A stretch of DNA of 61,329 nucleotides from the IMG/VR virus record IMGVR_UViG_3300028569_000039, positions 1-61,329 of that record, one strand, 5' to 3'. Of this stretch, positions 1 through 61,329 are shown one piece after another (within the stretch, counting starts at the first letter, position 1; the number at the start of each line of letters is the position of its first letter). The stretch comes from a virus. Taxonomy: Duplodnaviria; Caudoviricetes. The notes under the pieces are model-generated. The model saw nothing but the letters and a program-made list of their open reading frames with translations. It ran no database searches and was not told where the DNA came from. Made by a program: the position numbers and the translations under genes.

Positions 1-163
1 GACGTTATTTAAACCAGCTGCAATGCCTTTAGATCCGCTTGTATCGTACGGATACAATGTGATTGAGGCACGACCATAGCAACCTGAGTAAAACTCGCTG
101 GTGTCAATGATTGGGTTCAAGTCTGCGTCCACAATGCCAGGCTTTTCGTTAGAGCTAGCGTTG
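1..163. repeat. Terminal overlap with 61167..61329 (circular assembly)
   Basis: Identical for 126 bp, then mismatches at 127, 130, 139 and 148. Confidence 0.95.
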
Positions 164-453
164 ATGAAATAGTGACCAGCGTATGCTGCGTCTTCTTTCT
201 CTGCGTCGCCGTCACGTAGGCCGCCCTTGAGTACCTTTGGAATCGAGCCGCCCCATACTGCTGCGTTGGCTGTCTTGGTCTCCTCAAATGCTTTCTTAAA
301 GCGTGTAACTGTCTCTATGTCAGACTTTGGGATCAAGATTGATACCGAGTACTTTAACACGCCGTTAGGTGTCTCAGCTGGCTGGAACACGTTAGCGTAA
401 GAGAAACGTACCTTGCCGGTTACAAACTTGGTCTTGGTTGATTTTGTTGCCAT
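1..453 (-). CDS. DUF2815-family ssDNA-binding protein, N-terminal part (continues across the contig junction to 61101)
   Basis: Manual translation from ATG at 453: MATKSTKTKFVTGKVRFSYANVFQP...KYSVSILIPK...LRDGD. AAGGA RBS upstream. Confidence 0.85.
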   Translation of the reverse strand, partial: MATKSTKTKFVTGKVRFSYANVFQPAETPNGVLKYSVSILIPKSDIETVTRFKKAFEETKTANAAVWGGSIPKVLKGGLRDGDAEKEDAAYAGHYFINASSNEKPGIVDADLNPIIDTSEFYSGCYGRASITLYPYDTSGSKGIAAGLNNV

Positions 454-525
454 GATGATATTTCCTTTTTAACATTAAGATTGGTCTTCAATAGGGGCCA
501 ATCTATCTACCCTTTGTTGCTATAT

Positions 526-538
526 ATAATAATACAAA
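526..538 (-). promoter_or_regulatory. Phage promoter core TTTGTATTATTAT, class without GGGCG box (SSB)
   Basis: 13-mer recurring 14 times, always oriented towards a nearby gene start. Confidence 0.75.
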
Positions 539-573
539 AAACGTGACATTTGCTGTTCCACAATGTGAGATAG

Positions 574-831
574 TTAGGCGTCGTAAAAAATGCCCAGCTT
601 GCTCATTGCCTCCCGCATCGCCATCGCCTGGATAAAGTCTTGCATGTAATCTCTTTCCTCCAGTAGTTCAGGCTCTTCTGTCAGTATATCTAAGATCTCT
701 TCTATTGATTCTCTCAGCTGGTGCACACTTTCTCTTGCGCCGCTGCCGGGTAGAGAGTCAAAGTCTTTTGCGAACTTATCAATCAACAGGTCTGGAATTT
801 CTATCTCCACCCCGTAGCACTCTACCTTCAT
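574..831 (-). CDS. Hypothetical acidic protein
   Basis: ORF track, GGAG RBS, operon packing. Confidence 0.7.
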   Translation of the reverse strand: MKVECYGVEIEIPDLLIDKFAKDFDSLPGSGARESVHQLRESIEEILDILTEEPELLEERDYMQDFIQAMAMREAMSKLGIFYDA

Positions 832-839
832 ACCGTCTC

Positions 840-983
840 CTATTTAGCCACGATTACCAATCCCACGTTACCTAGTGCGTAGCCTAAGAACATAATACCC
901 TGGCCGACGCCACCCTTCATAAACTGGTCGATGGCCACCGCAAAGTAGACCACCCCGATAATTCCGATTAACCATGAGCTCAT
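840..983 (-). CDS. Small two-helix membrane protein (47 aa, not in ORF track)
   Basis: MSSWLIGISGVVYFAVAIDQFMKGGVGQGIMFLGYALGNVGLVIVAK. ATGA overlap with the upstream stop. Confidence 0.7.
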   Translation of the reverse strand: MSSWLIGIIGVVYFAVAIDQFMKGGVGQGIMFLGYALGNVGLVIVAK

Positions 984-2113
984 GCAAAGTCCTCCTTGGC
1001 GTTTTCTTTTACCTTGACCAGCTTTGGTTCACCGTCTGGTCGCAGCACTAAGTCACCTAGCCATGCCGTTACCTGGCCCTTTGGTCCTAGCTTCTCCAGT
1101 GTCGCTATGGATTTGAGCTTAGGAGGCTCCCAAATAACTTCTGGGCTCATACCCTTCTCGACTAAAACAACGGCCGCTAAGGCGCTGTCTGAGATCTTAC
1201 GATGGGTCTTTGTGGTGGCTAGCTTGTACCCCGGTGGGATAACCCCCTGGTCTACTGCCCGGCTAAGTGCAAAGTCTTCTACGTCATTAGCCCACGTACG
1301 TAACTGCTGCGCTTTCTCTAAGACTTGGCTGACTTCTTCTTCGGAGAGGAGGGCTGGGGCTTTGAACTCTTGGCGCGCAAGCTCTGTGTTGTAATCAGAG
1401 CGAGCTCGACATTGCGCTTTCGCGCGGCAGAACTGGCACCATTCGCCCGGGAGAAACTCCCCCGATCCACTCCATGCCTTTTTAGCTTTTGGCTTGACGT
1501 AGTAAACGGCCCAGTCGACCAGCTTAGCAACCGTAGTCCCGTCAGTTGATATGCTGTCCAGGCGAGGCTGGTGGATCGTGTAGGAAACTTCTTTAATATC
1601 TGGATATTCTTCTTTAAACTTTGACCATGCTCCGAGAGCGTAAAGTCGGAGCTGTGTGTTGTCGATCGCAGACACGGGAATCCCCTTGCCGAATTTGAGG
1701 TCAATGACGCGAATGGCGTGCTTAGAAAGAATAACCACATCGGCTGTACCAAAGCCGTCAGGAACCCAGTCAGAGAAGTCCACGCGCTGCTCAAAAAGCG
1801 GGGTGTCTCCGTCACCGATTTGAGAGCGGACGTATAGAACGTAACTATCGACGTGAGCCTCGAAATCGTCGTTGTAGTAGGGTGTGTTTTTAATGATTTC
1901 ATATTCTCTTTCATACTCCTCTATTCCAATTTGTCCATAATAGTGTCTTAGTTTAGCTTCTGCCAGGGAGTGCGCCATGGTGCCTTCTTGAGAGAAGTCA
2001 AAGGCGCCGGCGCCGCGTTTTAATTCTGGTAGGGTTGCCTCTAGTTTGGCACTTGGAGTACAGGACAGCCACCTCTTACTACCCGAGGCGCTTAAGAGTG
2101 CGTGTGCGGTCAT
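980..2113 (-). CDS. DUF2800-family PD-(D/E)xK (Cas4/RecB-like) nuclease
   Basis: HALLSASGSKRWLSC N-terminus, GTAD...IDLKFG, QLRLYALG, CQFCRAKAQC Cys cluster. Confidence 0.85.
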   Translation of the reverse strand: MTAHALLSASGSKRWLSCTPSAKLEATLPELKRGAGAFDFSQEGTMAHSLAEAKLRHYYGQIGIEEYEREYEIIKNTPYYNDDFEAHVDSYVLYVRSQIGDGDTPLFEQRVDFSDWVPDGFGTADVVILSKHAIRVIDLKFGKGIPVSAIDNTQLRLYALGAWSKFKEEYPDIKEVSYTIHQPRLDSISTDGTTVAKLVDWAVYYVKPKAKKAWSGSGEFLPGEWCQFCRAKAQCRARSDYNTELARQEFKAPALLSEEEVSQVLEKAQQLRTWANDVEDFALSRAVDQGVIPPGYKLATTKTHRKISDSALAAVVLVEKGMSPEVIWEPPKLKSIATLEKLGPKGQVTAWLGDLVLRPDGEPKLVKVKENAKEDFA

Positions 2114-2144
2114 TTTAGCCTTTTTAGTCTGTTTAATCGTATAT

Positions 2145-2157
2145 ATAATAATACAAA
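2145..2157 (-). promoter_or_regulatory. Phage promoter core, class without GGGCG (DUF2800)
   Basis: TTTGTATTATTAT on the minus strand, about 30 bp before the ATG. Confidence 0.75.
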
Positions 2158-2184
2158 AAAGGGGGTCATTTCTGACCCCCTTTT
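2155..2184 (-). terminator. Intrinsic terminator (possibly bidirectional)
   Basis: GGGGGTCA-4nt-TGACCCCC hairpin flanked by A6 and T4. Confidence 0.75.
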
Positions 2185-2208
2185 GGGAAAAAGTGAAAAT
2201 AAATATTG

Positions 2209-2604
2209 TTACGTTTTTAGGGCGGCTATCAAATCGCCAATTTCTTTGTTAAAATCCACCGAGATCTCTGTTTTAATGTCCGCTTTAATTTCTCTTGTTT
2301 CTTTGTAATCTCCGGCATGCTGGCCTCGCAATGCAATTTCGATTAATCGGGAATTAAAGTTTTTGTTTTCCACGTTGGCCAACATTAAACGCTCATAAAA
2401 TGCTTGACTATGTACCAACGCTAAATCAAGAGCTTCAGCAAACTCTGGATACTTCTCTTTATACGAGGCGGCTGTGGCCTTGGAGATACCTAACGTACTC
2501 CAAATAATTTTTTGTGACGCACCTTCCTTGCCCAGCTCAATCATAGTCTGGCACATGGATGGATCGTATTTTGACTTTGGTACTGACGGTTTTTTAGCTA
2601 CCAC
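2209..2604 (-). CDS. HTH protein resembling a terminase small subunit (probable GTG start at 2604)
   Basis: SKYDPSMCQTMIELGKEGAS...LGISKAT...KYPEFAEAL pattern typical of P22 gp3-like TerS. GAGG RBS before the GTG. Confidence 0.55.
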   Translation of the reverse strand: MVAKKPSVPKSKYDPSMCQTMIELGKEGASQKIIWSTLGISKATAASYKEKYPEFAEALDLALVHSQAFYERLMLANVENKNFNSRLIEIALRGQHAGDYKETREIKADIKTEISVDFNKEIGDLIAALKT

Positions 2605-2860
2605 ATTTCCACCTCTTGAGTGCTGCTGCTTTTCTTGTTGGTTTACCGTTTTCATCTTTCATCGGGCCTTTCACACCAGACATACGAGCACAGAACGAAT
2701 CCTTACGCGCGCCACCTTCTGGCTGCGGCGCCTTGAGATTTGACCCGGTAGCTGCATTGTACTTACGGCGCCCTTTTTCTGTCAGACCAGCACCCTTGGA
2801 GGCTGGTAACTTCTCGCCGCGGCCAATCGCAAGGGAGGGAGCTTTCTTTGTAGTTGCCAT
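2594..2860 (-). CDS. Small basic phage protein (RKDSFCARM family)
   Basis: K/R-rich ORF with GLTEKGR...RKDSFCARM...ALKRWKC motifs. Translationally coupled. Confidence 0.7.
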   Translation of the reverse strand: MATTKKAPSLAIGRGEKLPASKGAGLTEKGRRKYNAATGSNLKAPQPEGGARKDSFCARMSGVKGPMKDENGKPTRKAAALKRWKCGS

Positions 2861-3153
2861 TACTTCTTTGCTTTACCGCGCTTAACTTTGCCGCCTTTTT
2901 TAAGGAGATCTAAGTTGCCACGGGGGCGTGTTGGCGCAGGATTTACTGGAACATTTTCACCATCAATATTTCTTGTTCTTGGCTTGGTCGAACCAAAATG
3001 ACTTGGCATTTCAACTGGTGGGTTTCTTAAAGTATTTTTACCGTCAACAATCATTGTTCTTGGCTTGGTCGAACCAAAATGACTTGGCATTTCAACTGGT
3101 TCAGATGTGCTACCACCAGCGGCCATCTTAGGCATCTTCTTAAAGTCTTTCAT
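2860..3153 (-). CDS. Small basic protein with duplicated PVEMPSHFGSTKPRT and AxGG/KKGG motifs
   Basis: 47-bp direct repeat at 2973..3019 and 3054..3100. Confidence 0.7.
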   Translation of the reverse strand: MKDFKKMPKMAAGGSTSEPVEMPSHFGSTKPRTMIVDGKNTLRNPPVEMPSHFGSTKPRTRNIDGENVPVNPAPTRPRGNLDLLKKGGKVKRGKAKK

Positions 3154-3305
3154 TTCTTTACCTTTGCTGTTTTAGCGGATTGTTTGAATGCCTTGGCTGT
3201 GGGCGCGCCCTTGGCACCAGGCTTACGCATCTTCTCGCCGCTGCCGGCCTTGATGCGCTCTTGTTTAGCATGAATATTACTGTACAATCCGGGTTTAGTT
3301 GCCAT
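3150..3305 (-). CDS. Small basic protein, 51 aa (not in ORF track)
   Basis: MATKPGLYSNIHAKQERIKAGSGEKMRKPGAKGAPTAKAFKQSAKTAKVKK. ATGA overlap with the next gene. Confidence 0.75.
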   Translation of the reverse strand: MATKPGLYSNIHAKQERIKAGSGEKMRKPGAKGAPTAKAFKQSAKTAKVKK

Positions 3306-3413
3306 AGTTTACTTTGTTATTAGTTGTGAATTTACTTTGTTATTGGTGCGCCTGGATCCCATCCAGTTAACTTGATCTTACTCTACCAAGCGCTTGGTGC
3401 CAAGAAACTAATA

Positions 3414-3558
3414 CCAATACAGCTACGTTCTATGAAAGACCCTAGAAATCTATCCGCCTCGGGTTTCCAAGGTTACCCGACCTCGATGTGGCATAGGCCG
3501 AGAATCCCCAGCTGTTGCTCATCCGTGTATCAGACGTTTAAGAACGTATGTGTATTGG
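3414..3558 (-). ncRNA. Candidate multi-stem structured RNA
   Basis: Closing stems CCAATAC/GTATTGG and ACGTTCT/AGAACGT, plus three internal hairpins, in an intergenic gap. Confidence 0.45.
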
Positions 3559-3580
3559 CCCGGTTGCCCGGGCTTGCTGC

Positions 3581-3838
3581 TTAAAACGCGATGCCGATAC
3601 CGTTAACGCGCTTAACAATCTTGGTTAATTCGCGCTCGTTGGCGTCACTAACAAACTTATTGATCTCGACTGCCTTCTCGATCACCTCTTCCACGGTTGG
3701 GAATTTGGGTGCTAGTTCGGCGAAATCTTTGGTTGTCTTGTCCAGCGCGTCAAACGCGGCTAGGTTGGCTTTGTACTGCTGCTCTAAAAAGTCTTTAGCA
3801 GTCTGGAATACAGAATACCGCAGCTCAAAAGGGTTCAT
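3581..3838 (-). CDS. Hypothetical protein
   Basis: AGGAG RBS. Lies downstream of a GGGCG-class promoter. Confidence 0.75.
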   Translation of the reverse strand: MNPFELRYSVFQTAKDFLEQQYKANLAAFDALDKTTKDFAELAPKFPTVEEVIEKAVEINKFVSDANERELTKIVKRVNGIGIAF

Positions 3839-3914
3839 TGTAAATCTCCTGTGTGTATGATGTGTGTAGGTGGGTGGTCAGGGCGCCTCCCGGCGAGCCT
3901 TACTGTCCCTATAT

Positions 3915-3946
3915 ATAATAATACAAAAATCCGCCTAAATCCGCCC
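3915..3946 (-). promoter_or_regulatory. Phage promoter GGGCG-N14-TTTGTATTATTAT
   Basis: Exact bipartite consensus. Confidence 0.8.
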
Positions 3947-4171
3947 TTACTTGTCGTCCGGTATGATAATCGTCTTCTGAGGGGCTTGGGGCGTGGCCCC
4001 GTGCTCCTTACGGTACTTTAGGGCGTCGTTTAAAATCATCTTGGTCATAGCCAGGGCCTTTTCCTGGTGCTCTTGTTCCATTTGGGCGTTGGTCTTGGCC
4101 GTCTTTTTCTCTACTTCCTTGATGATGTTGTTACTGATCCCAGCGTGTTTAAGAAGCTGCTTTAGATTCAT
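3947..4171 (-). CDS. Hypothetical protein
   Basis: ORF track, operon packing. Confidence 0.65.
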   Translation of the reverse strand: MNLKQLLKHAGISNNIIKEVEKKTAKTNAQMEQEHQEKALAMTKMILNDALKYRKEHGATPQAPQKTIIIPDDK

Positions 4172-4388
4172 CTTGTGCCTTTGCTACAGCCGCCAAGCTC
4201 TCCTGTGCCTTAAGTACTTGAGGACCTGCTTGCTGTTGGATCATGTTAATAAACGCCACCAAGGTTGTCGCTGGTACCTGGTTGGGTGTGTTTAGGATGT
4301 TTAGCAACGCATTAATTTCTTTCACCGCAAACTCCAGGGTTACTGCAAAGTCATCTACTGATGGTACCGGGTTATCTACTTCACTCAT
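4149..4388 (-). CDS. Hypothetical protein
   Basis: ORF track, coupled start. Confidence 0.65.
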   Translation of the reverse strand: MSEVDNPVPSVDDFAVTLEFAVKEINALLNILNTPNQVPATTLVAFINMIQQQAGPQVLKAQESLAAVAKAQDESKAAS

Positions 4389-4693
4389 TTTTTACTTCCT
4401 TTCTTTTTTGTTGTAAATGCTTCAGTTTTAAAATTGTTAAAAAACGCTTCTCTTTGTGCCAACTTAACTGGGTCGGTGCAGTACTGATCCAGCTCAAACT
4501 TGCGCTTGTAGGTGTCGTACAGTTTTTCCATACGCAGCTCAAGCATGCACCTAATACCCTCCATGTGGTTAAACGTTTCGTCTACCGTCATTACTCTTTC
4601 GCCATCATAGTAGGCTTCTGAGAACAACTTCAAATCATCAGCCGTACTCCAGACTGTCATGATGGCCTGCTCTAAATCTATTTTTTCGTTCAT
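4385..4693 (-). CDS. Hypothetical protein
   Basis: ORF track, ATGA overlaps. Confidence 0.7.
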   Translation of the reverse strand: MNEKIDLEQAIMTVWSTADDLKLFSEAYYDGERVMTVDETFNHMEGIRCMLELRMEKLYDTYKRKFELDQYCTDPVKLAQREAFFNNFKTEAFTTKKKGSKK

Positions 4694-4920
4694 TTGATGC
4701 CTACCTTTTCTCTAAACTGCCACACAAACCAGCTACCCACTACCTCAAGCGCCTGCATATACTTTGTCATGTCCTCAATGTCTTCTAGCTGGTAGTCCTT
4801 TGGCTTCTTGAGCTTTTTAAGCGCGGCTATTTGTTGCTTAACACCGTGGTACGACTCAATTAACGCCTCCTCTACGATTGCGTCTATAAACTCGTCTGGT
4901 ACATCCATCGTCATGTTCAT
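4690..4920 (-). CDS. Hypothetical protein
   Basis: ORF track, ATGA overlaps. Confidence 0.65.
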   Translation of the reverse strand: MNMTMDVPDEFIDAIVEEALIESYHGVKQQIAALKKLKKPKDYQLEDIEDMTKYMQALEVVGSWFVWQFREKVGIK

Positions 4921-5105
4921 ACTTGCATCTCCTTGTTAAACACCATGCACTGTGACGCTGCTAGTGTTACCTCTGGTTTGAATGGTAGTGCCTGAAATTG
5001 TTGCCTAATCTTTTGGCACTCCGCTTGTGGCATGGCGTGCTTGCTTGACATAAAGTCACAGTTCATGCCGATGCAGACTACTGATACAAAAATAAATGAC
5101 ATCAT
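4917..5105 (-). CDS. Small Cys-containing, possibly secreted protein
   Basis: Hydrophobic N-terminus, four Cys, coupled. Confidence 0.55.
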   Translation of the reverse strand: MMSFIFVSVVCIGMNCDFMSSKHAMPQAECQKIRQQFQALPFKPEVTLAASQCMVFNKEMQV

Positions 5106-5311
5106 GTTTTCTGCTCCCGTTTAGCTATTTCACGTTCGATATACCACTTGGCCTTCTTTAAATCCTCTACTGCGTCCCGCTTTAAGTCACATCGCCAGAT
5201 GTACTTTAACGCGTTACCTAAATTAAACCCCATGTGCTCCGTGATCTGTATGCACTCCACGCCACTGGGGTGGTCTGTGTAGTGCTTAGGATGGTTGACC
5301 GGATCGTGCAT
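5102..5311 (-). CDS. DUF3310-family (SaV-like) protein
   Basis: DPVNHPKHY...GVECI...FNLGNALKYIWR...EDLKKAKWYI signature. Confidence 0.85.
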   Translation of the reverse strand: MHDPVNHPKHYTDHPSGVECIQITEHMGFNLGNALKYIWRCDLKRDAVEDLKKAKWYIEREIAKREQKT

Positions 5312-5480
5312 TCCTCATCTCCTTTACCTTGTTTTCTATGACGTCTCGCTCTTCCTTACTGTCACAAATCCAGACACCTAGTAGGTTCTCGTATGCGTTG
5401 ATGTCAATGTCTTCTACGCCGGCGATCGTCTCCATAATGTACTTGCCGTTGTAGTTGTGCTCCACAATAAAGTAAGTCAT
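5286..5480 (-). CDS. Hypothetical protein
   Basis: ORF track, coupled. Confidence 0.6.
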   Translation of the reverse strand: MTYFIVEHNYNGKYIMETIAGVEDIDINAYENLLGVWICDSKEERDVIENKVKEMRNARSGQPS

Positions 5481-5797
5481 AGCTTGAGCTCCTTCTTAAT
5501 AAAATCTACCCCCTTAGCAAAGTGGTAGCGCCAGTGTTTCTCTGTAACGCCGAGATCAGAGTAAGACATGCCGTCTAAGAAACCCTCGATAACGAAGCGC
5601 TGCTTTACCGGCATGCGCTCCTCTATCAGCCTTCTTATGTCGTCAATGTCTTCCTGATCCCATGGCTGCCAGCCCTCGACTACCTGATTTGATACATTGT
5701 CCGACTCATCCTGCTCGATTGGGTCAATGTCCTCGTCAGATAGCCTGGGGGCTATGGCGTTCAGTTTATGTTTTAGTTTTGTTCTTTTTGCGGTCAT
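5477..5797 (-). CDS. Stand-alone sigma-70 region-4-like HTH protein
   Basis: Acidic linker then IRRLIEERMPVKQRFVIEGFLDGMSYSDLGVTEKHWRYHFAKG. Resembles the region-4 pattern LPxxQRxVI...GxSYxEI...GVS. Confidence 0.55.
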   Translation of the reverse strand: MTAKRTKLKHKLNAIAPRLSDEDIDPIEQDESDNVSNQVVEGWQPWDQEDIDDIRRLIEERMPVKQRFVIEGFLDGMSYSDLGVTEKHWRYHFAKGVDFIKKELKL

Positions 5798-5799
5798 GC

Positions 5800-7146
5800 T
5801 TATAATAATACAAAATTCAGTGCGTTTAGAAGGGCGTCTTGCAAATTTATTTTTCCGTCCAGTACCTTGACCACCTGCTCGTCGATACTCTTGGCCACGG
5901 TCAGGTGATGTATGATAACCGGTTTTTCCTGCCCCTGGCGGTAGATCCTAGCATTGGCCTGGATGTAGTTCTCTGAGCTCCATGGTAGATCGAACCACAC
6001 TGTCTGTGCTGTGTCTCCAACGTTGCACTGAAGATTAAGCCCGATTCCGCCGCTTTGCGGGTGGGCAAGGAGCATACGAATCTCGCCACGACGCCACGCC
6101 TCAATGTTGTCATCGTCCAGCACCACCGCCTCTGGGAACTGAAGACGTATTCGTTGGAGCGAATGCTTGAAATGATAGAAGACAAGCGTGGGACTTGAAG
6201 ATTCTTCCATGATCGACTCAAGGCATTCCAGTTTAGCGCGGTGTACTTCTTGTGCCTCTCCTGTTTCATTGTAGATCGCGCCTGATGTGAACTGGAGCAG
6301 CTTGTTCGCCAGTGCCGCTGCTGTTGGAGCTGTGATCTTTTCTTTCTTGACTTCAATGACCATGTCTTTTCTAAGCTGCTCATACTTACTCCTTACGTTT
6401 TTGTCGATCTCAATTTGGTGATATAGCGACGTACAACTAGGCAGCTGTAAGAAATCCTCAGCCTTAAGACTAAAGCAAATATCAGAAATTTTATTGTTAA
6501 TGACTTCATTGCATCCCTCTTTTAGTTTCCAGCTATATACAACCCTGGTTTGCCGGTTCATTTGATCCGGCGTCATGTACTTATCCCTGAACCGGGTCAA
6601 AGACGTCTCCAAACGCTCTCCTAAGTCCAATATACCCACCTGTGACCAGAGATCTTGCATGCCCTGAGGGGTAGGTGTACCTGTGAGGATTAAACGCCGT
6701 GAGAAGCCCTTTAAATGCTTCTTGAGTGCCTTAAAACGCTTGGTGCTCGGATCCTTAAACCGGCTGCTCTCATCTATTACTAAGTTAGTAAACACTAACT
6801 TAAATGGGGCGTCGTTAAAGAGCCATGCCACATTCTCCAGATTGATCAGGTAAATGTCCGCATGGGTTTTTAGCCCGACAATGCGCTGAAGGGGGTTGCC
6901 CATGATCTTGGCCACTTTAAGGTGTCTTAGATGTTCCCACTTCTTGACCTCCGCGTCCCATACCGTCTCCGCTACTCGCTTGGGTGCTATGATCAGCGTC
7001 TTGCCCTGAAACTGTTCCGCTATGATTGTCAGGGTCGTCGCTGTCTTCCCAAGTCCAGGGGGTAGAAACAGACCCAAGTTCGGCACCGACAGCGCCCGGG
7101 ATATGATCTCCTGTTGATATTGGTGTAGCTGCGAGCGCTTTAACAT
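5800..7146 (-). CDS. SNF2-family (SF2) helicase
   Basis: PGLGKT Walker A, IDESS, LTGTP, GIGLNLQ, QANARIYRQGQ. Confidence 0.9.
   Translation of the reverse strand: MLKRSQLHQYQQEIISRALSVPNLGLFLPPGLGKTATTLTIIAEQFQGKTLIIAPKRVAETVWDAEVKKWEHLRHLKVAKIMGNPLQRIVGLKTHADIYLINLENVAWLFNDAPFKLVFTNLVIDESSRFKDPSTKRFKALKKHLKGFSRRLILTGTPTPQGMQDLWSQVGILDLGERLETSLTRFRDKYMTPDQMNRQTRVVYSWKLKEGCNEVINNKISDICFSLKAEDFLQLPSCTSLYHQIEIDKNVRSKYEQLRKDMVIEVKKEKITAPTAAALANKLLQFTSGAIYNETGEAQEVHRAKLECLESIMEESSSPTLVFYHFKHSLQRIRLQFPEAVVLDDDNIEAWRRGEIRMLLAHPQSGGIGLNLQCNVGDTAQTVWFDLPWSSENYIQANARIYRQGQEKPVIIHHLTVAKSIDEQVVKVLDGKINLQDALLNALNFVLL
5802..5814 (-). promoter_or_regulatory. Phage promoter core without GGGCG, 4 nt before the ATG of the sigma4-like gene
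   Basis: TTTGTATTATTATAAGCATG on the minus strand, embedded in the helicase 3' end. Confidence 0.7.
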
Positions 7147-7612
7147 TTTCTTTTACTCTCTTTGTTATTTCGTGTTGCCAATCGGCGACTGCGTACAAAT
7201 CTTTTGCCTCAAACTCGGCCTTAATTCGATTGGCCTTGTCGGATATAAAAACCACGTTACCTCTTACGTAGCCCAGCGCCGGAATTATTCTGTCTAGTGA
7301 CGGGCTGTAAATGTTCTTACCGGCGCCAAGGTTTCCCCATGTCATAGATACATTAAAGATGGGGCAGTTTTCAGTGTAGATTGATCTAAGATACTTCACG
7401 TCTAAATTAAACGGGAGATTCTTTTCTTTGGCACGACGGCGCGAACTTTGAAATGCCTTCTCAAGCGTAAACCAAATCGGATCAGCCCAGCGCTCAGGAA
7501 AAAATCCATTGCGTTTAAGTTTTTGTTTTTCGTAGCCATAAAATACCCAGCCGTCTTCGCGATACTCGCCGCGCTCAAATGGTTTTCCTGTGTTAGGATT
7601 TAGTCGCTTCAT
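6917..7612 (-). CDS. HNH-like (His-Me finger) endonuclease, C-terminus overlapping the helicase
   Basis: CPIF...SPSLDRIIPALGYVRGNVVFISDKANRIK. Confidence 0.7.
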   Translation of the reverse strand: MKRLNPNTGKPFERGEYREDGWVFYGYEKQKLKRNGFFPERWADPIWFTLEKAFQSSRRRAKEKNLPFNLDVKYLRSIYTENCPIFNVSMTWGNLGAGKNIYSPSLDRIIPALGYVRGNVVFISDKANRIKAEFEAKDLYAVADWQHEITKRVKENVKALAATPISTGDHIPGAVGAELGSVSTPWTWEDSDDPDNHSGTVSGQDADHSTQASSGDGMGRGGQEVGTSKTP

Positions 7613-7868
7613 TTATAAACTCCTGTATGTCGTCGTGACTTCGTAGTACATAAACCGGAAAGCCGGCCTCACCTAGCTCGTCAAAGACGTGGATCTGCCT
7701 TGGCGATAGGACTCCAGTTGCTGTCTTCAGCTCCACGAGGTGTGCTTTCTCGTTTAGGAATACTATCCTGTCCGGCACCCCCGTCACGCTTGAGATCCAC
7801 TTGTACGTCAGACCCCCGCTTTCCTTTACCCGTTTTATCAGATACTTTTCTATTTGTTTTTCGAGCAT
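7593..7868 (-). CDS. VRR-NUC nuclease
   Basis: EKQIE...GVPDRIV...VELK...LSPRQ, adjacent to the SNF2 helicase. Confidence 0.85.
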   Translation of the reverse strand: MLEKQIEKYLIKRVKESGGLTYKWISSVTGVPDRIVFLNEKAHLVELKTATGVLSPRQIHVFDELGEAGFPVYVLRSHDDIQEFINEATKS

Positions 7869-8259
7869 TCTTTTCTTTCTCGTGTTCGTATATTTTAAAT
7901 ATCTGACTTACCAGCGAGCCTGTAAGGTATGCGCGGGTCTCGCCGCCGATGCCGTCCTCTTCGCCGATAAACTCTGCGAGGTGATCAATGGCGTGGCTAA
8001 CCTCGTGCGCTATCGTATCAAATTTCTCAGGCACCGTCTCACCAATCTCTGCTAGGTTAAACACTAGGATGATGATGCCCTGTTTGCCATCGCCGATTTG
8101 GTGTGTCTCTGCACAGCCGGTGTCCAGGGCGCTGGCCTTGAGTGTGATGCCGTGGTCTTTGAGGATCTGCTGGAATACCTTATCGTCAAAGCATAGCTTC
8201 ATCACGTCAGGATAAAATCCCACGTTGAGCTTGTAGTAGTCGTACTTTTTAGGTTTCAT
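7681..8259 (-). CDS. HExxH-motif protein (putative metallopeptidase fold)
   Basis: IAHEVSHAIDH...ETRAYL. Confidence 0.55.
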   Translation of the reverse strand: MKPKKYDYYKLNVGFYPDVMKLCFDDKVFQQILKDHGITLKASALDTGCAETHQIGDGKQGIIILVFNLAEIGETVPEKFDTIAHEVSHAIDHLAEFIGEEDGIGGETRAYLTGSLVSQIFKIYEHEKEKNARKTNRKVSDKTGKGKRGSDVQVDLKRDGGAGQDSIPKRESTPRGAEDSNWSPIAKADPRL

Positions 8260-8474
8260 TAGTGCCTTGTGTTTTTAGGTCGGTTAAGGCGCTCGTAAAT
8301 CTCAGCACGCTCTTCGTCGTCTAGCTCGTCGATTGGGATGGCCTCCTCGAAGATCTCGCCGGTCTCTACTAGCTGCGTAATGCCGCGCATCAAGTCCGCT
8401 AGCTCGTCGGGTGTTAGGTCGAGCTCATCAGCCCAACCCTCGTCAAACTCTACTGTCTTTTTCTTCTTAGTCAT
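8259..8474 (-). CDS. Hypothetical acidic protein
   Basis: ORF track. Confidence 0.6.
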   Translation of the reverse strand: MTKKKKTVEFDEGWADELDLTPDELADLMRGITQLVETGEIFEEAIPIDELDDEERAEIYERLNRPKNTRH

Positions 8475-8582
8475 TTCTATGGTACCTATCGTTAGGGTTT
8501 TTAATCATGCTGGCAATTAGGCTATCTATGGTCGGGAACCATTGGATAAACATAAGGCCGTCCGCTTGGTAAATGGTGAAGC

Positions 8583-8840
8583 TCATTCGTACCATCCTCT
8601 TACAAAAAATTGGTCGCCACATGCGTCAATCTCGCTCTGTGGGTAGCCGTTATCTAATAACCACTGACGGGTGTCGTCAATGTGCTCGGGTATCTCTTTT
8701 GGAAAGCCGTACTTCCAGCCACTGGGCGGATCAATCATCTTGCGTTTTGGCTTCTTAAATATGGCGTCCCAGTTGGCCTCGAACTCTTCCTTCGGTACTG
8801 TCATTGGGCGCTTTGCATCACCCTTGCCGCCGTCTCTCAT
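8583..8840 (-). CDS. Hypothetical protein
   Basis: GGKGDAKRP and IDPPSGWKYGFPK motifs. GAGG RBS. Confidence 0.65.
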   Translation of the reverse strand: MRDGGKGDAKRPMTVPKEEFEANWDAIFKKPKRKMIDPPSGWKYGFPKEIPEHIDDTRQWLLDNGYPQSEIDACGDQFFVRGWYE

Positions 8841-9097
8841 TCCTCACTCACTTTCTTAGCACCTGACAGTGTACGCATCTTAGCCAACACTTCAGCTAAC
8901 GGTTCTATCATCATGCACCTACAACTACTAATTGTTATTGGTGCAAACACCCTACCACTATCAGACTCTTCTCGGATGTCGATGAAGTCTTCAAAGAAAC
9001 TACGAACAGTGGCTTTGAGTTCTTCGTGTTCTCGTACCTTCTTCAGTGCATCAAACCCTTCAGTAATTTCTTCTGCTAGGCTGCGTTCATTGTTCAT
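8837..9097 (-). CDS. Hypothetical protein
   Basis: ORF track, coupled. Confidence 0.6.
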   Translation of the reverse strand: MNNERSLAEEITEGFDALKKVREHEELKATVRSFFEDFIDIREESDSGRVFAPITISSCRCMMIEPLAEVLAKMRTLSGAKKVSEE

Positions 9098-9281
9098 ATA
9101 TATCCCATCCTAAGAGCCTACGATTCATATCTGCGTTTTCTTTTTTCAACGCTTCTATTTCAAGCTGTTGCTGTTTGATAATGCTTTCAGCAAGACCAAA
9201 CTGGCGCAGCATGGCTGCGGCTTCTTTTTGATAAGCACAACAGGCACACTCAATTAAATCAGCTAGTTCATTTGCGTTCAT
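9087..9281 (-). CDS. Hypothetical coiled-coil protein
   Basis: ORF track, AGGAG RBS. Confidence 0.6.
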   Translation of the reverse strand: MNANELADLIECACCAYQKEAAAMLRQFGLAESIIKQQQLEIEALKKENADMNRRLLGWDIYEQ

Positions 9282-9282
9282 A

Positions 9283-9543
9283 TCATCTCCTAAACTGCGG
9301 CACCTTGTTAAAGCGGCCGAATGTTAATCTCATCTTCAGTGCGTTAAGCCGCCCGAATATCTTGTTGCGATAACCTTGGCTTGCACGACGTAGGCGCTGG
9401 CTTAGTGTCCGGCGCTGGCGTGGGTTGCGACATAGTATCTTAATCTGTTTGTAATCGGTGACAAGCCGGCGCGAACCAAAACCCTTGAAGACTTGGGTGA
9501 AGGTGTTGCGCCGGATTGTTTTCCTAAACCGGAAGTTTGTCAT
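9283..9543 (-). CDS. Very Arg-rich small protein (probable start MTNFRFRK at 9543)
   Basis: The longer track ORF overlaps a better upstream ORF at 9524..9697. Confidence 0.5.
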   Translation of the reverse strand: MTNFRFRKTIRRNTFTQVFKGFGSRRLVTDYKQIKILCRNPRQRRTLSQRLRRASQGYRNKIFGRLNALKMRLTFGRFNKVPQFRR

Positions 9544-9697
9544 CGCTCTCGCCTGACGGGCACACTGGTTTACCCAACATTGCAAACTCTGCATACTGCC
9601 ACGCCGTGTCACGTACCTCTGCCGGCGTCGCGCCACGGGCGACTAAGCCCATGACTGCCGCGACTGCAAAAGCAAACTCCTGCTCTTTATCTGTCAT
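9524..9697 (-). CDS. Hypothetical protein, 57 aa (not in ORF track)
   Basis: MTDKEQEFAFAVAAVMGLVARG... ATGA overlap with the HNH stop. Confidence 0.6.
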   Translation of the reverse strand: MTDKEQEFAFAVAAVMGLVARGATPAEVRDTAWQYAEFAMLGKPVCPSGESDDKLPV

Positions 9698-10230
9698 TTT
9701 GTTTTTTCCTTAATTGAAGTTACCATAGCCTCTAAAATCGGCAATATTTTTTGTTCGTCAAATTGATTTAATGCTAGGTTGACTGCGCATAGTACTACCC
9801 TTGTATTTTCTGGTGTGTAATTTTTGTTACTGCTGTCAATTCTATCTAATGACGGCGCGTAAGCGTTTTGTTTTTTGTCCCCAGTGAAAGAAAAGTCAAA
9901 TAAAAGGTTTGTAAATTCGCAAGTGCCTTTTAATAATTTCTGTTCAATCCACTGTCTGTCTATAGTCACAATAGCGTCATTTTCTTTTGCTCTGTTTTTA
10001 GCACTTAACAACATTCTGTTACTTCTGCCTTTCATTGTTTGTGCATAAGCTAAATTAAAGGAGTAGTTTTCAAGTTTTCTTTTTTTAAATCTTTCAGGCG
10101 AAATCCACAGCTCAACAAAAAATCCGTTTTGTTTTACTTGTTTTTTATTGTACGCATGAAATAAAAATCCATCTTCTCTTTCGTCACCGTAAGAGAAGGG
10201 CGCTCCTGTTTTGGGGTTTTTGCGTTGCAT
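9694..10230 (-). CDS. HNH-like endonuclease, paralog of 6917..7612
   Basis: Shared N-terminus (NPKTGAPF..G..REDGF.F) and APSLDRIDS...YTPENTRVV...VN. Visibly AT-rich. Confidence 0.75.
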   Translation of the reverse strand: MQRKNPKTGAPFSYGDEREDGFLFHAYNKKQVKQNGFFVELWISPERFKKRKLENYSFNLAYAQTMKGRSNRMLLSAKNRAKENDAIVTIDRQWIEQKLLKGTCEFTNLLFDFSFTGDKKQNAYAPSLDRIDSSNKNYTPENTRVVLCAVNLALNQFDEQKILPILEAMVTSIKEKTK

Positions 10231-10238
10231 TAGATACT

Positions 10239-10315
10239 CCACTTAGTAGTTGATGTTAGAGGGGCTATTCCATAAAGTGGTATGGAAAGGGCTGGCCAGC
10301 CTTTTCGCCTTCTCT
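10239..10315 (-). ncRNA. Candidate cis-regulatory 3-way-junction RNA with RBS pseudoknot
   Basis: AGAG..GGC/GCC..CTCT closing stem and two hairpins. Loop CCACTT is complementary to AAGTGG overlapping the GGAG RBS. Confidence 0.5.
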
Positions 10316-10319
10316 ATAT

Positions 10320-10351
10320 ATAATAATACAAAATCTAGCACAAAACCGCCC
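10320..10351 (-). promoter_or_regulatory. Phage promoter GGGCG-N14-TTTGTATTATTAT
   Basis: Exact bipartite consensus. Confidence 0.8.
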
Positions 10352-12660
10352 TAAAACACAGCATCGTCAAATGTTTCAATGGATTCCACATACTTCTGTG
10401 CCTTTGCGTTTAATCTTACTCCCATGTATACCTGCATACGATCACCGTTCTCGCGTGTCTGCTCGGAGCGTACTAACTGCTCCTGCGTCGCCGCCAAGAA
10501 TCTGCGCTTGAACGCCTGCTCGGTTCCTGGGGGCATTGACTTCTTGAGCGCCCAGTGTTTGTAGCAGGCAAACACGTCCTCTTTGCGAACCATGTAGTCC
10601 GGATGGAACTCCAAGGCGTCCTCTGAGAATGATCCGATTGGATTGCCCAGCTCGGCCATCAAGTCCAAGTACTCCTTACCGCTAGCAGGTTGTACAAAGT
10701 GCCCACCCCTTGCAATGCGTCTCTTAAGTCCTTCCATCGCCCAGTTAAAGATACCGCCGAGCTCTTGCTCCAGCTTGTGTGACAAGTCGGTGTCCTCCTT
10801 ATTAAAAAACGACTTGCTCATCTTGAGGACGATCATGCGGCCGGTGAGGGCGTTACTGTTCTCGGTTAGTTGCAGCACCTCGTTCGAGTAGATTACTAAT
10901 CGTGTCGGTAGGTAGCCGTTCCATGCCTCTTTGTTTTTACGATTGACCGTAATCGTATCCCCGCCGACAATACGCAACAGCTGAGATACCACAGCACTGC
11001 GATTGCGCTCAGGAGCACGAGCGTCGGTAAAAGAAGCAAGTAGCTTACCCAGCCATGGTTGTAGTCCGAATGTGTCACACAGTTCTCCTAGCTCGGGCGC
11101 GACGGTGTTGTGCTGTCCAAGCAGTGCCACCAGCACCTTGTTGATGGTACCCTTGCCACTACGGCGTGGGCCGATGATGTTAAAAAACTTTTGCTGTCTC
11201 GTGTCTCCCGACAGGATGTAGCCAAACATCTCCTGTAGCGTGTCAATCGACTCTTGGTCATCACCCCACACCGAGCGCAAGAACGTGTCCCACGTAGGCG
11301 ATACGGCCGTCTGGTTGTACTCGAACGGCAGTGAGTTCTGTGTAAAGAAGCCCAGTGAGTGCGGTATCAGTATGCTGTCTTCCAGATGGAAGATGCCGTT
11401 CTTGAGCGAGACCAGCTTGGATGCGGCTGGCTTAGCTTGCGAGTAGTCTTCTAACCAAATCGGTGGCTTGGTATTCGGGTGGTTGGGTAAGTGCACGACC
11501 GACTTGATTGCGTCCAGTGCACCTGATACCGAGGCAGGTGATGGATTGAACGGGACTAAGGCACCCTGCTTGCCCGACTTCTTGCACTTCTCTAAGAACT
11601 GGTACACCTTGGAGCGGATGGTGGCCTCCTCGATTACCTCGTAGTGCGTGCCGGCGTAGATAAAGAAGTCGTCTGCATAATGCACCAGCTTGTAGCCCTC
11701 CTCGCTCGAGTAGTAATTGTCCAAGAACGTACGGGCATGGTTCATCGCCCCCGCGTCAAGGATAATCTCGCCCCGTGCTAAGGCCTCCTTGCGATCTTGT
11801 TGGTTGACCTGAAACAAGAGCGAGCGCAGTGTCGCGCCCGATCCCTTGAACGTCCTCCACTTGTTCTCGCACGAGTAGTCTCCCGTGGCAGTGTAGCCTG
11901 CACCAGTCGATGACCACCGATCCCATGCCTCACAGGCCTCGACGTCGCCGCCAAACTGGTGGTGCAGGATCGCGCCTACCTTGAGCCAGTCCGAGTAGCC
12001 CATGTTGGGATCTAACTTGGCTAGGATCCCGGTCTCGACACGGTGAATGTCATACCCCTCGAGCGGTGCCGTGTAGTCACCGAATGCGTCGCCCGTGTTG
12101 TGGAACGTGCGCTCGGGGATCACTAAGCTCAAGTCCTGCACCTCGGCCGGCACCGTGCCGCCTATGTGACGACCAGTGACGGTAAAGAAGCGTGAGTTCG
12201 CATACGCCTCAAAACCGATGCTATGGTCTGCGTGTGAGGCGAATGGGTTGGATCGGGTGAATATCTTAACGCCTGTGCCGGACGGACTAACCTCCATGTA
12301 GCCCTCGACTCGGTCTGCTAATTGCTGCATTGCAGCATTTATGAAACGGGCTGTGTGGTGGTCGTAGCAGTCATCCAAGTCGATGCCTACCAAGTCGTCA
12401 TCATGCGAGAATACAAAGCCCACGCCGTCAAACTTGTGCGTATTGTAGGCCTGCTCGACTGACATAAAGTCCGTCCACGTCTTGGGGTCTGTCGATGATG
12501 CGTACCGCCCAGTGACCTGTAGCGGCATCTTAGCCCATCTCCTGTTCTCCCCATCACCGACCTGCACGAACGACCACATCACCCAGCGGGGCACCTTACG
12601 GAGCTCTATGGGTATGTTGGCCAGCTCGACGGGCAGGCAGAATGGTTTGGTATCGCTCAT
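10351..12660 (-). CDS. Primase-polymerase / PriCT-2 / D5-like SF3 helicase fusion
   Basis: GIDLDD and EVSPSGTG prim-pol motifs, YSDWLKVG...WDRWS PriCT-2, GPRRSGKGT Walker A. Confidence 0.9.
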   Translation of the reverse strand: MSDTKPFCLPVELANIPIELRKVPRWVMWSFVQVGDGENRRWAKMPLQVTGRYASSTDPKTWTDFMSVEQAYNTHKFDGVGFVFSHDDDLVGIDLDDCYDHHTARFINAAMQQLADRVEGYMEVSPSGTGVKIFTRSNPFASHADHSIGFEAYANSRFFTVTGRHIGGTVPAEVQDLSLVIPERTFHNTGDAFGDYTAPLEGYDIHRVETGILAKLDPNMGYSDWLKVGAILHHQFGGDVEACEAWDRWSSTGAGYTATGDYSCENKWRTFKGSGATLRSLLFQVNQQDRKEALARGEIILDAGAMNHARTFLDNYYSSEEGYKLVHYADDFFIYAGTHYEVIEEATIRSKVYQFLEKCKKSGKQGALVPFNPSPASVSGALDAIKSVVHLPNHPNTKPPIWLEDYSQAKPAASKLVSLKNGIFHLEDSILIPHSLGFFTQNSLPFEYNQTAVSPTWDTFLRSVWGDDQESIDTLQEMFGYILSGDTRQQKFFNIIGPRRSGKGTINKVLVALLGQHNTVAPELGELCDTFGLQPWLGKLLASFTDARAPERNRSAVVSQLLRIVGGDTITVNRKNKEAWNGYLPTRLVIYSNEVLQLTENSNALTGRMIVLKMSKSFFNKEDTDLSHKLEQELGGIFNWAMEGLKRRIARGGHFVQPASGKEYLDLMAELGNPIGSFSEDALEFHPDYMVRKEDVFACYKHWALKKSMPPGTEQAFKRRFLAATQEQLVRSEQTRENGDRMQVYMGVRLNAKAQKYVESIETFDDAVF

Positions 12661-12680
12661 TTTATCCTTTCAGTGTACAT

Positions 12681-12693
12681 ATAATAATACAAA
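12681..12693 (-). promoter_or_regulatory. Phage promoter core without GGGCG (primase)
   Basis: TTTGTATTATTAT 20 bp before the ATG. Confidence 0.75.
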
Positions 12694-12781
12694 ACACCTC
12701 GTCAGCGTCATTCCACATTGCGAGATAATTCCACGGGGTTGCTTAAAAAATAGGCAAAATGGGTGCGCGCCAGCGCTTTTT

Positions 12782-12892
12782 TGACAGGGTGTACAGGGTA
12801 GACACGCCTTTTTTACTTTTTTTCAAACTTTTTTTAAAAAAAATAAATAAAGTATGGAAAACACTAAAAACGTCGTGCTACCCTGTCTACCC
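12782..12892. repeat. Origin-like element, copy 1 (direct repeat of 18945..19056)
   Basis: ACAGGGT iterons, T/A-tract core, inverted GGGTAGACA/TGTCTACCC arms. Confidence 0.8.
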
Positions 12893-12990
12893 AAGACACT
12901 TTTAAACAATAGCTAACGGAAACAACGACTTACAAGCGAAATGTTTCACGCAATGTTTCACGAAATATACACAACATTAACAAACATAGC

Positions 12991-13003
12991 TAAGTGCTTG
13001 ATT
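12991..13003 (-). promoter_or_regulatory. IHF-consensus site
   Basis: AATCAAGCACTTA matches WATCAANNNNTTR. Confidence 0.45.
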
Positions 13004-13224
13004 TATATAGGAAAGCAAGTTACCGTACCGCCACCCCCTGGAATACACCGAATGATTGGCGCGGGTTGGGTGTTGGCAAATGCCGCGGCGACGTGCAAGA
13101 AAAAGTAGACTGCCGTAAATATTAGTACGCACTTGACGATCTTGTCCATATTGTCCCCCTCTGTTTGTTGTAGTCCGCAGTCACAACTGCGCCCCTGATT
13201 ACAGTTTCCGTTACATCCCCTCAT
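13003..13224 (-). CDS. Hypothetical Cys-rich/membrane protein
   Basis: ORF track. Confidence 0.5.
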   Translation of the reverse strand: MRGCNGNCNQGRSCDCGLQQTEGDNMDKIVKCVLIFTAVYFFLHVAAAFANTQPAPIIRCIPGGGGTVTCFPI

Positions 13225-13418
13225 AGTGCCACCTCGTAGTCTAGTCGTTTAACCATATTGTATGCCCACTTACGGAAGGCATCCCTGTTCTCGGGAGTCT
13301 GCTCGTCCCCTTCGTCCCATTCAGCAAACACGATAAGGGATCCTAGCGCATCATAGAACTCGATGCCTGTCATGTTGCCGTCCTTGTCTAATACGTCCTG
13401 TGGTATAGCCGTTGTCAT
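13221..13418 (-). CDS. Hypothetical protein
   Basis: ORF track, coupled. Confidence 0.65.
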   Translation of the reverse strand: MTTAIPQDVLDKDGNMTGIEFYDALGSLIVFAEWDEGDEQTPENRDAFRKWAYNMVKRLDYEVAL

Positions 13419-13645
13419 GCCTGTGCCTTTCTTAGTAGTTCCCTAGCAAACCGTAGTACGTGCACACTACCATCAAACCCGTGCGCCGTCTCTTCTGCCA
13501 AGTCGTAGATTTCCTGATCGGTGAGTTGCTTTGATGGGTGTTTGTACAGTGGTATCAGCCCGTCTCGTAGCTCCTCGTCAAACTCGTCGTACTGCTCGTT
13601 AGTGTAGAACTCGTATTCATCTATCCACCCCGCAGGCTTGCTCAT
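13415..13645 (-). CDS. Hypothetical protein
   Basis: ORF track, coupled. IPLY...LTDQEI pattern common in small phage ORFs. Confidence 0.65.
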   Translation of the reverse strand: MSKPAGWIDEYEFYTNEQYDEFDEELRDGLIPLYKHPSKQLTDQEIYDLAEETAHGFDGSVHVLRFARELLRKAQA

Positions 13646-13992
13646 TCATCCCCCTGTGCTATTGAGTAGGTGTCGCGTAGCCTTGGCGACTCATCGTTCC
13701 ATGAATCACTGGCACCGTAGTCACCTCGGATCGCACTCATGCGCTCTGTCTTCCTGAACTCAGGCTCGACTGCCCACCATGCGCTGGATGCCTCCAAGTA
13801 CTCAATGAACTCGTCATTCTGTTCAAAGAGTGGATGGTTTAGCCCCTCAACGTCAACGGTCTGTGTAACGGTTGCCTGCCGTACCCATGGCCTCTTGGTA
13901 TAGCCCTCAGTGCGTACAACACCCACCCTGTCACGCGCGGTAATGAATCGTTTGTAGGCGCGTTGCTGTTCGTCTGTTAGTTGTAATGTCAT
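13642..13992 (-). CDS. Hypothetical protein
   Basis: ORF track, coupled. Confidence 0.65.
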   Translation of the reverse strand: MTLQLTDEQQRAYKRFITARDRVGVVRTEGYTKRPWVRQATVTQTVDVEGLNHPLFEQNDEFIEYLEASSAWWAVEPEFRKTERMSAIRGDYGASDSWNDESPRLRDTYSIAQGDE

Positions 13993-14561
13993 TCCTCATT
14001 CTCCTCATTAAAGTTGTCGTCACTGATACTGCCTAGTGATACTGGCTCACGCGCCAAGCACGCTCGCAGTCGGTATATCTTCTTGGCGTCCACGTCCAGC
14101 GCGGTGGCTAGCTCCTGCACCGATGGCTTACGGCCTAGTGTCTGAGACAGTACGCGCTCGTTGTAGTGCATACGGTAGATGTCCTCCACCACGTTGATGG
14201 GTAGTCGGATAATGTTTGCCGTGTTGTCAATCTCCCTGCGCACGCCGCGCTCAATGAACGAGCGAGCAAATGCCGCGAATGGTATCTTGCCCATCGGTTT
14301 CCATCTCTTTGCCGCCTCCAGTAGCTTCTCATTGCCGATTGCCAGTATGTCCTCCTGTGGTAGCTTACTATGTTCCCATACCGTCATCTTGGTGACTACA
14401 TGGGGCACAAAACGTAGGTTATGCCTTACCAGCTTCTCCAGCGCGTTGTCATCCCCAGTGGCGATGCGTTTTGCTAGTGCCTTCTCCTCTTCTAGTGTCA
14501 GTGGCTCTATGCCGTACAGTGATTTCAGATAGTCCGACTTGATGTCGTTGTTACTTGCCAT
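13989..14561 (-). CDS. RpoD/RpoS-like sigma factor with regions 1.2, 2 and 3 but no region 4
   Basis: YLKSL..IEPLTLEEEKALAKRI..GD..ALEKLVRHNLRFV, then IIRLP, then LSQTLGRKPSVQELA. Ends at EPVSL plus an acidic tail. Confidence 0.85.
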   Translation of the reverse strand: MASNNDIKSDYLKSLYGIEPLTLEEEKALAKRIATGDDNALEKLVRHNLRFVPHVVTKMTVWEHSKLPQEDILAIGNEKLLEAAKRWKPMGKIPFAAFARSFIERGVRREIDNTANIIRLPINVVEDIYRMHYNERVLSQTLGRKPSVQELATALDVDAKKIYRLRACLAREPVSLGSISDDNFNEENEE

Positions 14562-14705
14562 AATGGTGCCTTTTTATGTAAGAGAAAATCTCTTTATGCA
14601 ACATGAGCGCAAGGCCAGCCACAACGGCAAAAACACTGTCAAAGCTAAACCCATAATTGTCCAATATAAACCATCCGTAGATTAACGCAAAAAATCCGAT
14701 GATAT

Positions 14706-14888
14706 TCAAAACGGTGCCTCCTTGAGTAGTAGTAGTGTAGCCATTGCGTACGGATTGGCCTTAGGATCCCTTGGCAGTGCTTTCAGGCTCATGCCGTCGG
14801 TAAGGTAGGGGGTAGCCTCCAGTTTGCTTACAAACTTCCTGCAGGCACCCCCAAACTCGTCAATCAGAATGTACTTGTACTGGCTCAT
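14706..14888 (-). CDS. Hypothetical early protein
   Basis: ORF track. Confidence 0.5.
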   Translation of the reverse strand: MSQYKYILIDEFGGACRKFVSKLEATPYLTDGMSLKALPRDPKANPYAMATLLLLKEAPF

Positions 14889-15020
14889 TGGCTCGTTGCT
14901 CCTGTTTCCAGTCCTGCCATACCTTAAGCAGGTTGACCTCGGGTGTTGGTGTGGCCAAGATGTGGTCGATAAAGTCCTGCTGCTCTTTGTTCATTCTTAC
15001 GATCTGATTTAGTCCGTGCA

Positions 15021-15290
15021 TTATACATTCTCCTGTAATGGTTTGACTACTACTGCCTTGATGTGTTGGACGGTTGTCACTGATTTGACAAAGGCCTCGT
15101 CGCTCAGTTTGCGTACCAGTGGTGCGCTGATTTGTTCCCTGTCATATTCCAACACCTCGGCAAAGAACTGCTCGCCTTCATAGTTGCCTACACCACGCGC
15201 GATGAGCTCTGCCTTGAGCTTGCTCTTGATCTCCTCAAGGGCTTGGATCTGTTGTGATACTGCACCGTACTGGTCAATGATGTTTTTCAT
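15021..15290 (-). CDS. Hypothetical early protein
   Basis: AGGAG RBS. Confidence 0.7.
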   Translation of the reverse strand: MKNIIDQYGAVSQQIQALEEIKSKLKAELIARGVGNYEGEQFFAEVLEYDREQISAPLVRKLSDEAFVKSVTTVQHIKAVVVKPLQENV

Positions 15291-15303
15291 GGTAATTCTC
15301 CTG

Positions 15304-15540
15304 TTAATGTTTTTTAAATGCTATTTCGTATTCGACGCCGTTGTCATCTACTTCACCGTCTACTTGTATGTAATCATACCCGAGTTCTTCGCAATAGTCA
15401 AATACTTCCTCCTCAGTGTTAAATTCACGCACCTCTTTGATGTTTTGAATAACCGCCAACGGTGTGTAATCCCGAGGCGCGTTCAAAGTGTCTATCGAAA
15501 ATTCCCCAAAAACGATGGTGCCTATGTAATAAGATGTCAT
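15304..15540 (-). CDS. Hypothetical acidic early protein
   Basis: GGAGG RBS, ATGA coupling at 15540. Confidence 0.6.
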   Translation of the reverse strand: MTSYYIGTIVFGEFSIDTLNAPRDYTPLAVIQNIKEVREFNTEEEVFDYCEELGYDYIQVDGEVDDNGVEYEIAFKKH

Positions 15541-15845
15541 TGTAAACCCTCCAAAAAGTCTAACCATTCTTGACCACGGTGCTCAAGCACAAACTCGGGC
15601 GATCCCTTGGTGCCTGCCTTGACCTCGGTGCGTGATGGTATGCGGTTGCCGTAGTAGTCATTGAACGACTCATTACCAAGTAAGCACCAGCCATCTGTGA
15701 TGGCCTGCATCATGGCACGGCCGTACGATCCCTGCATTGACCATAAGCCGCCGTTGATAGCACGTTGGATGGAGGCATAGAGCTCGTACTCGTCGACTGC
15801 GTCGTCTGCCTCTATGTTGTTGATGTCTTTTAATGATAGTGTCAT
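15537..15845 (-). CDS. Hypothetical early protein
   Basis: WSMQGSYGRA motif, GGAG RBS. Confidence 0.7.
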   Translation of the reverse strand: MTLSLKDINNIEADDAVDEYELYASIQRAINGGLWSMQGSYGRAMMQAITDGWCLLGNESFNDYYGNRIPSRTEVKAGTKGSPEFVLEHRGQEWLDFLEGLQ

Positions 15846-15979
15846 ACCTGCTCTCCAGTTAATGAAATAAGCCAATTTTGTTTTACATACTGTGATTTAT
15901 CTAATAGGTAATTTGTGCATTCTTCAAGTGTACCATAAAACTCTATTACACCTGAGTTACTTACGCAGTATTCTGTCAT
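15842..15979 (-). CDS. Hypothetical early protein
   Basis: GAGG RBS before MTEYC. Confidence 0.5.
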   Translation of the reverse strand: MTEYCVSNSGVIEFYGTLEECTNYLLDKSQYVKQNWLISLTGEQV

Positions 15980-15983
15980 TGTG

Positions 15984-16211
15984 TTAGTCCTCTTTGAATA
16001 ATTGTAAAAAGTAAGTGACAGAGTCCGCCACATTGTTTGCTAGGTCTTGCCCCTCCATTGTCTCGAATGGCTCCCATGGTGTCGCAATGTCCCAGTTCTC
16101 ATCGGCAATACCCTCGAGGATCTTTGAGAATGGTAAGTCGCCGTCCCAGTCTGATAAGTATGTGCTCAGTACAAAATGCTCTGCCTTGTTGCGTAATTGT
16201 TCTGCGTTCAT
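15984..16211 (-). CDS. Hypothetical early protein
   Basis: ORF track, RBS. Confidence 0.65.
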   Translation of the reverse strand: MNAEQLRNKAEHFVLSTYLSDWDGDLPFSKILEGIADENWDIATPWEPFETMEGQDLANNVADSVTYFLQLFKED

Positions 16212-16357
16212 TATTCCTGCTCCTCATATAGTTTGATCTTGGCATCCTCGGGGTTGTGATACCACCGGTTGATAATTAGCCATGCGTCGTCTTCGTCGTA
16301 TGCGTAAATCAGTGGGCGATCAATGCCGTCCACGGTTGGTTGATATAGTGCTCCCAT
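16211..16357 (-). CDS. Hypothetical early protein, 48 aa (not in ORF track)
   Basis: MGALYQPTVDGIDRPLIYAYDEDDAW... TAATG coupling. Confidence 0.55.
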   Translation of the reverse strand: MGALYQPTVDGIDRPLIYAYDEDDAWLIINRWYHNPEDAKIKLYEEQE

Positions 16358-16487
16358 TATTCCCACTCCTCTATGTCGTAGTCGTATACATAAAACCCCT
16401 GGTCTACGGCCTGTTGGTAGGCCTCTGCAAAAGTCGGTGCGTCGATGATGAGGGTCTGCCCCTCCTCATCCTTAAAGTATGCTGTAA

Positions 16488-16697
16488 TCATGCTGTGATC
16501 TCCTGTACAAACTGCTCTGCCTCTTCGAGGGTGGCGAACGACTTGACCATGTGCCCCCAGCCGACGTGCATCTCCATTACAGTAAACCGGCCGCCACGAT
16601 AGCTAGGCTTGTCGATGCGGTACGTTGGGTTGTCGATACTTGGTAAATTCCAAAGTCTTGCACGCTCTTTGTCTTCTGCCCAGTCAAATTTTGTCAT
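16488..16697 (-). CDS. Hypothetical early protein
   Basis: GGAGG RBS before MTKFDW. Confidence 0.65.
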   Translation of the reverse strand: MTKFDWAEDKERARLWNLPSIDNPTYRIDKPSYRGGRFTVMEMHVGWGHMVKSFATLEEAEQFVQEITA

Positions 16698-16751
16698 ATA
16701 TCCTCCGTTGTTTAATTCATTATACCGATTTTGGCCGGCCGTTGTCAATAA

Positions 16752-16973
16752 TTATTTTTCCCACTTAGCCAGGCCGTACAGGCCGTCCTTGACCTGCGCC
16801 AGGGTGTTGCGTACTACATTGGCACTGCTCTCACACTCGAGAGCCAGTACATCATCACCGCGCACATGAGCGCAGTCTGCTAGCTCCACAATATCTTTAA
16901 GGTATGCCCTTAGCGCATACTCCACTAATTCTCCTTGGCGGGTTGTGAGCCCGATCTCGAATTTATTTACCAT
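16752..16973 (-). CDS. Hypothetical early protein
   Basis: AGGAGG RBS. Confidence 0.7.
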   Translation of the reverse strand: MVNKFEIGLTTRQGELVEYALRAYLKDIVELADCAHVRGDDVLALECESSANVVRNTLAQVKDGLYGLAKWEK

Positions 16974-16984
16974 ACATCCTCCTA

Positions 16985-17251
16985 TTAGTCGTATACACCC
17001 AGCTCACCTGGGTTAATCCATTCTGCGTGCAGGCCGTACCTGGCCAGCGTGTTGGTGATCAGTGGGTTAACCCCAAACTCCCAGTCCGGTATGTTGCGGC
17101 CGTCGTAGTAGTCTGCCCATATTGTGTCGCGGTCGTACTCGCCGTAGATACCCTCGGCACTGATCTGAAAATTCTCAATGTCACTGCGCTCGTACACTGG
17201 CGCGCCGATCTTTTTGAGTGCGTTGAATGCTAGTCTGTGGTTGCGTGTCAT
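16985..17251 (-). CDS. Hypothetical early protein (start MTRNHR, just downstream of hammerhead 1)
   Basis: AGGAG RBS. The longer track ORF runs into the ribozyme. Confidence 0.7.
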   Translation of the reverse strand: MTRNHRLAFNALKKIGAPVYERSDIENFQISAEGIYGEYDRDTIWADYYDGRNIPDWEFGVNPLITNTLARYGLHAEWINPGELGVYD

Positions 17252-17270
17252 GGTGTAGCTCCTATGTGTT

Positions 17271-17320
17271 GGTCTCATCAGTGCCAGCATCACTGGCATA
17301 CGCCTCGCGGCGTTTCGACC
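17271..17320 (-). ncRNA. Type II hammerhead ribozyme 1
   Basis: GGUC-GAAA-CGCC(GCGA)GGCG-UA^UGCCAGU(GAU)GCUGGCA-CUGAUGA-GACC. The catalytic core is complete. Confidence 0.9.
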
Positions 17321-17324
17321 TGTA

Positions 17325-17648
17325 CTACGCGTACTCCCTTGCTGTTATGAATTGAAAGTACTCAGGATTGAATTCACCCCACTCGGCGGCCTTGTCGCCG
17401 ATTAGTGAGCCAGCCATGATGTTGAAATCATACACTGCAATGCAGTCCTGATCCAGTGCCGTGGCCAGCACGCCCACGTTACCAGTGTGATATGCGTAGT
17501 GGATAATGACTGTTGGCTCGTCGCCGTCGGTGCTGATACGCACCTGCTGGACTCCTGATACAAACTGCAATGCCTTGGCCAGTGTTTGCTCTACTGTATT
17601 ATAGCCGCCTGTGAATGGGTTAGCTAACCCGATATTGATAGTGTACAT
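17325..17648 (-). CDS. Hypothetical early protein flanked by two hammerheads (start MYTINI)
   Basis: AAGGAG RBS. EPTVII...LDQDCIAV...WGEFNPEYF. Confidence 0.75.
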   Translation of the reverse strand: MYTINIGLANPFTGGYNTVEQTLAKALQFVSGVQQVRISTDGDEPTVIIHYAYHTGNVGVLATALDQDCIAVYDFNIMAGSLIGDKAAEWGEFNPEYFQFITAREYA

Positions 17649-17663
17649 AGTGCTCCTTGTGTT

Positions 17664-17715
17664 GGTCTCATCAGTGCACGCATCACGTGCATACCGTGTC
17701 GCCACGGTTTCGACC
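17664..17715 (-). ncRNA. Type II hammerhead ribozyme 2
   Basis: GGUC-GAAA-CCGUG(GCGA)CACGG-UA^UGCACGU(GAU)GCGUGCA-CUGAUGA-GACC. Stems covary with copy 1. Confidence 0.9.
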
Positions 17716-17717
17716 TG

Positions 17718-17885
17718 CTATGAGTTAAGCCACTCATCATACGTTTTTAATGGCTTACCGTTTGTAATTGAATTGCCGTTGCCGTCATCGGCGCAAGCTA
17801 AGTAAATTTGGTACTCTTGATCGTTAGTACCACGCATTTTGGTTTGCCAATCTGCGCTTAATAATAAACTGTCATTATCTTGCAT
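17718..17885 (-). CDS. First early gene, 55 aa (not in ORF track)
   Basis: MQDNDSLLLSADWQTKMRGTNDQEYQIYLACADDG...KPLKTYDEWLNS. AGGAG RBS. Confidence 0.75.
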   Translation of the reverse strand: MQDNDSLLLSADWQTKMRGTNDQEYQIYLACADDGNGNSITNGKPLKTYDEWLNS

Positions 17886-18061
17886 GGTATAGCTCCTGTT
17901 ATTTGGTTAGTACTGCCTCGAGCGCACTGGTGTACAATGCGCTCTGAGCATTACTATCTATTAGCATACGCAGGGATGAATACCTGCACCGGTTCTGCCG
18001 GCTCCCCCTTATTTATCGCGGTTGGGTTTGCGTACTGCAACTGCTTTACTACCATGACTCT

Positions 18062-18090
18062 ACTATAACGACCTTTGGAATGGATGTCAA
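18062..18090 (-). promoter_or_regulatory. Host sigma70 early promoter
   Basis: TTGACA-17 bp-TATAGT at the head of the small-gene operon. Confidence 0.8.
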
Positions 18091-18316
18091 CAACTATTTA
18101 ATACTTGACTGGACTGTGGGGTTTTGTGGGATAGTGTGGGTTTGCTGGTGATCTCTATGCTGTTGTATTCTCGCCCACCCTCCAATTTGCCCCTCGCGTG
18201 CGCATCGCCTCCTAGCCCTTATGCTACCTCGAAGACTAGAGATCGTCACCTACTTGATACCTACCCCTCAACTCTAGTCAGCTCGTCTCCTAGGTGCCTT
18301 AAAACGCGCCCAATCC

Positions 18317-18784
18317 GTCAATAGGTGTTTACCCTAATAGCCAGCTAAGTTAGTCGCCACTAAGTTAATGCACCAAAATGGTGCACGCGCCAGCTTGGCG
18401 CCGTGTCACGTTGCTGTGTTGTTATCTTGCCACAGTGTTGCGTGCATACAACAGAGCTGACGTATGCACCACATTGGTGCACTAACTTAGTGGCTACTAA
18501 CATCATGCACCACATTGGTGCACGCGCCTGCTTGCCTCGGCAGACAGGGTGCTGGGCGCGGAGTCAATAGGTGTTTACCCTAGGTGTTGTGCCAGCGCAA
18601 CACTGGACTGTTGGGCTCGGCATACAGGGTGCTGGGCGCGGAGTCAATAGGTGTTTACCCTAGGTGTTGCGCGCATACAACAGTGTGGCAAGATAACAAC
18701 GCCGCAATCTGACGCGAGCCTGCGTTTCACAATGTGAAATGCGTTACCACAATGCGGAACAGGGGGTGTTGTTTTTAAACCACA
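18317..18784. repeat. Non-coding array of repeated operator-like palindromes (includes 3 NtrC-consensus boxes)
   Basis: TGCACCA-N3-TGGTGCA x3, GTCAATAGGTGTTTACCCTA x3, TGTKG-N8-CMAC(A/G) x6, TTAGT-N4-ACTAA x2, CACAATGYG x2. 46-bp direct repeat at 18544/18624. Confidence 0.8.
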
Positions 18785-18944
18785 CTACCCAATTTGGGTC
18801 CTGTCGGGGTTGGGCTTGGTGGCCCCATGCCAGACCCTAAGTTTGTGAAATTTCCCGGAAACACAGACCCTAAATTTTTTTTTATAAACTAGGGCGGAGA
18901 GGACCTACTACATGTAGTAGGTAGGGGCACTAAAATCACTAGAA

Positions 18945-19056
18945 TGACAGGGTGTACAGGGTAGACACGCCTTTTTACTCTTTTTTAAATTTTTTTTAAA
19001 AAAAAAATAAATAAAGTATGGAAAGAGTGAAATAAGCCGTGCTACCCTGTCTACCC
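18945..19056. repeat. Origin-like element, copy 2
   Basis: Near-identical to 12782..12892. Confidence 0.8.
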
Positions 19057-19085
19057 TTGACAAACCTGCTTTATTTGCACTGGAA

Positions 19086-19117
19086 GGGCGACAACCCCTG
19101 GTTCTTTGTATTATTAT
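19086..19117 (+). promoter_or_regulatory. Phage promoter GGGCG-N14-TTTGTATTATTAT (terminase operon)
   Basis: Exact consensus. ATG follows after 4 nt. Confidence 0.8.
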
Positions 19118-19121
19118 GTGT

Positions 19122-19430
19122 ATGAACAAATACGTATACCAAATCCAAGGCGCCCTGGAGAGTAGGCAAGGGCAGTTCTTGGGGCTTCGTGTCCTGGTGT
19201 GCGATGTGTACCACTTTGATTCGGTTGATATACCTGTAGAGGTACTAGATTCAGAAACCGCAAAGTATTTACAGTTCAGGCTTTCTATTACGGCGGAGAC
19301 GGTCAACATAGCAAAACTGCCGGTTGAAATTCAAAATAGGATACGCGCGCCGTTAGGGCGATGGCTGGACCACTGGGTCCTAGATAATTTTTATGGCGAT
19401 AACAGCAAACACAAAGATACTAACGCTTGA
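19122..19430 (+). CDS. Hypothetical protein
   Basis: First ORF of the plus arm. Confidence 0.7.
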   Translation: MNKYVYQIQGALESRQGQFLGLRVLVCDVYHFDSVDIPVEVLDSETAKYLQFRLSITAETVNIAKLPVEIQNRIRAPLGRWLDHWVLDNFYGDNSKHKDTNA

Positions 19431-20385
19431 TTACTGGAAGCCAGCGTACAAGCTGGAGGTAGGTGACTATGTCTTTGATCGTAAGGGCAACATAGTCCAG
19501 GTCAAACTAGCACAGCAGTACCAAGGCATCCGCTGCTATGAGGTCATGTTCAACGACTACCTGACCGTGGAAGGTGACGCCAACCTGGCACTACCCACAG
19601 AGAACCCCAAGTACCGCAACCGACTGGTAACGTACAAGGGCAAGCTGCAGTTTAGGCGCCCGCTTAAGTCTCTGACAGCAGAAAAGCTGCTCGATACCCC
19701 GCTCCTAGACGAGCGTAACCGAAAAACAATCTCGGTTCCCACCACAAACCCCCTGGCATTACCCCACCAAGACCTACCAATCCCGCCATTTGTCTTTGGC
19801 TTCTGGTTCTTTGCCCGTAGATCCACTGGCAGGATGGCCGCGGCCAAGGGAACGACCGAGTTTGTGGTCCAAAGATTCAAAGACTATGGCTACAAAGTGG
19901 TTATGGGCCCGCTAATTAACACTGGCGAGCGTGAGTTTAGCGTAAAACCGACGGTTGAGTCGCAGTTAATCCCCAGTATCCCTAAGATCATTACCAACAA
20001 CTACCTGTTCTCGTCCCCAGAACAGCGCCAAGACCTGCTTTCTGGCATTGTCTGCGCAAAAAACAGGCGTTACAACAAGAGAAAGGACCGTTTTCGGTTT
20101 TCTTCTCGCCAGTACGACACCGTTCGCCGCGTCCAGCTCTTGGCAGAGTCCCTTGGCGGGCGTTCTAGCATACAAAACGACCCAAACAGGAAGAACTTTA
20201 CGGTTTTCTTTAAGATCCGCAGCACAATTCACCCTGAACAGGCCTCGCCAAGCATAAAAGTCCACCATGGACGGCGCTATATCAGCAAGATCAGCGAGAT
20301 CCCGACCCAGCTCTGCGTGCACATTGAGACAACGGGCGAGGATAACACCATTCTAGTCGGGGAGGGCTTCATACCGTGTCTTTAA
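19393..20385 (+). CDS. Free-standing degenerate intein homolog (Hint + LAGLIDADG-like)
   Basis: AITANTKILT..W...LEVGDYVFDRKG, CYEVMF, QRQDLLSGIV, VQLLAESLG, ISKISEI...CVHIE...ILVGEGFIPCL. No terminal His-Asn. Confidence 0.7.
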   Translation: MAITANTKILTLDYWKPAYKLEVGDYVFDRKGNIVQVKLAQQYQGIRCYEVMFNDYLTVEGDANLALPTENPKYRNRLVTYKGKLQFRRPLKSLTAEKLLDTPLLDERNRKTISVPTTNPLALPHQDLPIPPFVFGFWFFARRSTGRMAAAKGTTEFVVQRFKDYGYKVVMGPLINTGEREFSVKPTVESQLIPSIPKIITNNYLFSSPEQRQDLLSGIVCAKNRRYNKRKDRFRFSSRQYDTVRRVQLLAESLGGRSSIQNDPNRKNFTVFFKIRSTIHPEQASPSIKVHHGRRYISKISEIPTQLCVHIETTGEDNTILVGEGFIPCL

Positions 20386-21821
20386 CAACAAAACAAGAGG
20401 CCATCCTTAAGAAATTTGCCGAGGAGCGCAAGAACTGGCCGCAGCAACAGCTAGATGCCGCCATCTGGCGCATCAAGTGGAGCCTACAAGCGCTGCCACA
20501 CCAAAAAGAACCAGAGGATGGGGAGTATGACACGTTTCTTATGCTTGCCGGTCGTGGATCGGGCAAGACTCACACGGCCTCTCACTGGATTGGCATTCGT
20601 GCTTGGCTGTATGACAACACCCGCTGGCTCGTCACAGCTCCCACCTCAAACGATATACGTGCAACTTGTTTCGAGGGGGACTCTGGACTTATCAGTATCA
20701 TTCCCTCGTCACTTATCCGTGATTACAACAAGTCACTCTTTGAGATTACCCTCACCAACGGATCCATCATCCAAGGTATTCCAGCATCCGAACCAGAACG
20801 GTACCGTGGTAAGCAGTACCATGGGGCCTGGTTCGACGAGCTGTGTGCATTCGATTACATCGACGATGCCTACGATGGCGTACAGTTTACCCTCCGTCTT
20901 AAGGACCCGCGAATCCCCCGGGTGCAGCAGATTATTACCACCACTCCCAAGCCCAAGGAACTGATTGTAGACCTTAACGAGGGCAAGGTAGGGGGTGATG
21001 TATACGTAGCCAACGCGAGCTCCTACGACAACCGTGCGAACCTCTCAGAGACCTTCTTTAAGCAGCTAGAGACATACGAGGGCACCGACATTGGTAAGCA
21101 GGAGATCTACGGCGAGATCTTGGATCCAGAAGCAGCCGGTATCATCAAGCGTAAACATTTCCGCATGTGGCCAGCAAACAAACCCACTCCCGTCCTAGAG
21201 TATGTGATTGCCTCGTATGACCCGGCGACCAGCGAGAAGACGGTAAATGACCCTACTGCCTGTACGGTCTGGGGTGTGTTTGAGAGGGAAGACGCTGGGA
21301 CCTCTGTCATACTGTTAGATGCATGGGACGCGCACCTGTCGTACCCTGAGCTGCGCCGTAAGGTGATTGACGACTTCAAGGAAGTAGTCTATGGGGCAGA
21401 CAATGACTTCGGTAAGGGCAAGAAGGCCGACCTAATACTGATGGAAGACAAGTCTGCCGGTATCTCGTTGATCCAAGAACTCCAGGGCGCTGGTGTCCCT
21501 GTCCGTGGATACAACCCAGGCCGCGCGGATAAGATCCAGCGTATCAACATCGTGGCACCGCTCGTGGTTAAGGGCAAGGTGTTCATCCCCGAAGAGCCAA
21601 GCAACCCAGGCGAGTACGCCAACTGGGCTAAACGCTTCATGAGGCAAGTTTGTTCATTTCCGGAGGCTGGGGGCCATGACGACTACGTTGACAGCCTCAG
21701 CCAAGCCCTACGCGTCCTCAGGGACTCTGGCTGGCTGCAGCTTGATCCGCTGCCTGCTAGGGACTATGACTACGCTGACGACGACTCAAACAAGAAGTTT
21801 AGCAATCCCTACGCACAATAG
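20376..21821 (+). CDS. terL: Terminase large subunit
   Basis: AGRGSGKT, WFDE, YDPA, EDKSAG, HDDYVD. Confidence 0.92.
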   Translation: MSLTTKQEAILKKFAEERKNWPQQQLDAAIWRIKWSLQALPHQKEPEDGEYDTFLMLAGRGSGKTHTASHWIGIRAWLYDNTRWLVTAPTSNDIRATCFEGDSGLISIIPSSLIRDYNKSLFEITLTNGSIIQGIPASEPERYRGKQYHGAWFDELCAFDYIDDAYDGVQFTLRLKDPRIPRVQQIITTTPKPKELIVDLNEGKVGGDVYVANASSYDNRANLSETFFKQLETYEGTDIGKQEIYGEILDPEAAGIIKRKHFRMWPANKPTPVLEYVIASYDPATSEKTVNDPTACTVWGVFEREDAGTSVILLDAWDAHLSYPELRRKVIDDFKEVVYGADNDFGKGKKADLILMEDKSAGISLIQELQGAGVPVRGYNPGRADKIQRINIVAPLVVKGKVFIPEEPSNPGEYANWAKRFMRQVCSFPEAGGHDDYVDSLSQALRVLRDSGWLQLDPLPARDYDYADDDSNKKFSNPYAQ

Positions 21822-21852
21822 GGCGGAAACGCCTCCATTCTTGTATTATTAT
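21821..21852 (+). promoter_or_regulatory. Phage promoter GGGCG-N14-CTTGTATTATTAT
   Basis: Exact consensus. Confidence 0.8.
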
Positions 21853-21859
21853 AATTAGA

Positions 21860-23041
21860 ATGGACATTTTAAAGACTCCCCACCAAAAGCTGCTCGAAGA
21901 GGCAGGCGCCGTCCCTGCGTCACCTGGGATGGTCCACACCCCCAAACAAATGCTGATGCAAGAGTCTGGCATCATGCCACGGTTTGCTCCAGGTGGTAAA
22001 GTAGCCAAAGGCGCTTTGTCTTTGCTTCAAAAACAAGCAAACAAGGCTAAGTATCTTAAAGATACCAAAGTGGTTGATTACAACGGTAAACCAATTACCA
22101 TGTACCACCACACAACAGATTTTCAAGGTGATGCCTTTGATCCAAAATTAGTGCAACAAAAAGATCAGGGATACCATGGTCAAGGCATGTATTTTGGCGC
22201 GGACGATTATTTAAAACGCAGCGCGTTCGGTAAAAATAGCACCGGAAACGTTGCTGGGCAAGAAGGTTTTGAAGAAGGTTCTCAAGTAATGCCTGTTAAC
22301 TTGTCAATTAAAAATCCAAAATACATTGATGTAGCAGACCAATCATTGTACGGAGTTCCCTCGGAAGAATTAAAAAAACAAGGATACGACGGCGTTATTG
22401 TTACCCGTGATGACTCATTTAAAAATGCAATGGGCCGGGTTGTTCCAAGACAAAAAGTTTACAATGCGGTTGCCTTTGAACCAACGCAAGTTAAATCTGC
22501 AATTGGTAACGAAGGAACTTTTGATCCATTAGACCCTAGACTGTCAAAAGCAGAAGGTGGTCATATATCAGCCGAAGATATGCTGGCTGAGCTAATCTAC
22601 CGCGGTCAAGCCCCACAGCATTTTGCAGAGGGTGGTCGTGCAGAAAGAATGAGCCCAGAGTTTCAGGCTTTGCTGGATAAACTTTACAGCCAGCAAATTT
22701 ACAGCGGCGAGTTGCCCCCAGAGCCTACGTTCCAAGCGCAACCAGTTACATTGACATCCCGCGCCCGCGATGCAGCAGCCTCGTTAATTGGCGACTTACC
22801 AGCCGACAGATTGTTTGGTACAGGATCAGAAGGCCAAAAGATAGAGTACTTGCCCTTACAATTTTTAAACCCGATCAGTGCTATTACAGAGACGATCAGT
22901 GCAGTTCCAGAAACAGCAAGGCAACTACATCAGGGCGATCTGATGGGTGCCGGCTTTACAGCAGGCGCTACAGGACTTGGAGTCCTACCGTTCTTAAAAC
23001 CGATTAAAAGCGCTATCAAAAAGTTAAAACCTAAAAAATAA
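21860..23041 (+). CDS. Putative virion protein with an ADP-ribosyltransferase-like (polyvalent-protein type) module
   Basis: KVVDYNGKPITMYHHT...GQGMYF...VMPVNLSIKNP...KQGYDGVIV...FEPTQVKSAIGNEGTFD, bounded by AxGG motifs. Confidence 0.6.
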   Translation: MDILKTPHQKLLEEAGAVPASPGMVHTPKQMLMQESGIMPRFAPGGKVAKGALSLLQKQANKAKYLKDTKVVDYNGKPITMYHHTTDFQGDAFDPKLVQQKDQGYHGQGMYFGADDYLKRSAFGKNSTGNVAGQEGFEEGSQVMPVNLSIKNPKYIDVADQSLYGVPSEELKKQGYDGVIVTRDDSFKNAMGRVVPRQKVYNAVAFEPTQVKSAIGNEGTFDPLDPRLSKAEGGHISAEDMLAELIYRGQAPQHFAEGGRAERMSPEFQALLDKLYSQQIYSGELPPEPTFQAQPVTLTSRARDAAASLIGDLPADRLFGTGSEGQKIEYLPLQFLNPISAITETISAVPETARQLHQGDLMGAGFTAGATGLGVLPFLKPIKSAIKKLKPKK

Positions 23042-23044
23042 TTT

Positions 23045-25801
23045 ATGGCACAACCAATACTACCGATGCAAACCGGCGCTAACCTACCTGGCCTTGAGAA
23101 AGAGCAGGACCTGGAACTGGCGGCGCAACAAGATGCAGAGATGGACTACTACGAAGAAGCGCTTGGACTTGAGCCAGGCGACGTAGAGCAAGAGATCATC
23201 GAGCAGGAAGATGGATCGGTCGTAGTTAACTTTACACCAAAGGCATCTCCCAAAGAGGCGCCAGAGTTTTATGCCAACCTAGCCGAAGAGTTGGATGAAG
23301 AGATCCTAGAGGGACTAGCACAAGAATATTTAGATTTCATTGACGTCGACCAAGAGTCACGCAAGCAACGAGACAAACAGTACGAAGAAGGACTTCGTCG
23401 CACTGGACTCGGCAAGGACGCGCCCGGAGGAGCCACGTTTGACGGAGCTTCCAAAGTCGTCCACCCTGTTATGGCTGAGGCATGCGTTGACTTTGCTGCC
23501 TCATCCTCAAGAGAATTACTACCGCCCGATGGCATCGTGCGCTCTAACGTTAAGGGTAAGGCAGACCGTCTCAAGGAAGAGACAGCCGCTCGTAAGGTAG
23601 ATTTCCTAAACTGGCAGCTCACAGAACAGGTCGCTGAGTACCGCGACGAGATGGAGCAACTCCTTACTCAGTTACCCCTTGGTGGTTCACAGTTCCTCAA
23701 GTGGCGCTGGGAGTCAGAGCAAAAGCGTCCTACCTGCGAGTGGGTGCCAATTGATAACATCCTCCTGCCTTACGCATCAACCAACTTCTACACAGCACAG
23801 CGTGTAACTGAAGTACAAGACATTACAGAAGACACATTTATGCAGCGCGTGTCCGCTGGCATCTACCGCGACATTGATACCGAGTATTCATCAGATGCGC
23901 CACTTACTGAGCAAACTCAGTCACAAAAAGCAAACGACAAGATTGAGGGCAAACAAGAGCCATCTAAAAACATTGATGGTCTGCGCCGTGTCTACGAGAT
24001 TACCTGCTTCATGCGTTTGGATGACGACGCAGAGACCGGCGGCGAGCGCGCCCCGTACATCCTAACTATCGACGAGACAACAAGCAAGGTCATTGGACTC
24101 TACCGTAACTGGGAAGCCAACGACGAGAAAATGGAGAAGCTGGACTGGTATGTCGAGTTTAAATTTATTCCTTGGCGCGGCGCCTACGCAATTGGTTTGC
24201 CTCATCTCATTGGCGGCCTTGCTGCTGCTCTTACTGGTGCTCTACGTGCTCTACTCGACGCTGCGCACATTAACAACAGCCAGACGCTTCTTAAGCTCAA
24301 AGGCGGCCGAATTGGAGGCCAATCGGATCGCATCGAGCCAACGCAAGTCGTCGAAATCGAAGGTGCGCCGGGAGTAGACGACGTACGTAAGTTGGCTATG
24401 CCAATGCCGTTCAACCAGCCGTCCTCTGTATTGTTCAACCTCTTAGGCTGGCTGACAGACGCAGCTAAGGGCGTAGTCAGCACAGCAGAAGAAAAGATTG
24501 GCCAGGCAAACAACAACATGCCGGTTGGTACGGCACAGGCTCTGATCGAGCAAGGCGCTAAGGTATTCTCAGCAATCCACTCCCGCCTGCATCGTAGCCA
24601 GGCTAAATCTTTAGCAATCGTATCCCGTATTAATCACTGGTACCTGGATGAAATGGACAACCAGTCCGGCTCTGAGATCCAGGTTCGTGACTTTGCATCA
24701 AACAACGACGTACGCCCAGTATCCGATCCTAACATCTTCTCTGAGACACAGCGTGTTGCACAGAACCAGGCTTTGTTGCAAATGGCTACGTCAGCCCCTC
24801 CCGGGATGTTTGACGTACGTGCAGTCTATCGCCGTGTCTTAGGTCAGCTTAAGATCCCCGCGATTGACGAGGTATTGCCAAACCCACTGGGAGCTAAAGA
24901 GTCTAACCCTGCGCTAGAGAATGTTGGTATGACAATGGGCCGCCCAGCCGCTGCCTACCCAGACCAAGATCATATCTCACACATTAAGATCCACTTGGCA
25001 TACGCCAAAGATCCAGCGTACGGATCCAGCCCAGTTATTGGGCCATCGTTTGCACCGCATGCCCTGGAGCACATCAAGCAACACTTGACACTCCACTACC
25101 TGCAGTCCATGCGCTCGTACGTGGCACAGGCAGCAGGCGGCCGCGATACACTGGAACTGCACCAAGAGAAGCCGCTAAACCTAGAAGCGCAGCAGGCACT
25201 TGCACTGGCATCCGACATGGTAACACAAGACGCGCAGCAGTCTATGCAGGCGTTTATTCCTGAGATCCAGGCATTGGCCCAGAAGGTACAGCAAGCCGTA
25301 CAAGCACAGCAACAGCAGATGGCTAACGCCGACCCAACGGCACAGGTTATCCTCAAGACCCAGATGGCCGAGACACAGCGCAAACAGGCTGAGTCCCAGG
25401 CACGTATGCAGCTTGATGCAGAGAAGTCTAAGCAAGACTACCAGCTGCGTATTGCTGAGTTGCAGCGCCAGGTTGCCGAGCTGGAGACTAAGTACCAGAC
25501 CCAGAGCGCAATCGACTCAAACAAGAGCACGACACATATCGCACTGGCAGACGTCAACAACGCCTCCCGCGAGCGAGTTGCTGCAATCAACGCACAGGCC
25601 GGCCTAACAGCCGACCAGATGGCAATGGCACACGAGCAAAACCAGACAGCGTTCCAGGCATCTAACGCGGCGCAGCAAGAACTAACACGCCACGGTCTGG
25701 ACATTGAAAAAAGAGCATTTGAGCAACAAGCCGCACAAACCCAAGAGCTGCTAAGAGCAGCAGCCGCGCAACAACCACCAACTAACCCAACAGGAGTGTA
25801 A
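23045..25801 (+). CDS. Portal protein (P22-like, long C-terminal coiled coil)
   Basis: Position after TerL, 918 aa, GASKVVHPVMAEA and KVDFLNWQL motifs, Q/A-rich tail. Confidence 0.8.
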   Translation: MAQPILPMQTGANLPGLEKEQDLELAAQQDAEMDYYEEALGLEPGDVEQEIIEQEDGSVVVNFTPKASPKEAPEFYANLAEELDEEILEGLAQEYLDFIDVDQESRKQRDKQYEEGLRRTGLGKDAPGGATFDGASKVVHPVMAEACVDFAASSSRELLPPDGIVRSNVKGKADRLKEETAARKVDFLNWQLTEQVAEYRDEMEQLLTQLPLGGSQFLKWRWESEQKRPTCEWVPIDNILLPYASTNFYTAQRVTEVQDITEDTFMQRVSAGIYRDIDTEYSSDAPLTEQTQSQKANDKIEGKQEPSKNIDGLRRVYEITCFMRLDDDAETGGERAPYILTIDETTSKVIGLYRNWEANDEKMEKLDWYVEFKFIPWRGAYAIGLPHLIGGLAAALTGALRALLDAAHINNSQTLLKLKGGRIGGQSDRIEPTQVVEIEGAPGVDDVRKLAMPMPFNQPSSVLFNLLGWLTDAAKGVVSTAEEKIGQANNNMPVGTAQALIEQGAKVFSAIHSRLHRSQAKSLAIVSRINHWYLDEMDNQSGSEIQVRDFASNNDVRPVSDPNIFSETQRVAQNQALLQMATSAPPGMFDVRAVYRRVLGQLKIPAIDEVLPNPLGAKESNPALENVGMTMGRPAAAYPDQDHISHIKIHLAYAKDPAYGSSPVIGPSFAPHALEHIKQHLTLHYLQSMRSYVAQAAGGRDTLELHQEKPLNLEAQQALALASDMVTQDAQQSMQAFIPEIQALAQKVQQAVQAQQQQMANADPTAQVILKTQMAETQRKQAESQARMQLDAEKSKQDYQLRIAELQRQVAELETKYQTQSAIDSNKSTTHIALADVNNASRERVAAINAQAGLTADQMAMAHEQNQTAFQASNAAQQELTRHGLDIEKRAFEQQAAQTQELLRAAAAQQPPTNPTGV

Positions 25802-25802
25802 T

Positions 25803-26012
25803 ATGGCCGATAATAACTTAAAAGGCTTTCGTCAGACTTACCAAGAGACCGGCACGCTATCCAGCGGCGGCGGTCCAGAGGACAAAAAACTAGACGCAGG
25901 AGCCTCTGGTTCCAAGCGTTCTAACAACGCAGCCAAAGGTAAACCAGCTCGCTCGAGCAAGGTAGGACCAGATAAGAACCTAAAAGACATTGGCGGCGGT
26001 AACTTTTATTAA
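25803..26012 (+). CDS. Small low-complexity protein
   Basis: AGGAG RBS. Confidence 0.65.
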   Translation: MADNNLKGFRQTYQETGTLSSGGGPEDKKLDAGASGSKRSNNAAKGKPARSSKVGPDKNLKDIGGGNFY

Positions 26013-26021
26013 TACAATTTG

Positions 26022-26053
26022 GGGCGGATTTTCTAGCTCCTTTGTATTATTAT
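26022..26053 (+). promoter_or_regulatory. Phage promoter GGGCG-N14-TTTGTATTATTAT (head operon)
   Basis: Exact consensus. ATG follows after 4 nt. Confidence 0.8.
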
Positions 26054-26057
26054 AAGT

Positions 26058-26249
26058 ATGAAAGACTTTATTTCTGAAATTATTTCGCGAACGCGCAATG
26101 AACAGGCAAAATTGGCGGAAACCCTCACCGCTGGAAGTAATGTGAATAGCTTTGACGATTACCAGCGCTTAGTTGGTAGGTTTGAAGGATTTAGGGAAGT
26201 ACTCGACATTATAAATGAAATTCTGAGGGAAGACGAAGACGACCTGTAA
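26058..26249 (+). CDS. Hypothetical protein
   Basis: SFDDYQRLVG motif, located before groES. Confidence 0.7.
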   Translation: MKDFISEIISRTRNEQAKLAETLTAGSNVNSFDDYQRLVGRFEGFREVLDIINEILREDEDDL

Positions 26250-26271
26250 AGGTCATAGGGAGCACTGAACA

Positions 26272-26709
26272 GTGTTTGATTTAAAAGGCAATGAAGAGCC
26301 GGATACAAGATCAGAGGAAGAATGTTTTCCCCCAATCAACACCGGAATTGAGGTCGCTGGAGATCGTGTTTTAGTCCAACTACGACGCGAAAAGTCAACC
26401 AGCAAAGGCGGAATCATCCTCGTAGATGAGACCAGACAGACGTTACGATTTAACGAGACCGTTGCAAAGGTAGTCCAGATTGGACCCTTGGCATACAAAT
26501 CGCCAGATACATTGGAGCCGTGGATTGAAGGCCCCTGGTGTAATGTAGGTGACTTGGTTCGCACCATTAAGTACGGCGGCGATCGGTTTGTTGTGCAACC
26601 AGATGATGAGGGTTCTCCCGTAGTATTCATCACGTTGCAGGCTCGTGAAATCATCTCTCGCATCAAGTCGTTTGAGTATGCGCAGAAAATGAAAGCGTTT
26701 ATTGATTAA
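26272..26709 (+). CDS. groES: GroES-like co-chaperonin
   Basis: GDRVLVQ...TSKGGIILV...AKVVQIGP...VGDLV...KYGG. Confidence 0.85.
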   Translation: MFDLKGNEEPDTRSEEECFPPINTGIEVAGDRVLVQLRREKSTSKGGIILVDETRQTLRFNETVAKVVQIGPLAYKSPDTLEPWIEGPWCNVGDLVRTIKYGGDRFVVQPDDEGSPVVFITLQAREIISRIKSFEYAQKMKAFID

Positions 26710-26729
26710 CTTTTGTAAAAAAGAATAAA

Positions 26730-27725
26730 ATGGCAGATAATGAAAAAGACGTTCCGATTAAGGAACAAAATGATGGCTCGTTTTTAGCCCGTGTAGAAGA
26801 ACCAGAACAGTTTGACGACGAGGAAGAAGAGCTTAAAGAAGGTGGCAAGGTAGAAGCCGCCGAAGAATCAGATGACGATAACCAAGATGAAGATCAAGGG
26901 TCAGATGATAATGATGACGAAGAGACAGACGACGAGCGCGAGAAGATCCGTGAAGCTCGCCGCGAAGAGCGCAGGCTAAAGAAAGAACTAGCTAAGCAGC
27001 GTGAGGCGTCATCCAAGCACAAGATTAGCGCACTTGAAAAGCGTAACGAAGATTTAGCTCGTAGATTGGCGGCAGTAGAAAACACCGCAGCATCGTACCA
27101 GTTTGCACAGATTGACAAGGCCCTCGAGGATGAGGCGACCCGAGTTGAGTATGCAAAGATGAAGATGCTACAGGCGGCACAGTCTAATGACGCAGCTGGC
27201 CAGATTGAATACCTGGAACAGTTAACAGAAGCTAAACAACGTCTGCAGCAAGTGCAGTATTACAAGAAACAACAGCTCGAGGCTGCTAAGTCACCTAAGC
27301 AGAACGTGCCAAGTGAGATGTCTAATGAGGTCCAGCAGAATGCAACACGTTGGCTCAAAAAGAACTCTTGGTTTGATCCACAGGCCCGAGATACAGATAG
27401 TAGAATTGCCAAAGTAGTTGATCAAGAACTCGCCGCAGACGGCTGGGATCCGACGGATTCCGAGTACTGGGAAGAGTTAGACAGTCGTTTAGCAAGTCGT
27501 CTGCCACACCGCTACACAACAAGGGGTGGTAATAACAAGCGCTCTTCAGCAGGCCCAACGGCCTCTAGCAGGGTAGCTAACACAACCAGCGCCAAGCCAG
27601 GCACCATCACACTAAGCCGTGAGCGTGTACAGGCAATCAAGGACGCAGGTTCATGGGACGATGTAGAGAAACGAAACAAAATGATCCGCGCATACGCATC
27701 GTATGATCGCGCTAATAAAGGATAA
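26730..27725 (+). CDS. Probable scaffolding protein
   Basis: Acidic N-terminus, coiled coil, located before the capsid genes. Confidence 0.6.
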   Translation: MADNEKDVPIKEQNDGSFLARVEEPEQFDDEEEELKEGGKVEAAEESDDDNQDEDQGSDDNDDEETDDEREKIREARREERRLKKELAKQREASSKHKISALEKRNEDLARRLAAVENTAASYQFAQIDKALEDEATRVEYAKMKMLQAAQSNDAAGQIEYLEQLTEAKQRLQQVQYYKKQQLEAAKSPKQNVPSEMSNEVQQNATRWLKKNSWFDPQARDTDSRIAKVVDQELAADGWDPTDSEYWEELDSRLASRLPHRYTTRGGNNKRSSAGPTASSRVANTTSAKPGTITLSRERVQAIKDAGSWDDVEKRNKMIRAYASYDRANKG

Positions 27726-27730
27726 ACAAA

Positions 27731-28288
27731 ATGGCAAATACAAGAATTAAACGTGACTTAGACGACCGCATGGCCGACAGAGCACAAGAGGTGATTGAGC
27801 GTTCAAATAGCGCCAATCCGGATGACATTGCACGTCGTGAACGCCTTGATGCGTTTAGAGACAAGTGGGCAAATAGTGCGTTGCCCGATCTTCCCGCGGG
27901 GATCATTCCCGGGATGCACTTGTGTTGGTTGTCAACAACCAATACTTACGACAGTATCGACAAACGTATGGCATTGGGTTATGAGCCAGTTAAAGCTAGC
28001 GAATTAGGCAAAGGCTTTGAAGGACTAGGCAAAATGAGCTCGGGCAAGTTTGAAGGCTGTGTTAGTTGTAACGAAATGGTACTCTTCAAATTACCAGAAG
28101 ACATCTACCAAGAAGTAATGCGTATGCTCCACCTGGAGGATCCGCTTGAACACCAACGCAATATTACCGCGCAGGTTCGCGACACAGCGCAGGGCAATAA
28201 AGGTGGCCGTTCAGTTCTTGAAGGTGGTTTACTGGAGATGGAAAAGGATACCGCAAGAGCGAATAACAAAAATGTTCGTTTTCAATAA
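27731..28288 (+). CDS. Conserved head-module protein
   Basis: Synteny and ORF track. Confidence 0.6.
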   Translation: MANTRIKRDLDDRMADRAQEVIERSNSANPDDIARRERLDAFRDKWANSALPDLPAGIIPGMHLCWLSTTNTYDSIDKRMALGYEPVKASELGKGFEGLGKMSSGKFEGCVSCNEMVLFKLPEDIYQEVMRMLHLEDPLEHQRNITAQVRDTAQGNKGGRSVLEGGLLEMEKDTARANNKNVRFQ

Positions 28289-28320
28289 CATTCTTCAAAA
28301 ATAACAAAGGAAATAAATAA

Positions 28321-28983
28321 ATGTCCACAACATTTAAACCCTTTGGTCTGAAGCCTGTGTATCACCCAAGTGGTCTTGATCGTGCCGTTCCATTCGTTGG
28401 AACAAACACTTTCGTCACGGGTACTACATTTACAGCTCCTTACTCTTTGAGTGCTGGCGAAACTTTTTTCCAGTACCAACCAGTGAGCTTGACCGCTTCA
28501 GGTCAATTAACCATTGCAAACCACACTGCCGCTTCTGGCACAGTATACGGCGTATTTGACGGTGTAGAATTTACAACCGCTGAAGGTCGTCGTACATTAG
28601 GTAAGTCAATTTCCAAAGCCTCTTTGGACGCTGCTACCCAAATCGTATTCTGGATCTTCTCAGACCCAGCATTAGTTTACGAAGCTCAAGTAAACGGTTC
28701 AGCATCAACAGCCTCTATTGGCCGTCAGTACAACTTTGATACAACCACAGGTTCACGGACCATTGACGGTTATACCATTGGTACAGGTGGCGCAGGCTTC
28801 TCCACTACAGCATTGTTGGCAACTCCTGTTGCTACCACTGTTCAAGGACAAGTTCGCGTAGTAGGTTTAGGCCGTGAAGTAGCATACCCAACAGGCGAGT
28901 TAAACGCTTGGGGTGACGCTTTCACGATTGTTCAGGTCCAAATCGCTAACAACACGTTTGTTGCGCCTAAGGTCTCGATTTAA
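28321..28983 (+). CDS. Probable capsid decoration/minor capsid protein
   Basis: PFGLKPV...GVFDGVEF...DPALVYEAQ, immediately before the MCP. Confidence 0.6.
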   Translation: MSTTFKPFGLKPVYHPSGLDRAVPFVGTNTFVTGTTFTAPYSLSAGETFFQYQPVSLTASGQLTIANHTAASGTVYGVFDGVEFTTAEGRRTLGKSISKASLDAATQIVFWIFSDPALVYEAQVNGSASTASIGRQYNFDTTTGSRTIDGYTIGTGGAGFSTTALLATPVATTVQGQVRVVGLGREVAYPTGELNAWGDAFTIVQVQIANNTFVAPKVSI

Positions 28984-29006
28984 TTAATAACGAAAGGAAC
29001 TAGCAA

Positions 29007-29924
29007 ATGGCAACCCCAATGCGTAGTACAGACTTTCGTGCGGTAGTCGAGCCGATTATCAACGAAGTCTTTGATGGTGTATATGAGCAACGTGCAGACG
29101 AATGGAAAGGCTTTGTTAAGCAGATCCAGGGTATCCCACGTAATTATCACGAAGAAGTAATGCTGTTCGGTATGAACGCAGCTCCTGCAATGCCTGACGG
29201 CACTCCAGTTAGCTACGATCAAGGCGGTACACTGTACATCACCCGATTTATTTATCAAATCTATGGCTTGGCTTATGCCTTGACCAAGGTTTTGATGGAA
29301 GACGGCGATCACATCCGTATCGGCTCAACCTTCGCTAAGCACCTCGCTCAGTCGATGATTGAAACCAAAGAAACCCTCTGCGCAAACCTCTTGAACTTCG
29401 CGTTCACAGCTGGTTATGTAGGCGGCGACGGCGTAACTTTGATCAACACAGCTCACCCTGTTGCAAACGGTTTGACATACTCTAACCAATTGTCTACACC
29501 TGCTTCTTTGAGCCAGACATCTGTTGAGCAGATGCTGATTCAGATCCGCAGCGCTATCGACAACAACGGTAAGCGTATTCGCCTCAAGGCAGAGCAGTTA
29601 GTTGTTCCACCAGCACTCGAGTTCCAAGCAGAAGTAATTCTGAAATCGGTTCTCCGTTCTGGTACAGCGGACAACGATTTGAACCCAATCAAGTCAACAG
29701 GTATGTTGCCAAAAGGCACACACGTTGTTACTCGTTTGAGCTCAAGCAAAGCCTGGTGGGTACAGACTGATGCCGAAAATGGTCTCATGCTCGTAATGCG
29801 TCGTCCAATGGAGAAATCCATGGAAGGCGATTTCGAGACAGACAGCATGCGTTACAAAGCAACCGAGCGTTACGCAACTGGATGGCACGATGCACGTAAC
29901 ATTTATGGTACAGCTGGTTTGTAA
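29007..29924 (+). CDS. Major capsid protein
   Basis: 305 aa, LVVPPALEF, EGDFETDSMRYKATERY, biased codon usage, strong terminator follows. Confidence 0.85.
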   Translation: MATPMRSTDFRAVVEPIINEVFDGVYEQRADEWKGFVKQIQGIPRNYHEEVMLFGMNAAPAMPDGTPVSYDQGGTLYITRFIYQIYGLAYALTKVLMEDGDHIRIGSTFAKHLAQSMIETKETLCANLLNFAFTAGYVGGDGVTLINTAHPVANGLTYSNQLSTPASLSQTSVEQMLIQIRSAIDNNGKRIRLKAEQLVVPPALEFQAEVILKSVLRSGTADNDLNPIKSTGMLPKGTHVVTRLSSSKAWWVQTDAENGLMLVMRRPMEKSMEGDFETDSMRYKATERYATGWHDARNIYGTAGL

Positions 29925-29944
29925 TCCAAGCCACTCGAAGTAAC

Positions 29945-29973
29945 AAAAAAGCCACCCACAAGGTGGCTTTTTT
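29945..29973 (+). terminator. Intrinsic terminator
   Basis: A6-GCCACC-loop-GGTGGC-T6. Confidence 0.85.
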
Positions 29974-29980
29974 GCTTTTA

Positions 29981-30012
29981 GGGCGGTTTTCCTACTTTTC
30001 TTGTATTATTAT
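29981..30012 (+). promoter_or_regulatory. Phage promoter GGGCG-N14-CTTGTATTATTAT
   Basis: Exact consensus. Confidence 0.8.
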
Positions 30013-30018
30013 ATATAA

Positions 30019-30093
30019 GGAAGATAAATCCCATTCTGACTGCCGAAACTTCCCGGCAAGACGCCTCAGAGACAGCTTGGGATACCCACTGAG
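30019..30093 (+). ncRNA. Candidate doubly pseudoknotted 5' leader RNA
   Basis: Pairings ATCCCA/TGGGAT, CTGaCT/AGaCAG, TGCCG/CGGCA, GGAAG/CTTCC and CTCAG/CTGAG. Confidence 0.55.
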
Positions 30094-30106
30094 ATAAGGA
30101 ATCAAC

Positions 30107-30679
30107 ATGTCAAGCACATTTACAACCCCCATTCGTGTATTTAAACGTAACAACCCGACAAACAATGGCGTTATTGCCCCAGATAACACTGGCGCCGTAC
30201 GCCTAAGTCAACAAGACGTAATCTTAAACCCAATTACGGCCGTAACTGCTGCACCCACTACACTAACAACCGCCCCTGTTGGCACAACCACGGCAGTTCC
30301 TTTTGTGTTGCCAGCCGGCTCGATTATTGAGTCGTTTGCACTTTATCAAACCACAGTTCCCGTAGGCCTTGTTGGTGGCGTAATTACTATGTCGATCAGC
30401 ATTACCAACCCAACAACTGGTGTCGTAACTACAACTGCAATCGGCACAATTACCCCAACAGCGGCCGGTGGCCGTATTGCTGGTGTGTTTACCGCTAGTG
30501 CGGCTGTTGCTGCTATTATTAATAACATTGGTCTACTCGACGCTACATTGACATTCTCTGCAGCCGATGTAACAACATTAACAAGCGGCTCTTTGGGTGG
30601 CACATTGGATGTTAACTACACAGCACGTAACGCTGACGGCTCAATCATTGCCTACGGTTCTGGTTATACAAATAACTAA
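30107..30679 (+). CDS. Virion structural protein (T/A/G-rich)
   Basis: RBS, composition, synteny. Confidence 0.65.
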   Translation: MSSTFTTPIRVFKRNNPTNNGVIAPDNTGAVRLSQQDVILNPITAVTAAPTTLTTAPVGTTTAVPFVLPAGSIIESFALYQTTVPVGLVGGVITMSISITNPTTGVVTTTAIGTITPTAAGGRIAGVFTASAAVAAIINNIGLLDATLTFSAADVTTLTSGSLGGTLDVNYTARNADGSIIAYGSGYTNN

Positions 30680-30725
30680 TTAAGACGGCGGGGTAACCCG
30701 CCTCTTTTAACCTCTAGGACGAATT

Positions 30726-31520
30726 ATGCCAACACCATCAAATACATTTGTAGCACCCCCACATTCCGTATCCGTTCAAGGCGCATACGAGCCATTTAAC
30801 TTGCAAGTCGCACGTAACCAGATTGCTGGTCACTCAGCTTTTTCAATTTTTGGATACAACGGCGACATTGATCAAACGGAAGAGTCAGTATGGCCGGACG
30901 GCGGAACTGTTCCACACCCAACAACCGCTTCAGTTTTAGACATTGTATCTACTAGCACAGATGATGACGGTAGCCCAGTAGGAACAGGGGCAAGAACTGT
31001 ATATATTGAAGGTTTAGATAACAACTACAACGTTATTAGTGAGACTGTTATTTTAAACGGCACAACCGCTGTAGCAACAGTTAAGTCGTACCTGTACGTT
31101 AACCAGTTTTATGTTGCCACAGTAGGAACTGGCGGTGTAAACGCTGGTGAAATTACTGCAAAAGTTGGCGCAACATTGTACGATTTAATTGCGGTTGGGT
31201 ACAACCAGCGCACCACGGCGCACTACTGCGTACCTGCGGGATACACAGCGTACTTAACCGAAGCTGTTCTTACGGCTGGACAAGCAACAGGTTCTACTGC
31301 AGTTACCGCTTTTTTAAAGCAACATGGCCCCGATGGTATTTTGCGTGTAGTGGCAATATCTACACTAAACAACGGTTCGATTCAGTATGACTTTGCGTAT
31401 CCTGTTGCAATAACAGAAAAAAGCTGTTTTGGTGCAACCGCAATAGGCGCCGCTAACAACAACTCAGTCAGCGCGTTTTTTAACTTTGTTTTGATTAAGA
31501 ACAATTTACAGGTAGCATAA
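30726..31520 (+). CDS. Virion structural protein
   Basis: Synteny and beta-rich composition. Confidence 0.6.
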   Translation: MPTPSNTFVAPPHSVSVQGAYEPFNLQVARNQIAGHSAFSIFGYNGDIDQTEESVWPDGGTVPHPTTASVLDIVSTSTDDDGSPVGTGARTVYIEGLDNNYNVISETVILNGTTAVATVKSYLYVNQFYVATVGTGGVNAGEITAKVGATLYDLIAVGYNQRTTAHYCVPAGYTAYLTEAVLTAGQATGSTAVTAFLKQHGPDGILRVVAISTLNNGSIQYDFAYPVAITEKSCFGATAIGAANNNSVSAFFNFVLIKNNLQVA

Positions 31521-31871
31521 ATGCCAGTATACCTTGATACGCGAGGTAATAGTGTTCTGTCTGTGGCGATCTGTGATCGCTGCAGCAGAAAGTTTGCGTA
31601 TACAGATTTAATGCCAGATCCAAATTTCCCTGGCATGCGAGTGTGCGCCGCGGATAAAGATAATTTTGATCCATGGCGTCTCCCAGCTATACAAACAGAA
31701 AACATTGCCTTGCGTTTTCCAAGACCTGATGTTAGCGTTGCTACAGGTCCAATCGGCGGAGACGAGATACTGACATTACCATCAGGCAATCCAGGAAACA
31801 ATTCAGTCTTTATTACGCAGACCCAAGAACAGGCAACAACCGCTGGCGAGTCTGGTAACCTAAAAAAATAA
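31521..31871 (+). CDS. CxxC-containing phage protein
   Basis: [10 protein letters not shown]...GMRVC. Confidence 0.65.
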
Positions 31872-31875
31872 GAAT

Positions 31876-33183
31876 ATGGCCAATCAAAGTATATCACAAC
31901 TAGGTACCGCAACAGCACTAACGGGTGATGAGCTGACTGTTGTCGTCCAGAATGGTGTAACCAAACAAACTCAGCTACAAGACATTGCAAACCTTGGCGG
32001 CCCCACAGGACCAACCGGACCACAGGGTAACACAGGTCCCACAGGCCCAACAGGCTGGACTGGACCCACAGGGCCACAAGGCGTAACAGGCCCAACAGGA
32101 CCACAAGGACCGCAAGGAATTGTCGGCCCCACTGGCGACATTGGCCCACTAGGCCCAACAGGTGACACGGGACCAACAGGCATCCAAGGACCCACTGGTG
32201 CCACTGGGCCATTAGGACCAACAGGACCACAAGGTTTTCAAGGACCAACGGGACCACAAGGCATACAAGGCGAAACTGGACCCACTGGACCATTAGGACC
32301 AACAGGACCACAAGGCATTCAGGGACCAACAGGCCCGACAGGCGACACAGGACCACAAGGCCTACTAGGGCCCACAGGTGCAACGGGACCACAAGGCTCG
32401 TCGTCCAGTTTGTTTTTCTACGAGGCAAACACCACGATAACAAGCGGCGATCCAACCGCTGGATTTATCATATGGAACAATGCAACGCAAGTAAGTGCGA
32501 CGCAGATAAACATACACCACCTTACCGATAACAACATCGACATTGACATCTTTTTGGCGACGTTGCAGGCTACTGAAATAATTACAATTCAAGATCAAAC
32601 GGTCAGTGGAAACTTTCAAAGCTGGACAATCAGCGGCGCGCCAACAAACATTAATCCAAATAGCGTAAACAGCTACTGGACCGTCCCTGTAACATTAGTA
32701 ACATCGGGCGGCACTGGCACGACTAACTTTGCTAACGGCCTACCACTGCTCTTAGCGCTTGTCAGCGGTGTAGCAGGACCAGCTGGACCACAAGGCCCCA
32801 CAGGTGACACTGGACCATTAGGACCTACAGGACCACAAGGTATTCAAGGACCAACCGGCCCAACAGGCGACACAGGACCGCAAGGTCCTGTAGGCCCAAC
32901 TGGTCCAACAGGACCACAAGGCATTCAAGGACCGACAGGCCCCACAGGAGAGACAGGACCACAAGGCGTCCCCGGAGCAACAGGCGACACTGGTCCGACA
33001 GGACCGACAACATATCCCGCATCTGGTGTAGCAGTATCTACCGGAACAGCATGGGGCGCGTCATTGGTAGCAGCAAGCACAAACACCGCAAGCGCGCTGG
33101 TACAGCGCGATACAAACGGTGACTTTGCAGCACGTATTATCACAGCAACGAGTTACGTTGGAGTATCTGGCGGCACATTTTAA
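31876..33183 (+). CDS. Collagen-like fibre protein
   Basis: Two long G-P-T/G-P-Q Gly-X-Y blocks separated by a globular domain. Confidence 0.88.
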
Positions 33184-33196
33184 TTAGGGGTAGTCT

Positions 33197-34240
33197 ATGA
33201 AAATCGCCGTATATGCGATTTGTAAAAACGAAGAACAGTTTGTAAAAACGTTTTGTGAGTCAAGTAAGTTAGCGGATTATATTTTAATTGCTGACACAGG
33301 GTCAACCGACAACACGGTCGAGGAGGCTAAAAAGCATGGGGCTGTGGTTCAATCCATTTGTATTTCTCCTTGGCGCTTCGATCATGCTAGGAATGCCGCT
33401 TTGGCGTTACTGCCCGCTGACATCGACGTTTGTATCTCGTTAGATTTAGACGAACAGTTAGAACCTGGTTGGCGTGAAGAGATTGAGCGGTTGTGGAAAG
33501 AAGACACAACGCGATTAAGTTATAAGTTTGACTGGGGTCACGGCAAGGTGTTTTACAGTACCAAGGTTCACAGCCGCAAGGGATACCACTGGCACCATCC
33601 GTGCCATGAGTATATAAGGCCAGATCATCGGACTAAGGAAGTGTTTGCGTACAGTGAGATGCTCATGATCACGCATCACCCCGACGAGACTAAGTCACGC
33701 GGACAGTACCTAGACTTGCTTGAGATGTCGGTAAAAGAAGACCCAAGCTGCCCACGTAATGCGTTTTACTATGCTCGGGAGTTAACATACTACCAGCGCT
33801 GGGCAGAGGCAATAGAAGCATTAAATAAGTACCTAGCAATGCCAGAGGCAACTTGGAACAACGAAAGATCGTACGCACTTAGGCTGATTGGTAACTGCTA
33901 CGACAACTTAGGAGCTGACGGAATTAGTTGGTATCGTAAGGCAGTAGCAGAAGACGCTGGCGTAAGAGAGACGTGGTGTGAGCTGGCGCAGGCATGCTAC
34001 AAAAAAGGATTGTGGGAGGAGTGTTACTCAGCAGCATGTAACGCACTCAAGCTAACACAGTGTACGCATACGTACACGATTGACGCAAGCAACTGGAAAG
34101 CAAGGCCGCATGATTTAGCGGCAATTGCGGCGTACAGATTAGGCTTTAAAAAAGAGGCAATACAACACGGCACAAATGCCTTAGAATTTGAACCAACCAA
34201 TCAACGGTTAATAACAAACTTAGCGTTTTATAAGGAATAA
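33197..34240 (+). CDS. GT2-family glycosyltransferase with TPR-like C-terminus
   Basis: KIAVYAICKNEE, DTGSTD, FDHARNAAL, SLDLDE DxD motif. Confidence 0.85.
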   Translation: MKIAVYAICKNEEQFVKTFCESSKLADYILIADTGSTDNTVEEAKKHGAVVQSICISPWRFDHARNAALALLPADIDVCISLDLDEQLEPGWREEIERLWKEDTTRLSYKFDWGHGKVFYSTKVHSRKGYHWHHPCHEYIRPDHRTKEVFAYSEMLMITHHPDETKSRGQYLDLLEMSVKEDPSCPRNAFYYARELTYYQRWAEAIEALNKYLAMPEATWNNERSYALRLIGNCYDNLGADGISWYRKAVAEDAGVRETWCELAQACYKKGLWEECYSAACNALKLTQCTHTYTIDASNWKARPHDLAAIAAYRLGFKKEAIQHGTNALEFEPTNQRLITNLAFYKE

Positions 34241-34242
34241 AA

Positions 34243-35595
34243 ATGGCAGCTTCCGGTTTTACACCAATTAGCTTATACCACAGCTCCACCGCAGCAGCGG
34301 TGCCGGTCAACACCAACCTAGTTAACGGTGAGCTGGCGATTAATATCACTGACGGCAAGCTGTACTACAAAGACAACGCCGGTGTTGTTAGACTACTTGC
34401 GTCTAATGCCACAACAACCCCAGTGACCTCTATTAGTTTTGGGTCAACTGGGTTAACTCCAAGCACCACAACGACAGGCGCAGTAACGGTTGCGGGCACA
34501 TTAACAATCACTAACGGCGGTACAGGTCAAACCACAGCAAGCGCAGCGTTTAACGCACTTAGCCCAATCACGACCACTGGCGATTTAATTATTGGCAACG
34601 GTTCAAACAGCGCAACTAGGCTGGGGATTGGCACCAATGGTCAAGTGTTAACGTCAAATGGCGCGACGGCTACATGGGCCGCTGGAGGGCCTCCAGAAAT
34701 AAAAACACCAACTAATGTGTCTCCTGCAAACGCAGCAACAAACATCGGTGAAACGCCAGTGCTTACTGGTTCTACATACTATAGTCTATACGGTATCGCT
34801 ATGGCCGCTGGTCAATGGCAAGTATCTACCGTGTCTAACTTTGCAACAACTGTAGTAAGTACAGGCGACGTTGCTGGCACTTCAGTGTCTTACACGGTTG
34901 GCAGCGGAATCCTTGCCGTCAATACCACTTACTACTGGCGCGTCCGTTACAAAGACGCTAATGGTACGTACTCAGACTGGTCTACGGGCACATCGTTTAC
35001 TACAGCCGCCTCTTTTGTACCCGCAATAGGTAGCGCATTAGGGGGTGGGTTCTTCGCTGGTCAGATCGACCAAGGCGGTACTATATATAACTTAATTGTC
35101 GCCCCAAAATCATCTGGTGAAAACTCTAGTAGACAATGGAAAACAGCAAATACAATCACTAGTGGAACATCCTCAGTTATTGACGGCCCCACTAATAGTA
35201 CTAACATGAACAACGCCACCCACCCAGCCGCACAATTCTGTGAAGGGCTTACCATTGGTGGGTTTAGCGATTGGTATATGCCAGCTAAAAATGAATTAGA
35301 AGTGTGCTATTTTAATTTAAAACCAACAACAACTACCAATAATACTTCGTCAGGAACAAACACTAACGCAGTTCCTAGCAGGGGATCAAATTACACTTCT
35401 GGAACCCCAGCGCAAACTACGGTAGCGGCATTCCAAAGTGGAGGCGCAGAGGCGTTCGCTGCTGACGGCTACTGGTCTAGTACCGAGTTTGATGCTACGA
35501 CCGCATGGTTTCAGAACTTCAGCGATGGCTTCCAGTTCTACGACGATAAGAACGGTTCACGCTACGTTCGGGCCGTCAGGAGAGTTCTCGCTTAA
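34243..35595 (+). CDS. Tail fibre/receptor-binding protein with FN3-like and C-terminal DUF1566/CLec-type domain
   Basis: GELAINITDGKLYYK, TTYYWRVRY, DWYMPAKNEL...YWSSTE...AW...VRAVRR. Confidence 0.8.
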   Translation: MAASGFTPISLYHSSTAAAVPVNTNLVNGELAINITDGKLYYKDNAGVVRLLASNATTTPVTSISFGSTGLTPSTTTTGAVTVAGTLTITNGGTGQTTASAAFNALSPITTTGDLIIGNGSNSATRLGIGTNGQVLTSNGATATWAAGGPPEIKTPTNVSPANAATNIGETPVLTGSTYYSLYGIAMAAGQWQVSTVSNFATTVVSTGDVAGTSVSYTVGSGILAVNTTYYWRVRYKDANGTYSDWSTGTSFTTAASFVPAIGSALGGGFFAGQIDQGGTIYNLIVAPKSSGENSSRQWKTANTITSGTSSVIDGPTNSTNMNNATHPAAQFCEGLTIGGFSDWYMPAKNELEVCYFNLKPTTTTNNTSSGTNTNAVPSRGSNYTSGTPAQTTVAAFQSGGAEAFAADGYWSSTEFDATTAWFQNFSDGFQFYDDKNGSRYVRAVRRVLA

Positions 35596-35612
35596 TTCTT
35601 TAACCCTTTTAT

Positions 35613-35777
35613 ATGGCTCAATACAAACACCTTCCAATTTACAAGACGACCTACGAGTTGCTTGAAAAAGTTACTAGAAAAAAGGCGGTAAAATCATTAA
35701 GCGTAAAAGGCTGTTGGTTTAACGGAAAATTAACAAAACTCGTAAGACAGGATCAATCAAAATGTATATATGCGTAA
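35613..35777 (+). pseudogene. DGR relic: Avd-like N-terminus fused to a probable RT C-terminal fragment
   Basis: MAQYKHLPIYKTTYELLEKVTRK resembles DGR accessory four-helix-bundle starts. It follows a VR-like region. No TR or RT was seen elsewhere. Confidence 0.6.
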
Positions 35778-36226
35778 CCTATGTAGATGCAGCAACTAAA
35801 ATTCCATGCAATGTGGCCCCTATGTCCACAGGACCATCATACCCAGACTTGCAAGACTTAAATATTGAGTTTTGGAATGAGTCTGTATGGCCCACCGACT
35901 TTCCTCTGTTCTATGGCACTTGTGCGGATAATATAGACATCAACACCCCGGGGATTGTTAAAGTACTAACCCAAGAACAATACGAAAATACCAAGGTTTC
36001 CGAGTTTGAGGCACGTATTGCCAATGTTAAAAACAAGGCTTCGACAATATTAACGCAAACCGACTGGACCACAATCCCCGATGTAGCAGACCCGTTAAAG
36101 TCAAACCCATACCTTACAAACCAAAATGAGTTTGTTGAGTTCCGCAATGTTATTCGCAACATTGCCATAAACCCGACATTAGACGCCGTGTTTCCTCAAA
36201 CACCAAACGAAGTATGGAGTAGCTAA
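35762..36226 (+). CDS. Tail fibre assembly chaperone-like protein
   Basis: LTQTDWTTIPDV...FRNVIRNI...FPQTP C-terminus. Confidence 0.65.
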   Translation: MYICVTYVDAATKIPCNVAPMSTGPSYPDLQDLNIEFWNESVWPTDFPLFYGTCADNIDINTPGIVKVLTQEQYENTKVSEFEARIANVKNKASTILTQTDWTTIPDVADPLKSNPYLTNQNEFVEFRNVIRNIAINPTLDAVFPQTPNEVWSS

Positions 36227-36460
36227 GTGAACATGCAAGAACTTTTTAACATTGCCATACCGATTATCTGTGGCGTGCTTGGTTGGTTTTGCCGCGAGCT
36301 TTGGACCGCTGTTCAGGAGCTCAAAGAGGACTTAGCAAAACTAAGAACCGAGCTACCAACGCACTATGTCTCTAAGGACGACTTCAACGACCGCTGGAAC
36401 GAGGTACTAAAAGCCCTTCATCGTATTGAAGATAAGTTAGATAAAAAGGTGGATCGTTGA
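36227..36460 (+). CDS. Putative holin/antiholin (1 TM + coiled coil)
   Basis: Single TM, directly before the endolysin. Confidence 0.5.
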   Translation: MNMQELFNIAIPIICGVLGWFCRELWTAVQELKEDLAKLRTELPTHYVSKDDFNDRWNEVLKALHRIEDKLDKKVDR

Positions 36461-36927
36461 TTGACCGCAAGAAGGTGGCGGCCATTGCGTTATCTGCCGC
36501 AGCCTTAGTTGGGATCGTGGCGCATGAGGGATACAGTGACGTGGCATACATTCCAGTACCAGGTGATGTGCCTACAATTGGTTTTGGCACCACTGGTAAT
36601 GTAAAGCTAGGTGACAGGACAAACCCTATACGGGCGCTTGACCGTGCGCTGACTGACATACATAAGTTTGAGGGCGCGCTAAAAGAATGCGTCAAGGTGC
36701 CACTAAGCCAGAACGAGTACGATGCGTATATTAGCCTGTCGTACAACATCGGCAGCAACGCATTCTGCAACAGCAGCCTAGTTAAAAAATTAAACACAGA
36801 AGACTATGCTGGCGCATGCAAGGAAATACTGCGCTGGGATAAGTTCCAAGGTAAGCCGCTCGCTGGTCTGACAAAGCGTAGGCAAGACGAATACAAGAGG
36901 TGCATAGATGCTGGATCTAATAGCTAG
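36457..36927 (+). CDS. SAR endolysin, GH24 lysozyme
   Basis: Ala-rich SAR N-terminus, HEG...PTIGFGTT, YNIG, GLTKRRQDE. Confidence 0.88.
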   Translation: MIDRKKVAAIALSAAALVGIVAHEGYSDVAYIPVPGDVPTIGFGTTGNVKLGDRTNPIRALDRALTDIHKFEGALKECVKVPLSQNEYDAYISLSYNIGSNAFCNSSLVKKLNTEDYAGACKEILRWDKFQGKPLAGLTKRRQDEYKRCIDAGSNS

Positions 36928-37324
36928 TCCAATTTATAAGATACTCGCCGCAGTTGCCGCAGTGTCGCTGATATTTTTTGCCGGGTACTACAAGGGCTAC
37001 ATTGGCGAGCGGGATAAGCTGGTCCAGTTTAAGGCCCAGGTAGAGGCCCAGGCCAAATCACAGGCACAGATCAATAAGGCCGCCGCTGAAAAGCAGGCCG
37101 CCGTAACGCAGGGAATTGTAAATGAATATAAAGCTAGGCTTACTAATTTGCGCAATCTTTCTAACCGGCTGCCAGACCCTGGTACCGGCGCAGTGCCCGC
37201 CGTACCCGCAAGCCCCCAAGGAGCTTTTAAAGCCCCCTCCTACCCAGTATTTACTGGACAATGCCTTGAAACAACCTTGATGTTAACCACACTACAAGAA
37301 TGGGTAAAGTCAGTATCTAACTGA
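36908..37324 (+). CDS. Rz-like inner-membrane spanin
   Basis: N-terminal TM plus coiled coil after the endolysin. Contains an embedded lipoprotein ORF. Confidence 0.75.
   Translation: MLDLIASPIYKILAAVAAVSLIFFAGYYKGYIGERDKLVQFKAQVEAQAKSQAQINKAAAEKQAAVTQGIVNEYKARLTNLRNLSNRLPDPGTGAVPAVPASPQGAFKAPSYPVFTGQCLETTLMLTTLQEWVKSVSN
37122..37280 (+). CDS. Rz1-like outer-membrane spanin embedded in Rz (not in ORF track)
   Basis: MNIKLGLLICAIFLTG-C lipobox followed by a Pro-rich mature peptide in another frame. Confidence 0.8.
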   Translation: MNIKLGLLICAIFLTGCQTLVPAQCPPYPQAPKELLKPPPTQYLLDNALKQP

Positions 37325-37326
37325 TG

Positions 37327-37339
37327 TTTGTATTATTAT
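37327..37339 (+). promoter_or_regulatory. Phage promoter core without GGGCG (second lysozyme)
   Basis: TTTGTATTATTAT 21 bp before the ATG. Confidence 0.7.
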
Positions 37340-37360
37340 ATACAAACGTACGGAGGAAAG

Positions 37361-37870
37361 ATGATCCAATTTATCGTGGTATGGCTGGTTGTGTTCGCCA
37401 TCATATTTAACAGCGTCCAGAGCAGCCCAGAGCAGCCCTTTGAGTGGGTAGCGGAGTCAACGCTCCAGCTCATAGAAAACTTTGAGGGAAAGCGCCACAC
37501 AGCCTATCGAGACAGCCAGGGTAACTGGACGATCGGGGTGGGGCACCTAATCAAGCGTGAGACGCGTCATTTGCTGCATACAGAGCTTTCCGAGGAGCAG
37601 GTAAGGGGTATCCTACACCGAGACCTAGAAAAGTGCTCTACGGCCCTGCAAACGTCTCTAAACGTGTCTGTTACCAGACTACAAGCCGACGCATTGCACA
37701 GCCTCTGCCATAACATCGGACCAGACAATATGCGACGGTCTGACGTAGTAAAGCACCTCAACGCTGGAGATCCTGAAAAGGCGGCCCAGGCGTTTATGAA
37801 CTGGGCTAACCCACCAGAGCTACGAAAGCGCAGAAAGGCTGAAAAAGCACTGTTCTTAGCAGGCACATAG
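37361..37870 (+). CDS. Second GH24 lysozyme with N-terminal signal/TM
   Basis: GGAGG RBS, E-x8-D-x5-T (FEGKRHTAYRDSQGNWTIG), RRKAEKALFL. Confidence 0.85.
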   Translation: MIQFIVVWLVVFAIIFNSVQSSPEQPFEWVAESTLQLIENFEGKRHTAYRDSQGNWTIGVGHLIKRETRHLLHTELSEEQVRGILHRDLEKCSTALQTSLNVSVTRLQADALHSLCHNIGPDNMRRSDVVKHLNAGDPEKAAQAFMNWANPPELRKRRKAEKALFLAGT

Positions 37871-37901
37871 GGCGTTTTAGGCCCTTTCTTTGTATTATTA
37901 T
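37870..37901 (+). promoter_or_regulatory. Phage promoter GGGCG-N14-TTTGTATTATTAT
   Basis: Exact consensus. Confidence 0.8.
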
Positions 37902-37950
37902 ATATAGGACTGATCATCCTTTTTAACCATTACAACCTATAGGAAACACC

Positions 37951-38649
37951 ATGGAAGACTTCAAAAAAATCATTAAGATGAAAACTGGCGGCTCGGTAGA
38001 CAAGGCCATTGAGGCATACGAGAAGCGCGAGCGCAAGACTAAGGTTTCCGACGACATTGCACAAGACAAGACAGTCGTTAAAAAGGGTGTTAAGCAGCAC
38101 GAAGAAAACCTGCACAAGGGTCAACCAAAGACTGAACTTAAGCTCAAGACCGGCGGTCGTGCTAAGAAAGAAGGCGGCTGCGTTGGTCGTTATAAGACCG
38201 GCGGCACTGTAGAGAACGCATACGGCACACCTAAAACAAAAAAAGACATTAAGGACATCGCCAATACAAAACGCCAAAAGGCTAAGAAGATGCAAATGGG
38301 CGGCATGACTGGCCCAGCGGCAGCCGGCCCTATGGCAGCAACTCCCTCAGCACCAATGGGTCAAGGCCAGATGACTGAGTTAGAGAAGCGCCGTATGATG
38401 GAAAAGATGAAGCGCGCCAAAATGCTTGACCCAGCGCAACAAAGCGAATTGATTAAGCAGTCCCCTGCAGCCGCAGGTTTGGTTCCTCCCCCAGCTGGTC
38501 AATATAAAAAAGGCGGCAAAATTAAAAAGTGTGCAGAAGGCGGCTCGTTGAAAGACGTTGACGCTAGCGAGAATCCAGGTCTGTCTAAGTTACCTACAAA
38601 TGTTCGTAACAAGATGGGTTACGCCAAAAAGGGCGGGAAGGTCTGCTAA
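37951..38649 (+). CDS. Lys-rich protein with eight xxxGGxV motifs
   Basis: [55 protein letters not shown]. Confidence 0.75.
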
Positions 38650-38816
38650 TGCCGATCAAGTCTAAGGCACAACAAGGCGCGATGTACGCCGCGGCCGCTG
38701 GCAAGAGCACCCTTGGCATCCCTAAGAAGGTTGGCAAGGAGTTTGTCAAGGCAGGCCCAGCGTCCAGCAAACTACCCAATAAAGTACAAAAGCGAGCCGC
38801 GGGCCGCGGAAGGTAA
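38649..38816 (+). CDS. Small basic protein, 55 aa (not in ORF track)
   Basis: [35 protein letters not shown]... TAATG coupling. Confidence 0.7.
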
Positions 38817-38818
38817 CT

Positions 38819-39898
38819 GTGGCATACTCCGGCACATATAATCAGACTAAGGTCAATGTAGATCAGCTTATTTCCTATGCGTTTCGCGACGCAGGAAAGA
38901 CCTCGGAAGAGATGACCCCTGAGTATGTACAAGCCGCTAAACAGGCGCTTTTTTACATCCTGCAGACCTCTGTCAACCGTGGTATCAACATTTGGCTGCA
39001 AGAAGTTGTTGTCCTTGGCGCACAGACTAACCAGCAGGTACTGCCCATGCCGGCTAACTGCGTGGACGTACTGGAGGCAAACTGGATCTACATTGTAAAT
39101 CCATCCTTCTCCAGCACACTACCAACAAGCAATCCAAACGTCGCTTCGTTGTTTGACCAGTCTGGAAACGCAGACCTAAACCAATTTGCAACCACAACGC
39201 TAGGCGCCAACTTCTTCGGCGCGGCGTACTCACAAGCTACGAGGTTATTCTATGTGGGATTTAATGCCTATGCTCCTGGTGGGTCTGCTACTTATAATCT
39301 TGATTTCCAGGTAAGCAACGACGGTATCACCTGGACGACGTGGGAGTCATTTCCCGCAGTAACCCTAAAAGACCGCGAGTGGAAATACTATGGTATCAAC
39401 ACCACGCAGGCGTTTAACTTCTACAGGCTAAACAACCGCACCGGTGGCTCTACGTTCTCATTGCGTGCGATTCAGTTTGCTCAGTCGCAGCAAGTCATTC
39501 CGATGGCAAGACTTAATCGTACCGACTACTTTTCACTGCCAAACAAACAGTTCCCAAGCGAGCGTACGCTACAGTATTGGTTCAATCGTCAGATCGACCC
39601 GGAGATGTATCTGTGGCCCGTACCAAACAATAACTTTCAAGCGTTCTCTTTGATTCTTGAGTGCCAACCACAAGACGTCGGTTCGCTAACAAATGAGCTG
39701 TACATGCCAGACCGCGCATTGCCTTACTTCCAAGCAGCCTTGTCACACAAGCTGGCTATGCAGCTGCCTGGTTCAGATTTAAACCGAGTACAGTACCTGG
39801 AAAAATTAGCGCTAGACGCTCGCACGCAGTTTGAAGAAGAGGACAGAGACCGCAGTCCTATATACCTGCAACCAAATATTTCTTATTATAGCCGATGA
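38819..39898 (+). CDS. Head-tail adaptor-like protein with a possible discoidin-like insertion
   Basis: NRGINIW, NRTDYFSLPNK, YLWPVP. Internal FQVSNDGITWT...FNFYRL. Confidence 0.55.
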   Translation: MAYSGTYNQTKVNVDQLISYAFRDAGKTSEEMTPEYVQAAKQALFYILQTSVNRGINIWLQEVVVLGAQTNQQVLPMPANCVDVLEANWIYIVNPSFSSTLPTSNPNVASLFDQSGNADLNQFATTTLGANFFGAAYSQATRLFYVGFNAYAPGGSATYNLDFQVSNDGITWTTWESFPAVTLKDREWKYYGINTTQAFNFYRLNNRTGGSTFSLRAIQFAQSQQVIPMARLNRTDYFSLPNKQFPSERTLQYWFNRQIDPEMYLWPVPNNNFQAFSLILECQPQDVGSLTNELYMPDRALPYFQAALSHKLAMQLPGSDLNRVQYLEKLALDARTQFEEEDRDRSPIYLQPNISYYSR

Positions 39899-40434
39899 GC
39901 ACTTCTTTATATTGGATTCGGTGCAAAGACCACACTGATATGTTTAGTCAGGGGTATGTTGGCGTATCTAAAAATACAGAAGCGCGTTTTCAAAGGCACA
40001 GTAAATATTCGGACAACCAACATTTAAAAGCCGCAATTAAAAAATATGGCTGGAACAATTTAGTAAAACAAATTGTTTTAATTGGTGAAGAAAAATACTG
40101 CTATGATTTAGAAACAAAAATTAGGCCTACTAGACAAATTGGATGGAACATTGCTGAAGGTGGCGCTAAACCCCCAATTACACAGTGTCGCGGCGCTGAA
40201 TATATAAGTCCTTTAAAAGGTGTCGCAAGACCAACCCCCTGGGCTATTGGCAGAGTAAAAACCGACGAAGAACGTAAAAAGTTATCTGACGTTAAAAAAG
40301 TAAAAGTAAAATACCAAAGTGTTATTTACAATAGCTTTGAAGACCTTGCTAAATATTTGAATATTAAGTATTCAACATTGACAAATAGGATTTATAGAAA
40401 TGCTGTTAAATACGGCTATGAGGTATTAAAATGA
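39895..40434 (+). CDS. GIY-YIG homing endonuclease
   Basis: SLYWI...GYVGVS...RFQRH...GWNIAEGG, NUMOD-like EERKKLS. AT-rich and inserted between tail genes. Confidence 0.75.
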   Translation: MSTSLYWIRCKDHTDMFSQGYVGVSKNTEARFQRHSKYSDNQHLKAAIKKYGWNNLVKQIVLIGEEKYCYDLETKIRPTRQIGWNIAEGGAKPPITQCRGAEYISPLKGVARPTPWAIGRVKTDEERKKLSDVKKVKVKYQSVIYNSFEDLAKYLNIKYSTLTNRIYRNAVKYGYEVLK

Positions 40435-41051
40435 CTACAGCATATATCCAAACGTATGATAATCTGGTGCTTGACGTTCAGCGGTACATGGAGCGTGATG
40501 ATCCGGGTTTTATAGCACAGATTCCAAGCCTGATTGGTTTGGCAGAGTCTGCCATTGCGGCAGAATTAAAGACGCTACTGCAGCTGACCGTGGTAGAGAC
40601 AACGCTAGCACAGAACCAAGTCATTCTGCAAAAGCCTGCGCGTTGGAGAAAGACGGTATCGTTAAAAGTAAACGGAGCCCCGATTGTGATGCGCTCGCAA
40701 GATTATATTGCGATGTATCAATCTGAGTCTACTGCAGCAACGCCTAAGTTCTACGCGGAGTACGACTACAATAACTGGGCTATTGCTCCAGCACCCAGTG
40801 CAGCCGCCTCTGTAGAGATTATTTACTACAGCGAAATCCAACCCCTAGACTCAACAAACCAGACCAACTTGTTCACCAGAGAGTGCCCGCAGGCCATGCT
40901 ATTTGGTACGTTATTACAAGCCCAGGGATACTTAAAGGCCTTAGACAAGTTGCCAGTTTGGAAGTCATACTACACAGACGCAATCGGCGCGCTCAAAAAA
41001 GAAGATAACAGCCGCAGGATTGACCGAAATACTACGGTACAGGAACCTTAA
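40431..41051 (+). CDS. Tail tubular/adaptor protein
   Basis: TYDNL...IGLAE...PKFYA...IAPAP...LFGTLLQA, synteny. Confidence 0.6.
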   Translation: MTTAYIQTYDNLVLDVQRYMERDDPGFIAQIPSLIGLAESAIAAELKTLLQLTVVETTLAQNQVILQKPARWRKTVSLKVNGAPIVMRSQDYIAMYQSESTAATPKFYAEYDYNNWAIAPAPSAAASVEIIYYSEIQPLDSTNQTNLFTRECPQAMLFGTLLQAQGYLKALDKLPVWKSYYTDAIGALKKEDNSRRIDRNTTVQEP

Positions 41052-41054
41052 AAT

Positions 41055-42317
41055 ATGCCAACATTTACATCGCCGTTTACTGGCACCGTTGTCCAGCCAA
41101 CAGACGTATCGTACTATTCGCTTAGCTTTAGCGCAAACGTACAGCTCTTTTGGCCAGCCGTTGTAAACCCAACGCAAGTCCCGGCCGCGCGTATTATTGA
41201 CGCAACGCCTTCTGTTGCCAGCTTAATTATTACACTGCCAGAGGCAAACCAAGGTACCACTGGCGCGGATATTTTAATCCGTAACTTTGGTGCTGTTGCG
41301 TTTACTGTTCAAAATTTTGGAGGCACGGGATCGGTTTCAGTTCCCGCAGGCGTATCTAAATACTTCTATCTATCTAATAATTCAACTTCTGCGGGTGTTT
41401 GGCAGAATGTTACATTTGGCGCTGGAACATCATCGGCGGATGCCGCCTCATTAGCTGGCCTTGGTTTAGTGGCGCTTGCCGGCAAACTAAATGCCACACA
41501 AAATATTATTGAGGTATCCTCCCCGCCCACAATTACCGATAATAGCCGCGCCAGCACATTTGTCTGGACTTCTGGCAATAACACTATTAACCTGCCAACG
41601 GCAACTAGCCTAACAAGTGGCTGGTTTATTGCGTTTAGAAACAGCGGTACCGGCACACTAACATTTACACCGCAGGGCACGTCTTTAATTAACGGTGGTG
41701 CAACCCTAGGTATAAACCCGGGAGAGTCTGGTTTTATTATGTTTCAACAGTCAACCAACAACTTCTTTACCGTTGGTTTGGCAATACCATCAAATGTAAC
41801 ATTTACATCCGCATCATACGACGTGGATTCAATTGTTGGCAACACGTTTAGTCTTGTTTCATACGCGCCAATTATTCAGACGTATGTCGCGCTATCGGGC
41901 ACACGCTCAGCTACTTTGGCTGTTACCCTTCCAGCCACGACGCAACTGTACGTGTTGGTTAACGACACGGGTCAGCCAACATACAACGTCACGTTTCAAG
42001 TATCCGGCAGCCTGCAGACGCCGATCAGTTTAACCGACGGCTCAATTGCCTTGGTACTAAGCGACGGTAACTTTTTATATGTTATTAGCCAAACGACAAC
42101 AAACGTATTCCTTGGAATTAATGGATCTGCCGCGGCACCATCACATTCGTTTATTAGCAACACGAACACGGGCATGTATTTAGTTGGAACTAATGTGCTT
42201 GGATTATCGGCCAACTCAGCTAACATGTTAAGGCTTGATAATACCAACACGCTAAGTCCGCAGGTATCAACACCGGCAACATTTAACGCAGGATTAATTG
42301 GTGGCGGTACGTTCTAA
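41055..42317 (+). CDS. Tail/fibre-associated structural protein
   Basis: Beta-rich, GSAAAPSHSF...TGMY fibre motif. Confidence 0.6.
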   Translation: MPTFTSPFTGTVVQPTDVSYYSLSFSANVQLFWPAVVNPTQVPAARIIDATPSVASLIITLPEANQGTTGADILIRNFGAVAFTVQNFGGTGSVSVPAGVSKYFYLSNNSTSAGVWQNVTFGAGTSSADAASLAGLGLVALAGKLNATQNIIEVSSPPTITDNSRASTFVWTSGNNTINLPTATSLTSGWFIAFRNSGTGTLTFTPQGTSLINGGATLGINPGESGFIMFQQSTNNFFTVGLAIPSNVTFTSASYDVDSIVGNTFSLVSYAPIIQTYVALSGTRSATLAVTLPATTQLYVLVNDTGQPTYNVTFQVSGSLQTPISLTDGSIALVLSDGNFLYVISQTTTNVFLGINGSAAAPSHSFISNTNTGMYLVGTNVLGLSANSANMLRLDNTNTLSPQVSTPATFNAGLIGGGTF

Positions 42318-44452
42318 TGGCCGGAGAAAACAAGCTACCAGATCAGTTTAATCTGGTCTATACGCTTGGCGTGCAGCCAGGTATAAAACGAGACGGCACC
42401 GTATTTGAATCACGCGAGTTTAGTGATGGAGAATGGTGTCGTTTTCAGCGTGGTACGCCTAAGAAAATGGGCGGGTACCGCGAGCTGTTTGCAACGTTCA
42501 CTGGCATCCCCCGTGGCATGATTACCAATTCGTTTAATGGTGTTAACTATGTATTTGTTGGTAACGAATACGGTTTAGAAGTATTTACAACAGGTACTAC
42601 GTTTGGTGTTGGCAGCGGCCCGCTTACTGTAAATATTTTACCTGGCTACGCACCGTTCACATTAGTATCCAATACCGTTAGTCAGTTTGTTGTAGCAACT
42701 GATGTTACCGCAGCGTTCCCCGCTGGCATGAAAGTTATCTTTAATAATAGCGCTGCTACACAAACAACAGTAATTAGTTCATCGTACACAGCACCAAATA
42801 CTACAGTAATTGTAACTACATCAAGCATTGTTGGATCGCCAACAACGGTGTCGTTGTATGATCAAACATATACGCCGGATCCAAATTTGTTATGGCAGTT
42901 TGACTTACAATATTCGCCTGCGGGCGGATCGTTGCAAGTGTTAGCGCACCCAGGTCAAAACCTAGTAAACATTGACAACGCTATTCAGACCCAAGTACTA
43001 ATAGGCGGGTTGCTACCAAATGCTTCTAACCAGTGGAATTTTCAAGGATTGGCAGACACTGGCGGGCAAAATCCAACCTATCGCCCAATCATGGTGGACG
43101 GCGGCGTCTGTGTATTGTACCCATTCACGTTTGTGTATGGATCGGATGGGTTTATTGCCAACAACAACGTCGACACCAATACAACATTAACAACATACAA
43201 CCAGCAGACAATTACAGACTGGAACGGAGCGACCTCTAACCAGGTCAACATGGCCCCGTCTAAGATCGTAAAGGGCATACCAGTCAGGGGTGGTACTAAC
43301 TCACCGTCCGGATTATTTTGGGCAACGGATAGTTTAATTCGTGTCTCGTTCACTGGCGCCGCGCCCTTGTACTGGCGTTACGATATTATTTCTAGCCAGA
43401 TCTCTACAATATCATCCTCTTGCTTTGTTGAGTCGGATGGCATTTTTTACTGGATGGGTGTTGACCGTTTTTACCAATACAACGGTGCGGTCTCTGTACT
43501 GCCAAATGATAAGAACGTAAACTGGCTATTTGATAACCTCAATTTTGTACAACGCCAAAAGGTATGGGCTACTAAGGTACCTCGGTATAATGAGATCTGG
43601 TTTTTTTATCCCCGTGGTGATGCAACGGAATGCACTGACGCCATTATCTATAATGTCAAAGATAAAATCTGGTACGACGCCGGTAGCGCGGTTGGTTCAC
43701 GCAGGTCGTGTGGATACACCACAGAAGTATTCCCCACACCAATCTGGGCTGGTTGGGAGGACATTAATACATTTAGCACACCGTTTACTGTAATTAGTAG
43801 ACCCGCCAGCCAGCCAGCTTTAAACGCTAACCAAATTTATTTAAGCGGCGATGTGTCAATTACATTTGGTGCTGGCGATTATATTGCCACATCAAATGGC
43901 AACAACCCGACGGTGTACAAGGTAGTAACTAGCCAGTTTATATTTACGTCCGCTGTAACGGCAACTAACCCAGGGGGTGTGACATTAATTACGGTAGACC
44001 GAAATTTTAATCCCGCGCTTGTTGCAGGTAATTTGGTGTACTACATTGAGGGCGGCTATCCACTCTGGCAGCATGAGTTTGGTACAAACGCAATCACGTT
44101 TAACCAAGAGTTTGCAATTACTTCAAGTATTACAACCTGCGACATTAGCTGGGTAGGCGGGATACCATCTCAAGACACCCCCACCGGCGTTAATCGACGG
44201 ATGCACCTAAGACGTGTTGAGCCGGACTTTGTACAGACTGGCACGATGGGACTAACTATTTTAGGCCGTAAGTTTGCCCGCGGTGCCTCAGAAATTTCTG
44301 GCCCGTTTTACTTTGACCCAGACACTGGTAAAATTGACCTGCGCGTAGAGCACCGTGAGGTCCGCCTTAAGTTTGAGTCCAACGTGCTTGACGGTAACTT
44401 TGAGATGGGGCGCCTGCTAATTACAGCAGAGTACGGTGACGAGAGACCGTGA
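42317..44452 (+). CDS. Tail tube/nozzle protein (P22 gp10-like, inferred)
   Basis: Size, synteny, FYWMGVDRFYQYNG, NEIWFFYP. Confidence 0.6.
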   Translation: MAGENKLPDQFNLVYTLGVQPGIKRDGTVFESREFSDGEWCRFQRGTPKKMGGYRELFATFTGIPRGMITNSFNGVNYVFVGNEYGLEVFTTGTTFGVGSGPLTVNILPGYAPFTLVSNTVSQFVVATDVTAAFPAGMKVIFNNSAATQTTVISSSYTAPNTTVIVTTSSIVGSPTTVSLYDQTYTPDPNLLWQFDLQYSPAGGSLQVLAHPGQNLVNIDNAIQTQVLIGGLLPNASNQWNFQGLADTGGQNPTYRPIMVDGGVCVLYPFTFVYGSDGFIANNNVDTNTTLTTYNQQTITDWNGATSNQVNMAPSKIVKGIPVRGGTNSPSGLFWATDSLIRVSFTGAAPLYWRYDIISSQISTISSSCFVESDGIFYWMGVDRFYQYNGAVSVLPNDKNVNWLFDNLNFVQRQKVWATKVPRYNEIWFFYPRGDATECTDAIIYNVKDKIWYDAGSAVGSRRSCGYTTEVFPTPIWAGWEDINTFSTPFTVISRPASQPALNANQIYLSGDVSITFGAGDYIATSNGNNPTVYKVVTSQFIFTSAVTATNPGGVTLITVDRNFNPALVAGNLVYYIEGGYPLWQHEFGTNAITFNQEFAITSSITTCDISWVGGIPSQDTPTGVNRRMHLRRVEPDFVQTGTMGLTILGRKFARGASEISGPFYFDPDTGKIDLRVEHREVRLKFESNVLDGNFEMGRLLITAEYGDERP

Positions 44453-44700
44453 GTATCCAGACATTTTTTCCAATCAACCCAGAGTATATGACATGGGAGG
44501 ATTGGAACGGCAACTTCTTACATTACTTTGGCGAAGAGCCAGTTATGTACAGTACCGAGGACAACTGGAAACTGGTTGCTAAAAATATTAGCCAATTGAC
44601 CACATTTGAGAGCTACCCCGTCCCGGACCCAGATACATTTGAGACGTGGCAAGAGTGGGCTTCGGCGCTTAGCTTTATTTTAAATGGTCCAACTCAATAA
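44449..44700 (+). CDS. Hypothetical protein
   Basis: ORF track, coupled. Confidence 0.65.
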   Translation: MSIQTFFPINPEYMTWEDWNGNFLHYFGEEPVMYSTEDNWKLVAKNISQLTTFESYPVPDPDTFETWQEWASALSFILNGPTQ

Positions 44701-44703
44701 ATA

Positions 44704-44735
44704 GGGCGCTAAGTGCCCTTTTTTTGTATTATTAT
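44704..44735 (+). promoter_or_regulatory. Phage promoter GGGCG-N14-TTTGTATTATTAT overlapping a hairpin-U tract
   Basis: Exact consensus. GGGCGCT-A-AGTGCCC-T7. Confidence 0.8.
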
Positions 44736-44768
44736 ATATAGAAGCAAACTAACCCAACAGGAGCTAAA

Positions 44769-44918
44769 ATGCACGGACAACAGACAATGAAGTACCTCAA
44801 CGACAAAGCGGTAGCTGACGCTATGCTCAAAAAGCGTGAGACTGCAGAGATTGATCCAGCGTTTGAAAAGGCAGTACAAGAAGCCCTCGCAGCCCGCGCT
44901 AAAAACATTACTGAGTAA
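44769..44918 (+). CDS. Hypothetical protein, 49 aa (not in ORF track)
   Basis: AGGAG RBS. MHGQQTMKYLNDKAVADAMLKK... Confidence 0.65.
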   Translation: MHGQQTMKYLNDKAVADAMLKKRETAEIDPAFEKAVQEALAARAKNITE

Positions 44919-47900
44919 ATGTCCGCTCCGGACATGTTACATCCGCGGTATGGCGTACGCCACTTTGACGAGGGCGGATCTACTAACGACCCTATTGCGG
45001 GTTTGTACTCCTCAGTATTGGGCAGAGATACTCCAGATGCCCCAGGTTTAAAATATTGGCAAAGCCAGTTGGCCTCCGGGATGTCTTTGGCTGATATTGA
45101 AAGTGCGTTTAAAGGATCTCAAGAATACCAGCAAAATCAACAAGCGGTTCCTGCAGGCAACCTACCCACCGGAAATGTTACAGTACAAAGCGCGGGCTCT
45201 GAGTATGACAACGCACAGCCAATTACTCCGACGTACGGCTCAACGGCAGCCATTCAAAATTGGTATGACACTAATTTAGGCCGTCAAGCAGATCCTACCG
45301 GTTTGCAGTATTGGTCTTCTGCTTTTGGTGATACGTTAGATCCAAACGAGATTGCTCAACTGCAAGCCAGCCCAGAATACATGAATCGACAGGCTGTGTC
45401 TGGATTTTATGACACGGAGCTTGGCCGTAAGGCAGTTGAAGATCAGGCCGGACTAGATTACTGGACCAATGCAGCAAACACAGGAACGCCCCTAGATGTA
45501 ATTCGGCAGGGCATTGGAGGCTCGTCAGAAGGCCAGGCGTTTGACATTAAAAAATTATATACAGATGAGCTTGGTCGGCAGTTTGATGCACCTGGGTTGG
45601 AGTTTTATCAAGGCGAAATGGCCTCTGGTAAGTCGTTAGAAGATATTCAAAAAGCATTTAACGAGTCCAAAGAAGGTCTGGGATTTGACATCCGTAACTT
45701 GTACACAAACGTACTTGGAAGAAAGCCAGGCGAAGACGAGGCCGGTTTAAAGTTTTGGTTAGACGCAATAGAAAGTGGCATACCAAGAGAAGAGATTTTA
45801 AAGTCATTTGAGCAAGCGCCTGAGTACGAAGTTGCAGAAGACTACGTTAATTACTTAGGGCGCACACCGGATGCGGCTGGGCTCAAGAACTACATGGACC
45901 AGTTGGCCTCTGGAAAGTCTGCGGTAGACATTGAACGAGAGATTGCACTGTCACAAGAAAGTGTTGGGTTAAACTCACCTAGCGTTAAAGCGGTATTAGA
46001 GGCAACGCTTGGGAAGGACATTGTTAGTCAAATGACCCCCGATCAAATTGCTGAGTACACCAAAGTATTGTTAGATCCAAGTCGCACAATTGCAAGCACA
46101 CAAATTGCAGATCAAAACACATTTAACGCTGAGTACTACTTAGCACAAAACCCGGACGTTGCTGCAGCAGGGGTGGATCCGTATTCACATTATCTGCAGC
46201 ATGGATTTAACGAAGGCCGAGCACCTAACGAAGCTGCTCCGGCCACACAAGACGACAAGTTGCGTGAAGTGTTTCGAGAAATTGCACTAGACCCGGTGCT
46301 TGGCCCTAAGCTAAAAGCCGAGAACCCATTGCTGTGGGAGCAAGTAACTCCTTTAACAGGAAGGCCAGAAGATTTTGTCCGTACCGATCGTACGGTGTAC
46401 GGTCAGTATGGCACTGTTGAGATTGGTGGTGCTAAGGTTCCTATCTTAAGCGCCGCGGCAGCAGACCGAATTTTAAGTCCAGGTAACAGCGCAACGGTTT
46501 CAGACTTTTCACACAGCCGCGGTAACTTAGTCAGCGATTTAGGTTGGTCATCTAACTCGTTTAGCGGAGATTTATCTAGGGGCGCAAATGCTTTGGGCGT
46601 CACCGAAATAATTGATCCCGAAACTGGAAAAGTATCTTATACTGGTTTAAACGAAGCCGCTGGTTTAATTAATCTCGATCCATCTCAATTTCAAGACAAA
46701 CAAGTCCCGCTTTTAAGTAAAGAACAGCGAGATGAATATGGTAACGTAATCCAAGCAGCAGGACAGCCAGTATATCAAACAGATAACGATGGCAATACAG
46801 TTTTTGAAAACGGTCAGCCTGTTCCGGCCATGCAGACCATCACCGCTGATTCACAACTATATGACGCAATTAGCAACGCAGCAAAAGATATTTACCGATA
46901 CACCGGCGACTCATTAACGCCAGGCCAAGGGTACGAAGGCGGACCTAAGAGTTTTGACACTGTGTTTTACAAACGCACAGGCGATGAGTTAATTCCAATT
47001 AGCGCTCCTAACTCGCACGGTGGTCAACAAAACTTAGACATCTATCGTCCAAAAGATTTTGGCTTTAGTTACTATGCACAGGGTCCTGCGTTTGTAGCCG
47101 CAGCGGCGATAAGTTTTGCAATGGCGGATCCCACGCTTTCTTTGGCCACTGCGGTAGGTAATGCAATTTTACCCGCAGCAGCATCGACGGCAATTGGTGC
47201 AACAGCAACAGGAATAGTCGGCGCTACTGTACTCGGAGCTGCAACAGGCGCATTGTCTTCTACGGCAGCTGGTGGCAACATTGAAAAGGGTGCCTTAACT
47301 GGAGCAGTAACTGGTTTAGTAGCTTCTAGCATGAAGCCGCTACTATCTTCTCAGCCTATGTTAAAAGCAACTCAGAGCATTGCTGAGGCCTCACAAAATG
47401 TGTTTTCTCAGGCTCAAGTAGGTAATATTATTGGCGCCACACTAGCAAGCACATTGGCCAGTGCTGCAAGCGGTGCAAATGGCAACCAAATTTTAAACTC
47501 GTTTACGACAGCGCTTATATCTAGCGGTCTAAGTGAGAAGGCTGCTCAGTTAGCTGTTGCTGGAGTAAAAGAAGCGTTTGGCGATGATCCAAAGACCCTT
47601 GCTAGAACAGCTGCAGCAACAAAGCTAGTTACTAGAACGGCATCGACAGCGGCATTAAGCGGCAAGAGCCCAGAGCAAATCCAGGCGGCAGTTATCGCTA
47701 CCTTGGTCCAAAACGCGGCTAGTATTGTTGGTACCGGAAGTAGTACAACAGCTCCAAAGACAACACAAGTATCATCTGCAGAATACGACGGGCTTGTTGA
47801 CGCTTTGGGAGGAAAAGAACAAGCCGATGCATATCTTGCGGGATTAAACCAAGATACTGGTGTTTCTCCTTACGCATCCACGGCTAGCGTTGGCGACACT

Positions 47901-49142
47901 CCGCTAGTTAAAACTCCTACAGGTACTGTTACTGTTACCAGTGTAAATGATATTGACCCTAATGCCCCAGTGGCAAAAGCACAAGCGTTATCGCCGGAGG
48001 ACGAGGCTGAGTATCAAGAACAAGTTGCAGCGCAAGACGCTAAAGTAGCACAACAAGAAGCTGATAACGTTAGTAAAGTAGCCGATGCTATTGCTCTTCC
48101 TAACGCAGATATATCATCAATAGTATCTGTCATTACTAATATGTTTAAGGTGCCACAAAAAACCGCTACGATTGCGGCGAACATGGCAAAGAGCGGAGCG
48201 ACAGCGGCGCAAATATCTAAAGTTATAGGTACAGGCGTTACAGGTACAGGCGTTACAGGTACAGGCGTTACAGGTACAGGCGTTACAGGTACAGGCGTTA
48301 CAGGTACAGGCGTTACAGGTACAGGCGTTACAGGTACAGATGGTGATGGCCCTGGCGGTGATGGAATTAATATTGATGGTGTTGGTCCCGGCACTAACAC
48401 ATCCACAACACCTAGATCACCCACAACACCTGCACCTAGAACACCCACAACACCTGCACCTAGAACACCCACAACACCCACACCTACAACACCAGTTAGG
48501 CGGTTAACAGTACCACAGATACGTGCTTCTCAAGCAGTAGACAACTCAACAGGGATTTACGACTTAACACCCGGCTTAACTAGAGCCAGGACAGATTATC
48601 AATTAGCCGGACAATTTAAGATGGCTGCAGGAGGCACAGTGGCAACACAATACGATCCGTTTGGATTATCTAGATCAACCTACGGTACATCGGATAACGC
48701 TGGAATAGCGGATCCGTCTTCGTCGCCGTTTGTCGGCTCTGACATAAAAATGCCTAGACTAAAAGTAGGCATGACAAAACGCAATGTAGGATATGACCTA
48801 CCAGCCTTTAATCCAAAGTTTATGGCAGAAGGTGGCCTCGCAGATCACAACCCACAGTTCTTCAGTGAGGGCGGCCTGGGCACATTAGAGAACCGCTATG
48901 TTCAGGGTGATGGCGATGGTACCAGCGACGAAGTACCAGCGATGCTTGCTAACGGCGAGTTTGTTATCCCTGCAGACGTCGTGGCTGCATTAGGCAACGG
49001 CAGCAACGAGGCCGGTGCTAGTGTATTAGACCAGTTGTTGCAAGTTATTCGTGAGCACAGACAAGATCACGATCCAGAAGATTTACCCCCAGACTCTGCG
49101 GGTCCACTCGCATACTTACTTGAAGCTAAAGAGAGAGCATAA
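44919..49142 (+). CDS. Large internal virion/ejection protein with DUF4214-like repeats
   Basis: About six LYxxxLGR..D.xGLxYW repeats, YLAQNPDV motif, hydrophobic core, C-terminal GDGTSDEVPAMLANGEFV. Confidence 0.7.
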   Translation: MSAPDMLHPRYGVRHFDEGGSTNDPIAGLYSSVLGRDTPDAPGLKYWQSQLASGMSLADIESAFKGSQEYQQNQQAVPAGNLPTGNVTVQSAGSEYDNAQPITPTYGSTAAIQNWYDTNLGRQADPTGLQYWSSAFGDTLDPNEIAQLQASPEYMNRQAVSGFYDTELGRKAVEDQAGLDYWTNAANTGTPLDVIRQGIGGSSEGQAFDIKKLYTDELGRQFDAPGLEFYQGEMASGKSLEDIQKAFNESKEGLGFDIRNLYTNVLGRKPGEDEAGLKFWLDAIESGIPREEILKSFEQAPEYEVAEDYVNYLGRTPDAAGLKNYMDQLASGKSAVDIEREIALSQESVGLNSPSVKAVLEATLGKDIVSQMTPDQIAEYTKVLLDPSRTIASTQIADQNTFNAEYYLAQNPDVAAAGVDPYSHYLQHGFNEGRAPNEAAPATQDDKLREVFREIALDPVLGPKLKAENPLLWEQVTPLTGRPEDFVRTDRTVYGQYGTVEIGGAKVPILSAAAADRILSPGNSATVSDFSHSRGNLVSDLGWSSNSFSGDLSRGANALGVTEIIDPETGKVSYTGLNEAAGLINLDPSQFQDKQVPLLSKEQRDEYGNVIQAAGQPVYQTDNDGNTVFENGQPVPAMQTITADSQLYDAISNAAKDIYRYTGDSLTPGQGYEGGPKSFDTVFYKRTGDELIPISAPNSHGGQQNLDIYRPKDFGFSYYAQGPAFVAAAAISFAMADPTLSLATAVGNAILPAAASTAIGATATGIVGATVLGAATGALSSTAAGGNIEKGALTGAVTGLVASSMKPLLSSQPMLKATQSIAEASQNVFSQAQVGNIIGATLASTLASAASGANGNQILNSFTTALISSGLSEKAAQLAVAGVKEAFGDDPKTLARTAAATKLVTRTASTAALSGKSPEQIQAAVIATLVQNAASIVGTGSSTTAPKTTQVSSAEYDGLVDALGGKEQADAYLAGLNQDTGVSPYASTASVGDTPLVKTPTGTVTVTSVNDIDPNAPVAKAQALSPEDEAEYQEQVAAQDAKVAQQEADNVSKVADAIALPNADISSIVSVITNMFKVPQKTATIAANMAKSGATAAQISKVIGTGVTGTGVTGTGVTGTGVTGTGVTGTGVTGTGVTGTDGDGPGGDGINIDGVGPGTNTSTTPRSPTTPAPRTPTTPAPRTPTTPTPTTPVRRLTVPQIRASQAVDNSTGIYDLTPGLTRARTDYQLAGQFKMAAGGTVATQYDPFGLSRSTYGTSDNAGIADPSSSPFVGSDIKMPRLKVGMTKRNVGYDLPAFNPKFMAEGGLADHNPQFFSEGGLGTLENRYVQGDGDGTSDEVPAMLANGEFVIPADVVAALGNGSNEAGASVLDQLLQVIREHRQDHDPEDLPPDSAGPLAYLLEAKERA
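48228..48339 (+). repeat. Perfect 15-bp tandem repeat x7 (GTGVT)
   Basis: GGTACAGGCGTTACA units read directly. Confidence 0.95.
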
Positions 49143-49144
49143 TC

Positions 49145-50068
49145 ATGGCCGGACTATCAGATTTTATCACAAACACAGCCTATCAAACCACGTCGATGCC
49201 GGCGTGGTACGACACCGCGCAACAGAACATTGTTAGCCAGGCGGGCACCGCTGCAGGTCAAGCTCCGACGTTGCAAAACACGGTGGCAGGTCAGGCAATT
49301 AACAATCTTCAAGGGGCAAACAACCCGTTCTTGCAGGCGCAAGGTACACTGGGTCAGATTGCTTCTGGCGCAGCCAATCCGTTTATAACAAACGCCGCGA
49401 CGGGTCAAGTAACTCCTGACACAAGCACGGCTATGGGTGGTCTGTTCCAGGCTCAGAACCAGCAGCTTAACCAGCTAATGCCCCAGTATACGGCACCAGT
49501 AACCGGCGCCAACGTGGCATCAGGTAACTTTGGTAGCCTGCGTGGTCAGACAGCGTACAACAAGGCAATGGGCGACGCACAGGCAGCACTCTTTGCACAA
49601 CAAATGCAAGCTGCGTTACAAAACCAACAGACTGGCGTACAAGCCAGTACCGGCTTAGGTAACGTAGGTCAACAGGGAACCGCTGCAATGACTACATTAG
49701 GTCAGGCACAGCAGTCCGATCCGTTTACCGCAGCTGCAAACTATGGTAAGATTGTTGGTGGTATCCAGGCACCTACTACAGTCGCAAACAGGACACAGCT
49801 CTCGCCACTCAATACAATCGGCAGCTTGGCAAACGCCGGCAGCGGTGTATTGACTTCATTATTTGGAAATGCACCTAGCGGCGGCGGTTTGATTAGTAAC
49901 AAAGGTATTATGGACTTCTTTAAGGGCCTTGGTAGCAATTTTACTCCATCGGGCGCCGAAAGTATGGATACATTGATGAACCCACCAAATACGGATTACA
50001 CATATACCGATGCAGATGGTAACACCCAAACCGGGACTAATGATGACTTTTATTACGATATAACTTAA
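49145..50068 (+). CDS. Probable DNA ejection/pilot protein
   Basis: Q/A/G-rich, GNFGSLRG motif, synteny. Confidence 0.55.
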   Translation: MAGLSDFITNTAYQTTSMPAWYDTAQQNIVSQAGTAAGQAPTLQNTVAGQAINNLQGANNPFLQAQGTLGQIASGAANPFITNAATGQVTPDTSTAMGGLFQAQNQQLNQLMPQYTAPVTGANVASGNFGSLRGQTAYNKAMGDAQAALFAQQMQAALQNQQTGVQASTGLGNVGQQGTAAMTTLGQAQQSDPFTAAANYGKIVGGIQAPTTVANRTQLSPLNTIGSLANAGSGVLTSLFGNAPSGGGLISNKGIMDFFKGLGSNFTPSGAESMDTLMNPPNTDYTYTDADGNTQTGTNDDFYYDIT

Positions 50069-50077
50069 GACAATAAT

Positions 50078-51967
50078 ATGAAAAACGGATTATCTTATTT
50101 TAATACCGGTGGTGTGGCAGATGCCCCGACTAAACTTCAGCCACCCGGTAAGGCCCCATTGGACCCAACCCAGACGGCAGATCTATTGGCCAACATGCAG
50201 GCCATGATTGACTCACGTCAAGGTCCCATGGCATCATTCAACCGCGGCCTAGAACGCGCAGCTGCTTGGGGATCTGGTGGTATACAAGGCCCTTCGGCCG
50301 CATTAGCCCAGCTTAATCGCCAAGAACAGGAAGAAGAAAAAAGCACGTTCGATATGCGTCAGCAGATGGCTGCGTTTAGGACAGCACAGGCCCAGCGAGA
50401 GGCGTTTGAGCGGCGCAAGGCTGCTGAGCTAGGCGGTGCTTCAGGCGCGGCCCCTGGAGCCCCTGGAGCGGTTACAGAGGCCACAATACCCCCACAGATC
50501 CGTATTGCATTAAATAATGCACGTACACAAGAAGATTACAATAAGATTTACAATGCTTGGGCACAAAAACAGGCTGAGGTTTACGCTGCTCCAGGTATGG
50601 ACGAGCCTAAGATTCCTGTGGTAGATATGGTTGACGGTAAGCCAGTTCTTAAAACTATTTCTACCCGCGAGTACCGCGCTAATCCAGGTCGTTATCAAGA
50701 CACACCACAGACCCAAGCTGCTGTTCAAAGTGCTGCTGCCCCAGCACCTAGTCCCGCTGGGGCACCTGTCAGCGTGCGCAATAATAACCCTGGCAACTTG
50801 GTAGACCCTGCGACAGGTAAGATTAGAACGTTTGCTACGCCTGCAGAAGGTGAAAGAGCACTTGAGGCAGACTTGCAAGGCAAGCTGTCTGGCCAGAGCC
50901 CCGCCGTAAAGCAGCGTTTTGGAGATCAGGTCGGTAGCTTTATGAGCCCTGCTTTGTTGGCGGAGACATGGGCCCCATCTACAGCACCGGGTAACACACC
51001 GGAATCAACAGCAAACTACGGTAAAGCAATTGCTCGAGCTTTAGGTATTGATCCAACCTCACAAATTCCTAACACACCAGAAGCGTTAGCTAAGGCCAAG
51101 GCAGAAATTACTAAGTTTGAGGCTGGTAATTACAGGCCTCCAGCGGCAGCTCCTGCTGCTCCTGCAGCACAACAGGCGCCTATCCAACAACCGCGCCCAA
51201 CGCCGGGCGCAATACAACGTCAGCAAGAAATTGAAAAAGAAGGAAGCCTGGCATCGGCTAAGGAAATAGGACAGGGCTTTGGTAAGATTGGCGCTGAGAT
51301 ACCTAACTTAGCGCGTTCTTCCGGCGAAAGAGAAACTCGCTATTCTGATATTATCGCAATAACTGAAGATCCCTCGATGAAAGAGTTATTTGGTAAATTG
51401 TCTAAGAGTGGATTTGTGCCGTTTGTATTAAAGTCAATTGAGACGGGCGTTGGTATTGGGCAATTTGGAACGATTGGCATACCTGACTTAGAGAAAAACT
51501 TAGCCAAGGCGGGAGCAACGCCGGCTCAAATTGAAAAGTTTATGCGTGTTGAAAAACATTTGAAGCAGGCCGAACTTGAGTACGCCCGCACGTACCTACA
51601 AGGTCAGGGCGCTGTTTCGGACAACGAGCGTCGGTTAGTGCGAGAGGCTACCGGATCGTTATCAGATCCAGCTAAGATCCTCCAAATGCAAGCCGGCGTA
51701 ATGCGTCAGCGTGCTATTTTTGACAAAAAAATGGGCGATGCGTTGGACAAATACCGCGATCAAAACGGCACTTACGCAGACGTTGCCGTTTTCTTAAGGG
51801 GTCCAGCTAAGTCTATTATTGCCGAGCACAACAGAAACCTAGGTAAAGTTTTGGGTGTGGACGTGCCATTAGACAGCAATCCTTTGCAAGCCCCGCCGGG
51901 TGAAGAAAAATCCGCTGCCGGTAAATCTACCCCGTTAAAAAACGTACCATTCAAGGTAATTAAATAA
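50078..51967 (+). CDS. Ejection protein with a lysozyme-like module
   Basis: SVRNNNPGNL...FATPAEG...WAP motif, GQGAVSDNER. Confidence 0.55.
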   Translation: MKNGLSYFNTGGVADAPTKLQPPGKAPLDPTQTADLLANMQAMIDSRQGPMASFNRGLERAAAWGSGGIQGPSAALAQLNRQEQEEEKSTFDMRQQMAAFRTAQAQREAFERRKAAELGGASGAAPGAPGAVTEATIPPQIRIALNNARTQEDYNKIYNAWAQKQAEVYAAPGMDEPKIPVVDMVDGKPVLKTISTREYRANPGRYQDTPQTQAAVQSAAAPAPSPAGAPVSVRNNNPGNLVDPATGKIRTFATPAEGERALEADLQGKLSGQSPAVKQRFGDQVGSFMSPALLAETWAPSTAPGNTPESTANYGKAIARALGIDPTSQIPNTPEALAKAKAEITKFEAGNYRPPAAAPAAPAAQQAPIQQPRPTPGAIQRQQEIEKEGSLASAKEIGQGFGKIGAEIPNLARSSGERETRYSDIIAITEDPSMKELFGKLSKSGFVPFVLKSIETGVGIGQFGTIGIPDLEKNLAKAGATPAQIEKFMRVEKHLKQAELEYARTYLQGQGAVSDNERRLVREATGSLSDPAKILQMQAGVMRQRAIFDKKMGDALDKYRDQNGTYADVAVFLRGPAKSIIAEHNRNLGKVLGVDVPLDSNPLQAPPGEEKSAAGKSTPLKNVPFKVIK

Positions 51968-54087
51968 TGATTATTGAAATCGCTGGTAAGCGCGTCCAGG
52001 TAGACGACTCATTCAAAGACCTTAGCCAAGAAGATCAACAGGCACAGGTTGACTTAATTGCTAATAAGATAGCAAGTGGAGAGGGCGAAAGCGGGTCAGA
52101 GTATGATAGCTCAAAGCCTGCAATGGGCGCAGCAATTGGTACAACTGCGGGGGCTATGCTTGGACCATCAGCTGGCTCGGCTGTTGACCTAATTACAGAA
52201 AAAATAGCCCAAAAGACAATCGGTCCCGACAAGGCTAAAAACCAAGCGATTTCCAACTGGTTAAAAACACAAACAACCGGCCCAGACGTTGGTGGCGCTA
52301 CTTACAAAGATGCGTTCAAAAAAAGCGAAACCGCCCGTGGTGTGCCTATTCAATCGCGTGGATCTCAAATTCCTATTCGTAAAGGTTTTTTAGGGATTGA
52401 AAACCAGCCAACACCACCGTCTTTACCGCAAAAAACAGCGGCTAATATTTTAGAAGGCGAGCGCCTTAACAAACCGGGCATTCCCCGTAGGGTTGCCGGT
52501 ATGGGTGTCGCAGGCGCCGAAGCTGGTAAGATGATTAGCGATCTTGAGCAGGGCAATACGTTTGACGCGGTGGTTAGCGGCCTGGGCACTGCCGGTGGGA
52601 CAATGAGCCAGTCACGCATCAAACCAGTTCGCGCACTTGGAACAGCGCTCTCTGTGTTGGTGCCAATGTTTCAGGGCGGTAAAGAGGCAAAAGAATTGAT
52701 TTACCCTAACCAGCCTAAAGATGAAGAAGTGCAAAATAAAGCAATGGGCGGATCAGTTACGCCAAGCCCTAAGCTAAAGTCACTGAGCGACTTTTTAGAC
52801 CAGCTGATGCAGCAGGCTACTGCAGCCCCTGCACCAGCCCCAGCGCCTATGGCGCCTCCACAGGGTGGCTTACCCCCCGGTATGCCCCCTGGCATGCCCG
52901 GTATGCCTCCTCAGCAGCCACCTATGCAGCAACCACCAACACAGCAGTCGCCACTTGGTTCTATGATGCCGCAGATGGCTGGTGGTGGAAAGGTCGGTGC
53001 GTTGGGGTCAATAGCAAAAAAGGGTTTAGAGCTTTCTAAAAAGTTTAACTATGACCCATACAAGATGTCTCAACAATACCCGGATGTAATTCCTCCGGTA
53101 TTAGCGGTTGACGCAAAAACTGGCAAAGAGTTTATGCAAAAGCAGTTAAGCCCCGAGGCATTAGAGGTACAAAAAGCTCGCAAGTTTGCACAAAAACAAA
53201 TTGACGCTGGTAACTATCAACCATTTTTTGATGTTGAAAAAAGGTTTTATGCGGACCCTTCGTATTATCCAACTGCTGGGTATACCGCTACAGACATCGT
53301 GCCAAAAAAAGCAGATACAATTGCCAAGTACGAGGCGTTAGCTAATGAGCCTGAGGCCCTTGCAAGATTGCGCGGGGCGTTTGAAAAAGCAAAAGACCGT
53401 CCGGCTGCTAAAGATTGGTATGCTATGGGTCAGCTAGAACAAGAGTTTATTAAAGAGCTCGGCCCTGTAGAAGGTCGCAAACAGTTTAAGGCCCGTTTTG
53501 CTGATGCAATGGCCGCAACAACTGGTGGCGCAGATCCTAACTCAAACTTGATGATGGCGGCATTTACAAACTATCAAAAAGGTTTAGGTCAAGAGATCCC
53601 CACTAAGGCAGTAGATTTACCATTTCCAATTGGTGGTCGTTTTGTAAGCGGCAATATGAAGCAGGCAAAGAAACTTGCTGAGATGGGTGAGATCCCGGTA
53701 ACTAACCCAAAGCGTCATAATTTCTCGGCTAACTTTTTAGGCCATCGTGATGTATCTACTCTTGACGAGCAGATGAGTCAGCTGTGGGATCCTAAAATGA
53801 TGTCGCCCCCACCAAATGCCTATGGTATCTATCAGCAGGCTTTAGCTAAAGAAGCAAAAAACGCTGGTGTTCAACCTGCTAACTTTCAAGACATTGCATG
53901 GGCAGGAGCAAAAGATTACCCTGGCAAGCCTATGATGCAAGAAATCAATGAGATGATCGAAAGAACGCACGCCATTACAGGAGAACCTAAAGAAGAAATT
54001 CTTAAAGGATTTATCCGTGGCAACAAGCCGATGTATGGAATTAGCGCAGTAGGTGGATTGGGTGCACTAAACGAAGAGAATCAATAA
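51967..54087 (+). CDS. Multi-module internal virion protein
   Basis: Pro/Gln linker, AxGG motifs, C-terminal DWY...NPKRHNFSANFLG...TLDEQM...QDIAW domain. Confidence 0.6.
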   Translation: MIIEIAGKRVQVDDSFKDLSQEDQQAQVDLIANKIASGEGESGSEYDSSKPAMGAAIGTTAGAMLGPSAGSAVDLITEKIAQKTIGPDKAKNQAISNWLKTQTTGPDVGGATYKDAFKKSETARGVPIQSRGSQIPIRKGFLGIENQPTPPSLPQKTAANILEGERLNKPGIPRRVAGMGVAGAEAGKMISDLEQGNTFDAVVSGLGTAGGTMSQSRIKPVRALGTALSVLVPMFQGGKEAKELIYPNQPKDEEVQNKAMGGSVTPSPKLKSLSDFLDQLMQQATAAPAPAPAPMAPPQGGLPPGMPPGMPGMPPQQPPMQQPPTQQSPLGSMMPQMAGGGKVGALGSIAKKGLELSKKFNYDPYKMSQQYPDVIPPVLAVDAKTGKEFMQKQLSPEALEVQKARKFAQKQIDAGNYQPFFDVEKRFYADPSYYPTAGYTATDIVPKKADTIAKYEALANEPEALARLRGAFEKAKDRPAAKDWYAMGQLEQEFIKELGPVEGRKQFKARFADAMAATTGGADPNSNLMMAAFTNYQKGLGQEIPTKAVDLPFPIGGRFVSGNMKQAKKLAEMGEIPVTNPKRHNFSANFLGHRDVSTLDEQMSQLWDPKMMSPPPNAYGIYQQALAKEAKNAGVQPANFQDIAWAGAKDYPGKPMMQEINEMIERTHAITGEPKEEILKGFIRGNKPMYGISAVGGLGALNEENQ

Positions 54088-56724
54088 ATGGCAAAGTTAA
54101 CTCCAGCGCAGATGAAGAAGGCCGTCGAAGAGTTTAAAAATAAATTCACGCCGGACTTTTACCACGCCAGTGGTTCGCCAAACATTAAAAAGTTTGACTC
54201 GTCTAAATCTAAAAAAGATTCAGACATGATTACCCCAGGGGTTACATTCCTTTCACCAAAACCATTTTTTTCTGAAAGTTTTTTGCCGGTTAAGCAGAGT
54301 GGTGAGTATAAAACAGGTGCTACTATGTACCCTGTGAGCGTGGACCTTTCACGTAATTTTGATGTGGATACGCCCGCTGGTGAAAAAATTGTAAGCGAAT
54401 TTATTAAAAAACAATATGCAAACGATCCTAAGGGCGCTGATTATTTTGCTATTACAGTATCAGACCCGCACAATAACTGGACGTCTTTAGAAAAGCCTGA
54501 GTTTTTACAACACCTTCGAGATAATGGATTTACATCGTTTGCAGTAAATGAGGGTGGCGTAAAAAACGTTGGTGTGTTAGATCCGTCAAAGATCCGTGGC
54601 AAGTTTGCTGAGTACAATCCAGAAGAGGCAGCCAACCCAGACTTCATGAAGGCTGAGGGTGGCGCTGTTGAAGGTTATGCTGGTGGTGGTAAGGTCGGTG
54701 CATTGGCTAAACTGGCTAAGGCCGTACGTAACCCACACGGCCAAGACGCCCGGGTAGCGCAGGCATTAGAAGAATACCTTAAGGGTAACATCAGCCAAGA
54801 AGAGCGCATTCGGATTATGAATCAGTTTTTGCCAATACGTCAGTGGAAAGACTTGCCACCAAACTATACTGATGACGAGATCAGAAACGCCTTGTTGTCA
54901 AACAAACAACCTAAGGCATTAGCTCCCGTGCCTGTAGGCATGCGAGTCGGTAATCGTCTGGATATTCCAGCGTACACACAGCACGGTGTGTATATTGATA
55001 CAACGCATGATGCCGCCGGTAAACCTATTAGCTATGGTAGAACTGGACACCTCAAAGATGTAGAGTTTTCTTCCTCACCTGATACATTTGTGCGTGTCGG
55101 CCTTGGGACCAAAGAGCAGGCGCTTACACCATTGGGCGCAGAAATTGGAACATCAAAAACTCCAAAGGCGATGATTAAAGGCACTAACGTTGGCACCAAG
55201 GACGACGAGGTTCGTCGCATGATGGAAGAGATGATGCGCGACCCTGCTTACACACAGATAGGTATGGATCCACGTCGTCACTCTCAGTTCTATGATAAAG
55301 AAACAGGATTGCCTGTCTTCTCCGCTGAAGAGAAACTGCAGTCTGGTCCGTTGATCATTGCGCCTAGGCGCGGCCTGGAGACAACGAGCTGGGATGATCC
55401 GCGGCTTGATCTGTCTGACTTTGAGGGTAAGAAGTATGCTGGTGGTGGTAAGGTAAACGCTGCGATTGAGTTAGCAAAAAAGATTGCGCCTAAATTTAAC
55501 TTAGAAGCAATTAAAAATATGCCAGTATCATCGGCACAAAAACAGACACCCGTGGCGCGGGCGTTTGAAATGTTATCATCCGAGAACGTTGATCCAAAGG
55601 TTAAGCAACAAATATTTAAACAGTACGTGCAGTCACACCCGGACCTTGTTAGAAAATCTGGTGCCACAAATTATGACGAGCTAACCCAGGCCGCGTACCA
55701 ACAGATGGGTAAAGAGACACGCGATCAGTTTCAGGCAATCGAAGGCGCTGGCGTTAAGCTGTCTTGGGACCCAACCGGCGCCCAGGGATATAGGAGCTCT
55801 AAGGAAATGCTTGAGGACGCCTTAGAAAACAAACACCTCATGGTGTTTCAAGGTGGAGATCCCCACCCAGCACTTGGCAAAGAGGGAAACGAACAGTTTA
55901 GGGCCGCGCATGATTATTTTGGGCACGGCACCACTGGTGCATCGTTTGGGCCCAAGGGTGAAGAGCTAGCTTACGGCGCGCACTCACAAATGTACTCACC
56001 CCTGGCACGCTTAGCTGCCGCGACTGAGACGCGGGGTCAAAATTCTTTAGTTAACTACTCGGGCATGAACGAAGAGTTAATTAACGCAATGAACCAGCTA
56101 AAAACACAACGCGATCAATTAGTAAAATCTGGCGGGGACCCGTCCGATATTAACAACGAGTTATTAAAATTAGGGCAGCAGTTTCAGTATGCCCCTCAGA
56201 AGCCTTTAATACTACCGCCAGAGCAAATTGATATTAACTACCGAGGCTACGCCGCCGGTGGTGCGATCAAGGCCGCTAAGCGGGCGCTGGAGCACGCACG
56301 TCAAGTACCATTCGTGCACTACAGCAACGCACCTAACATCTCTACCCTCGATCCGAACCGATATGGCACAGGCATCAAGGGCGCGGAGTCTGGTCGTTTA
56401 AAGAATGCGCCGGACATTCGTCCACGCACCTTCTTCTACACCAAGGCGGGCGGACGTCAGCCAGAGCAGGGTCTTGGCCCACATAAGTACGAAGGCGTCG
56501 CGGACAACATCTATCCGCTGCACGATGACCCTATGGGCTTCTCAGCGATCGCAAAAGAAAGAGCACTTGATCCCTACATGATGCAGTTTGGCCGCGAGGT
56601 AGTTGACGAGGCGACGCATCTAAATGAACTAGAGCGCCTGATTAAAAAGGCAGGATACAAGGGCTACGCTAACGACGACGTGGGGCTGCTATTCGACCCC
56701 ACGCCAGTTATCAAAGCCGAGTAA
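54088..56724 (+). CDS. Four-module polyvalent-like virion protein (ART-like and HDxxGH modules)
   Basis: FYHAS...MYPV...DPSKIRGKFAEYNP, AHDYFGH...GEE, VHYS. Modules are separated by YAGGGKV-type linkers. Confidence 0.6.
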   Translation: MAKLTPAQMKKAVEEFKNKFTPDFYHASGSPNIKKFDSSKSKKDSDMITPGVTFLSPKPFFSESFLPVKQSGEYKTGATMYPVSVDLSRNFDVDTPAGEKIVSEFIKKQYANDPKGADYFAITVSDPHNNWTSLEKPEFLQHLRDNGFTSFAVNEGGVKNVGVLDPSKIRGKFAEYNPEEAANPDFMKAEGGAVEGYAGGGKVGALAKLAKAVRNPHGQDARVAQALEEYLKGNISQEERIRIMNQFLPIRQWKDLPPNYTDDEIRNALLSNKQPKALAPVPVGMRVGNRLDIPAYTQHGVYIDTTHDAAGKPISYGRTGHLKDVEFSSSPDTFVRVGLGTKEQALTPLGAEIGTSKTPKAMIKGTNVGTKDDEVRRMMEEMMRDPAYTQIGMDPRRHSQFYDKETGLPVFSAEEKLQSGPLIIAPRRGLETTSWDDPRLDLSDFEGKKYAGGGKVNAAIELAKKIAPKFNLEAIKNMPVSSAQKQTPVARAFEMLSSENVDPKVKQQIFKQYVQSHPDLVRKSGATNYDELTQAAYQQMGKETRDQFQAIEGAGVKLSWDPTGAQGYRSSKEMLEDALENKHLMVFQGGDPHPALGKEGNEQFRAAHDYFGHGTTGASFGPKGEELAYGAHSQMYSPLARLAAATETRGQNSLVNYSGMNEELINAMNQLKTQRDQLVKSGGDPSDINNELLKLGQQFQYAPQKPLILPPEQIDINYRGYAAGGAIKAAKRALEHARQVPFVHYSNAPNISTLDPNRYGTGIKGAESGRLKNAPDIRPRTFFYTKAGGRQPEQGLGPHKYEGVADNIYPLHDDPMGFSAIAKERALDPYMMQFGREVVDEATHLNELERLIKKAGYKGYANDDVGLLFDPTPVIKAE

Positions 56725-58644
56725 CTACTTCTTGTAGCGCTTACTCACCCAACCCTCCGCAGCGAGAGGAAAATCGGGAGCCCACGTCGGTGGGACTGTC
56801 ATAATCTTTAAGACGTCCTCCAGTGCGGACTCCCCGTTTTGTTCTTCCACTAGGAGTAGCACCTCATCATGAATACTGTTGATCACCTCGTAACCGGCTT
56901 TCTCAAGATTAATCATAGCCACGGCAAGACAGTCCCGAGCGGTACCCTGTACAGCGGACTGAAAAATAGAGCTGCCAATAAGAGCGTTCCTGCTCCACTG
57001 CCGAGTGTAGGTGTTCTGGCTGTGGACGGTGACGCCGACCTTTTGCTGACCCCACGGAGTGGTGAGCAGCTCGAGCTGTGGCCGCTGCCAACAGATAAGT
57101 CTGCCTGATGGTAATTGCATCCACAGAGCATTTTTGGCAACTTTCAAAACCAGTCTATCACCGGCGCGAAACGGGTTGCCGGGATTCTCTACTGCTTGAA
57201 TCGCAGCGCCCTCGCACTTCGCCCATAGCTCCTTTACACGAGCATAGGACGTGCGATAACTATCTACTGCGTTCTTTGCCTGTCCTTCTGACAGCGTGAC
57301 TCCCATTCCTTCCGCGTACTTGACAAGGCCTTTTGCGCCCTGTCCAAACATCGCTCCAAGTACAGCGGACTTGCTAACTTGTCGCATGTCTTTTGTAACC
57401 TGGTCGTAAGGCACGCGGTAAAGCGATTCACTAGCGAACACTTTGTACTCATCTAATCCCTTTCTGAAGAGTTCAACCTTATCATTTTGCCCAGCCAGGT
57501 AGACGCCAACTCGGTTTTCAATTGAGCTAAAATCCACGTCAACGAAGGTTTTTCCATCTGGAGCTTTGATGGCGCTACGTACGAGCGACGAGAGCTCGGA
57601 CATTGATCCCAATCCTCCATCAAAGACTCGCGGTATAGCTCGTTCAATCTCTCCATCTTCCAGCGTGGGGCGAGCAATATTCTGTAGATTGAGCCCACCA
57701 CGGCTCGCCCAGCGGCCAGTACTAGCGCCATGATATACCAGTGTATTCCTAATCCGTCCTTCACGTTGTATCTCCATCATCTTAGCGTACTTAGCCACGC
57801 TAGTTTGGCTTCCTTCTTGGCGCAGCTCCAAAGCACGCCGCACGTTATTAAATAAGTCAGTGCTTACTAACTTAGCTGAAACGGTGTTGGAGGTCAAGTC
57901 GGCCATGTCGGCTCCCTGCGAATTTAACCACCCCAGCAACTTGGCTCTCTCTGAGGGCTTGCAGCCGGTTAGTTCAACCGTTTCCCTGTCAATTGCACCC
58001 TGGGCGTTCTCACAGGCCAAGACGGCGTTTTGGAGCTCTCTAGGGTCCACTGGGACGCCTCTGAGGTTGATCCGCTGGGTAAGGGTCCAGACGTCCTGTT
58101 CGACGGCTGTAAGGGGCCTTAAATTGGCTACAATCGCCATTTCTGTGCGTACGTCCTGTGCGCAATAATCAAACAATTCCTTTAATAAGGCGGGGTCGTT
58201 ATTAAAGGATCCTTTAATAGGCTTGCATAGCTTTTGGATAAGGTACCTGCCACGGGTATCTTTTTGATGTGCGCTATCCATAAAGATAGCCGCATCGCCA
58301 AGAGACTGTGGTACGTTATTGGCCGCGGCAATAGCCATGGAGTCAATGCACTGCTCCAGCTTTAGAGGAGGCCAGCCGTACTTGGGGACACAGACGCAGT
58401 TCCAGATGGCGTACTCAAACATGGCGTTCCATGCCTGGATCTTGCCGCCCTTGCTGACGTGCTGCATCAACGGCCATAGCTGGTTGGTGCTGGGGTTTTG
58501 TGGTGGCAAGACCTGAACGGTCTCTGTGTTGGTGCCGAACGCAATACACAGGACTTGGGTTGATAGGCAATTAGCGTACTTATCAAGGCCAACCTCTGTT
58601 AGGTCGGCAAAGCTGCGTGTTTCAAAGTCAATGCTATAAATCAT
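56725..58644 (-). CDS. Family A DNA polymerase with 3'-5' exonuclease
   Basis: IDFETRS exo I, DFSSIENR motif A, RQVSKSAVLG motif B, IHDE motif C. AAGGAG RBS before 58644. Confidence 0.92.
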   Translation of the reverse strand: MIYSIDFETRSFADLTEVGLDKYANCLSTQVLCIAFGTNTETVQVLPPQNPSTNQLWPLMQHVSKGGKIQAWNAMFEYAIWNCVCVPKYGWPPLKLEQCIDSMAIAAANNVPQSLGDAAIFMDSAHQKDTRGRYLIQKLCKPIKGSFNNDPALLKELFDYCAQDVRTEMAIVANLRPLTAVEQDVWTLTQRINLRGVPVDPRELQNAVLACENAQGAIDRETVELTGCKPSERAKLLGWLNSQGADMADLTSNTVSAKLVSTDLFNNVRRALELRQEGSQTSVAKYAKMMEIQREGRIRNTLVYHGASTGRWASRGGLNLQNIARPTLEDGEIERAIPRVFDGGLGSMSELSSLVRSAIKAPDGKTFVDVDFSSIENRVGVYLAGQNDKVELFRKGLDEYKVFASESLYRVPYDQVTKDMRQVSKSAVLGAMFGQGAKGLVKYAEGMGVTLSEGQAKNAVDSYRTSYARVKELWAKCEGAAIQAVENPGNPFRAGDRLVLKVAKNALWMQLPSGRLICWQRPQLELLTTPWGQQKVGVTVHSQNTYTRQWSRNALIGSSIFQSAVQGTARDCLAVAMINLEKAGYEVINSIHDEVLLLVEEQNGESALEDVLKIMTVPPTWAPDFPLAAEGWVSKRYKK

Positions 58645-58762
58645 AATGCTCCTTAGGCAAGCAGACGTATCTGCAGTTATATTGACAAAAACATATAAAA
58701 TATACATGTTTGTTGACATGTGTATACAAAACGTCTAAAAATAGACATATTTGTTGACATAT

Positions 58763-58775
58763 ATAATAATACAAA
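58763..58775 (-). promoter_or_regulatory. Phage promoter core without GGGCG (DNA polymerase)
   Basis: TTTGTATTATTAT on the minus strand. Confidence 0.75.
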
Positions 58776-58798
58776 AAAGGGGCCCCCGAAGGAGCCCC
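58773..58798 (-). terminator. Intrinsic terminator after RNR
   Basis: GGGGCTC-C(TTCG)G-GGGCCCC-T6. Confidence 0.85.
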
Positions 58799-58887
58799 AA
58801 ACTACCACCATGTGAAATATTTACCGATCGGTACTTTTTCTTACATTTGCGCACTTTTTCGTACAAATGTTACCGATCGGGAATTTT

Positions 58888-60762
58888 TTAAATCTCGCAG
58901 CTTCCTGCAGAGCAGGCTAACATCTGCGCGCCCTCTACGTTGTCGGTGTTTTCTTTGAGCTGGCTCCAGTCGACGACTGGGATGCTGGCCTTGAGCTTGT
59001 TGTACTCTTCTTCCGTACACTCTTCGTAGGGGGCTTGTCTGTAAGTTCCTCCGTCGTAAGGGAGGTAACTAACCCCACTGATTTCGTCAAAGTGATCCCA
59101 GGTCCAGGCTCCGACACTTGGCCAGTCTTTTTCTGCAACTGAGATAGTAACTGAGGGCTTGTGCTCGCACCAGTGTCGCTGGTAGGTGAGCCAGAGCTCG
59201 AGGTGGGCGATTGGTGTGACGTCGTCTCTAGTAAGTCCGTCAGGTGCTCTCTGAGGGAAACTGAAGACGGTAGTCTGGGTTGGCTTGTAAACACAGTCTT
59301 CAGCTGGTACTCCTTGTCCAACAAGGAATTGGGTGAGAGGATCTTTTTTATCTCCTCGCACTCTTCGGATATAGTATTTAGAGTGGCGAGGGTGGATGCC
59401 GCTCGCCGAATCAACGAGCTGGGATACTGTTCCACTTGGCTTGACGCATGTGATAGAAGCGCTTGCAGGGATTCCGAGAGCTGCTGCCCATTCTTTATTT
59501 GTAGCTCGAGCGCACTCTCTAAGTTCGTCCAATAAAACATTTAATTCCTCTCCTTGTGTACACAAGAGTTTGTTGTCGTAGATGCCGGTGAGTGAGACGC
59601 CAAGTAAGCGCTCCTCTTCGGTATTGCGTTGCCACACTTTCCGCAGGTAAGGGAACTTTGTGAAGGTGGACTGGATTGTACCAAGGATGGTGGCAAGCCG
59701 CACTTTTCGCAAAAGGATTTCTTTGGTGTCGTCATGGCGTACTACTACCTCGCTAAGGTTACAAAATTGGTAGGGCCGAAGAACAATTTCTGAGCAGGGG
59801 TTAGTTCCGAATTCAAAGTTAGGATCACGGTGCCCGTATTTCTCCACAGTTTTACGCGCAGCCTCACGGTTGAATATCCCTCGCTCTCCGCTGTGTGAAT
59901 TGTATAAAGACAACCACTCTTCCATAAACTTTCCAACGGTAGGCGTCTCATTATAAACCGCGCTATTGTTGGCGAGCGCACGGTGAGGTGCAGTATCCCA
60001 CCACGGACCAGCTTTAGCATGACGAATCCTTTCATCATCAAGATCAGATAGCGAGATCATTGCAGAGCGGCGTACGCCGCCTACTACAACTACCTCACCA
60101 ATTTTGCACATCAGGTCATGGCACTCTAACGAATGCAGCTTACGACCCTTGGCGTTTTTAAATAGATTAACTGTGAAGTTAAACAAGTCTACTAATGGTT
60201 CCGGCCCGGAAGCTCTTCCACCAAATGTTTTGAGTCGTGTTCCTGCAGGGCGGACGTTGCTGACGTCCCACTTTGGGATCTCTCCTGCCCAGAGGTTTGC
60301 GAGGAGTAAACGTAGTGACTTGGCCCATCCTTCTTTGCTGTCGTGGACGGAGATGGTGTGGTCCGATTCAAAAAGTTTTTCCGGCACTTCCGGCAGTAAC
60401 GTAATGTACTTTGATTCCACCGAAAAGCCGACACCCGTGCCACATAACAGGATGAACATGGCCTCGTCGAACGACTTAGGATCATCAACAGGCAGATAGC
60501 TACAATTATACACACAAGTATTGTCACGGTCAGCGCTCTTTCCAGCCGTCATCATGGCGCGCATGGACGGCATTAGTTCTAGGTTTTTAATTGCGGAGAA
60601 TAATTCCTCTTTCACCGCAGAATTTGCGGAGATTACGGGGGTGCGGCTAAAGATATAGTCTACAAATCGCCGCACTGTCTCTTCCCAGGTCTCGCGACGA
60701 CCCTTGTCGTCTTGGAAGCGGGCATAGCGACTTGCTGCAATATATTCTTGGTACTGATCCAT
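58888..60762 (-). CDS. nrdJ: Class II (B12-dependent) ribonucleotide reductase
   Basis: MPSMR, GTGVGF, GGVRRSA, TNPCSEI, CVKPSGT, C-terminal ACSAGSC. No beta subunit gene seen. Confidence 0.88.
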   Translation of the reverse strand: MDQYQEYIAASRYARFQDDKGRRETWEETVRRFVDYIFSRTPVISANSAVKEELFSAIKNLELMPSMRAMMTAGKSADRDNTCVYNCSYLPVDDPKSFDEAMFILLCGTGVGFSVESKYITLLPEVPEKLFESDHTISVHDSKEGWAKSLRLLLANLWAGEIPKWDVSNVRPAGTRLKTFGGRASGPEPLVDLFNFTVNLFKNAKGRKLHSLECHDLMCKIGEVVVVGGVRRSAMISLSDLDDERIRHAKAGPWWDTAPHRALANNSAVYNETPTVGKFMEEWLSLYNSHSGERGIFNREAARKTVEKYGHRDPNFEFGTNPCSEIVLRPYQFCNLSEVVVRHDDTKEILLRKVRLATILGTIQSTFTKFPYLRKVWQRNTEEERLLGVSLTGIYDNKLLCTQGEELNVLLDELRECARATNKEWAAALGIPASASITCVKPSGTVSQLVDSASGIHPRHSKYYIRRVRGDKKDPLTQFLVGQGVPAEDCVYKPTQTTVFSFPQRAPDGLTRDDVTPIAHLELWLTYQRHWCEHKPSVTISVAEKDWPSVGAWTWDHFDEISGVSYLPYDGGTYRQAPYEECTEEEYNKLKASIPVVDWSQLKENTDNVEGAQMLACSAGSCEI

Positions 60763-60794
60763 GGTGTCTTTCTTGTTATAGGTTAATAAAGGGC

Positions 60795-60825
60795 AAAAAA
60801 GCCCAGCGCAGTTTCTACGCCGGGC
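60795..60825 (-). terminator. Terminator-like hairpin upstream of nrdJ
   Basis: GCCCGGCGTAG-AAA-CTGCGCTGGGC-T6. Confidence 0.65.
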
Positions 60826-60861
60826 CGCCCACTACGGGGTACTACAAACTACTTATAAAAC

Positions 60862-61104
60862 TTATAAACTTTCTTCCAGTGTTTCTTTTCGCATTTCTTC
60901 TGTTGCCTGTACTTCTTTATAAAATGCGTAATACAGCGCCACTGCTTTTTGCATAACAACTTCAGCATATTGTGCGTAATCTATATCATACTCCACGTCA
61001 TCACCATCGTGAGTAATAGAAGAATTACTTGCCAAAGCCAACATAAACTTTAAAAGAAAATCTTCGTAGTTATCGTTAACTTCTTTAACTGTTAGCATGA
61101 TCAC
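60862..61104 (-). CDS. Hypothetical AT-rich protein
   Basis: ORF track, coupled to the SSB stop. Confidence 0.6.
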   Translation of the reverse strand: MIMLTVKEVNDNYEDFLLKFMLALASNSSITHDGDDVEYDIDYAQYAEVVMQKAVALYYAFYKEVQATEEMRKETLEESL

Positions 61105-61329
61105 ACCGCAAAGTCTGCAGCGGCGGATGTAGAGCCACCGAATTTCTCACCGTCCTCTAACTTCTGGACGTTATTTAAACCAGCTGCAATGCCTTTAGAT
61201 CCGCTTGTATCGTACGGATACAATGTGATTGAGGCACGACCATAGCAACCTGAGTAAAACTCGCTGGTGTCAATGATTGGGTTCAAGTCTGCATCTACAA
61301 TGCCTGGCTTTTCATTAGAGCTAGCGTTG
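61101..61329 (-). CDS. DUF2815 SSB, C-terminal part
   Basis: FYSGCYGRASI...GIAAGLNNVQKLEDGEKFGG...ADF. Confidence 0.85.
   Translation of the reverse strand, partial: NASSNEKPGIVDADLNPIIDTSEFYSGCYGRASITLYPYDTSGSKGIAAGLNNVQKLEDGEKFGGSTSAAADFAV

Follow-up and report, generated by a model that had tools for sequence, protein, structure and literature searches.

The sigma function of a lake-water phage may be assembled from two separate proteins. The window, that is, the whole 61,329-nucleotide stretch of DNA analysed here, is a near-complete genome (~61 kb) of an uncultured phage from lake water. Its minus strand encodes sigma190 (13989..14561), a truncated sigma-70-family factor of 190 amino acids with regions 1.2, 2, 3 and the first part of 3.2, and ORF106 (5477..5797), a protein of 106 amino acids with a basic N-terminus, an acidic motif and a sigma-region-4-like domain (residues 48-104). 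The best reading, which is not proven and is held tentatively, at a confidence a little short of even, is that these proteins constitute a two-polypeptide sigma running the phage's own promoter set. A sequence-only reading of this DNA had proposed such a two-part sigma together with a division of promoters into replication and virion classes; the domains, the fold and the promoter boxes support the first proposal, but the division into classes is imperfect.

The domain content of sigma190 is clear. Its matches to Pfam Sigma70_r1_2 (24.4 bits, cut-off 22) and Sigma70_r3 (28.5 bits, cut-off 25.3) exceed the cut-offs, and that to Sigma70_r2 falls slightly below (23.8 bits, cut-off 24). In phmmer searches of PDB sequences, residues 5-178 align with residues 96-265 of Staphylococcus aureus SigA (E 5.9e-19) and residues 20-182 with residues 352-514 of Escherichia coli RpoD. 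Because residue 182 is aligned with RpoD 514, the C-terminus, eight residues further on, lies inside region 3.2, slightly beyond the tip of the sigma finger. Region 4 was matched neither by Pfam within sigma190 nor by PF08281 or PF04545 in a six-frame search of the whole window at E <= 10. Among 252 homologues, all of the 120 listed are 189-200 amino acids long, and thus the truncation is conserved; so is the acidic C-terminal tail, in which E186 and E187 are invariant across 15 sequences. The lack of a region 4, the domain that reads the promoter -35 element, as the earlier reading had it, is therefore confirmed by Pfam, by the PDB alignments and by the lengths of the homologues.

It had also been suggested that the host sigma70 expresses this factor. 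Consistent with this, two sigma-70-type promoter-like sites, recognised by consensus match only, lie upstream of the sigma gene on the same strand: TTGACA-18-TATAAT (12/12) at 16719..16748 and TTGACA-17-TATAGT (11/12) at 18062..18090, the latter at the head of the early minus-strand block. The start of the next gene, ORF116 (13642..13992, minus strand), overlaps the sigma stop codon. This neighbour is conserved, with homologues that adjoin the sigma in relatives (24 tblastn matches) and that lie within 60 nt of it in 12 of 16 loci, and it is not sigma-4-like: its AF2 model consists of a helix, a beta-hairpin and a long helix, no match to the PDB was found at E <= 0.001, and no Pfam family exceeded chance.

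The candidate promoters of this phage are built on an exact 12-mer core, TTGTATTATTAT, which is present in 14 copies in the window, every one co-oriented with the genes. In 8 of the 14, the sequence GGGCG begins exactly 20 nt upstream of the core; given a genome-wide GGGCG frequency of ~0.001 per position, the association exceeds chance. When 73 core matches from six genomes were considered, GGGCG was found at -20 in 34 cases, at -19 in one, and nowhere else within the 60 nt upstream. This two-box architecture recurs in five relatives, the GGGCG standing at a constant, -35-like distance from the core while the sequence between the boxes varies. A single, asymmetric box at a fixed distance is the expected target of a monomeric region 4 held by the polymerase.

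Six of the seven promoters on the virion (plus-strand) arm carry both boxes: 19086..19117 (GGGCG 19086-19090, core 19106-19117), 21821..21852 (21821-21825, 21841-21852; the ATG of gene 21860 is at offset 19), 26022..26053 (26022-26026, 26042-26053; the ATG of ORF 26058..26249 is at offset 16), 29981..30012 (29981-29985, 30001-30012), 37870..37901 (37870-37874, 37890-37901) and 44704..44735 (44704-44708, 44724-44735). The assignment of GGGCG to virion genes holds to this extent, but the virion-arm core at 37328..37339 lacks the box, and two of the seven promoters on the minus, or replication, arm possess it. These are 3915..3946 (core 3926..3915, GGGCG 3946..3942) and 10320..10351 (core 10331..10320, GGGCG 10351..10347), which is situated immediately after the primase gene and before the block running from HNH through SNF2 to ORF106. 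The remaining minus-strand cores have no GGGCG. That of the primase promoter (12681..12725, core 12692..12681) has a palindrome-like box at 12711-12725 overlapping its -35 zone, and the same box (556-570) accompanies the core at 537..526 (526..570). Two others directly follow terminator-like hairpins, one upstream of an exonuclease gene (2145..2156) and one upstream of the DNA polymerase gene (58763..58774), and the last precedes ORF106 itself (5802..5813).

Structure prediction places ORF106 close to sigma region 4. In the AF2 model, residues 1-47 are modelled at low confidence and form neither helices nor strands; they include the acidic motif PRLSDEDxDPxEQD (residues about 16-30), which is invariant in close relatives. 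Four helices follow (48-61, 64-74, 79-82 and 86-104; pLDDT ~90), the third of only four residues. When the model was compared with 48,161 chains by VIA-align, the best matches were nearly all sigma region 4, led by that of SigR at Z 7.2 (rmsd 1.9, 57/65 residues), a value within the range common for small helical models. CnrH (Z 6.9), BldN (6.8), SigL (6.7) and region 4 of sigmaE on -35 DNA (6.3) came next, and HTH domains of the LuxR/NarL type reached only 4.1-4.7. The top Foldseek rows were likewise region 4 of SigL, SigD, SigR and SigW. Thus, the acidic linker and region-4-like HTH that had been described from the sequence are borne out by the model and its structural matches. Within the domain, conservation is highest in the putative recognition helix (TEKxWRYH), where T85, K87, W89, R90, Y91 and H92 are invariant or nearly so; these residues and the GGGCG box are alike retained throughout the family.

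Profile comparisons gave a divided answer. ORF106 itself matched no Pfam family or PHROG, and no sigma model in Pfam, NCBIfam or the six-frame search with PF08281/PF04545. Its relatives did. Residues 17-100 of one family member (P0256, found by phmmer from ORF106 at E 4.4e-7) align with positions 123-207 of the 218 in the SigH model, corresponding to the linker plus region 4 (E 9e-6); two more members, P0268 and P0261, match SigH (E 6e-4) and SigM/ECF models (E 2e-3), respectively. Pfam Sigma70_r4_2 was matched by 5 of 19 family members (best E 0.0046) and was the sole Pfam family matched by more than one. Profile searches with A1 and A2 found no sigmas among PDB sequences, and hhalign of A2 with two RpoD-like proteins was not significant (E 0.38 and 0.56).

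ORF106 ends the replication block, 8.2 kb downstream of the sigma190 gene on the same strand, and always follows a gene for an SNF2-family helicase (5800..7146, minus strand; Pfam SNF2-rel_dom, E 1e-21). The core at 5802..5813 overlaps the last SNF2 codons, puts the ORF106 ATG at offset 16 and has no GGGCG at -20. The claim that ORF106 has its own GGGCG-less promoter is upheld for the window and for its close relatives, 70 of 71 of which retain a core-like motif of this kind at the SNF2 end. It fails in more distant ones (G003, G005, L090, L095 and L102), where no such promoter is found and the ORF106 ATG overlaps the SNF2 stop codon. A sigma was found in all 16 ORF106-bearing loci that reach 3 kb or more upstream of the start of the primase gene, and even the distant lineage L122 has a sigma of 181 amino acids (38% identity) with synteny kept. 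The two genes do co-occur in relatives; however, all of these relatives are syntenic, and consequently the co-occurrence largely reflects shared ancestry rather than an independent association. Four relatives (L009, L083, L084 and L085) have a second ORF106 paralogue, located 0.5-1.2 kb upstream of the gene for the truncated sigma; because the recognition-helix residues of this paralogue are the same, it provides no evidence of covariation.

These results suggest a model. Host sigma-70 promoters of the early minus-strand block would yield sigma190, which retains regions 1.2, 2 and 3 as well as the sigma finger and lacks region 4; it would join the host core RNA polymerase and recognise the core TTGTATTATTAT(ATATAG) as a -10 or extended -10 element; several genes start 16-19 nt past the first base of the core. 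Given that Thermus aquaticus sigmaA 1-390, which lacks region 4.2, initiates on some promoters (PMC3173786), it is plausible that sigma190 would act alone at core-only promoters. By the same token, a region 4 supplied in trans would not be required. ORF106, made from the end of the replication block, would be a free-standing module of linker plus region 4, its four-helix domain seated on the beta flap at the usual place of sigma region 4. From this position it would recognise AGGGCGG, an asymmetric box with its GGGCG starting 20 nt upstream of the core, and would enhance or allow initiation at the eight promoters that carry GGGCG and serve the majority of virion genes. The temporal order of the two promoter classes we wholly infer. 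Against the two-part reading, the GGGCG promoter at 10331 precedes ORF106 itself.

Small stand-alone sigma-4-like HTH proteins of ~110 amino acids are common in phages and Bacillota, as judged from Atlas clusters that serve as leads only, and for this reason the fold alone does not prove a sigma-subunit role. ORF106 might instead be an activator resembling the small late-gene activators of phages, which has the GGGCG box or some other site as its target and, without taking up the region 4 position on the beta flap, helps a self-sufficient sigma190-polymerase by ordinary activator contacts. The nearest Atlas clusters (again leads only) consist of small sigma-4-like and HTH proteins that stand alone, ~95-115 amino acids in length, the two genes are not adjacent, 6 of the 14 cores lack GGGCG in any case, and the report of initiation by a sigma without region 4.2 (PMC3173786) would fit. 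Yet the box occurs singly, is asymmetric and falls at -20 in 34 of 35 cases, which resembles a sigma element more than the usual site of a dimeric activator; the conserved acidic N-terminal segment, which in P0256 is aligned to the linker between sigma2 and sigma4 in SigH models, would be needless in a plain activator; and no RinA/ArpU-type family appeared among the 17 NCBIfam families listed for the 19 members at E <= 1. We consider this explanation unlikely.

It is still less probable, to the point of being quite doubtful, that ORF106 is unrelated to sigma190: an HTH protein belonging to the replication module, whose likeness to region 4 reflects a generic small fold, leaving sigma190, perhaps with other regulators, to serve all promoter classes. 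Its fixed location behind SNF2, to which it is often translationally coupled, the lack of a significant sigma HMM match for the window protein and the moderate VIA-align Z scores agree with this, but its top structural matches are to sigma region 4 rather than to other HTH classes, its family members match SigH and ECF sigma models, and four relatives have a paralogue next to the sigma gene. Least probable of all is a gp33-like mimic of region 4 without promoter specificity, which on the beta flap would block host sigma-70 region 4 and shift the polymerase to sigma190-dependent, -35-independent promoters while another factor or sigma190 reads GGGCG; the sigma-4-like fold and linker-like N-terminus, the precedent of gp33 as a split sigma's second subunit (Tn916 preprint) and the early paralogue, which would suit a host take-over, speak for it, but the high conservation of the putative recognition helix suits a specific ligand, for instance DNA, and no other candidate reader of GGGCG was identified.

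The two-polypeptide sigma proposed here may be compared with several known systems. In T4, a phage-encoded sigma function is likewise divided over two proteins, gp55 and gp33, one part being related to region 2 and the second, a small protein, taking the place of region 4 on the beta flap. The T4 gp55 is a minimal protein resembling region 2, gp33 is not known to read DNA, and the sliding clamp is required for activation. In contrast, sigma190 keeps regions 1.2, 2 and 3 and the finger, the HTH recognition helix of ORF106 is conserved, as is a -35-like box in the promoters, and no clamp link is seen. The genes of Bacillus subtilis SigO-RsoA (YvrI-YvrHa) and of Tn916 Sig7-Sig8 are encoded side by side, unlike those here, which are 8.2 kb apart in different promoter contexts. 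In both systems, as in the proposed pair, regions 2 and 4 come from two polypeptides, which recognise -10/-35 elements, as described in the Tn916 preprint. However, those proteins are ECF-like, with regions 2 and 4 only, whereas sigma190 is group-1/3-like, with regions 1.2 and 3, and is broken inside region 3.2. SPO1 gp33 and gp34, compared by description only, are similar in that two phage proteins jointly direct late transcription.

The phiEco32 gp36 is a complete ECF-type sigma, and gp79 is described as a transcription factor that displaces the host sigma. As in the present pair, a phage sigma is there aided by a second small phage protein acting on polymerase (PMC12276001); among the VIA-align matches of ORF106, chain F of 9m7y from this comparison ranked only 42nd (Z 4.4). 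The T. aquaticus sigmaA 1-390 is a laboratory truncation before region 4.2, and sigma190 represents a natural equivalent, cut earlier and, unlike the engineered protein, conserved in more than 100 listed relatives. The sequence-only reading had regarded a temporal cascade built on completion of one sigma in trans as undescribed. Since split sigmas are already known from T4 gp55/gp33, SigO-RsoA and Tn916 Sig7-8, that claim is narrowed to the particular architecture proposed here.

The two proteins at the centre of this analysis have complementary domain content: sigma190, the 190-aa sigma-70-family protein of ORF 13989..14561 (-), comprises regions 1.2 to 3, and ORF106, the 106-aa product of ORF 5477..5797 (-), is region-4-like, a statement about content alone and not about joint function. 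Sigma190 is matched by the Pfam models for region 1.2 (Sigma70_r1_2, 24.4 bits; cut-off 22), region 3 (Sigma70_r3, 28.5 bits; cut-off 25.3) and, marginally, region 2 (Sigma70_r2, 23.8 bits, E 3.9e-5; cut-off 24), as well as by the sigma factor family PHROG 351 (E 1.8e-22) and, over residues 5-178, by solved SigA (phmmer, E 5.9e-19). It aligns with SigA and RpoD chains as far as E. coli RpoD residue 514 and ends 8 residues beyond the position aligned there, which we take to be just past the tip of the sigma finger. No Pfam match to region 4, the part of a sigma that recognises the -35 element and binds the beta flap, is present in sigma190, and the region 4 models PF04545 and PF08281 have no match at E <= 10 in any frame of the window. 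The proposal of a sigma lacking region 4, made previously from the sequence, is therefore borne out. Homologues of sigma190 number 252, and among the 120 matches listed all are 189-200 aa long; in a 15-sequence alignment of the family, the C-terminal tail is conserved and includes two glutamates that never vary. Because the homologues listed are uniformly short and the tail is conserved, the truncation is, to judge from these sequences, no assembly accident. A search with sigma190 for longer proteins (at least 334 aa) yielded just three, which are RpoD-like and 30-36% identical.

The gene directly downstream, ORF116 (13642-13992 (-), 116 aa), has a start that overlaps the sigma stop codon; relatives keep it immediately behind sigma, and its motifs RGDYG and NH are invariant. 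Since it adjoins the sigma gene, it was considered as an alternative region 4; it was rejected on its predicted fold (helix, hairpin, long helix) and on the lack of any PDB or Pfam match, and it may be a further factor that associates with polymerase.

ORF106 has 349 homologues, all 103-106 aa long among the 120 matches listed, and 213 confirmed stretches in IMG/VR. Close relatives share an invariant N-terminal APRLSDEDxDPxEQD and C-terminal TEKxWRYHFxK, both still present in representatives at 26-50% identity. In the AlphaFold2 model, the N-terminal 47 residues are of low confidence and without regular secondary structure; they are followed by helices at 48-61, 64-74, 79-82 and 86-104, with a pLDDT of about 90. 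When this predicted model was compared by VIA-align with 48,161 chains, the top ranks were sigma region 4 domains at moderate Z scores of 7.2 to 6.2, led by SigR region 4 (Z 7.2, rmsd 1.9 A, 57/65 residues) and continuing with CnrH, BldN, SigL, SigH, SigF, SigD, RpoE, SigB, sigmaE region 4 on -35 DNA, and SigW; LuxR/NarL-type domains reached Z 4.1-4.7 at most. The top Foldseek rows were the same sigma region 4 families (E 0.6-2).

The links at the level of sequence are indirect. The window protein matches no sigma sequence model. Among 19 family members, however, five weakly match Sigma70_r4_2 (best E 0.0046) and four match SigH models. The strongest of the alignments with SigH noted here is that of the family member P0256 (E 9e-6), which covers model positions 123-207 of 218, the linker and region 4, and spans the acidic N-terminal motif through the end of the HTH. 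Searches of PDB sequences with the ORF106 profiles A1 and A2 found no sigma; their best matches there, a PEP carboxykinase and a portal protein (E 0.007-0.04), were taken as chance. Alignment of A2 by hhalign with two RpoD-like proteins gave short local alignments on region 4.2 (P0270, E 0.38) and region 4.1 (P0271, E 0.56), neither of them significant. From the predicted structure, a region-4-like fold behind a linker-like acidic segment is very probable for ORF106, and the family-level links make homology to sigma likely. The earlier description of ORF106 as region-4-like is supported by the predicted fold but not by Pfam, as neither Sigma70_r4 nor Sigma70_r4_2 matches the window protein at E <= 10. 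As to fused forms, a length-unrestricted representative search with ORF106 gave 29 matches and no sigma among them; the longer matches P0251, P0254 and P0263 look chimeric or repetitive and were rejected.

Both genes recur together. Wherever an ORF106-bearing locus extends 3 kb or more beyond the primase start on its upstream side (16 of 16 loci, some of them from near-identical contigs), it also encodes a truncated sigma, and both genes are present in the loci cut from five related genomes, G001-G005 (L040, L047, L086, L080/L084 and L103). They are also present in the same gene order in a distant lineage (L122), in which the sigma is 181 aa long and 38% identical. The co-occurrence that the sequence-only reading proposed to check is thus seen, but the association is not independent because all of these loci are syntenic relatives. 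More telling is a second ORF106 paralogue, about 30% identical and with the same TEKxWRYH helix, in four relatives (L009:1076-1381; L083:7610-7948; L084:9953-10360; L085:8982-9278). Its gene precedes the one for the truncated sigma by 0.5-1.2 kb and is flanked by homologues of the window genes 15304..15567 and 15021..15290; in the window, these two genes are only 13 nt apart and the paralogue is absent.

The promoters have to be seen against the layout of the genome. The window is an entire IMG/VR virus record of 61,329 bp from lake-water metagenomes, and no RNA run is listed among the 24 runs carrying its sequence. A direct repeat of 163 bp at its ends (1-163 and 61167-61329) is 98% identical; IMG/VR nevertheless classes the record as linear and 74% complete. 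Given this repeat and two relatives (65.9 and 63.7 kb) that have terminal repeats and are rated complete, the window is probably a near-complete phage genome. No cultured close relative was found in the phage isolate collection: it holds no DNA match to 13400-14700 and no tblastn match to ORF106, and all of its matches to sigma190 are general sigma genes below 60% identity (27-35% in the rows listed). Early and replication genes occupy the minus strand in two stretches, one running from ~18.9 kb to position 1 and the other from 60.8 to 56.7 kb; among them are the genes for primase, two HNH endonucleases, SNF2 helicase, exonuclease, DNA polymerase and ribonucleotide reductase. The plus-strand genes run from 19.1 to 56.7 kb with terminase first, and from gene sizes and order only we take them to be the virion block.

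Several features of these two arms were noted in passing. The overlapping consecutive ORFs 19393-20385 and 20376-21821 (+) both match terminase large subunit families, so that gene may be split, frameshifted or interrupted. Virion genes contain long internal repeats at 31963-33003 and 48192-48493. One has periods that are multiples of 9 nt; the others are a tandem array of the 15-nt unit GTTACAGGTACAGGC and, close by, a 9/15-nt repeat, and all are probably of collagen-like or fibre type. In the replication arm, two HNH/endonuclease VII-like genes lie at 6917-7612 and 9694-10242 (-), the former overlapping the start of the SNF2 gene by 230 nt in another frame; a weak PHROG match to "Srd anti-sigma factor" (E 1e-8) at such HNH-like genes ranks under the endonuclease matches.

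The 12-mer promoter core TTGTATTATTAT occurs in 14 exact copies, seven per strand, all co-directional with the genes, and is commonly extended by ATATAG. GGGCG lies exactly 20 nt 5' of the core at 8 of the 14 copies; the cores without it start at 37328 (+) and at 537, 2156, 5813, 12692 and 58774 (-). The earlier suggestion that GGGCG marks virion promoters accommodates six of the seven plus-strand cores, but two of the seven minus-strand cores (core starts 3926 and 10331) carry the box as well. Each of G001-G005 has its own core variant (e.g., TTGCATTATTGT, TTGCATTAATAT, TTGCATTAGTAG, TTGCATAAGTAG), and in all of them an (A/T)AGGGCGG box lies upstream of the core, the ~13 bases between the two being variable. 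At 73 core matches in six genomes, the 60 nt upstream contain GGGCG 34 times at -20, once at -19 and at no other position; its genome-wide frequency in these genomes is 0.0004-0.001 per position. The pattern points to a two-part promoter in which the -35-like element is asymmetric and keeps a fixed position, and a -10-like hexamer beginning 3-4 nt inside the core would leave a spacer of 17-18 nt. Some GGGCG copies are able to pair with downstream bases, but in relatives the spacer lacks conservation and frequently also complementarity, whereas the exact distance of GGGCG is kept; the idea that GGGCG is a mere 5' arm of terminator hairpins was rejected on these grounds. Conservation in G000-G005 extends to both the recognition helix and the box. 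L122, the only distant lineage found, is covered over just 11.9 kb, with no clear promoters; a differing recognition helix is present in the distant family members P0261, P0262 and P0264. An ATG stands at core offset 16 for genes 19122 and 26058 and for ORF106 (core starts 19106, 26042 and 5813) and at offset 19 for gene 21860 (core start 21841). All four starts are devoid of a Shine-Dalgarno sequence, which suggests that the transcripts are leaderless or near-leaderless. For the 63-aa ORF 26058..26249, the core-to-ATG arrangement is kept in G001, G002, G004 and G005.

Other elements accompany these promoters. The palindrome TTTCACATTGTGAAA is perfect at 18725-18739 and recurs with 2-3 mismatches at 556-570 and 12711-12725, in both cases across the -35 zone of a promoter without GGGCG (core starts 537 and 12692). 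It resembles the operator of a dimeric regulator, and its position would imply that this core is also subject to other regulators. When up to 3 mismatches are allowed, there are 7 strand-wise matches at 5 sites, palindromic sites being counted on both strands, and the mean for shuffled sequences, 2.6, is not far below; consequently, the argument rests on positions and not on number. A 90-nt segment, repeated at 78% identity within 12787-12898 and 18950-19062, consists of an AT-rich stretch of ~75 nt between inverted GGGTAGACAGG-like words. One copy is at the divergent early/late junction and the other just upstream of the primase promoter; candidate roles for the repeat are those of origin, terminator and regulatory site. 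Between the two arms, the non-coding DNA holds an iteron-like cluster of direct repeats (18317-18680), in which GTCAATAGGTGTTTACCCTA occurs three times exactly, 80 nt are duplicated in tandem and ATGCACCACATTGGTGCAC recurs.

The core of ORF106 itself (5813..5802) lacks GGGCG and overlaps the final codons of the preceding SNF2 helicase gene (5800..7146 (-)). A core-like motif is kept at the SNF2 3' end in 70 of 71 close loci, in none of them with GGGCG; ORF106 follows it directly in 56 of the 70 and after an inserted gene of ~1.4 kb in the other 14. In L044, the core is missing at the SNF2 end and present directly before ORF106. At this site the motif takes the form of the core used elsewhere in the respective genome, including genomes whose helicase residues are different, which argues for a promoter and not coding sequence only. 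A private promoter for ORF106, as first proposed, thus fits the window and its close relatives, but in five more divergent relatives (G003, G005, L090, L095 and L102) the start codon of ORF106 overlaps the stop codon of SNF2 and a core is absent. Since the core is missing there, the putative promoter is a trait of the window's sub-clade and not of the whole family.

The best-supported model, which we advance tentatively as a plausible one, is a two-subunit sigma, in which sigma190 would read the core and ORF106 would supply region 4 in trans and read AGGGCGG. The host enzyme would make sigma190 early, from sigma-70-type promoters upstream of the sigma gene; consensus promoters of this type are present there and fit the original proposal that host sigma70 makes the truncated sigma, as pattern matches only. 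A sigma without region 4.2 is known to be able to initiate at certain promoters (PMC3173786), and so the core-only promoters could run on sigma190 alone. The temporal cascade put forward in the sequence-only reading survives only in weakened form: ORF106 itself is downstream of the GGGCG promoter at 10331 and points the same way, and the split between the promoter classes (6/7 versus 2/7) is not absolute. A more elaborate scheme, possible but doubtful, is a modular sigma in which one "melting" subunit (regions 1.2 to 3 and the finger) stays constant while linker-plus-region-4 subunits acting in trans are exchanged, namely ORF106 and an earlier paralogue. ORF106, made with the replication genes, would turn on virion promoters with the AGGGCGG box; the second paralogue, encoded beside sigma in some relatives, would work earlier; and temporal control would consist of completing one sigma with a separately timed subunit that reads the -35 element.

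The region-4-like fold would also suit ORF106 as an ordinary sigma-4-type activator, a reading we consider unlikely; no RinA/ArpU-type late activator is among the 17 NCBIfam families listed for the 19 family members at E <= 1. Even if ORF106 is such an activator, the analysis still documents a widespread sigma that naturally lacks region 4, together with its promoters. An HTH protein unrelated to sigma190 would accord with the missing sigma match of the window protein, but seems quite improbable beside the structural ranking and the paralogue next to the sigma gene. That ORF106 is a flap-binding mimic is very improbable. Joint folding of sigma190 (A4), E. coli beta 820-950 and ORF106 (A2), in a run without controls, scored 0.28, below the mark of 0.32, and speaks neither for nor against any of these readings.

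Ordinarily, a sigma factor carries region 4 and the linker in the same polypeptide as its other regions, and both are thought to be important for holoenzyme assembly, reading of the -35 element, abortive initiation and promoter escape. If the two-subunit model is true, a natural group-1/3-like sigma cut at the finger would be a ready-made tool for determining the role of each part, and the phage would have a new way of timing late genes. The promoters are clean, with a core of 12-18 nt and one fixed box, and the ORF106 family is abundant in fresh water, making in vitro tests with a heterologous core polymerase straightforward to design.

The sequence-only reading did not recognise a temporal cascade built by completing one sigma in trans as described. 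Split sigmas in general are not new: those already known are T4 gp55/gp33, SPO1 gp33/gp34, B. subtilis SigO-RsoA and Tn916 Sig7-Sig8 (10.64898/2026.10.01.756105). What sets the present case apart is the architecture, no description of which was found in full-text searches outside subscription-only papers; nor was a sigma with regions 1.2 and 3 timed by a trans-acting, -35-reading subunit found in the literature. Compared with the known systems, the large subunit here is group-1/3-like, with regions 1.2 and 3, and is cut inside region 3.2; the small subunit keeps a linker together with a conserved putative DNA-reading helix, and the two genes lie 8.2 kb apart in different promoter contexts.

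Follow-up and report, generated by a model that had tools for sequence, protein, structure and literature searches.

The sequence analysed here, referred to below as the window, is the whole of a 61,329-nt stretch of DNA from a lytic-looking freshwater phage, in which we read the array described below directly and by repeat and pattern scans. A gap of about 1.2 kb (17886-19115) separates the leftward arm of early and replication genes from the rightward arm of packaging and structural genes, and the array lies inside this gap (Table 1). The phage has 435 terminase relatives in IMG/VR and no near-identical record by megablast; its large terminase shares 42% identity with those of Caulobacter phages and 36-38% with those of Brevundimonas phages, both of them distant kin only. 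No tRNAs are present in the window, and Rfam at family thresholds returned nothing, the sub-threshold miRNA-precursor-like matches being attributable to a long AT-centred hairpin.

The left side of the gap carries a conserved non-coding stretch, which is about 80-96% identical in the 17 of 80 relatives that have a match, several of them with different early genes, followed by a sigma70-type promoter-like site. Many of the small early proteins beyond it belong to no recognisable family. On the right, the array adjoins the IR/AT element, beyond which the first copy of a phage-wide 16-mer promoter-like motif precedes the first rightward gene. The product of this gene has no match in Pfam or PHROGs, and its confident AlphaFold model (pLDDT 83.6) yields no PDB match (best Foldseek hit E 0.14) and no recognisable DNA-binding fold. 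The 330-aa ORF at 19393-20385 matches large-terminase PHROGs only, with none in Pfam or among PDB sequences, and gives the impression of being intein-like. The phage also codes for its own sigma factor which, with the 16-mer, implies that it runs much of its own transcription.

Table 1. Features in and around the gap, with the second IR/AT copy and its neighbouring gene
Feature	Position	Strand	Description
Primase-helicase gene	10351-12660	-	P4-type; IR/AT copy 2 upstream
IR/AT element copy 2	12782..12898	+	same iterons as copy 1; just upstream of primase-helicase gene
Conserved non-coding stretch	17883..17959	-	inverted repeat; immediately upstream of first leftward ORF
Sigma70-type promoter-like site	18062..18090	-	TTGACA-17-TATAGT, 11 of 12; faces early leftward genes
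A1	18317..18336	+	20-mer GTCAATAGGTGTTTACCCTA; left border of array, kept as such in relatives
D	18349..18364	+	dyad GTTAGT-N4-ACTAAG
B1	18369..18385	.	perfect NtrC-consensus dyad
C1, C2	18417-18434, 18436-18453	.	adjoining TGTKG-N8-CMACA dyads
B2	18465..18481	.	perfect NtrC-consensus dyad; 96 bp right of B1
D'	18486..18501	-	inverted copy of D dyad
B3	18506..18522	.	perfect NtrC-consensus dyad; 41 bp from B2
80-nt tandem duplication	18521..18680	+	units 18521-18600 and 18601-18680, 84% identical; doubled F-block, A, C unit
A2	18563..18582	+	GTCAATAGGTGTTTACCCTA; homologous slot holds sigma54 promoter in relatives L081 and L038
C3	18585..18602	.	dyad 2 nt downstream of A2
A3	18643..18662	+	GTCAATAGGTGTTTACCCTA; inside second unit of tandem duplication
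C2'	18665-18682	.	2 nt downstream of A3; with C1', inverted copy of 18417-18453
C1'	18684-18701	.	sixth C site, ACG end; inverted copy of site at 18417
E	18725..18756	+	dyad TTTCACAATGTGAAA (18725-18739) plus second box CACAATGCG (18748-18756)
C4	18767..18784	.	dyad; same place is last B site in relatives
IR/AT element copy 1	18945..19063	+	AT-rich core of about 70 nt between inverted sets of tandem 9-bp iterons (ACAGGGTGT ACAGGGTAG)
16-mer	19106..19121	+	TTGTATTATTATRTGT; first rightward copy of phage-wide promoter-like motif
First rightward gene	19122..19430	+	102 aa from conserved start; kept in relatives

Composition and architecture of the array

Five motif types make up the array, and every position assigned to them in the first-pass annotation was confirmed in the sequence. 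They are confined to it: elsewhere in the 61 kb genome we found just one CACAATGYG box (559) and one palindromic D-like dyad with a single mismatch (6784). The dyad B, TGCACCA-N3-TGGTGCA, has three matches at up to two mismatches in the 61,329 bases, all of them perfect, against an expectation of 0.26 (1 of 100 shuffles reached three). The 20-mer A occurs in three identical copies on the + strand with no other match at up to three mismatches (0.01 expected; as many in none of 100 shuffles). Likewise, all five matches to C, TGTKG-N8-CMACA, fall within 18417-18784 (0.43 expected; 0 of 100 shuffles). The CACAATGYG boxes (18728, 18748) taken alone are not significant, since the window has three where 1.5 are expected, a number that 21 of 100 shuffles also reached; the first of them is part of the E dyad, which recurs in 28 of 47 relatives. 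The A 20-mer is half-palindromic. A T7-type RNA polymerase was considered as its reader and discarded, as none of the large ORFs that we scanned encodes one.

For comparison we used the 47 relatives in which the gap is fully covered, which comprise 43 distinct sequences. Most relatives have one motif order (A, D, B, E and then the AT-rich element), so that the 'shuffled order' initially reported does not describe the family; the apparent shuffling in the window results from internal duplications, namely the 80-nt tandem and two inverted ones of 52 and 47 nt. The description of the array as ORF-free is approximately right: mechanical ORFs of 42-55 aa overlap it, but the rearrangement of the region as whole modules among relatives argues against their being coding. 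A 1.4 kb unannotated stretch in the Manatee Spring phage MW202545 was tried as a counterpart of the array and rejected for want of any resemblance; by eye, that stretch is coding-like, with long A/G-rich runs and successive frames with short overlaps.

NtrC-type dyads, sigma54 promoters and Fur-like boxes across relatives

The B dyad is the published NtrC consensus as printed in PMC8743547 and PMC4987338, and the identification made in the first-pass annotation is exact, with all 14 specified bases of the 17-bp dyad equal to the consensus (PMC8743547). At least one B site occurs at the same gap position in 40 of the 47 relatives, where the DNA around the sites has diverged; in total, 87 sites lie within 63.5 kb of gap sequence versus a single one in 433 kb outside it. 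Copy number varies, with 4-7 sites in some relatives, and the spacings between adjacent sites recur at 40-41 bp (12 cases), 25 bp (5) and 92 bp (5). The B2-B3 distance in the window belongs to the first of these classes and is compatible with binding by an oligomer, with both sites likely facing the same side of the helix. Many B-bearing relatives have none of the 15 early ORFs of the window that we tested, implying that the factor which binds B is conserved and the early genes are not. Correlating motif types with early ORFs yielded no candidate binder, the early genes being too mosaic. Among five more distant complete relatives, two have B sites. C is confined to a sublineage (9 of the 47).

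The first-pass annotation had also noted the lack of a -24/-12 sigma54 promoter nearby. This is borne out: the stretch 17581-21080 has no match even with two mismatches, and the whole window has none when one mismatch is allowed, leaving its NtrC sites without an obvious target. However, perfect TGGCAYG-N4-TTGCW sigma54 promoters are present inside the array of nine of the 47 relatives, 13 within the array versus one outside, with 11 on the + strand (rightward) and two on the - strand. All nine of these relatives also carry B, and in five of the six cases measured the nearest B upstream of the + strand promoter starts at a distance of exactly 26 nt from it. Fur-box-like palindromes occur in the array of 22 of the 47 relatives, including seven of these nine. 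Some relatives show compact units of NtrC site, promoter and Fur box, and in L043 three B sites are followed by a sigma54 promoter and then a Fur-like box. Some of the sigma54 motifs form palindromic pairs lying face-to-face, which is an odd arrangement for productive promoters. The relatives with sigma54 promoters are all represented by pieces 4-20 kb long, and an activator encoded by the phage is therefore possible there; in the five complete relatives that are more distant, the motif does not occur. A sigma54-like match that recurs in relatives, 333 nt ahead of the large terminase gene, was discarded as it lies within a coding frame.

With respect to the host, three relatives of the phage are contained in a betaproteobacterial bin, a link through co-binning alone and thus weak as host evidence. 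This bin encodes NtrC, GlnA and PII, and the B pattern has 10 sites in it versus none for the reversed control. Six are on the phage contigs (two perfect, four with one mismatch), and those off them include one lying 84 nt ahead of glnA and another in front of a porin-PII operon, each one base off the consensus. The Fur-like pattern has five sites versus none for the control, which adjoin a TonB-family gene and a gene weakly similar to FeoA (E 2.5e-4, 20.7 bits, below the model's cut-off). The bin contains no D-like or A-like patterns, and E is found in it only on the three phage contigs and at a single further site, where contig C56 ends. Hence, the proposal that all five motifs are of host type is not supported: only the NtrC motif has host support, and A, C, D and E are without an assigned regulator. 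The first-pass attribution of TGT-N12-ACA to Fis-type regulators gained no support. The G+C content is about 39-43% at four sampled bin loci versus about 50% in the phage region.

Interpretation of the array

We propose that the gap holds a conserved, modular cis-regulatory hub that is wired to NtrC via its three B dyads and reads the nitrogen state of the host, a reading of the sequence patterns to which we assign a probability of roughly 0.5. In this proposal, the B dyads are predicted sites for the host nitrogen response regulator NtrC, through which the hub would read host nitrogen state, and C, D, E and A are putative operators for further regulators of either host or phage origin. The hub would most likely control transcription starting within the gap, running mainly rightward in the direction of the IR/AT origin-like element and the late genes. 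An effect on the early promoter facing left is possible too, although its distance of 280-430 bp from the B sites, which are upstream of it, is unusual for an activator. We infer the binding of NtrC at the array, the promoter controlled in this phage and the physiological outcome from these arrangements. Three roles had been suggested at first pass, namely a sponge for host regulators, a nutrient-state sensor and a protein coat at the genome end. The sensor gains the most because the arrays of relatives hold perfect sigma54 promoters and Fur-box-like operators in ordinary UAS, promoter and operator layouts, even though the window itself is without a sigma54 promoter. Accordingly, our best reading prefers a sensor over a sponge or an end coat, with a hub wired only partly to host regulators, and the phage probably senses the nutrient state of its host through this array.

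It could instead be that the dyads, B among them, all serve as operators for regulators which the phage itself encodes and which time the early-to-late switch at the divergent promoters, with the identity to the NtrC consensus being a coincidence or due to an NtrC-like phage protein. The family-less early proteins would offer candidates, the bin distribution of E, D-like and A-like patterns and the restriction of C to a sublineage are in line with it, and so is the phage's control of much of its own transcription, as implied by its sigma factor and 16-mer motif. Nevertheless, we consider it unlikely. The first-pass annotation had found no phage regulators to account for the motifs, and we concur: six-frame translation of the window contains no HTH_8 (Fis-type) or Sigma54_activat domain, and Pfam detects no HTH domain in 30 left-arm proteins and the first two rightward ORFs; nor does the confident model of the first rightward protein match a DNA-binding fold. 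Moreover, B persists in relatives lacking every tested early ORF, matches the NtrC consensus at all specified bases and is accompanied by perfect sigma54 promoters and Fur-like boxes.

A bolder extension of the NtrC-wired hub, which we hold to be rather unlikely as a whole, is that of a 'plug-in sensor board': a single slot beside a two-copy origin-like element, at which NtrC, sigma54, Fur and other cassettes would be swapped, such that host nitrogen and iron state would gate origin firing or late transcription. In the phage studied here, the sigma54 promoters would have been replaced, and the three NtrC sites would act as a trap that blunts the nitrogen-starvation response of the host during amplification.

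The neighbouring IR/AT element raises a different alternative, wherein proteins bound to the array, or transcription from it, would help open or load this element, on the model of transcription-activated or enhancer-assisted origins. Tandem iterons beside an AT-rich stretch, the hallmark of iteron origins, are seen in both IR/AT copies and not in the array. The element folds at z <= -3 in 38 of 45 distinct versions (from 30 shuffles per sequence that preserve single-base composition alone), and its arms vary in sequence between lineages while retaining their symmetry. In nine of the 10 contigs that hold both genes, the element recurs with the same lineage-specific iterons upstream of the primase-helicase gene. 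Under a strict test, an inverted arm that is exact over 10 nt or more is present at 46 of 73 primase loci (longest control arm, 9). The promoters of relatives also point to the element. The origin of satellite phage P4 is bipartite, with ori plus crr bound by the primase-helicase alpha, and this pair, along with the T7 primary origin, provides an analogy. As in P4, short iterons in both orientations surround an AT-rich stretch, and the two copies lie a few kb apart with one of them by a P4-type primase-helicase gene. The likeness is one of layout, and the array consists of dyads outside the IR/AT element. We regard such an auxiliary role as quite unlikely, as these dyads are of the transcription-factor type rather than direct iterons, and the second copy has no adjoining B, C or D array, which means that the array is no obligatory companion of the element. 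Further, the origin role of the element is itself predicted from sequence, and a regulatory or insulating function, bracketing the early module, is an alternative.

A decoy function, in which the amplifying genome would titrate NtrC (and in relatives also the sigma54 holoenzyme and Fur) off the host regulons, would suit the three perfect consensus sites of a window with no sigma54 promoter, the relatives with the highest B copy numbers and the face-to-face sigma54 motifs, which look better fitted to binding than to transcribing. The glnA and PII sites of the bin, each one base off consensus, and the two perfect sites among the six on its phage contigs could be accommodated as well. Still, a sponge is improbable: there are few sites per genome, and in relatives B belongs to ordinary UAS, promoter and operator units with a fixed 26-nt offset, which speaks for regulation and not mere binding. 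Finally, a role of the repeats in packaging, as a pac/cos recognition region, or as a genome end with a protein coat, placed ahead of the terminase genes, is most improbable, despite the array lying 1.6-2 kb upstream of the large terminase gene and 16 of 50 upstream contig ends (a hand count among the matches listed) falling 1250-2000 bp upstream of that gene. In four lake runs, unitig-type contigs are interrupted precisely at the 80-nt duplication and at the AT-rich palindrome, which accounts for the clustering of ends; the overlap between the two ends of the window is far away from the array; the gene next to the array is not recognisable as a small terminase, for which the sole weak match is at 2209-2655; and the motif set fits transcription signals.

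Known systems and the proposed sensing of host state

The nearest precedent for the array is the CtrA-site-dense gaps of about 1 kb between divergent gene blocks in alphaproteobacterial phages, for which CtrA binding and phage gene regulation have been shown, and which are read there, under the name of 'lytic deferment', as the phage monitoring host state (Mascolo et al., 2022; PMC9437464). In both cases, an approximately 1 kb gap between divergently transcribed blocks is crowded with sites for a global response regulator of the host that are nearly lacking elsewhere, and sites are gained and lost among relatives. The differences are that CtrA pertains to the cell cycle and NtrC, as predicted here, to nitrogen; that relatives of our phage add sigma54 promoters and Fur-like boxes, apparently combining several host inputs; and that binding was demonstrated for CtrA, while the present array is known from sequence alone.

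The enterobacterial NtrC enhancer of glnAp2 shares with the array the same 17-bp dyad and paired sites 40-41 bp apart and, in relatives only, a perfect -24/-12 promoter beside the sites. However, the NtrC sites of glnAp2 are at -100 to -140, whereas the site closest to the promoter in relatives has its centre near -44, sites also occur downstream of promoters and some promoters face each other; and the window has no sigma54 promoter. Boxes for the host regulators NtcA and PhoB in the promoters of cyanophages and other marine phages similarly wire a host nutrient regulator to phage promoters, but these are single boxes before individual genes as opposed to a multi-motif array at a divergence point. 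A word search of the open-access literature found no papers on NtrC or sigma54 sites as phage control elements.

Lytic phages are usually pictured as running a fixed programme, and to our knowledge demonstrated examples of phages sensing host state via the transcription factors of the host are limited to a few regulators: CtrA, NtcA and PhoB. In the present case, a lineage of phages that is very common in freshwater appears to tie its central control region to NtrC, and its relatives appear to use sigma54 RNA polymerase and Fur as well, with modules exchanged at one slot. If true, the development of phages in nutrient-poor lakes would be coupled to limitation by nitrogen and iron, and the lineage would offer a natural set of variants for studying how such inputs combine.

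Genome layout and the gap between the arms

At 61167 of this IMG/VR virus record (61,329 bases) the first 60 bases return without a mismatch, and the overlap (1-163 with 61167-61329) reaches the contig end with a few mismatches; this probably makes it a complete genome that was assembled as a circle. The record is nevertheless listed as linear and 74% complete, despite its overlapping ends. Its closest isolates are the Caulobacter phages RW, RLK, KcrB and GB2A (large-terminase identity 42%), and public runs containing the stretch come from lake, freshwater and drinking-water metagenomes. The leftward arm extends from 17885 to position 1 and, across the joined ends, resumes at the other side of the record; besides the genes in the table it includes a helicase, a DUF2800 exonuclease, HNH-type endonucleases, a ribonucleotide reductase and a family A DNA polymerase. 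The rightward arm, from about 19116, has the large terminase, portal and tail genes, and the array sits in the 1.2 kb gap separating the two. No integrase, repressor or partition gene was found among the proteins scanned.

Several features of the arms deserve mention in their own right. The two HNH or endonuclease VII-like ORFs within the replication arm are possibly homing endonucleases. The early leftward module (13989-17885) is highly mosaic when set against the loci of relatives (L004-L083), many of which share 0 of the 15 tested small early ORFs despite 88-90% identical large terminases. The 102-aa product of the first late gene is kept in all relatives examined; its confident model (pLDDT 83.6) comprises three strands and then two helices, with no fold match in the PDB. 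The following 330-aa ORF overlaps both neighbours in a frame different from those of the preceding gene and of the large terminase after it, and matches large-terminase PHROGs only, with neither a Pfam nor a PDB sequence match. In Caulobacter phage RW, too, a separate 'large terminase' piece is annotated upstream of the terminase gene. For the 330-aa ORF, an origin of intein or homing-endonuclease type is only an impression.

Features of the genome, by position
Feature	Position	Strand or arm	Remark
HNH / endonuclease VII-like ORFs	6917-7612, 9694-10242	leftward arm	
P4-type primase-helicase	10351-12660	leftward arm	
IR/AT element, second copy	12782-12898		just upstream of primase-helicase gene
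sigma70-family factor	13989-14561	leftward arm	Pfam regions 1.2, 2 and 3 only
Non-coding stretch, 77 nt	17883-17959		directly upstream of first leftward ORF; inverted repeat 17908-17956
sigma70-type promoter-like site	18090..18062	facing early genes	11/12; left of array
A (20-mer)	18317, 18563, 18643		in array
B dyads	18369, 18465, 18506		in array
E dyad	18725-18739		in array
IR/AT element	18945-19063		right of array; precedes first late gene
First late gene	19122-19430	rightward arm	102-aa protein
330-aa ORF	19393-20385	rightward arm	
TTGTATTATTATATAT, <=2 mismatches	522, 2141, 3911, 5798, 10316, 12677, 58759	-	just upstream of genes; 12677 before primase
TTGTATTATTATATAT, <=2 mismatches	19106, 21841, 26042, 30001, 37328, 37890, 44724	+	just upstream of genes; 19106 before first late gene

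Motifs of the array in the window and in relatives

Every motif class listed by the first-pass annotation was found at its place. In a scan of the window, three NtrC-type dyads (TGCACCA-N3-TGGTGCA; B), three copies of a 20-mer (A) and five TGTKG-N8-CMACA dyads (C) were confined to the gap, and dinucleotide-preserving shuffles almost never match these counts. The GTTAGT-N4-ACTAAG pair (D) likewise proved real in a pattern scan. By themselves the two CACAATGYG boxes fall short of significance, but the first belongs to a dyad (E) kept in relatives. The order of the motifs, originally described as shuffled, is accounted for by duplications within the array, one in tandem (80 nt) and two inverted.

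A large-terminase search of IMG/VR gave 435 relatives, from which 80 loci were kept, with 3 more from a genome bin. Their gap DNA is far more diverged than the flanking genes, with short patches surviving. Where both flanks could be recognised (26 relatives), the gap mostly measures 1.0-1.25 kb, and a single order prevails in most of these relatives: A, GTTAGT...ACTAAC dyads, B dyads, the E dyad and the AT-rich element. Across the 47 loci with a fully covered gap (43 distinct sequences; 63.5 kb of gap, 433 kb outside), at least one B is present in 40 (87 sites in the gap, 1 outside), E in 28 (34 and 0), the N4 form of D in 27 (71 and 0), A in 18 (23 and 6) and C in 9 (15 and 11). B numbers 1 to 7 copies per relative, with adjacent sites most commonly 40-41 bp apart (12 cases), followed by 25 bp and 92 bp (five each) and rarer spacings; only 2 of 5 more distant complete genomes (primase 67-72% identical) carry it.

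Perfect matches to the sigma54 -24/-12 form TGGCAYG-N4-TTGCW occur inside the array of 9 of the 47 relatives, all nine of which also have B; of the 13 matches inside the array, 11 point toward the late genes (+ strand) and 2 the other way (- strand), and a single further match lies outside. The distance from the start of the nearest upstream B to the + strand promoter is exactly 26 nt in five of six measured cases. Palindromes of the AATGAGAATCATTCTCATT type, which resemble the Fur box, are present in 22/47 relatives (37 in the gap, 0 outside); the window has no match. By their form, these promoters and boxes are textbook host signals. The relative L043 has three B sites, a sigma54 promoter and, some dozen bases further downstream, a Fur-like box, which is how an activated and repressed promoter is ordinarily laid out. 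When the duplicated unit of the window is aligned to relatives, its left and right flanks are both common, and the A 20-mer occupies the exact slot of the sigma54 promoter in L081 and L038, making A a putative slot-equivalent of a promoter. Some sigma54 motifs are paired face-to-face as one long palindrome with abutting -12 elements (L056, 254-286; L066, 3239-3271; L038, 1956-1988), which is odd for productive promoters.

Elements flanking the array

Of 80 relatives, 17 match the 77-nt non-coding stretch left of the array and keep it at ~80-96% identity; several of these 17 have different early genes. To the right lies an AT-centred long inverted repeat (folding z -5.4). In relatives this IR/AT element keeps its core, and its arms comprise two or three tandem 9-bp repeats per set, varying in sequence by lineage with mirror symmetry retained; 38/45 distinct versions fold with z <= -3 against 30 plain shuffles per sequence, the seven failures including mis-centred extractions. 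The second copy has the same iterons, and the primase-side and terminase-side copies share lineage-specific iterons in 9/10 related contigs with both genes. When an exact inverted arm of 10 nt or longer is required as a strict test, 46/73 primase loci pass, the longest control arm being 9. This concerted evolution points to a lineage-specific DNA-binding protein and, taken with the AT-richness of the core and the P4-type primase-helicase next to the second copy, suggests that the element is origin-like, comparable to the ori/crr pair of P4.

The phage-wide 16-mer TTGTATTATTATATAT has 17 matches at <=3 mismatches, where 1.0 would be expected. In 15/17, including all 14 copies with <=2 mismatches, it is oriented with the genes; the exceptions (26002, 38834) are weak three-mismatch matches. 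Most likely it is the form of promoter recognised with the phage's own sigma factor. The part read from the host-type promoter (~12.9-18.1 kb) and the array are thus bracketed by the two IR/AT elements.

Host regulators and readings of the array

The identification of B with the NtrC consensus agrees with TGCACCAnnnTGGTGCA, as stated in PMC8743547 and tabulated in PMC4987338. Neither a Fis-type HTH (PF02954) nor a sigma54-activator AAA+ domain (PF00158) was detected in any frame of the window, whereas control genomes score for both, and a Pfam scan of 30 left-arm proteins and the two first rightward ORFs yielded no HTH domain. A protein of the variable early module is ruled out as the common B binder, since many B-bearing relatives share 0/15 of the window's tested early ORFs.

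A 3.1 Mb metagenome bin labelled as an uncultured betaproteobacterium holds three relatives of the phage. These are different variants of the lineage on separate contigs (85, 42 and 27; loci L086-L088), and the bin also carries a light-dependent protochlorophyllide reductase gene. The B pattern (<=1 mismatch) has 10 sites in the bin, against 0 for the reversed control: six on the phage contigs and one each at four further places, namely 84 nt ahead of a gene for type I glutamine synthetase, upstream of a porin-PII operon, inside ntrC and between pepA and lptF. The Fur-like pattern has 5 sites (control 0), one adjoining a TonB-family gene and another a weakly FeoA-like gene (E 2.5e-4, 20.7 bits, below the model's cut-off). 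From these neighbours, B would mark the nitrogen regulon in at least one plausible host lineage, linked by co-binning, and the Fur-like palindrome, more tentatively, the iron regulon of the same lineage. Co-binning is weak evidence for a host, and the caveat is serious; G+C is ~39-43% at the bin's four sampled loci versus ~50% in the phage region. Of the other motifs, D, A and E did not behave like host sites in the bin: D-like and A-like patterns have no match there, and E is matched on the three phage contigs and otherwise only once, at the end of contig C56.

We favour, at about even odds (roughly 0.5), an array that works as a regulatory hub and takes part of its input from host regulators, whereby these, NtrC among them, would act on the phage from the gap between its arms. 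This is because B is the exact NtrC consensus and is conserved independently of the phage's variable genes, no NtrC-like protein is phage-coded, the relatives display a promoter-operator grammar, and the sites have host-regulon counterparts and a direct precedent. PMC9437464 reports ~1 kb gaps that separate divergent blocks and are crowded with sites for the host regulator CtrA, with binding and regulation shown, and the 1.2 kb gap here is likewise dense in sites. Against the hub, no sigma54 match lies near the window's gap, as the annotation had noted, so NtrC has no obvious target here.

The other explanations overlap partly with this one. Operators serving phage regulators only would be unlikely, given the lack of a phage-coded NtrC-like protein. 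An origin-auxiliary role, for a region bordered by the candidate origin-like element, appears more doubtful still. A decoy, the 'sponge' first proposed, accords with the window's perfect sites lacking a promoter, but in relatives the constant offsets point to regulation, and we rate it slightly lower again. Packaging or a terminus is very improbable: contig ends do cluster (16/50 upstream ends 1250-2000 bp before the terminase gene, by hand count), but assembly breaks at the duplication and AT palindrome account for this.

Control gaps dense in host-regulator sites are already known in phages, for CtrA. In open-access literature text we found no report of NtrC sites combined with sigma54 promoters and Fur-like boxes in one exchangeable array.
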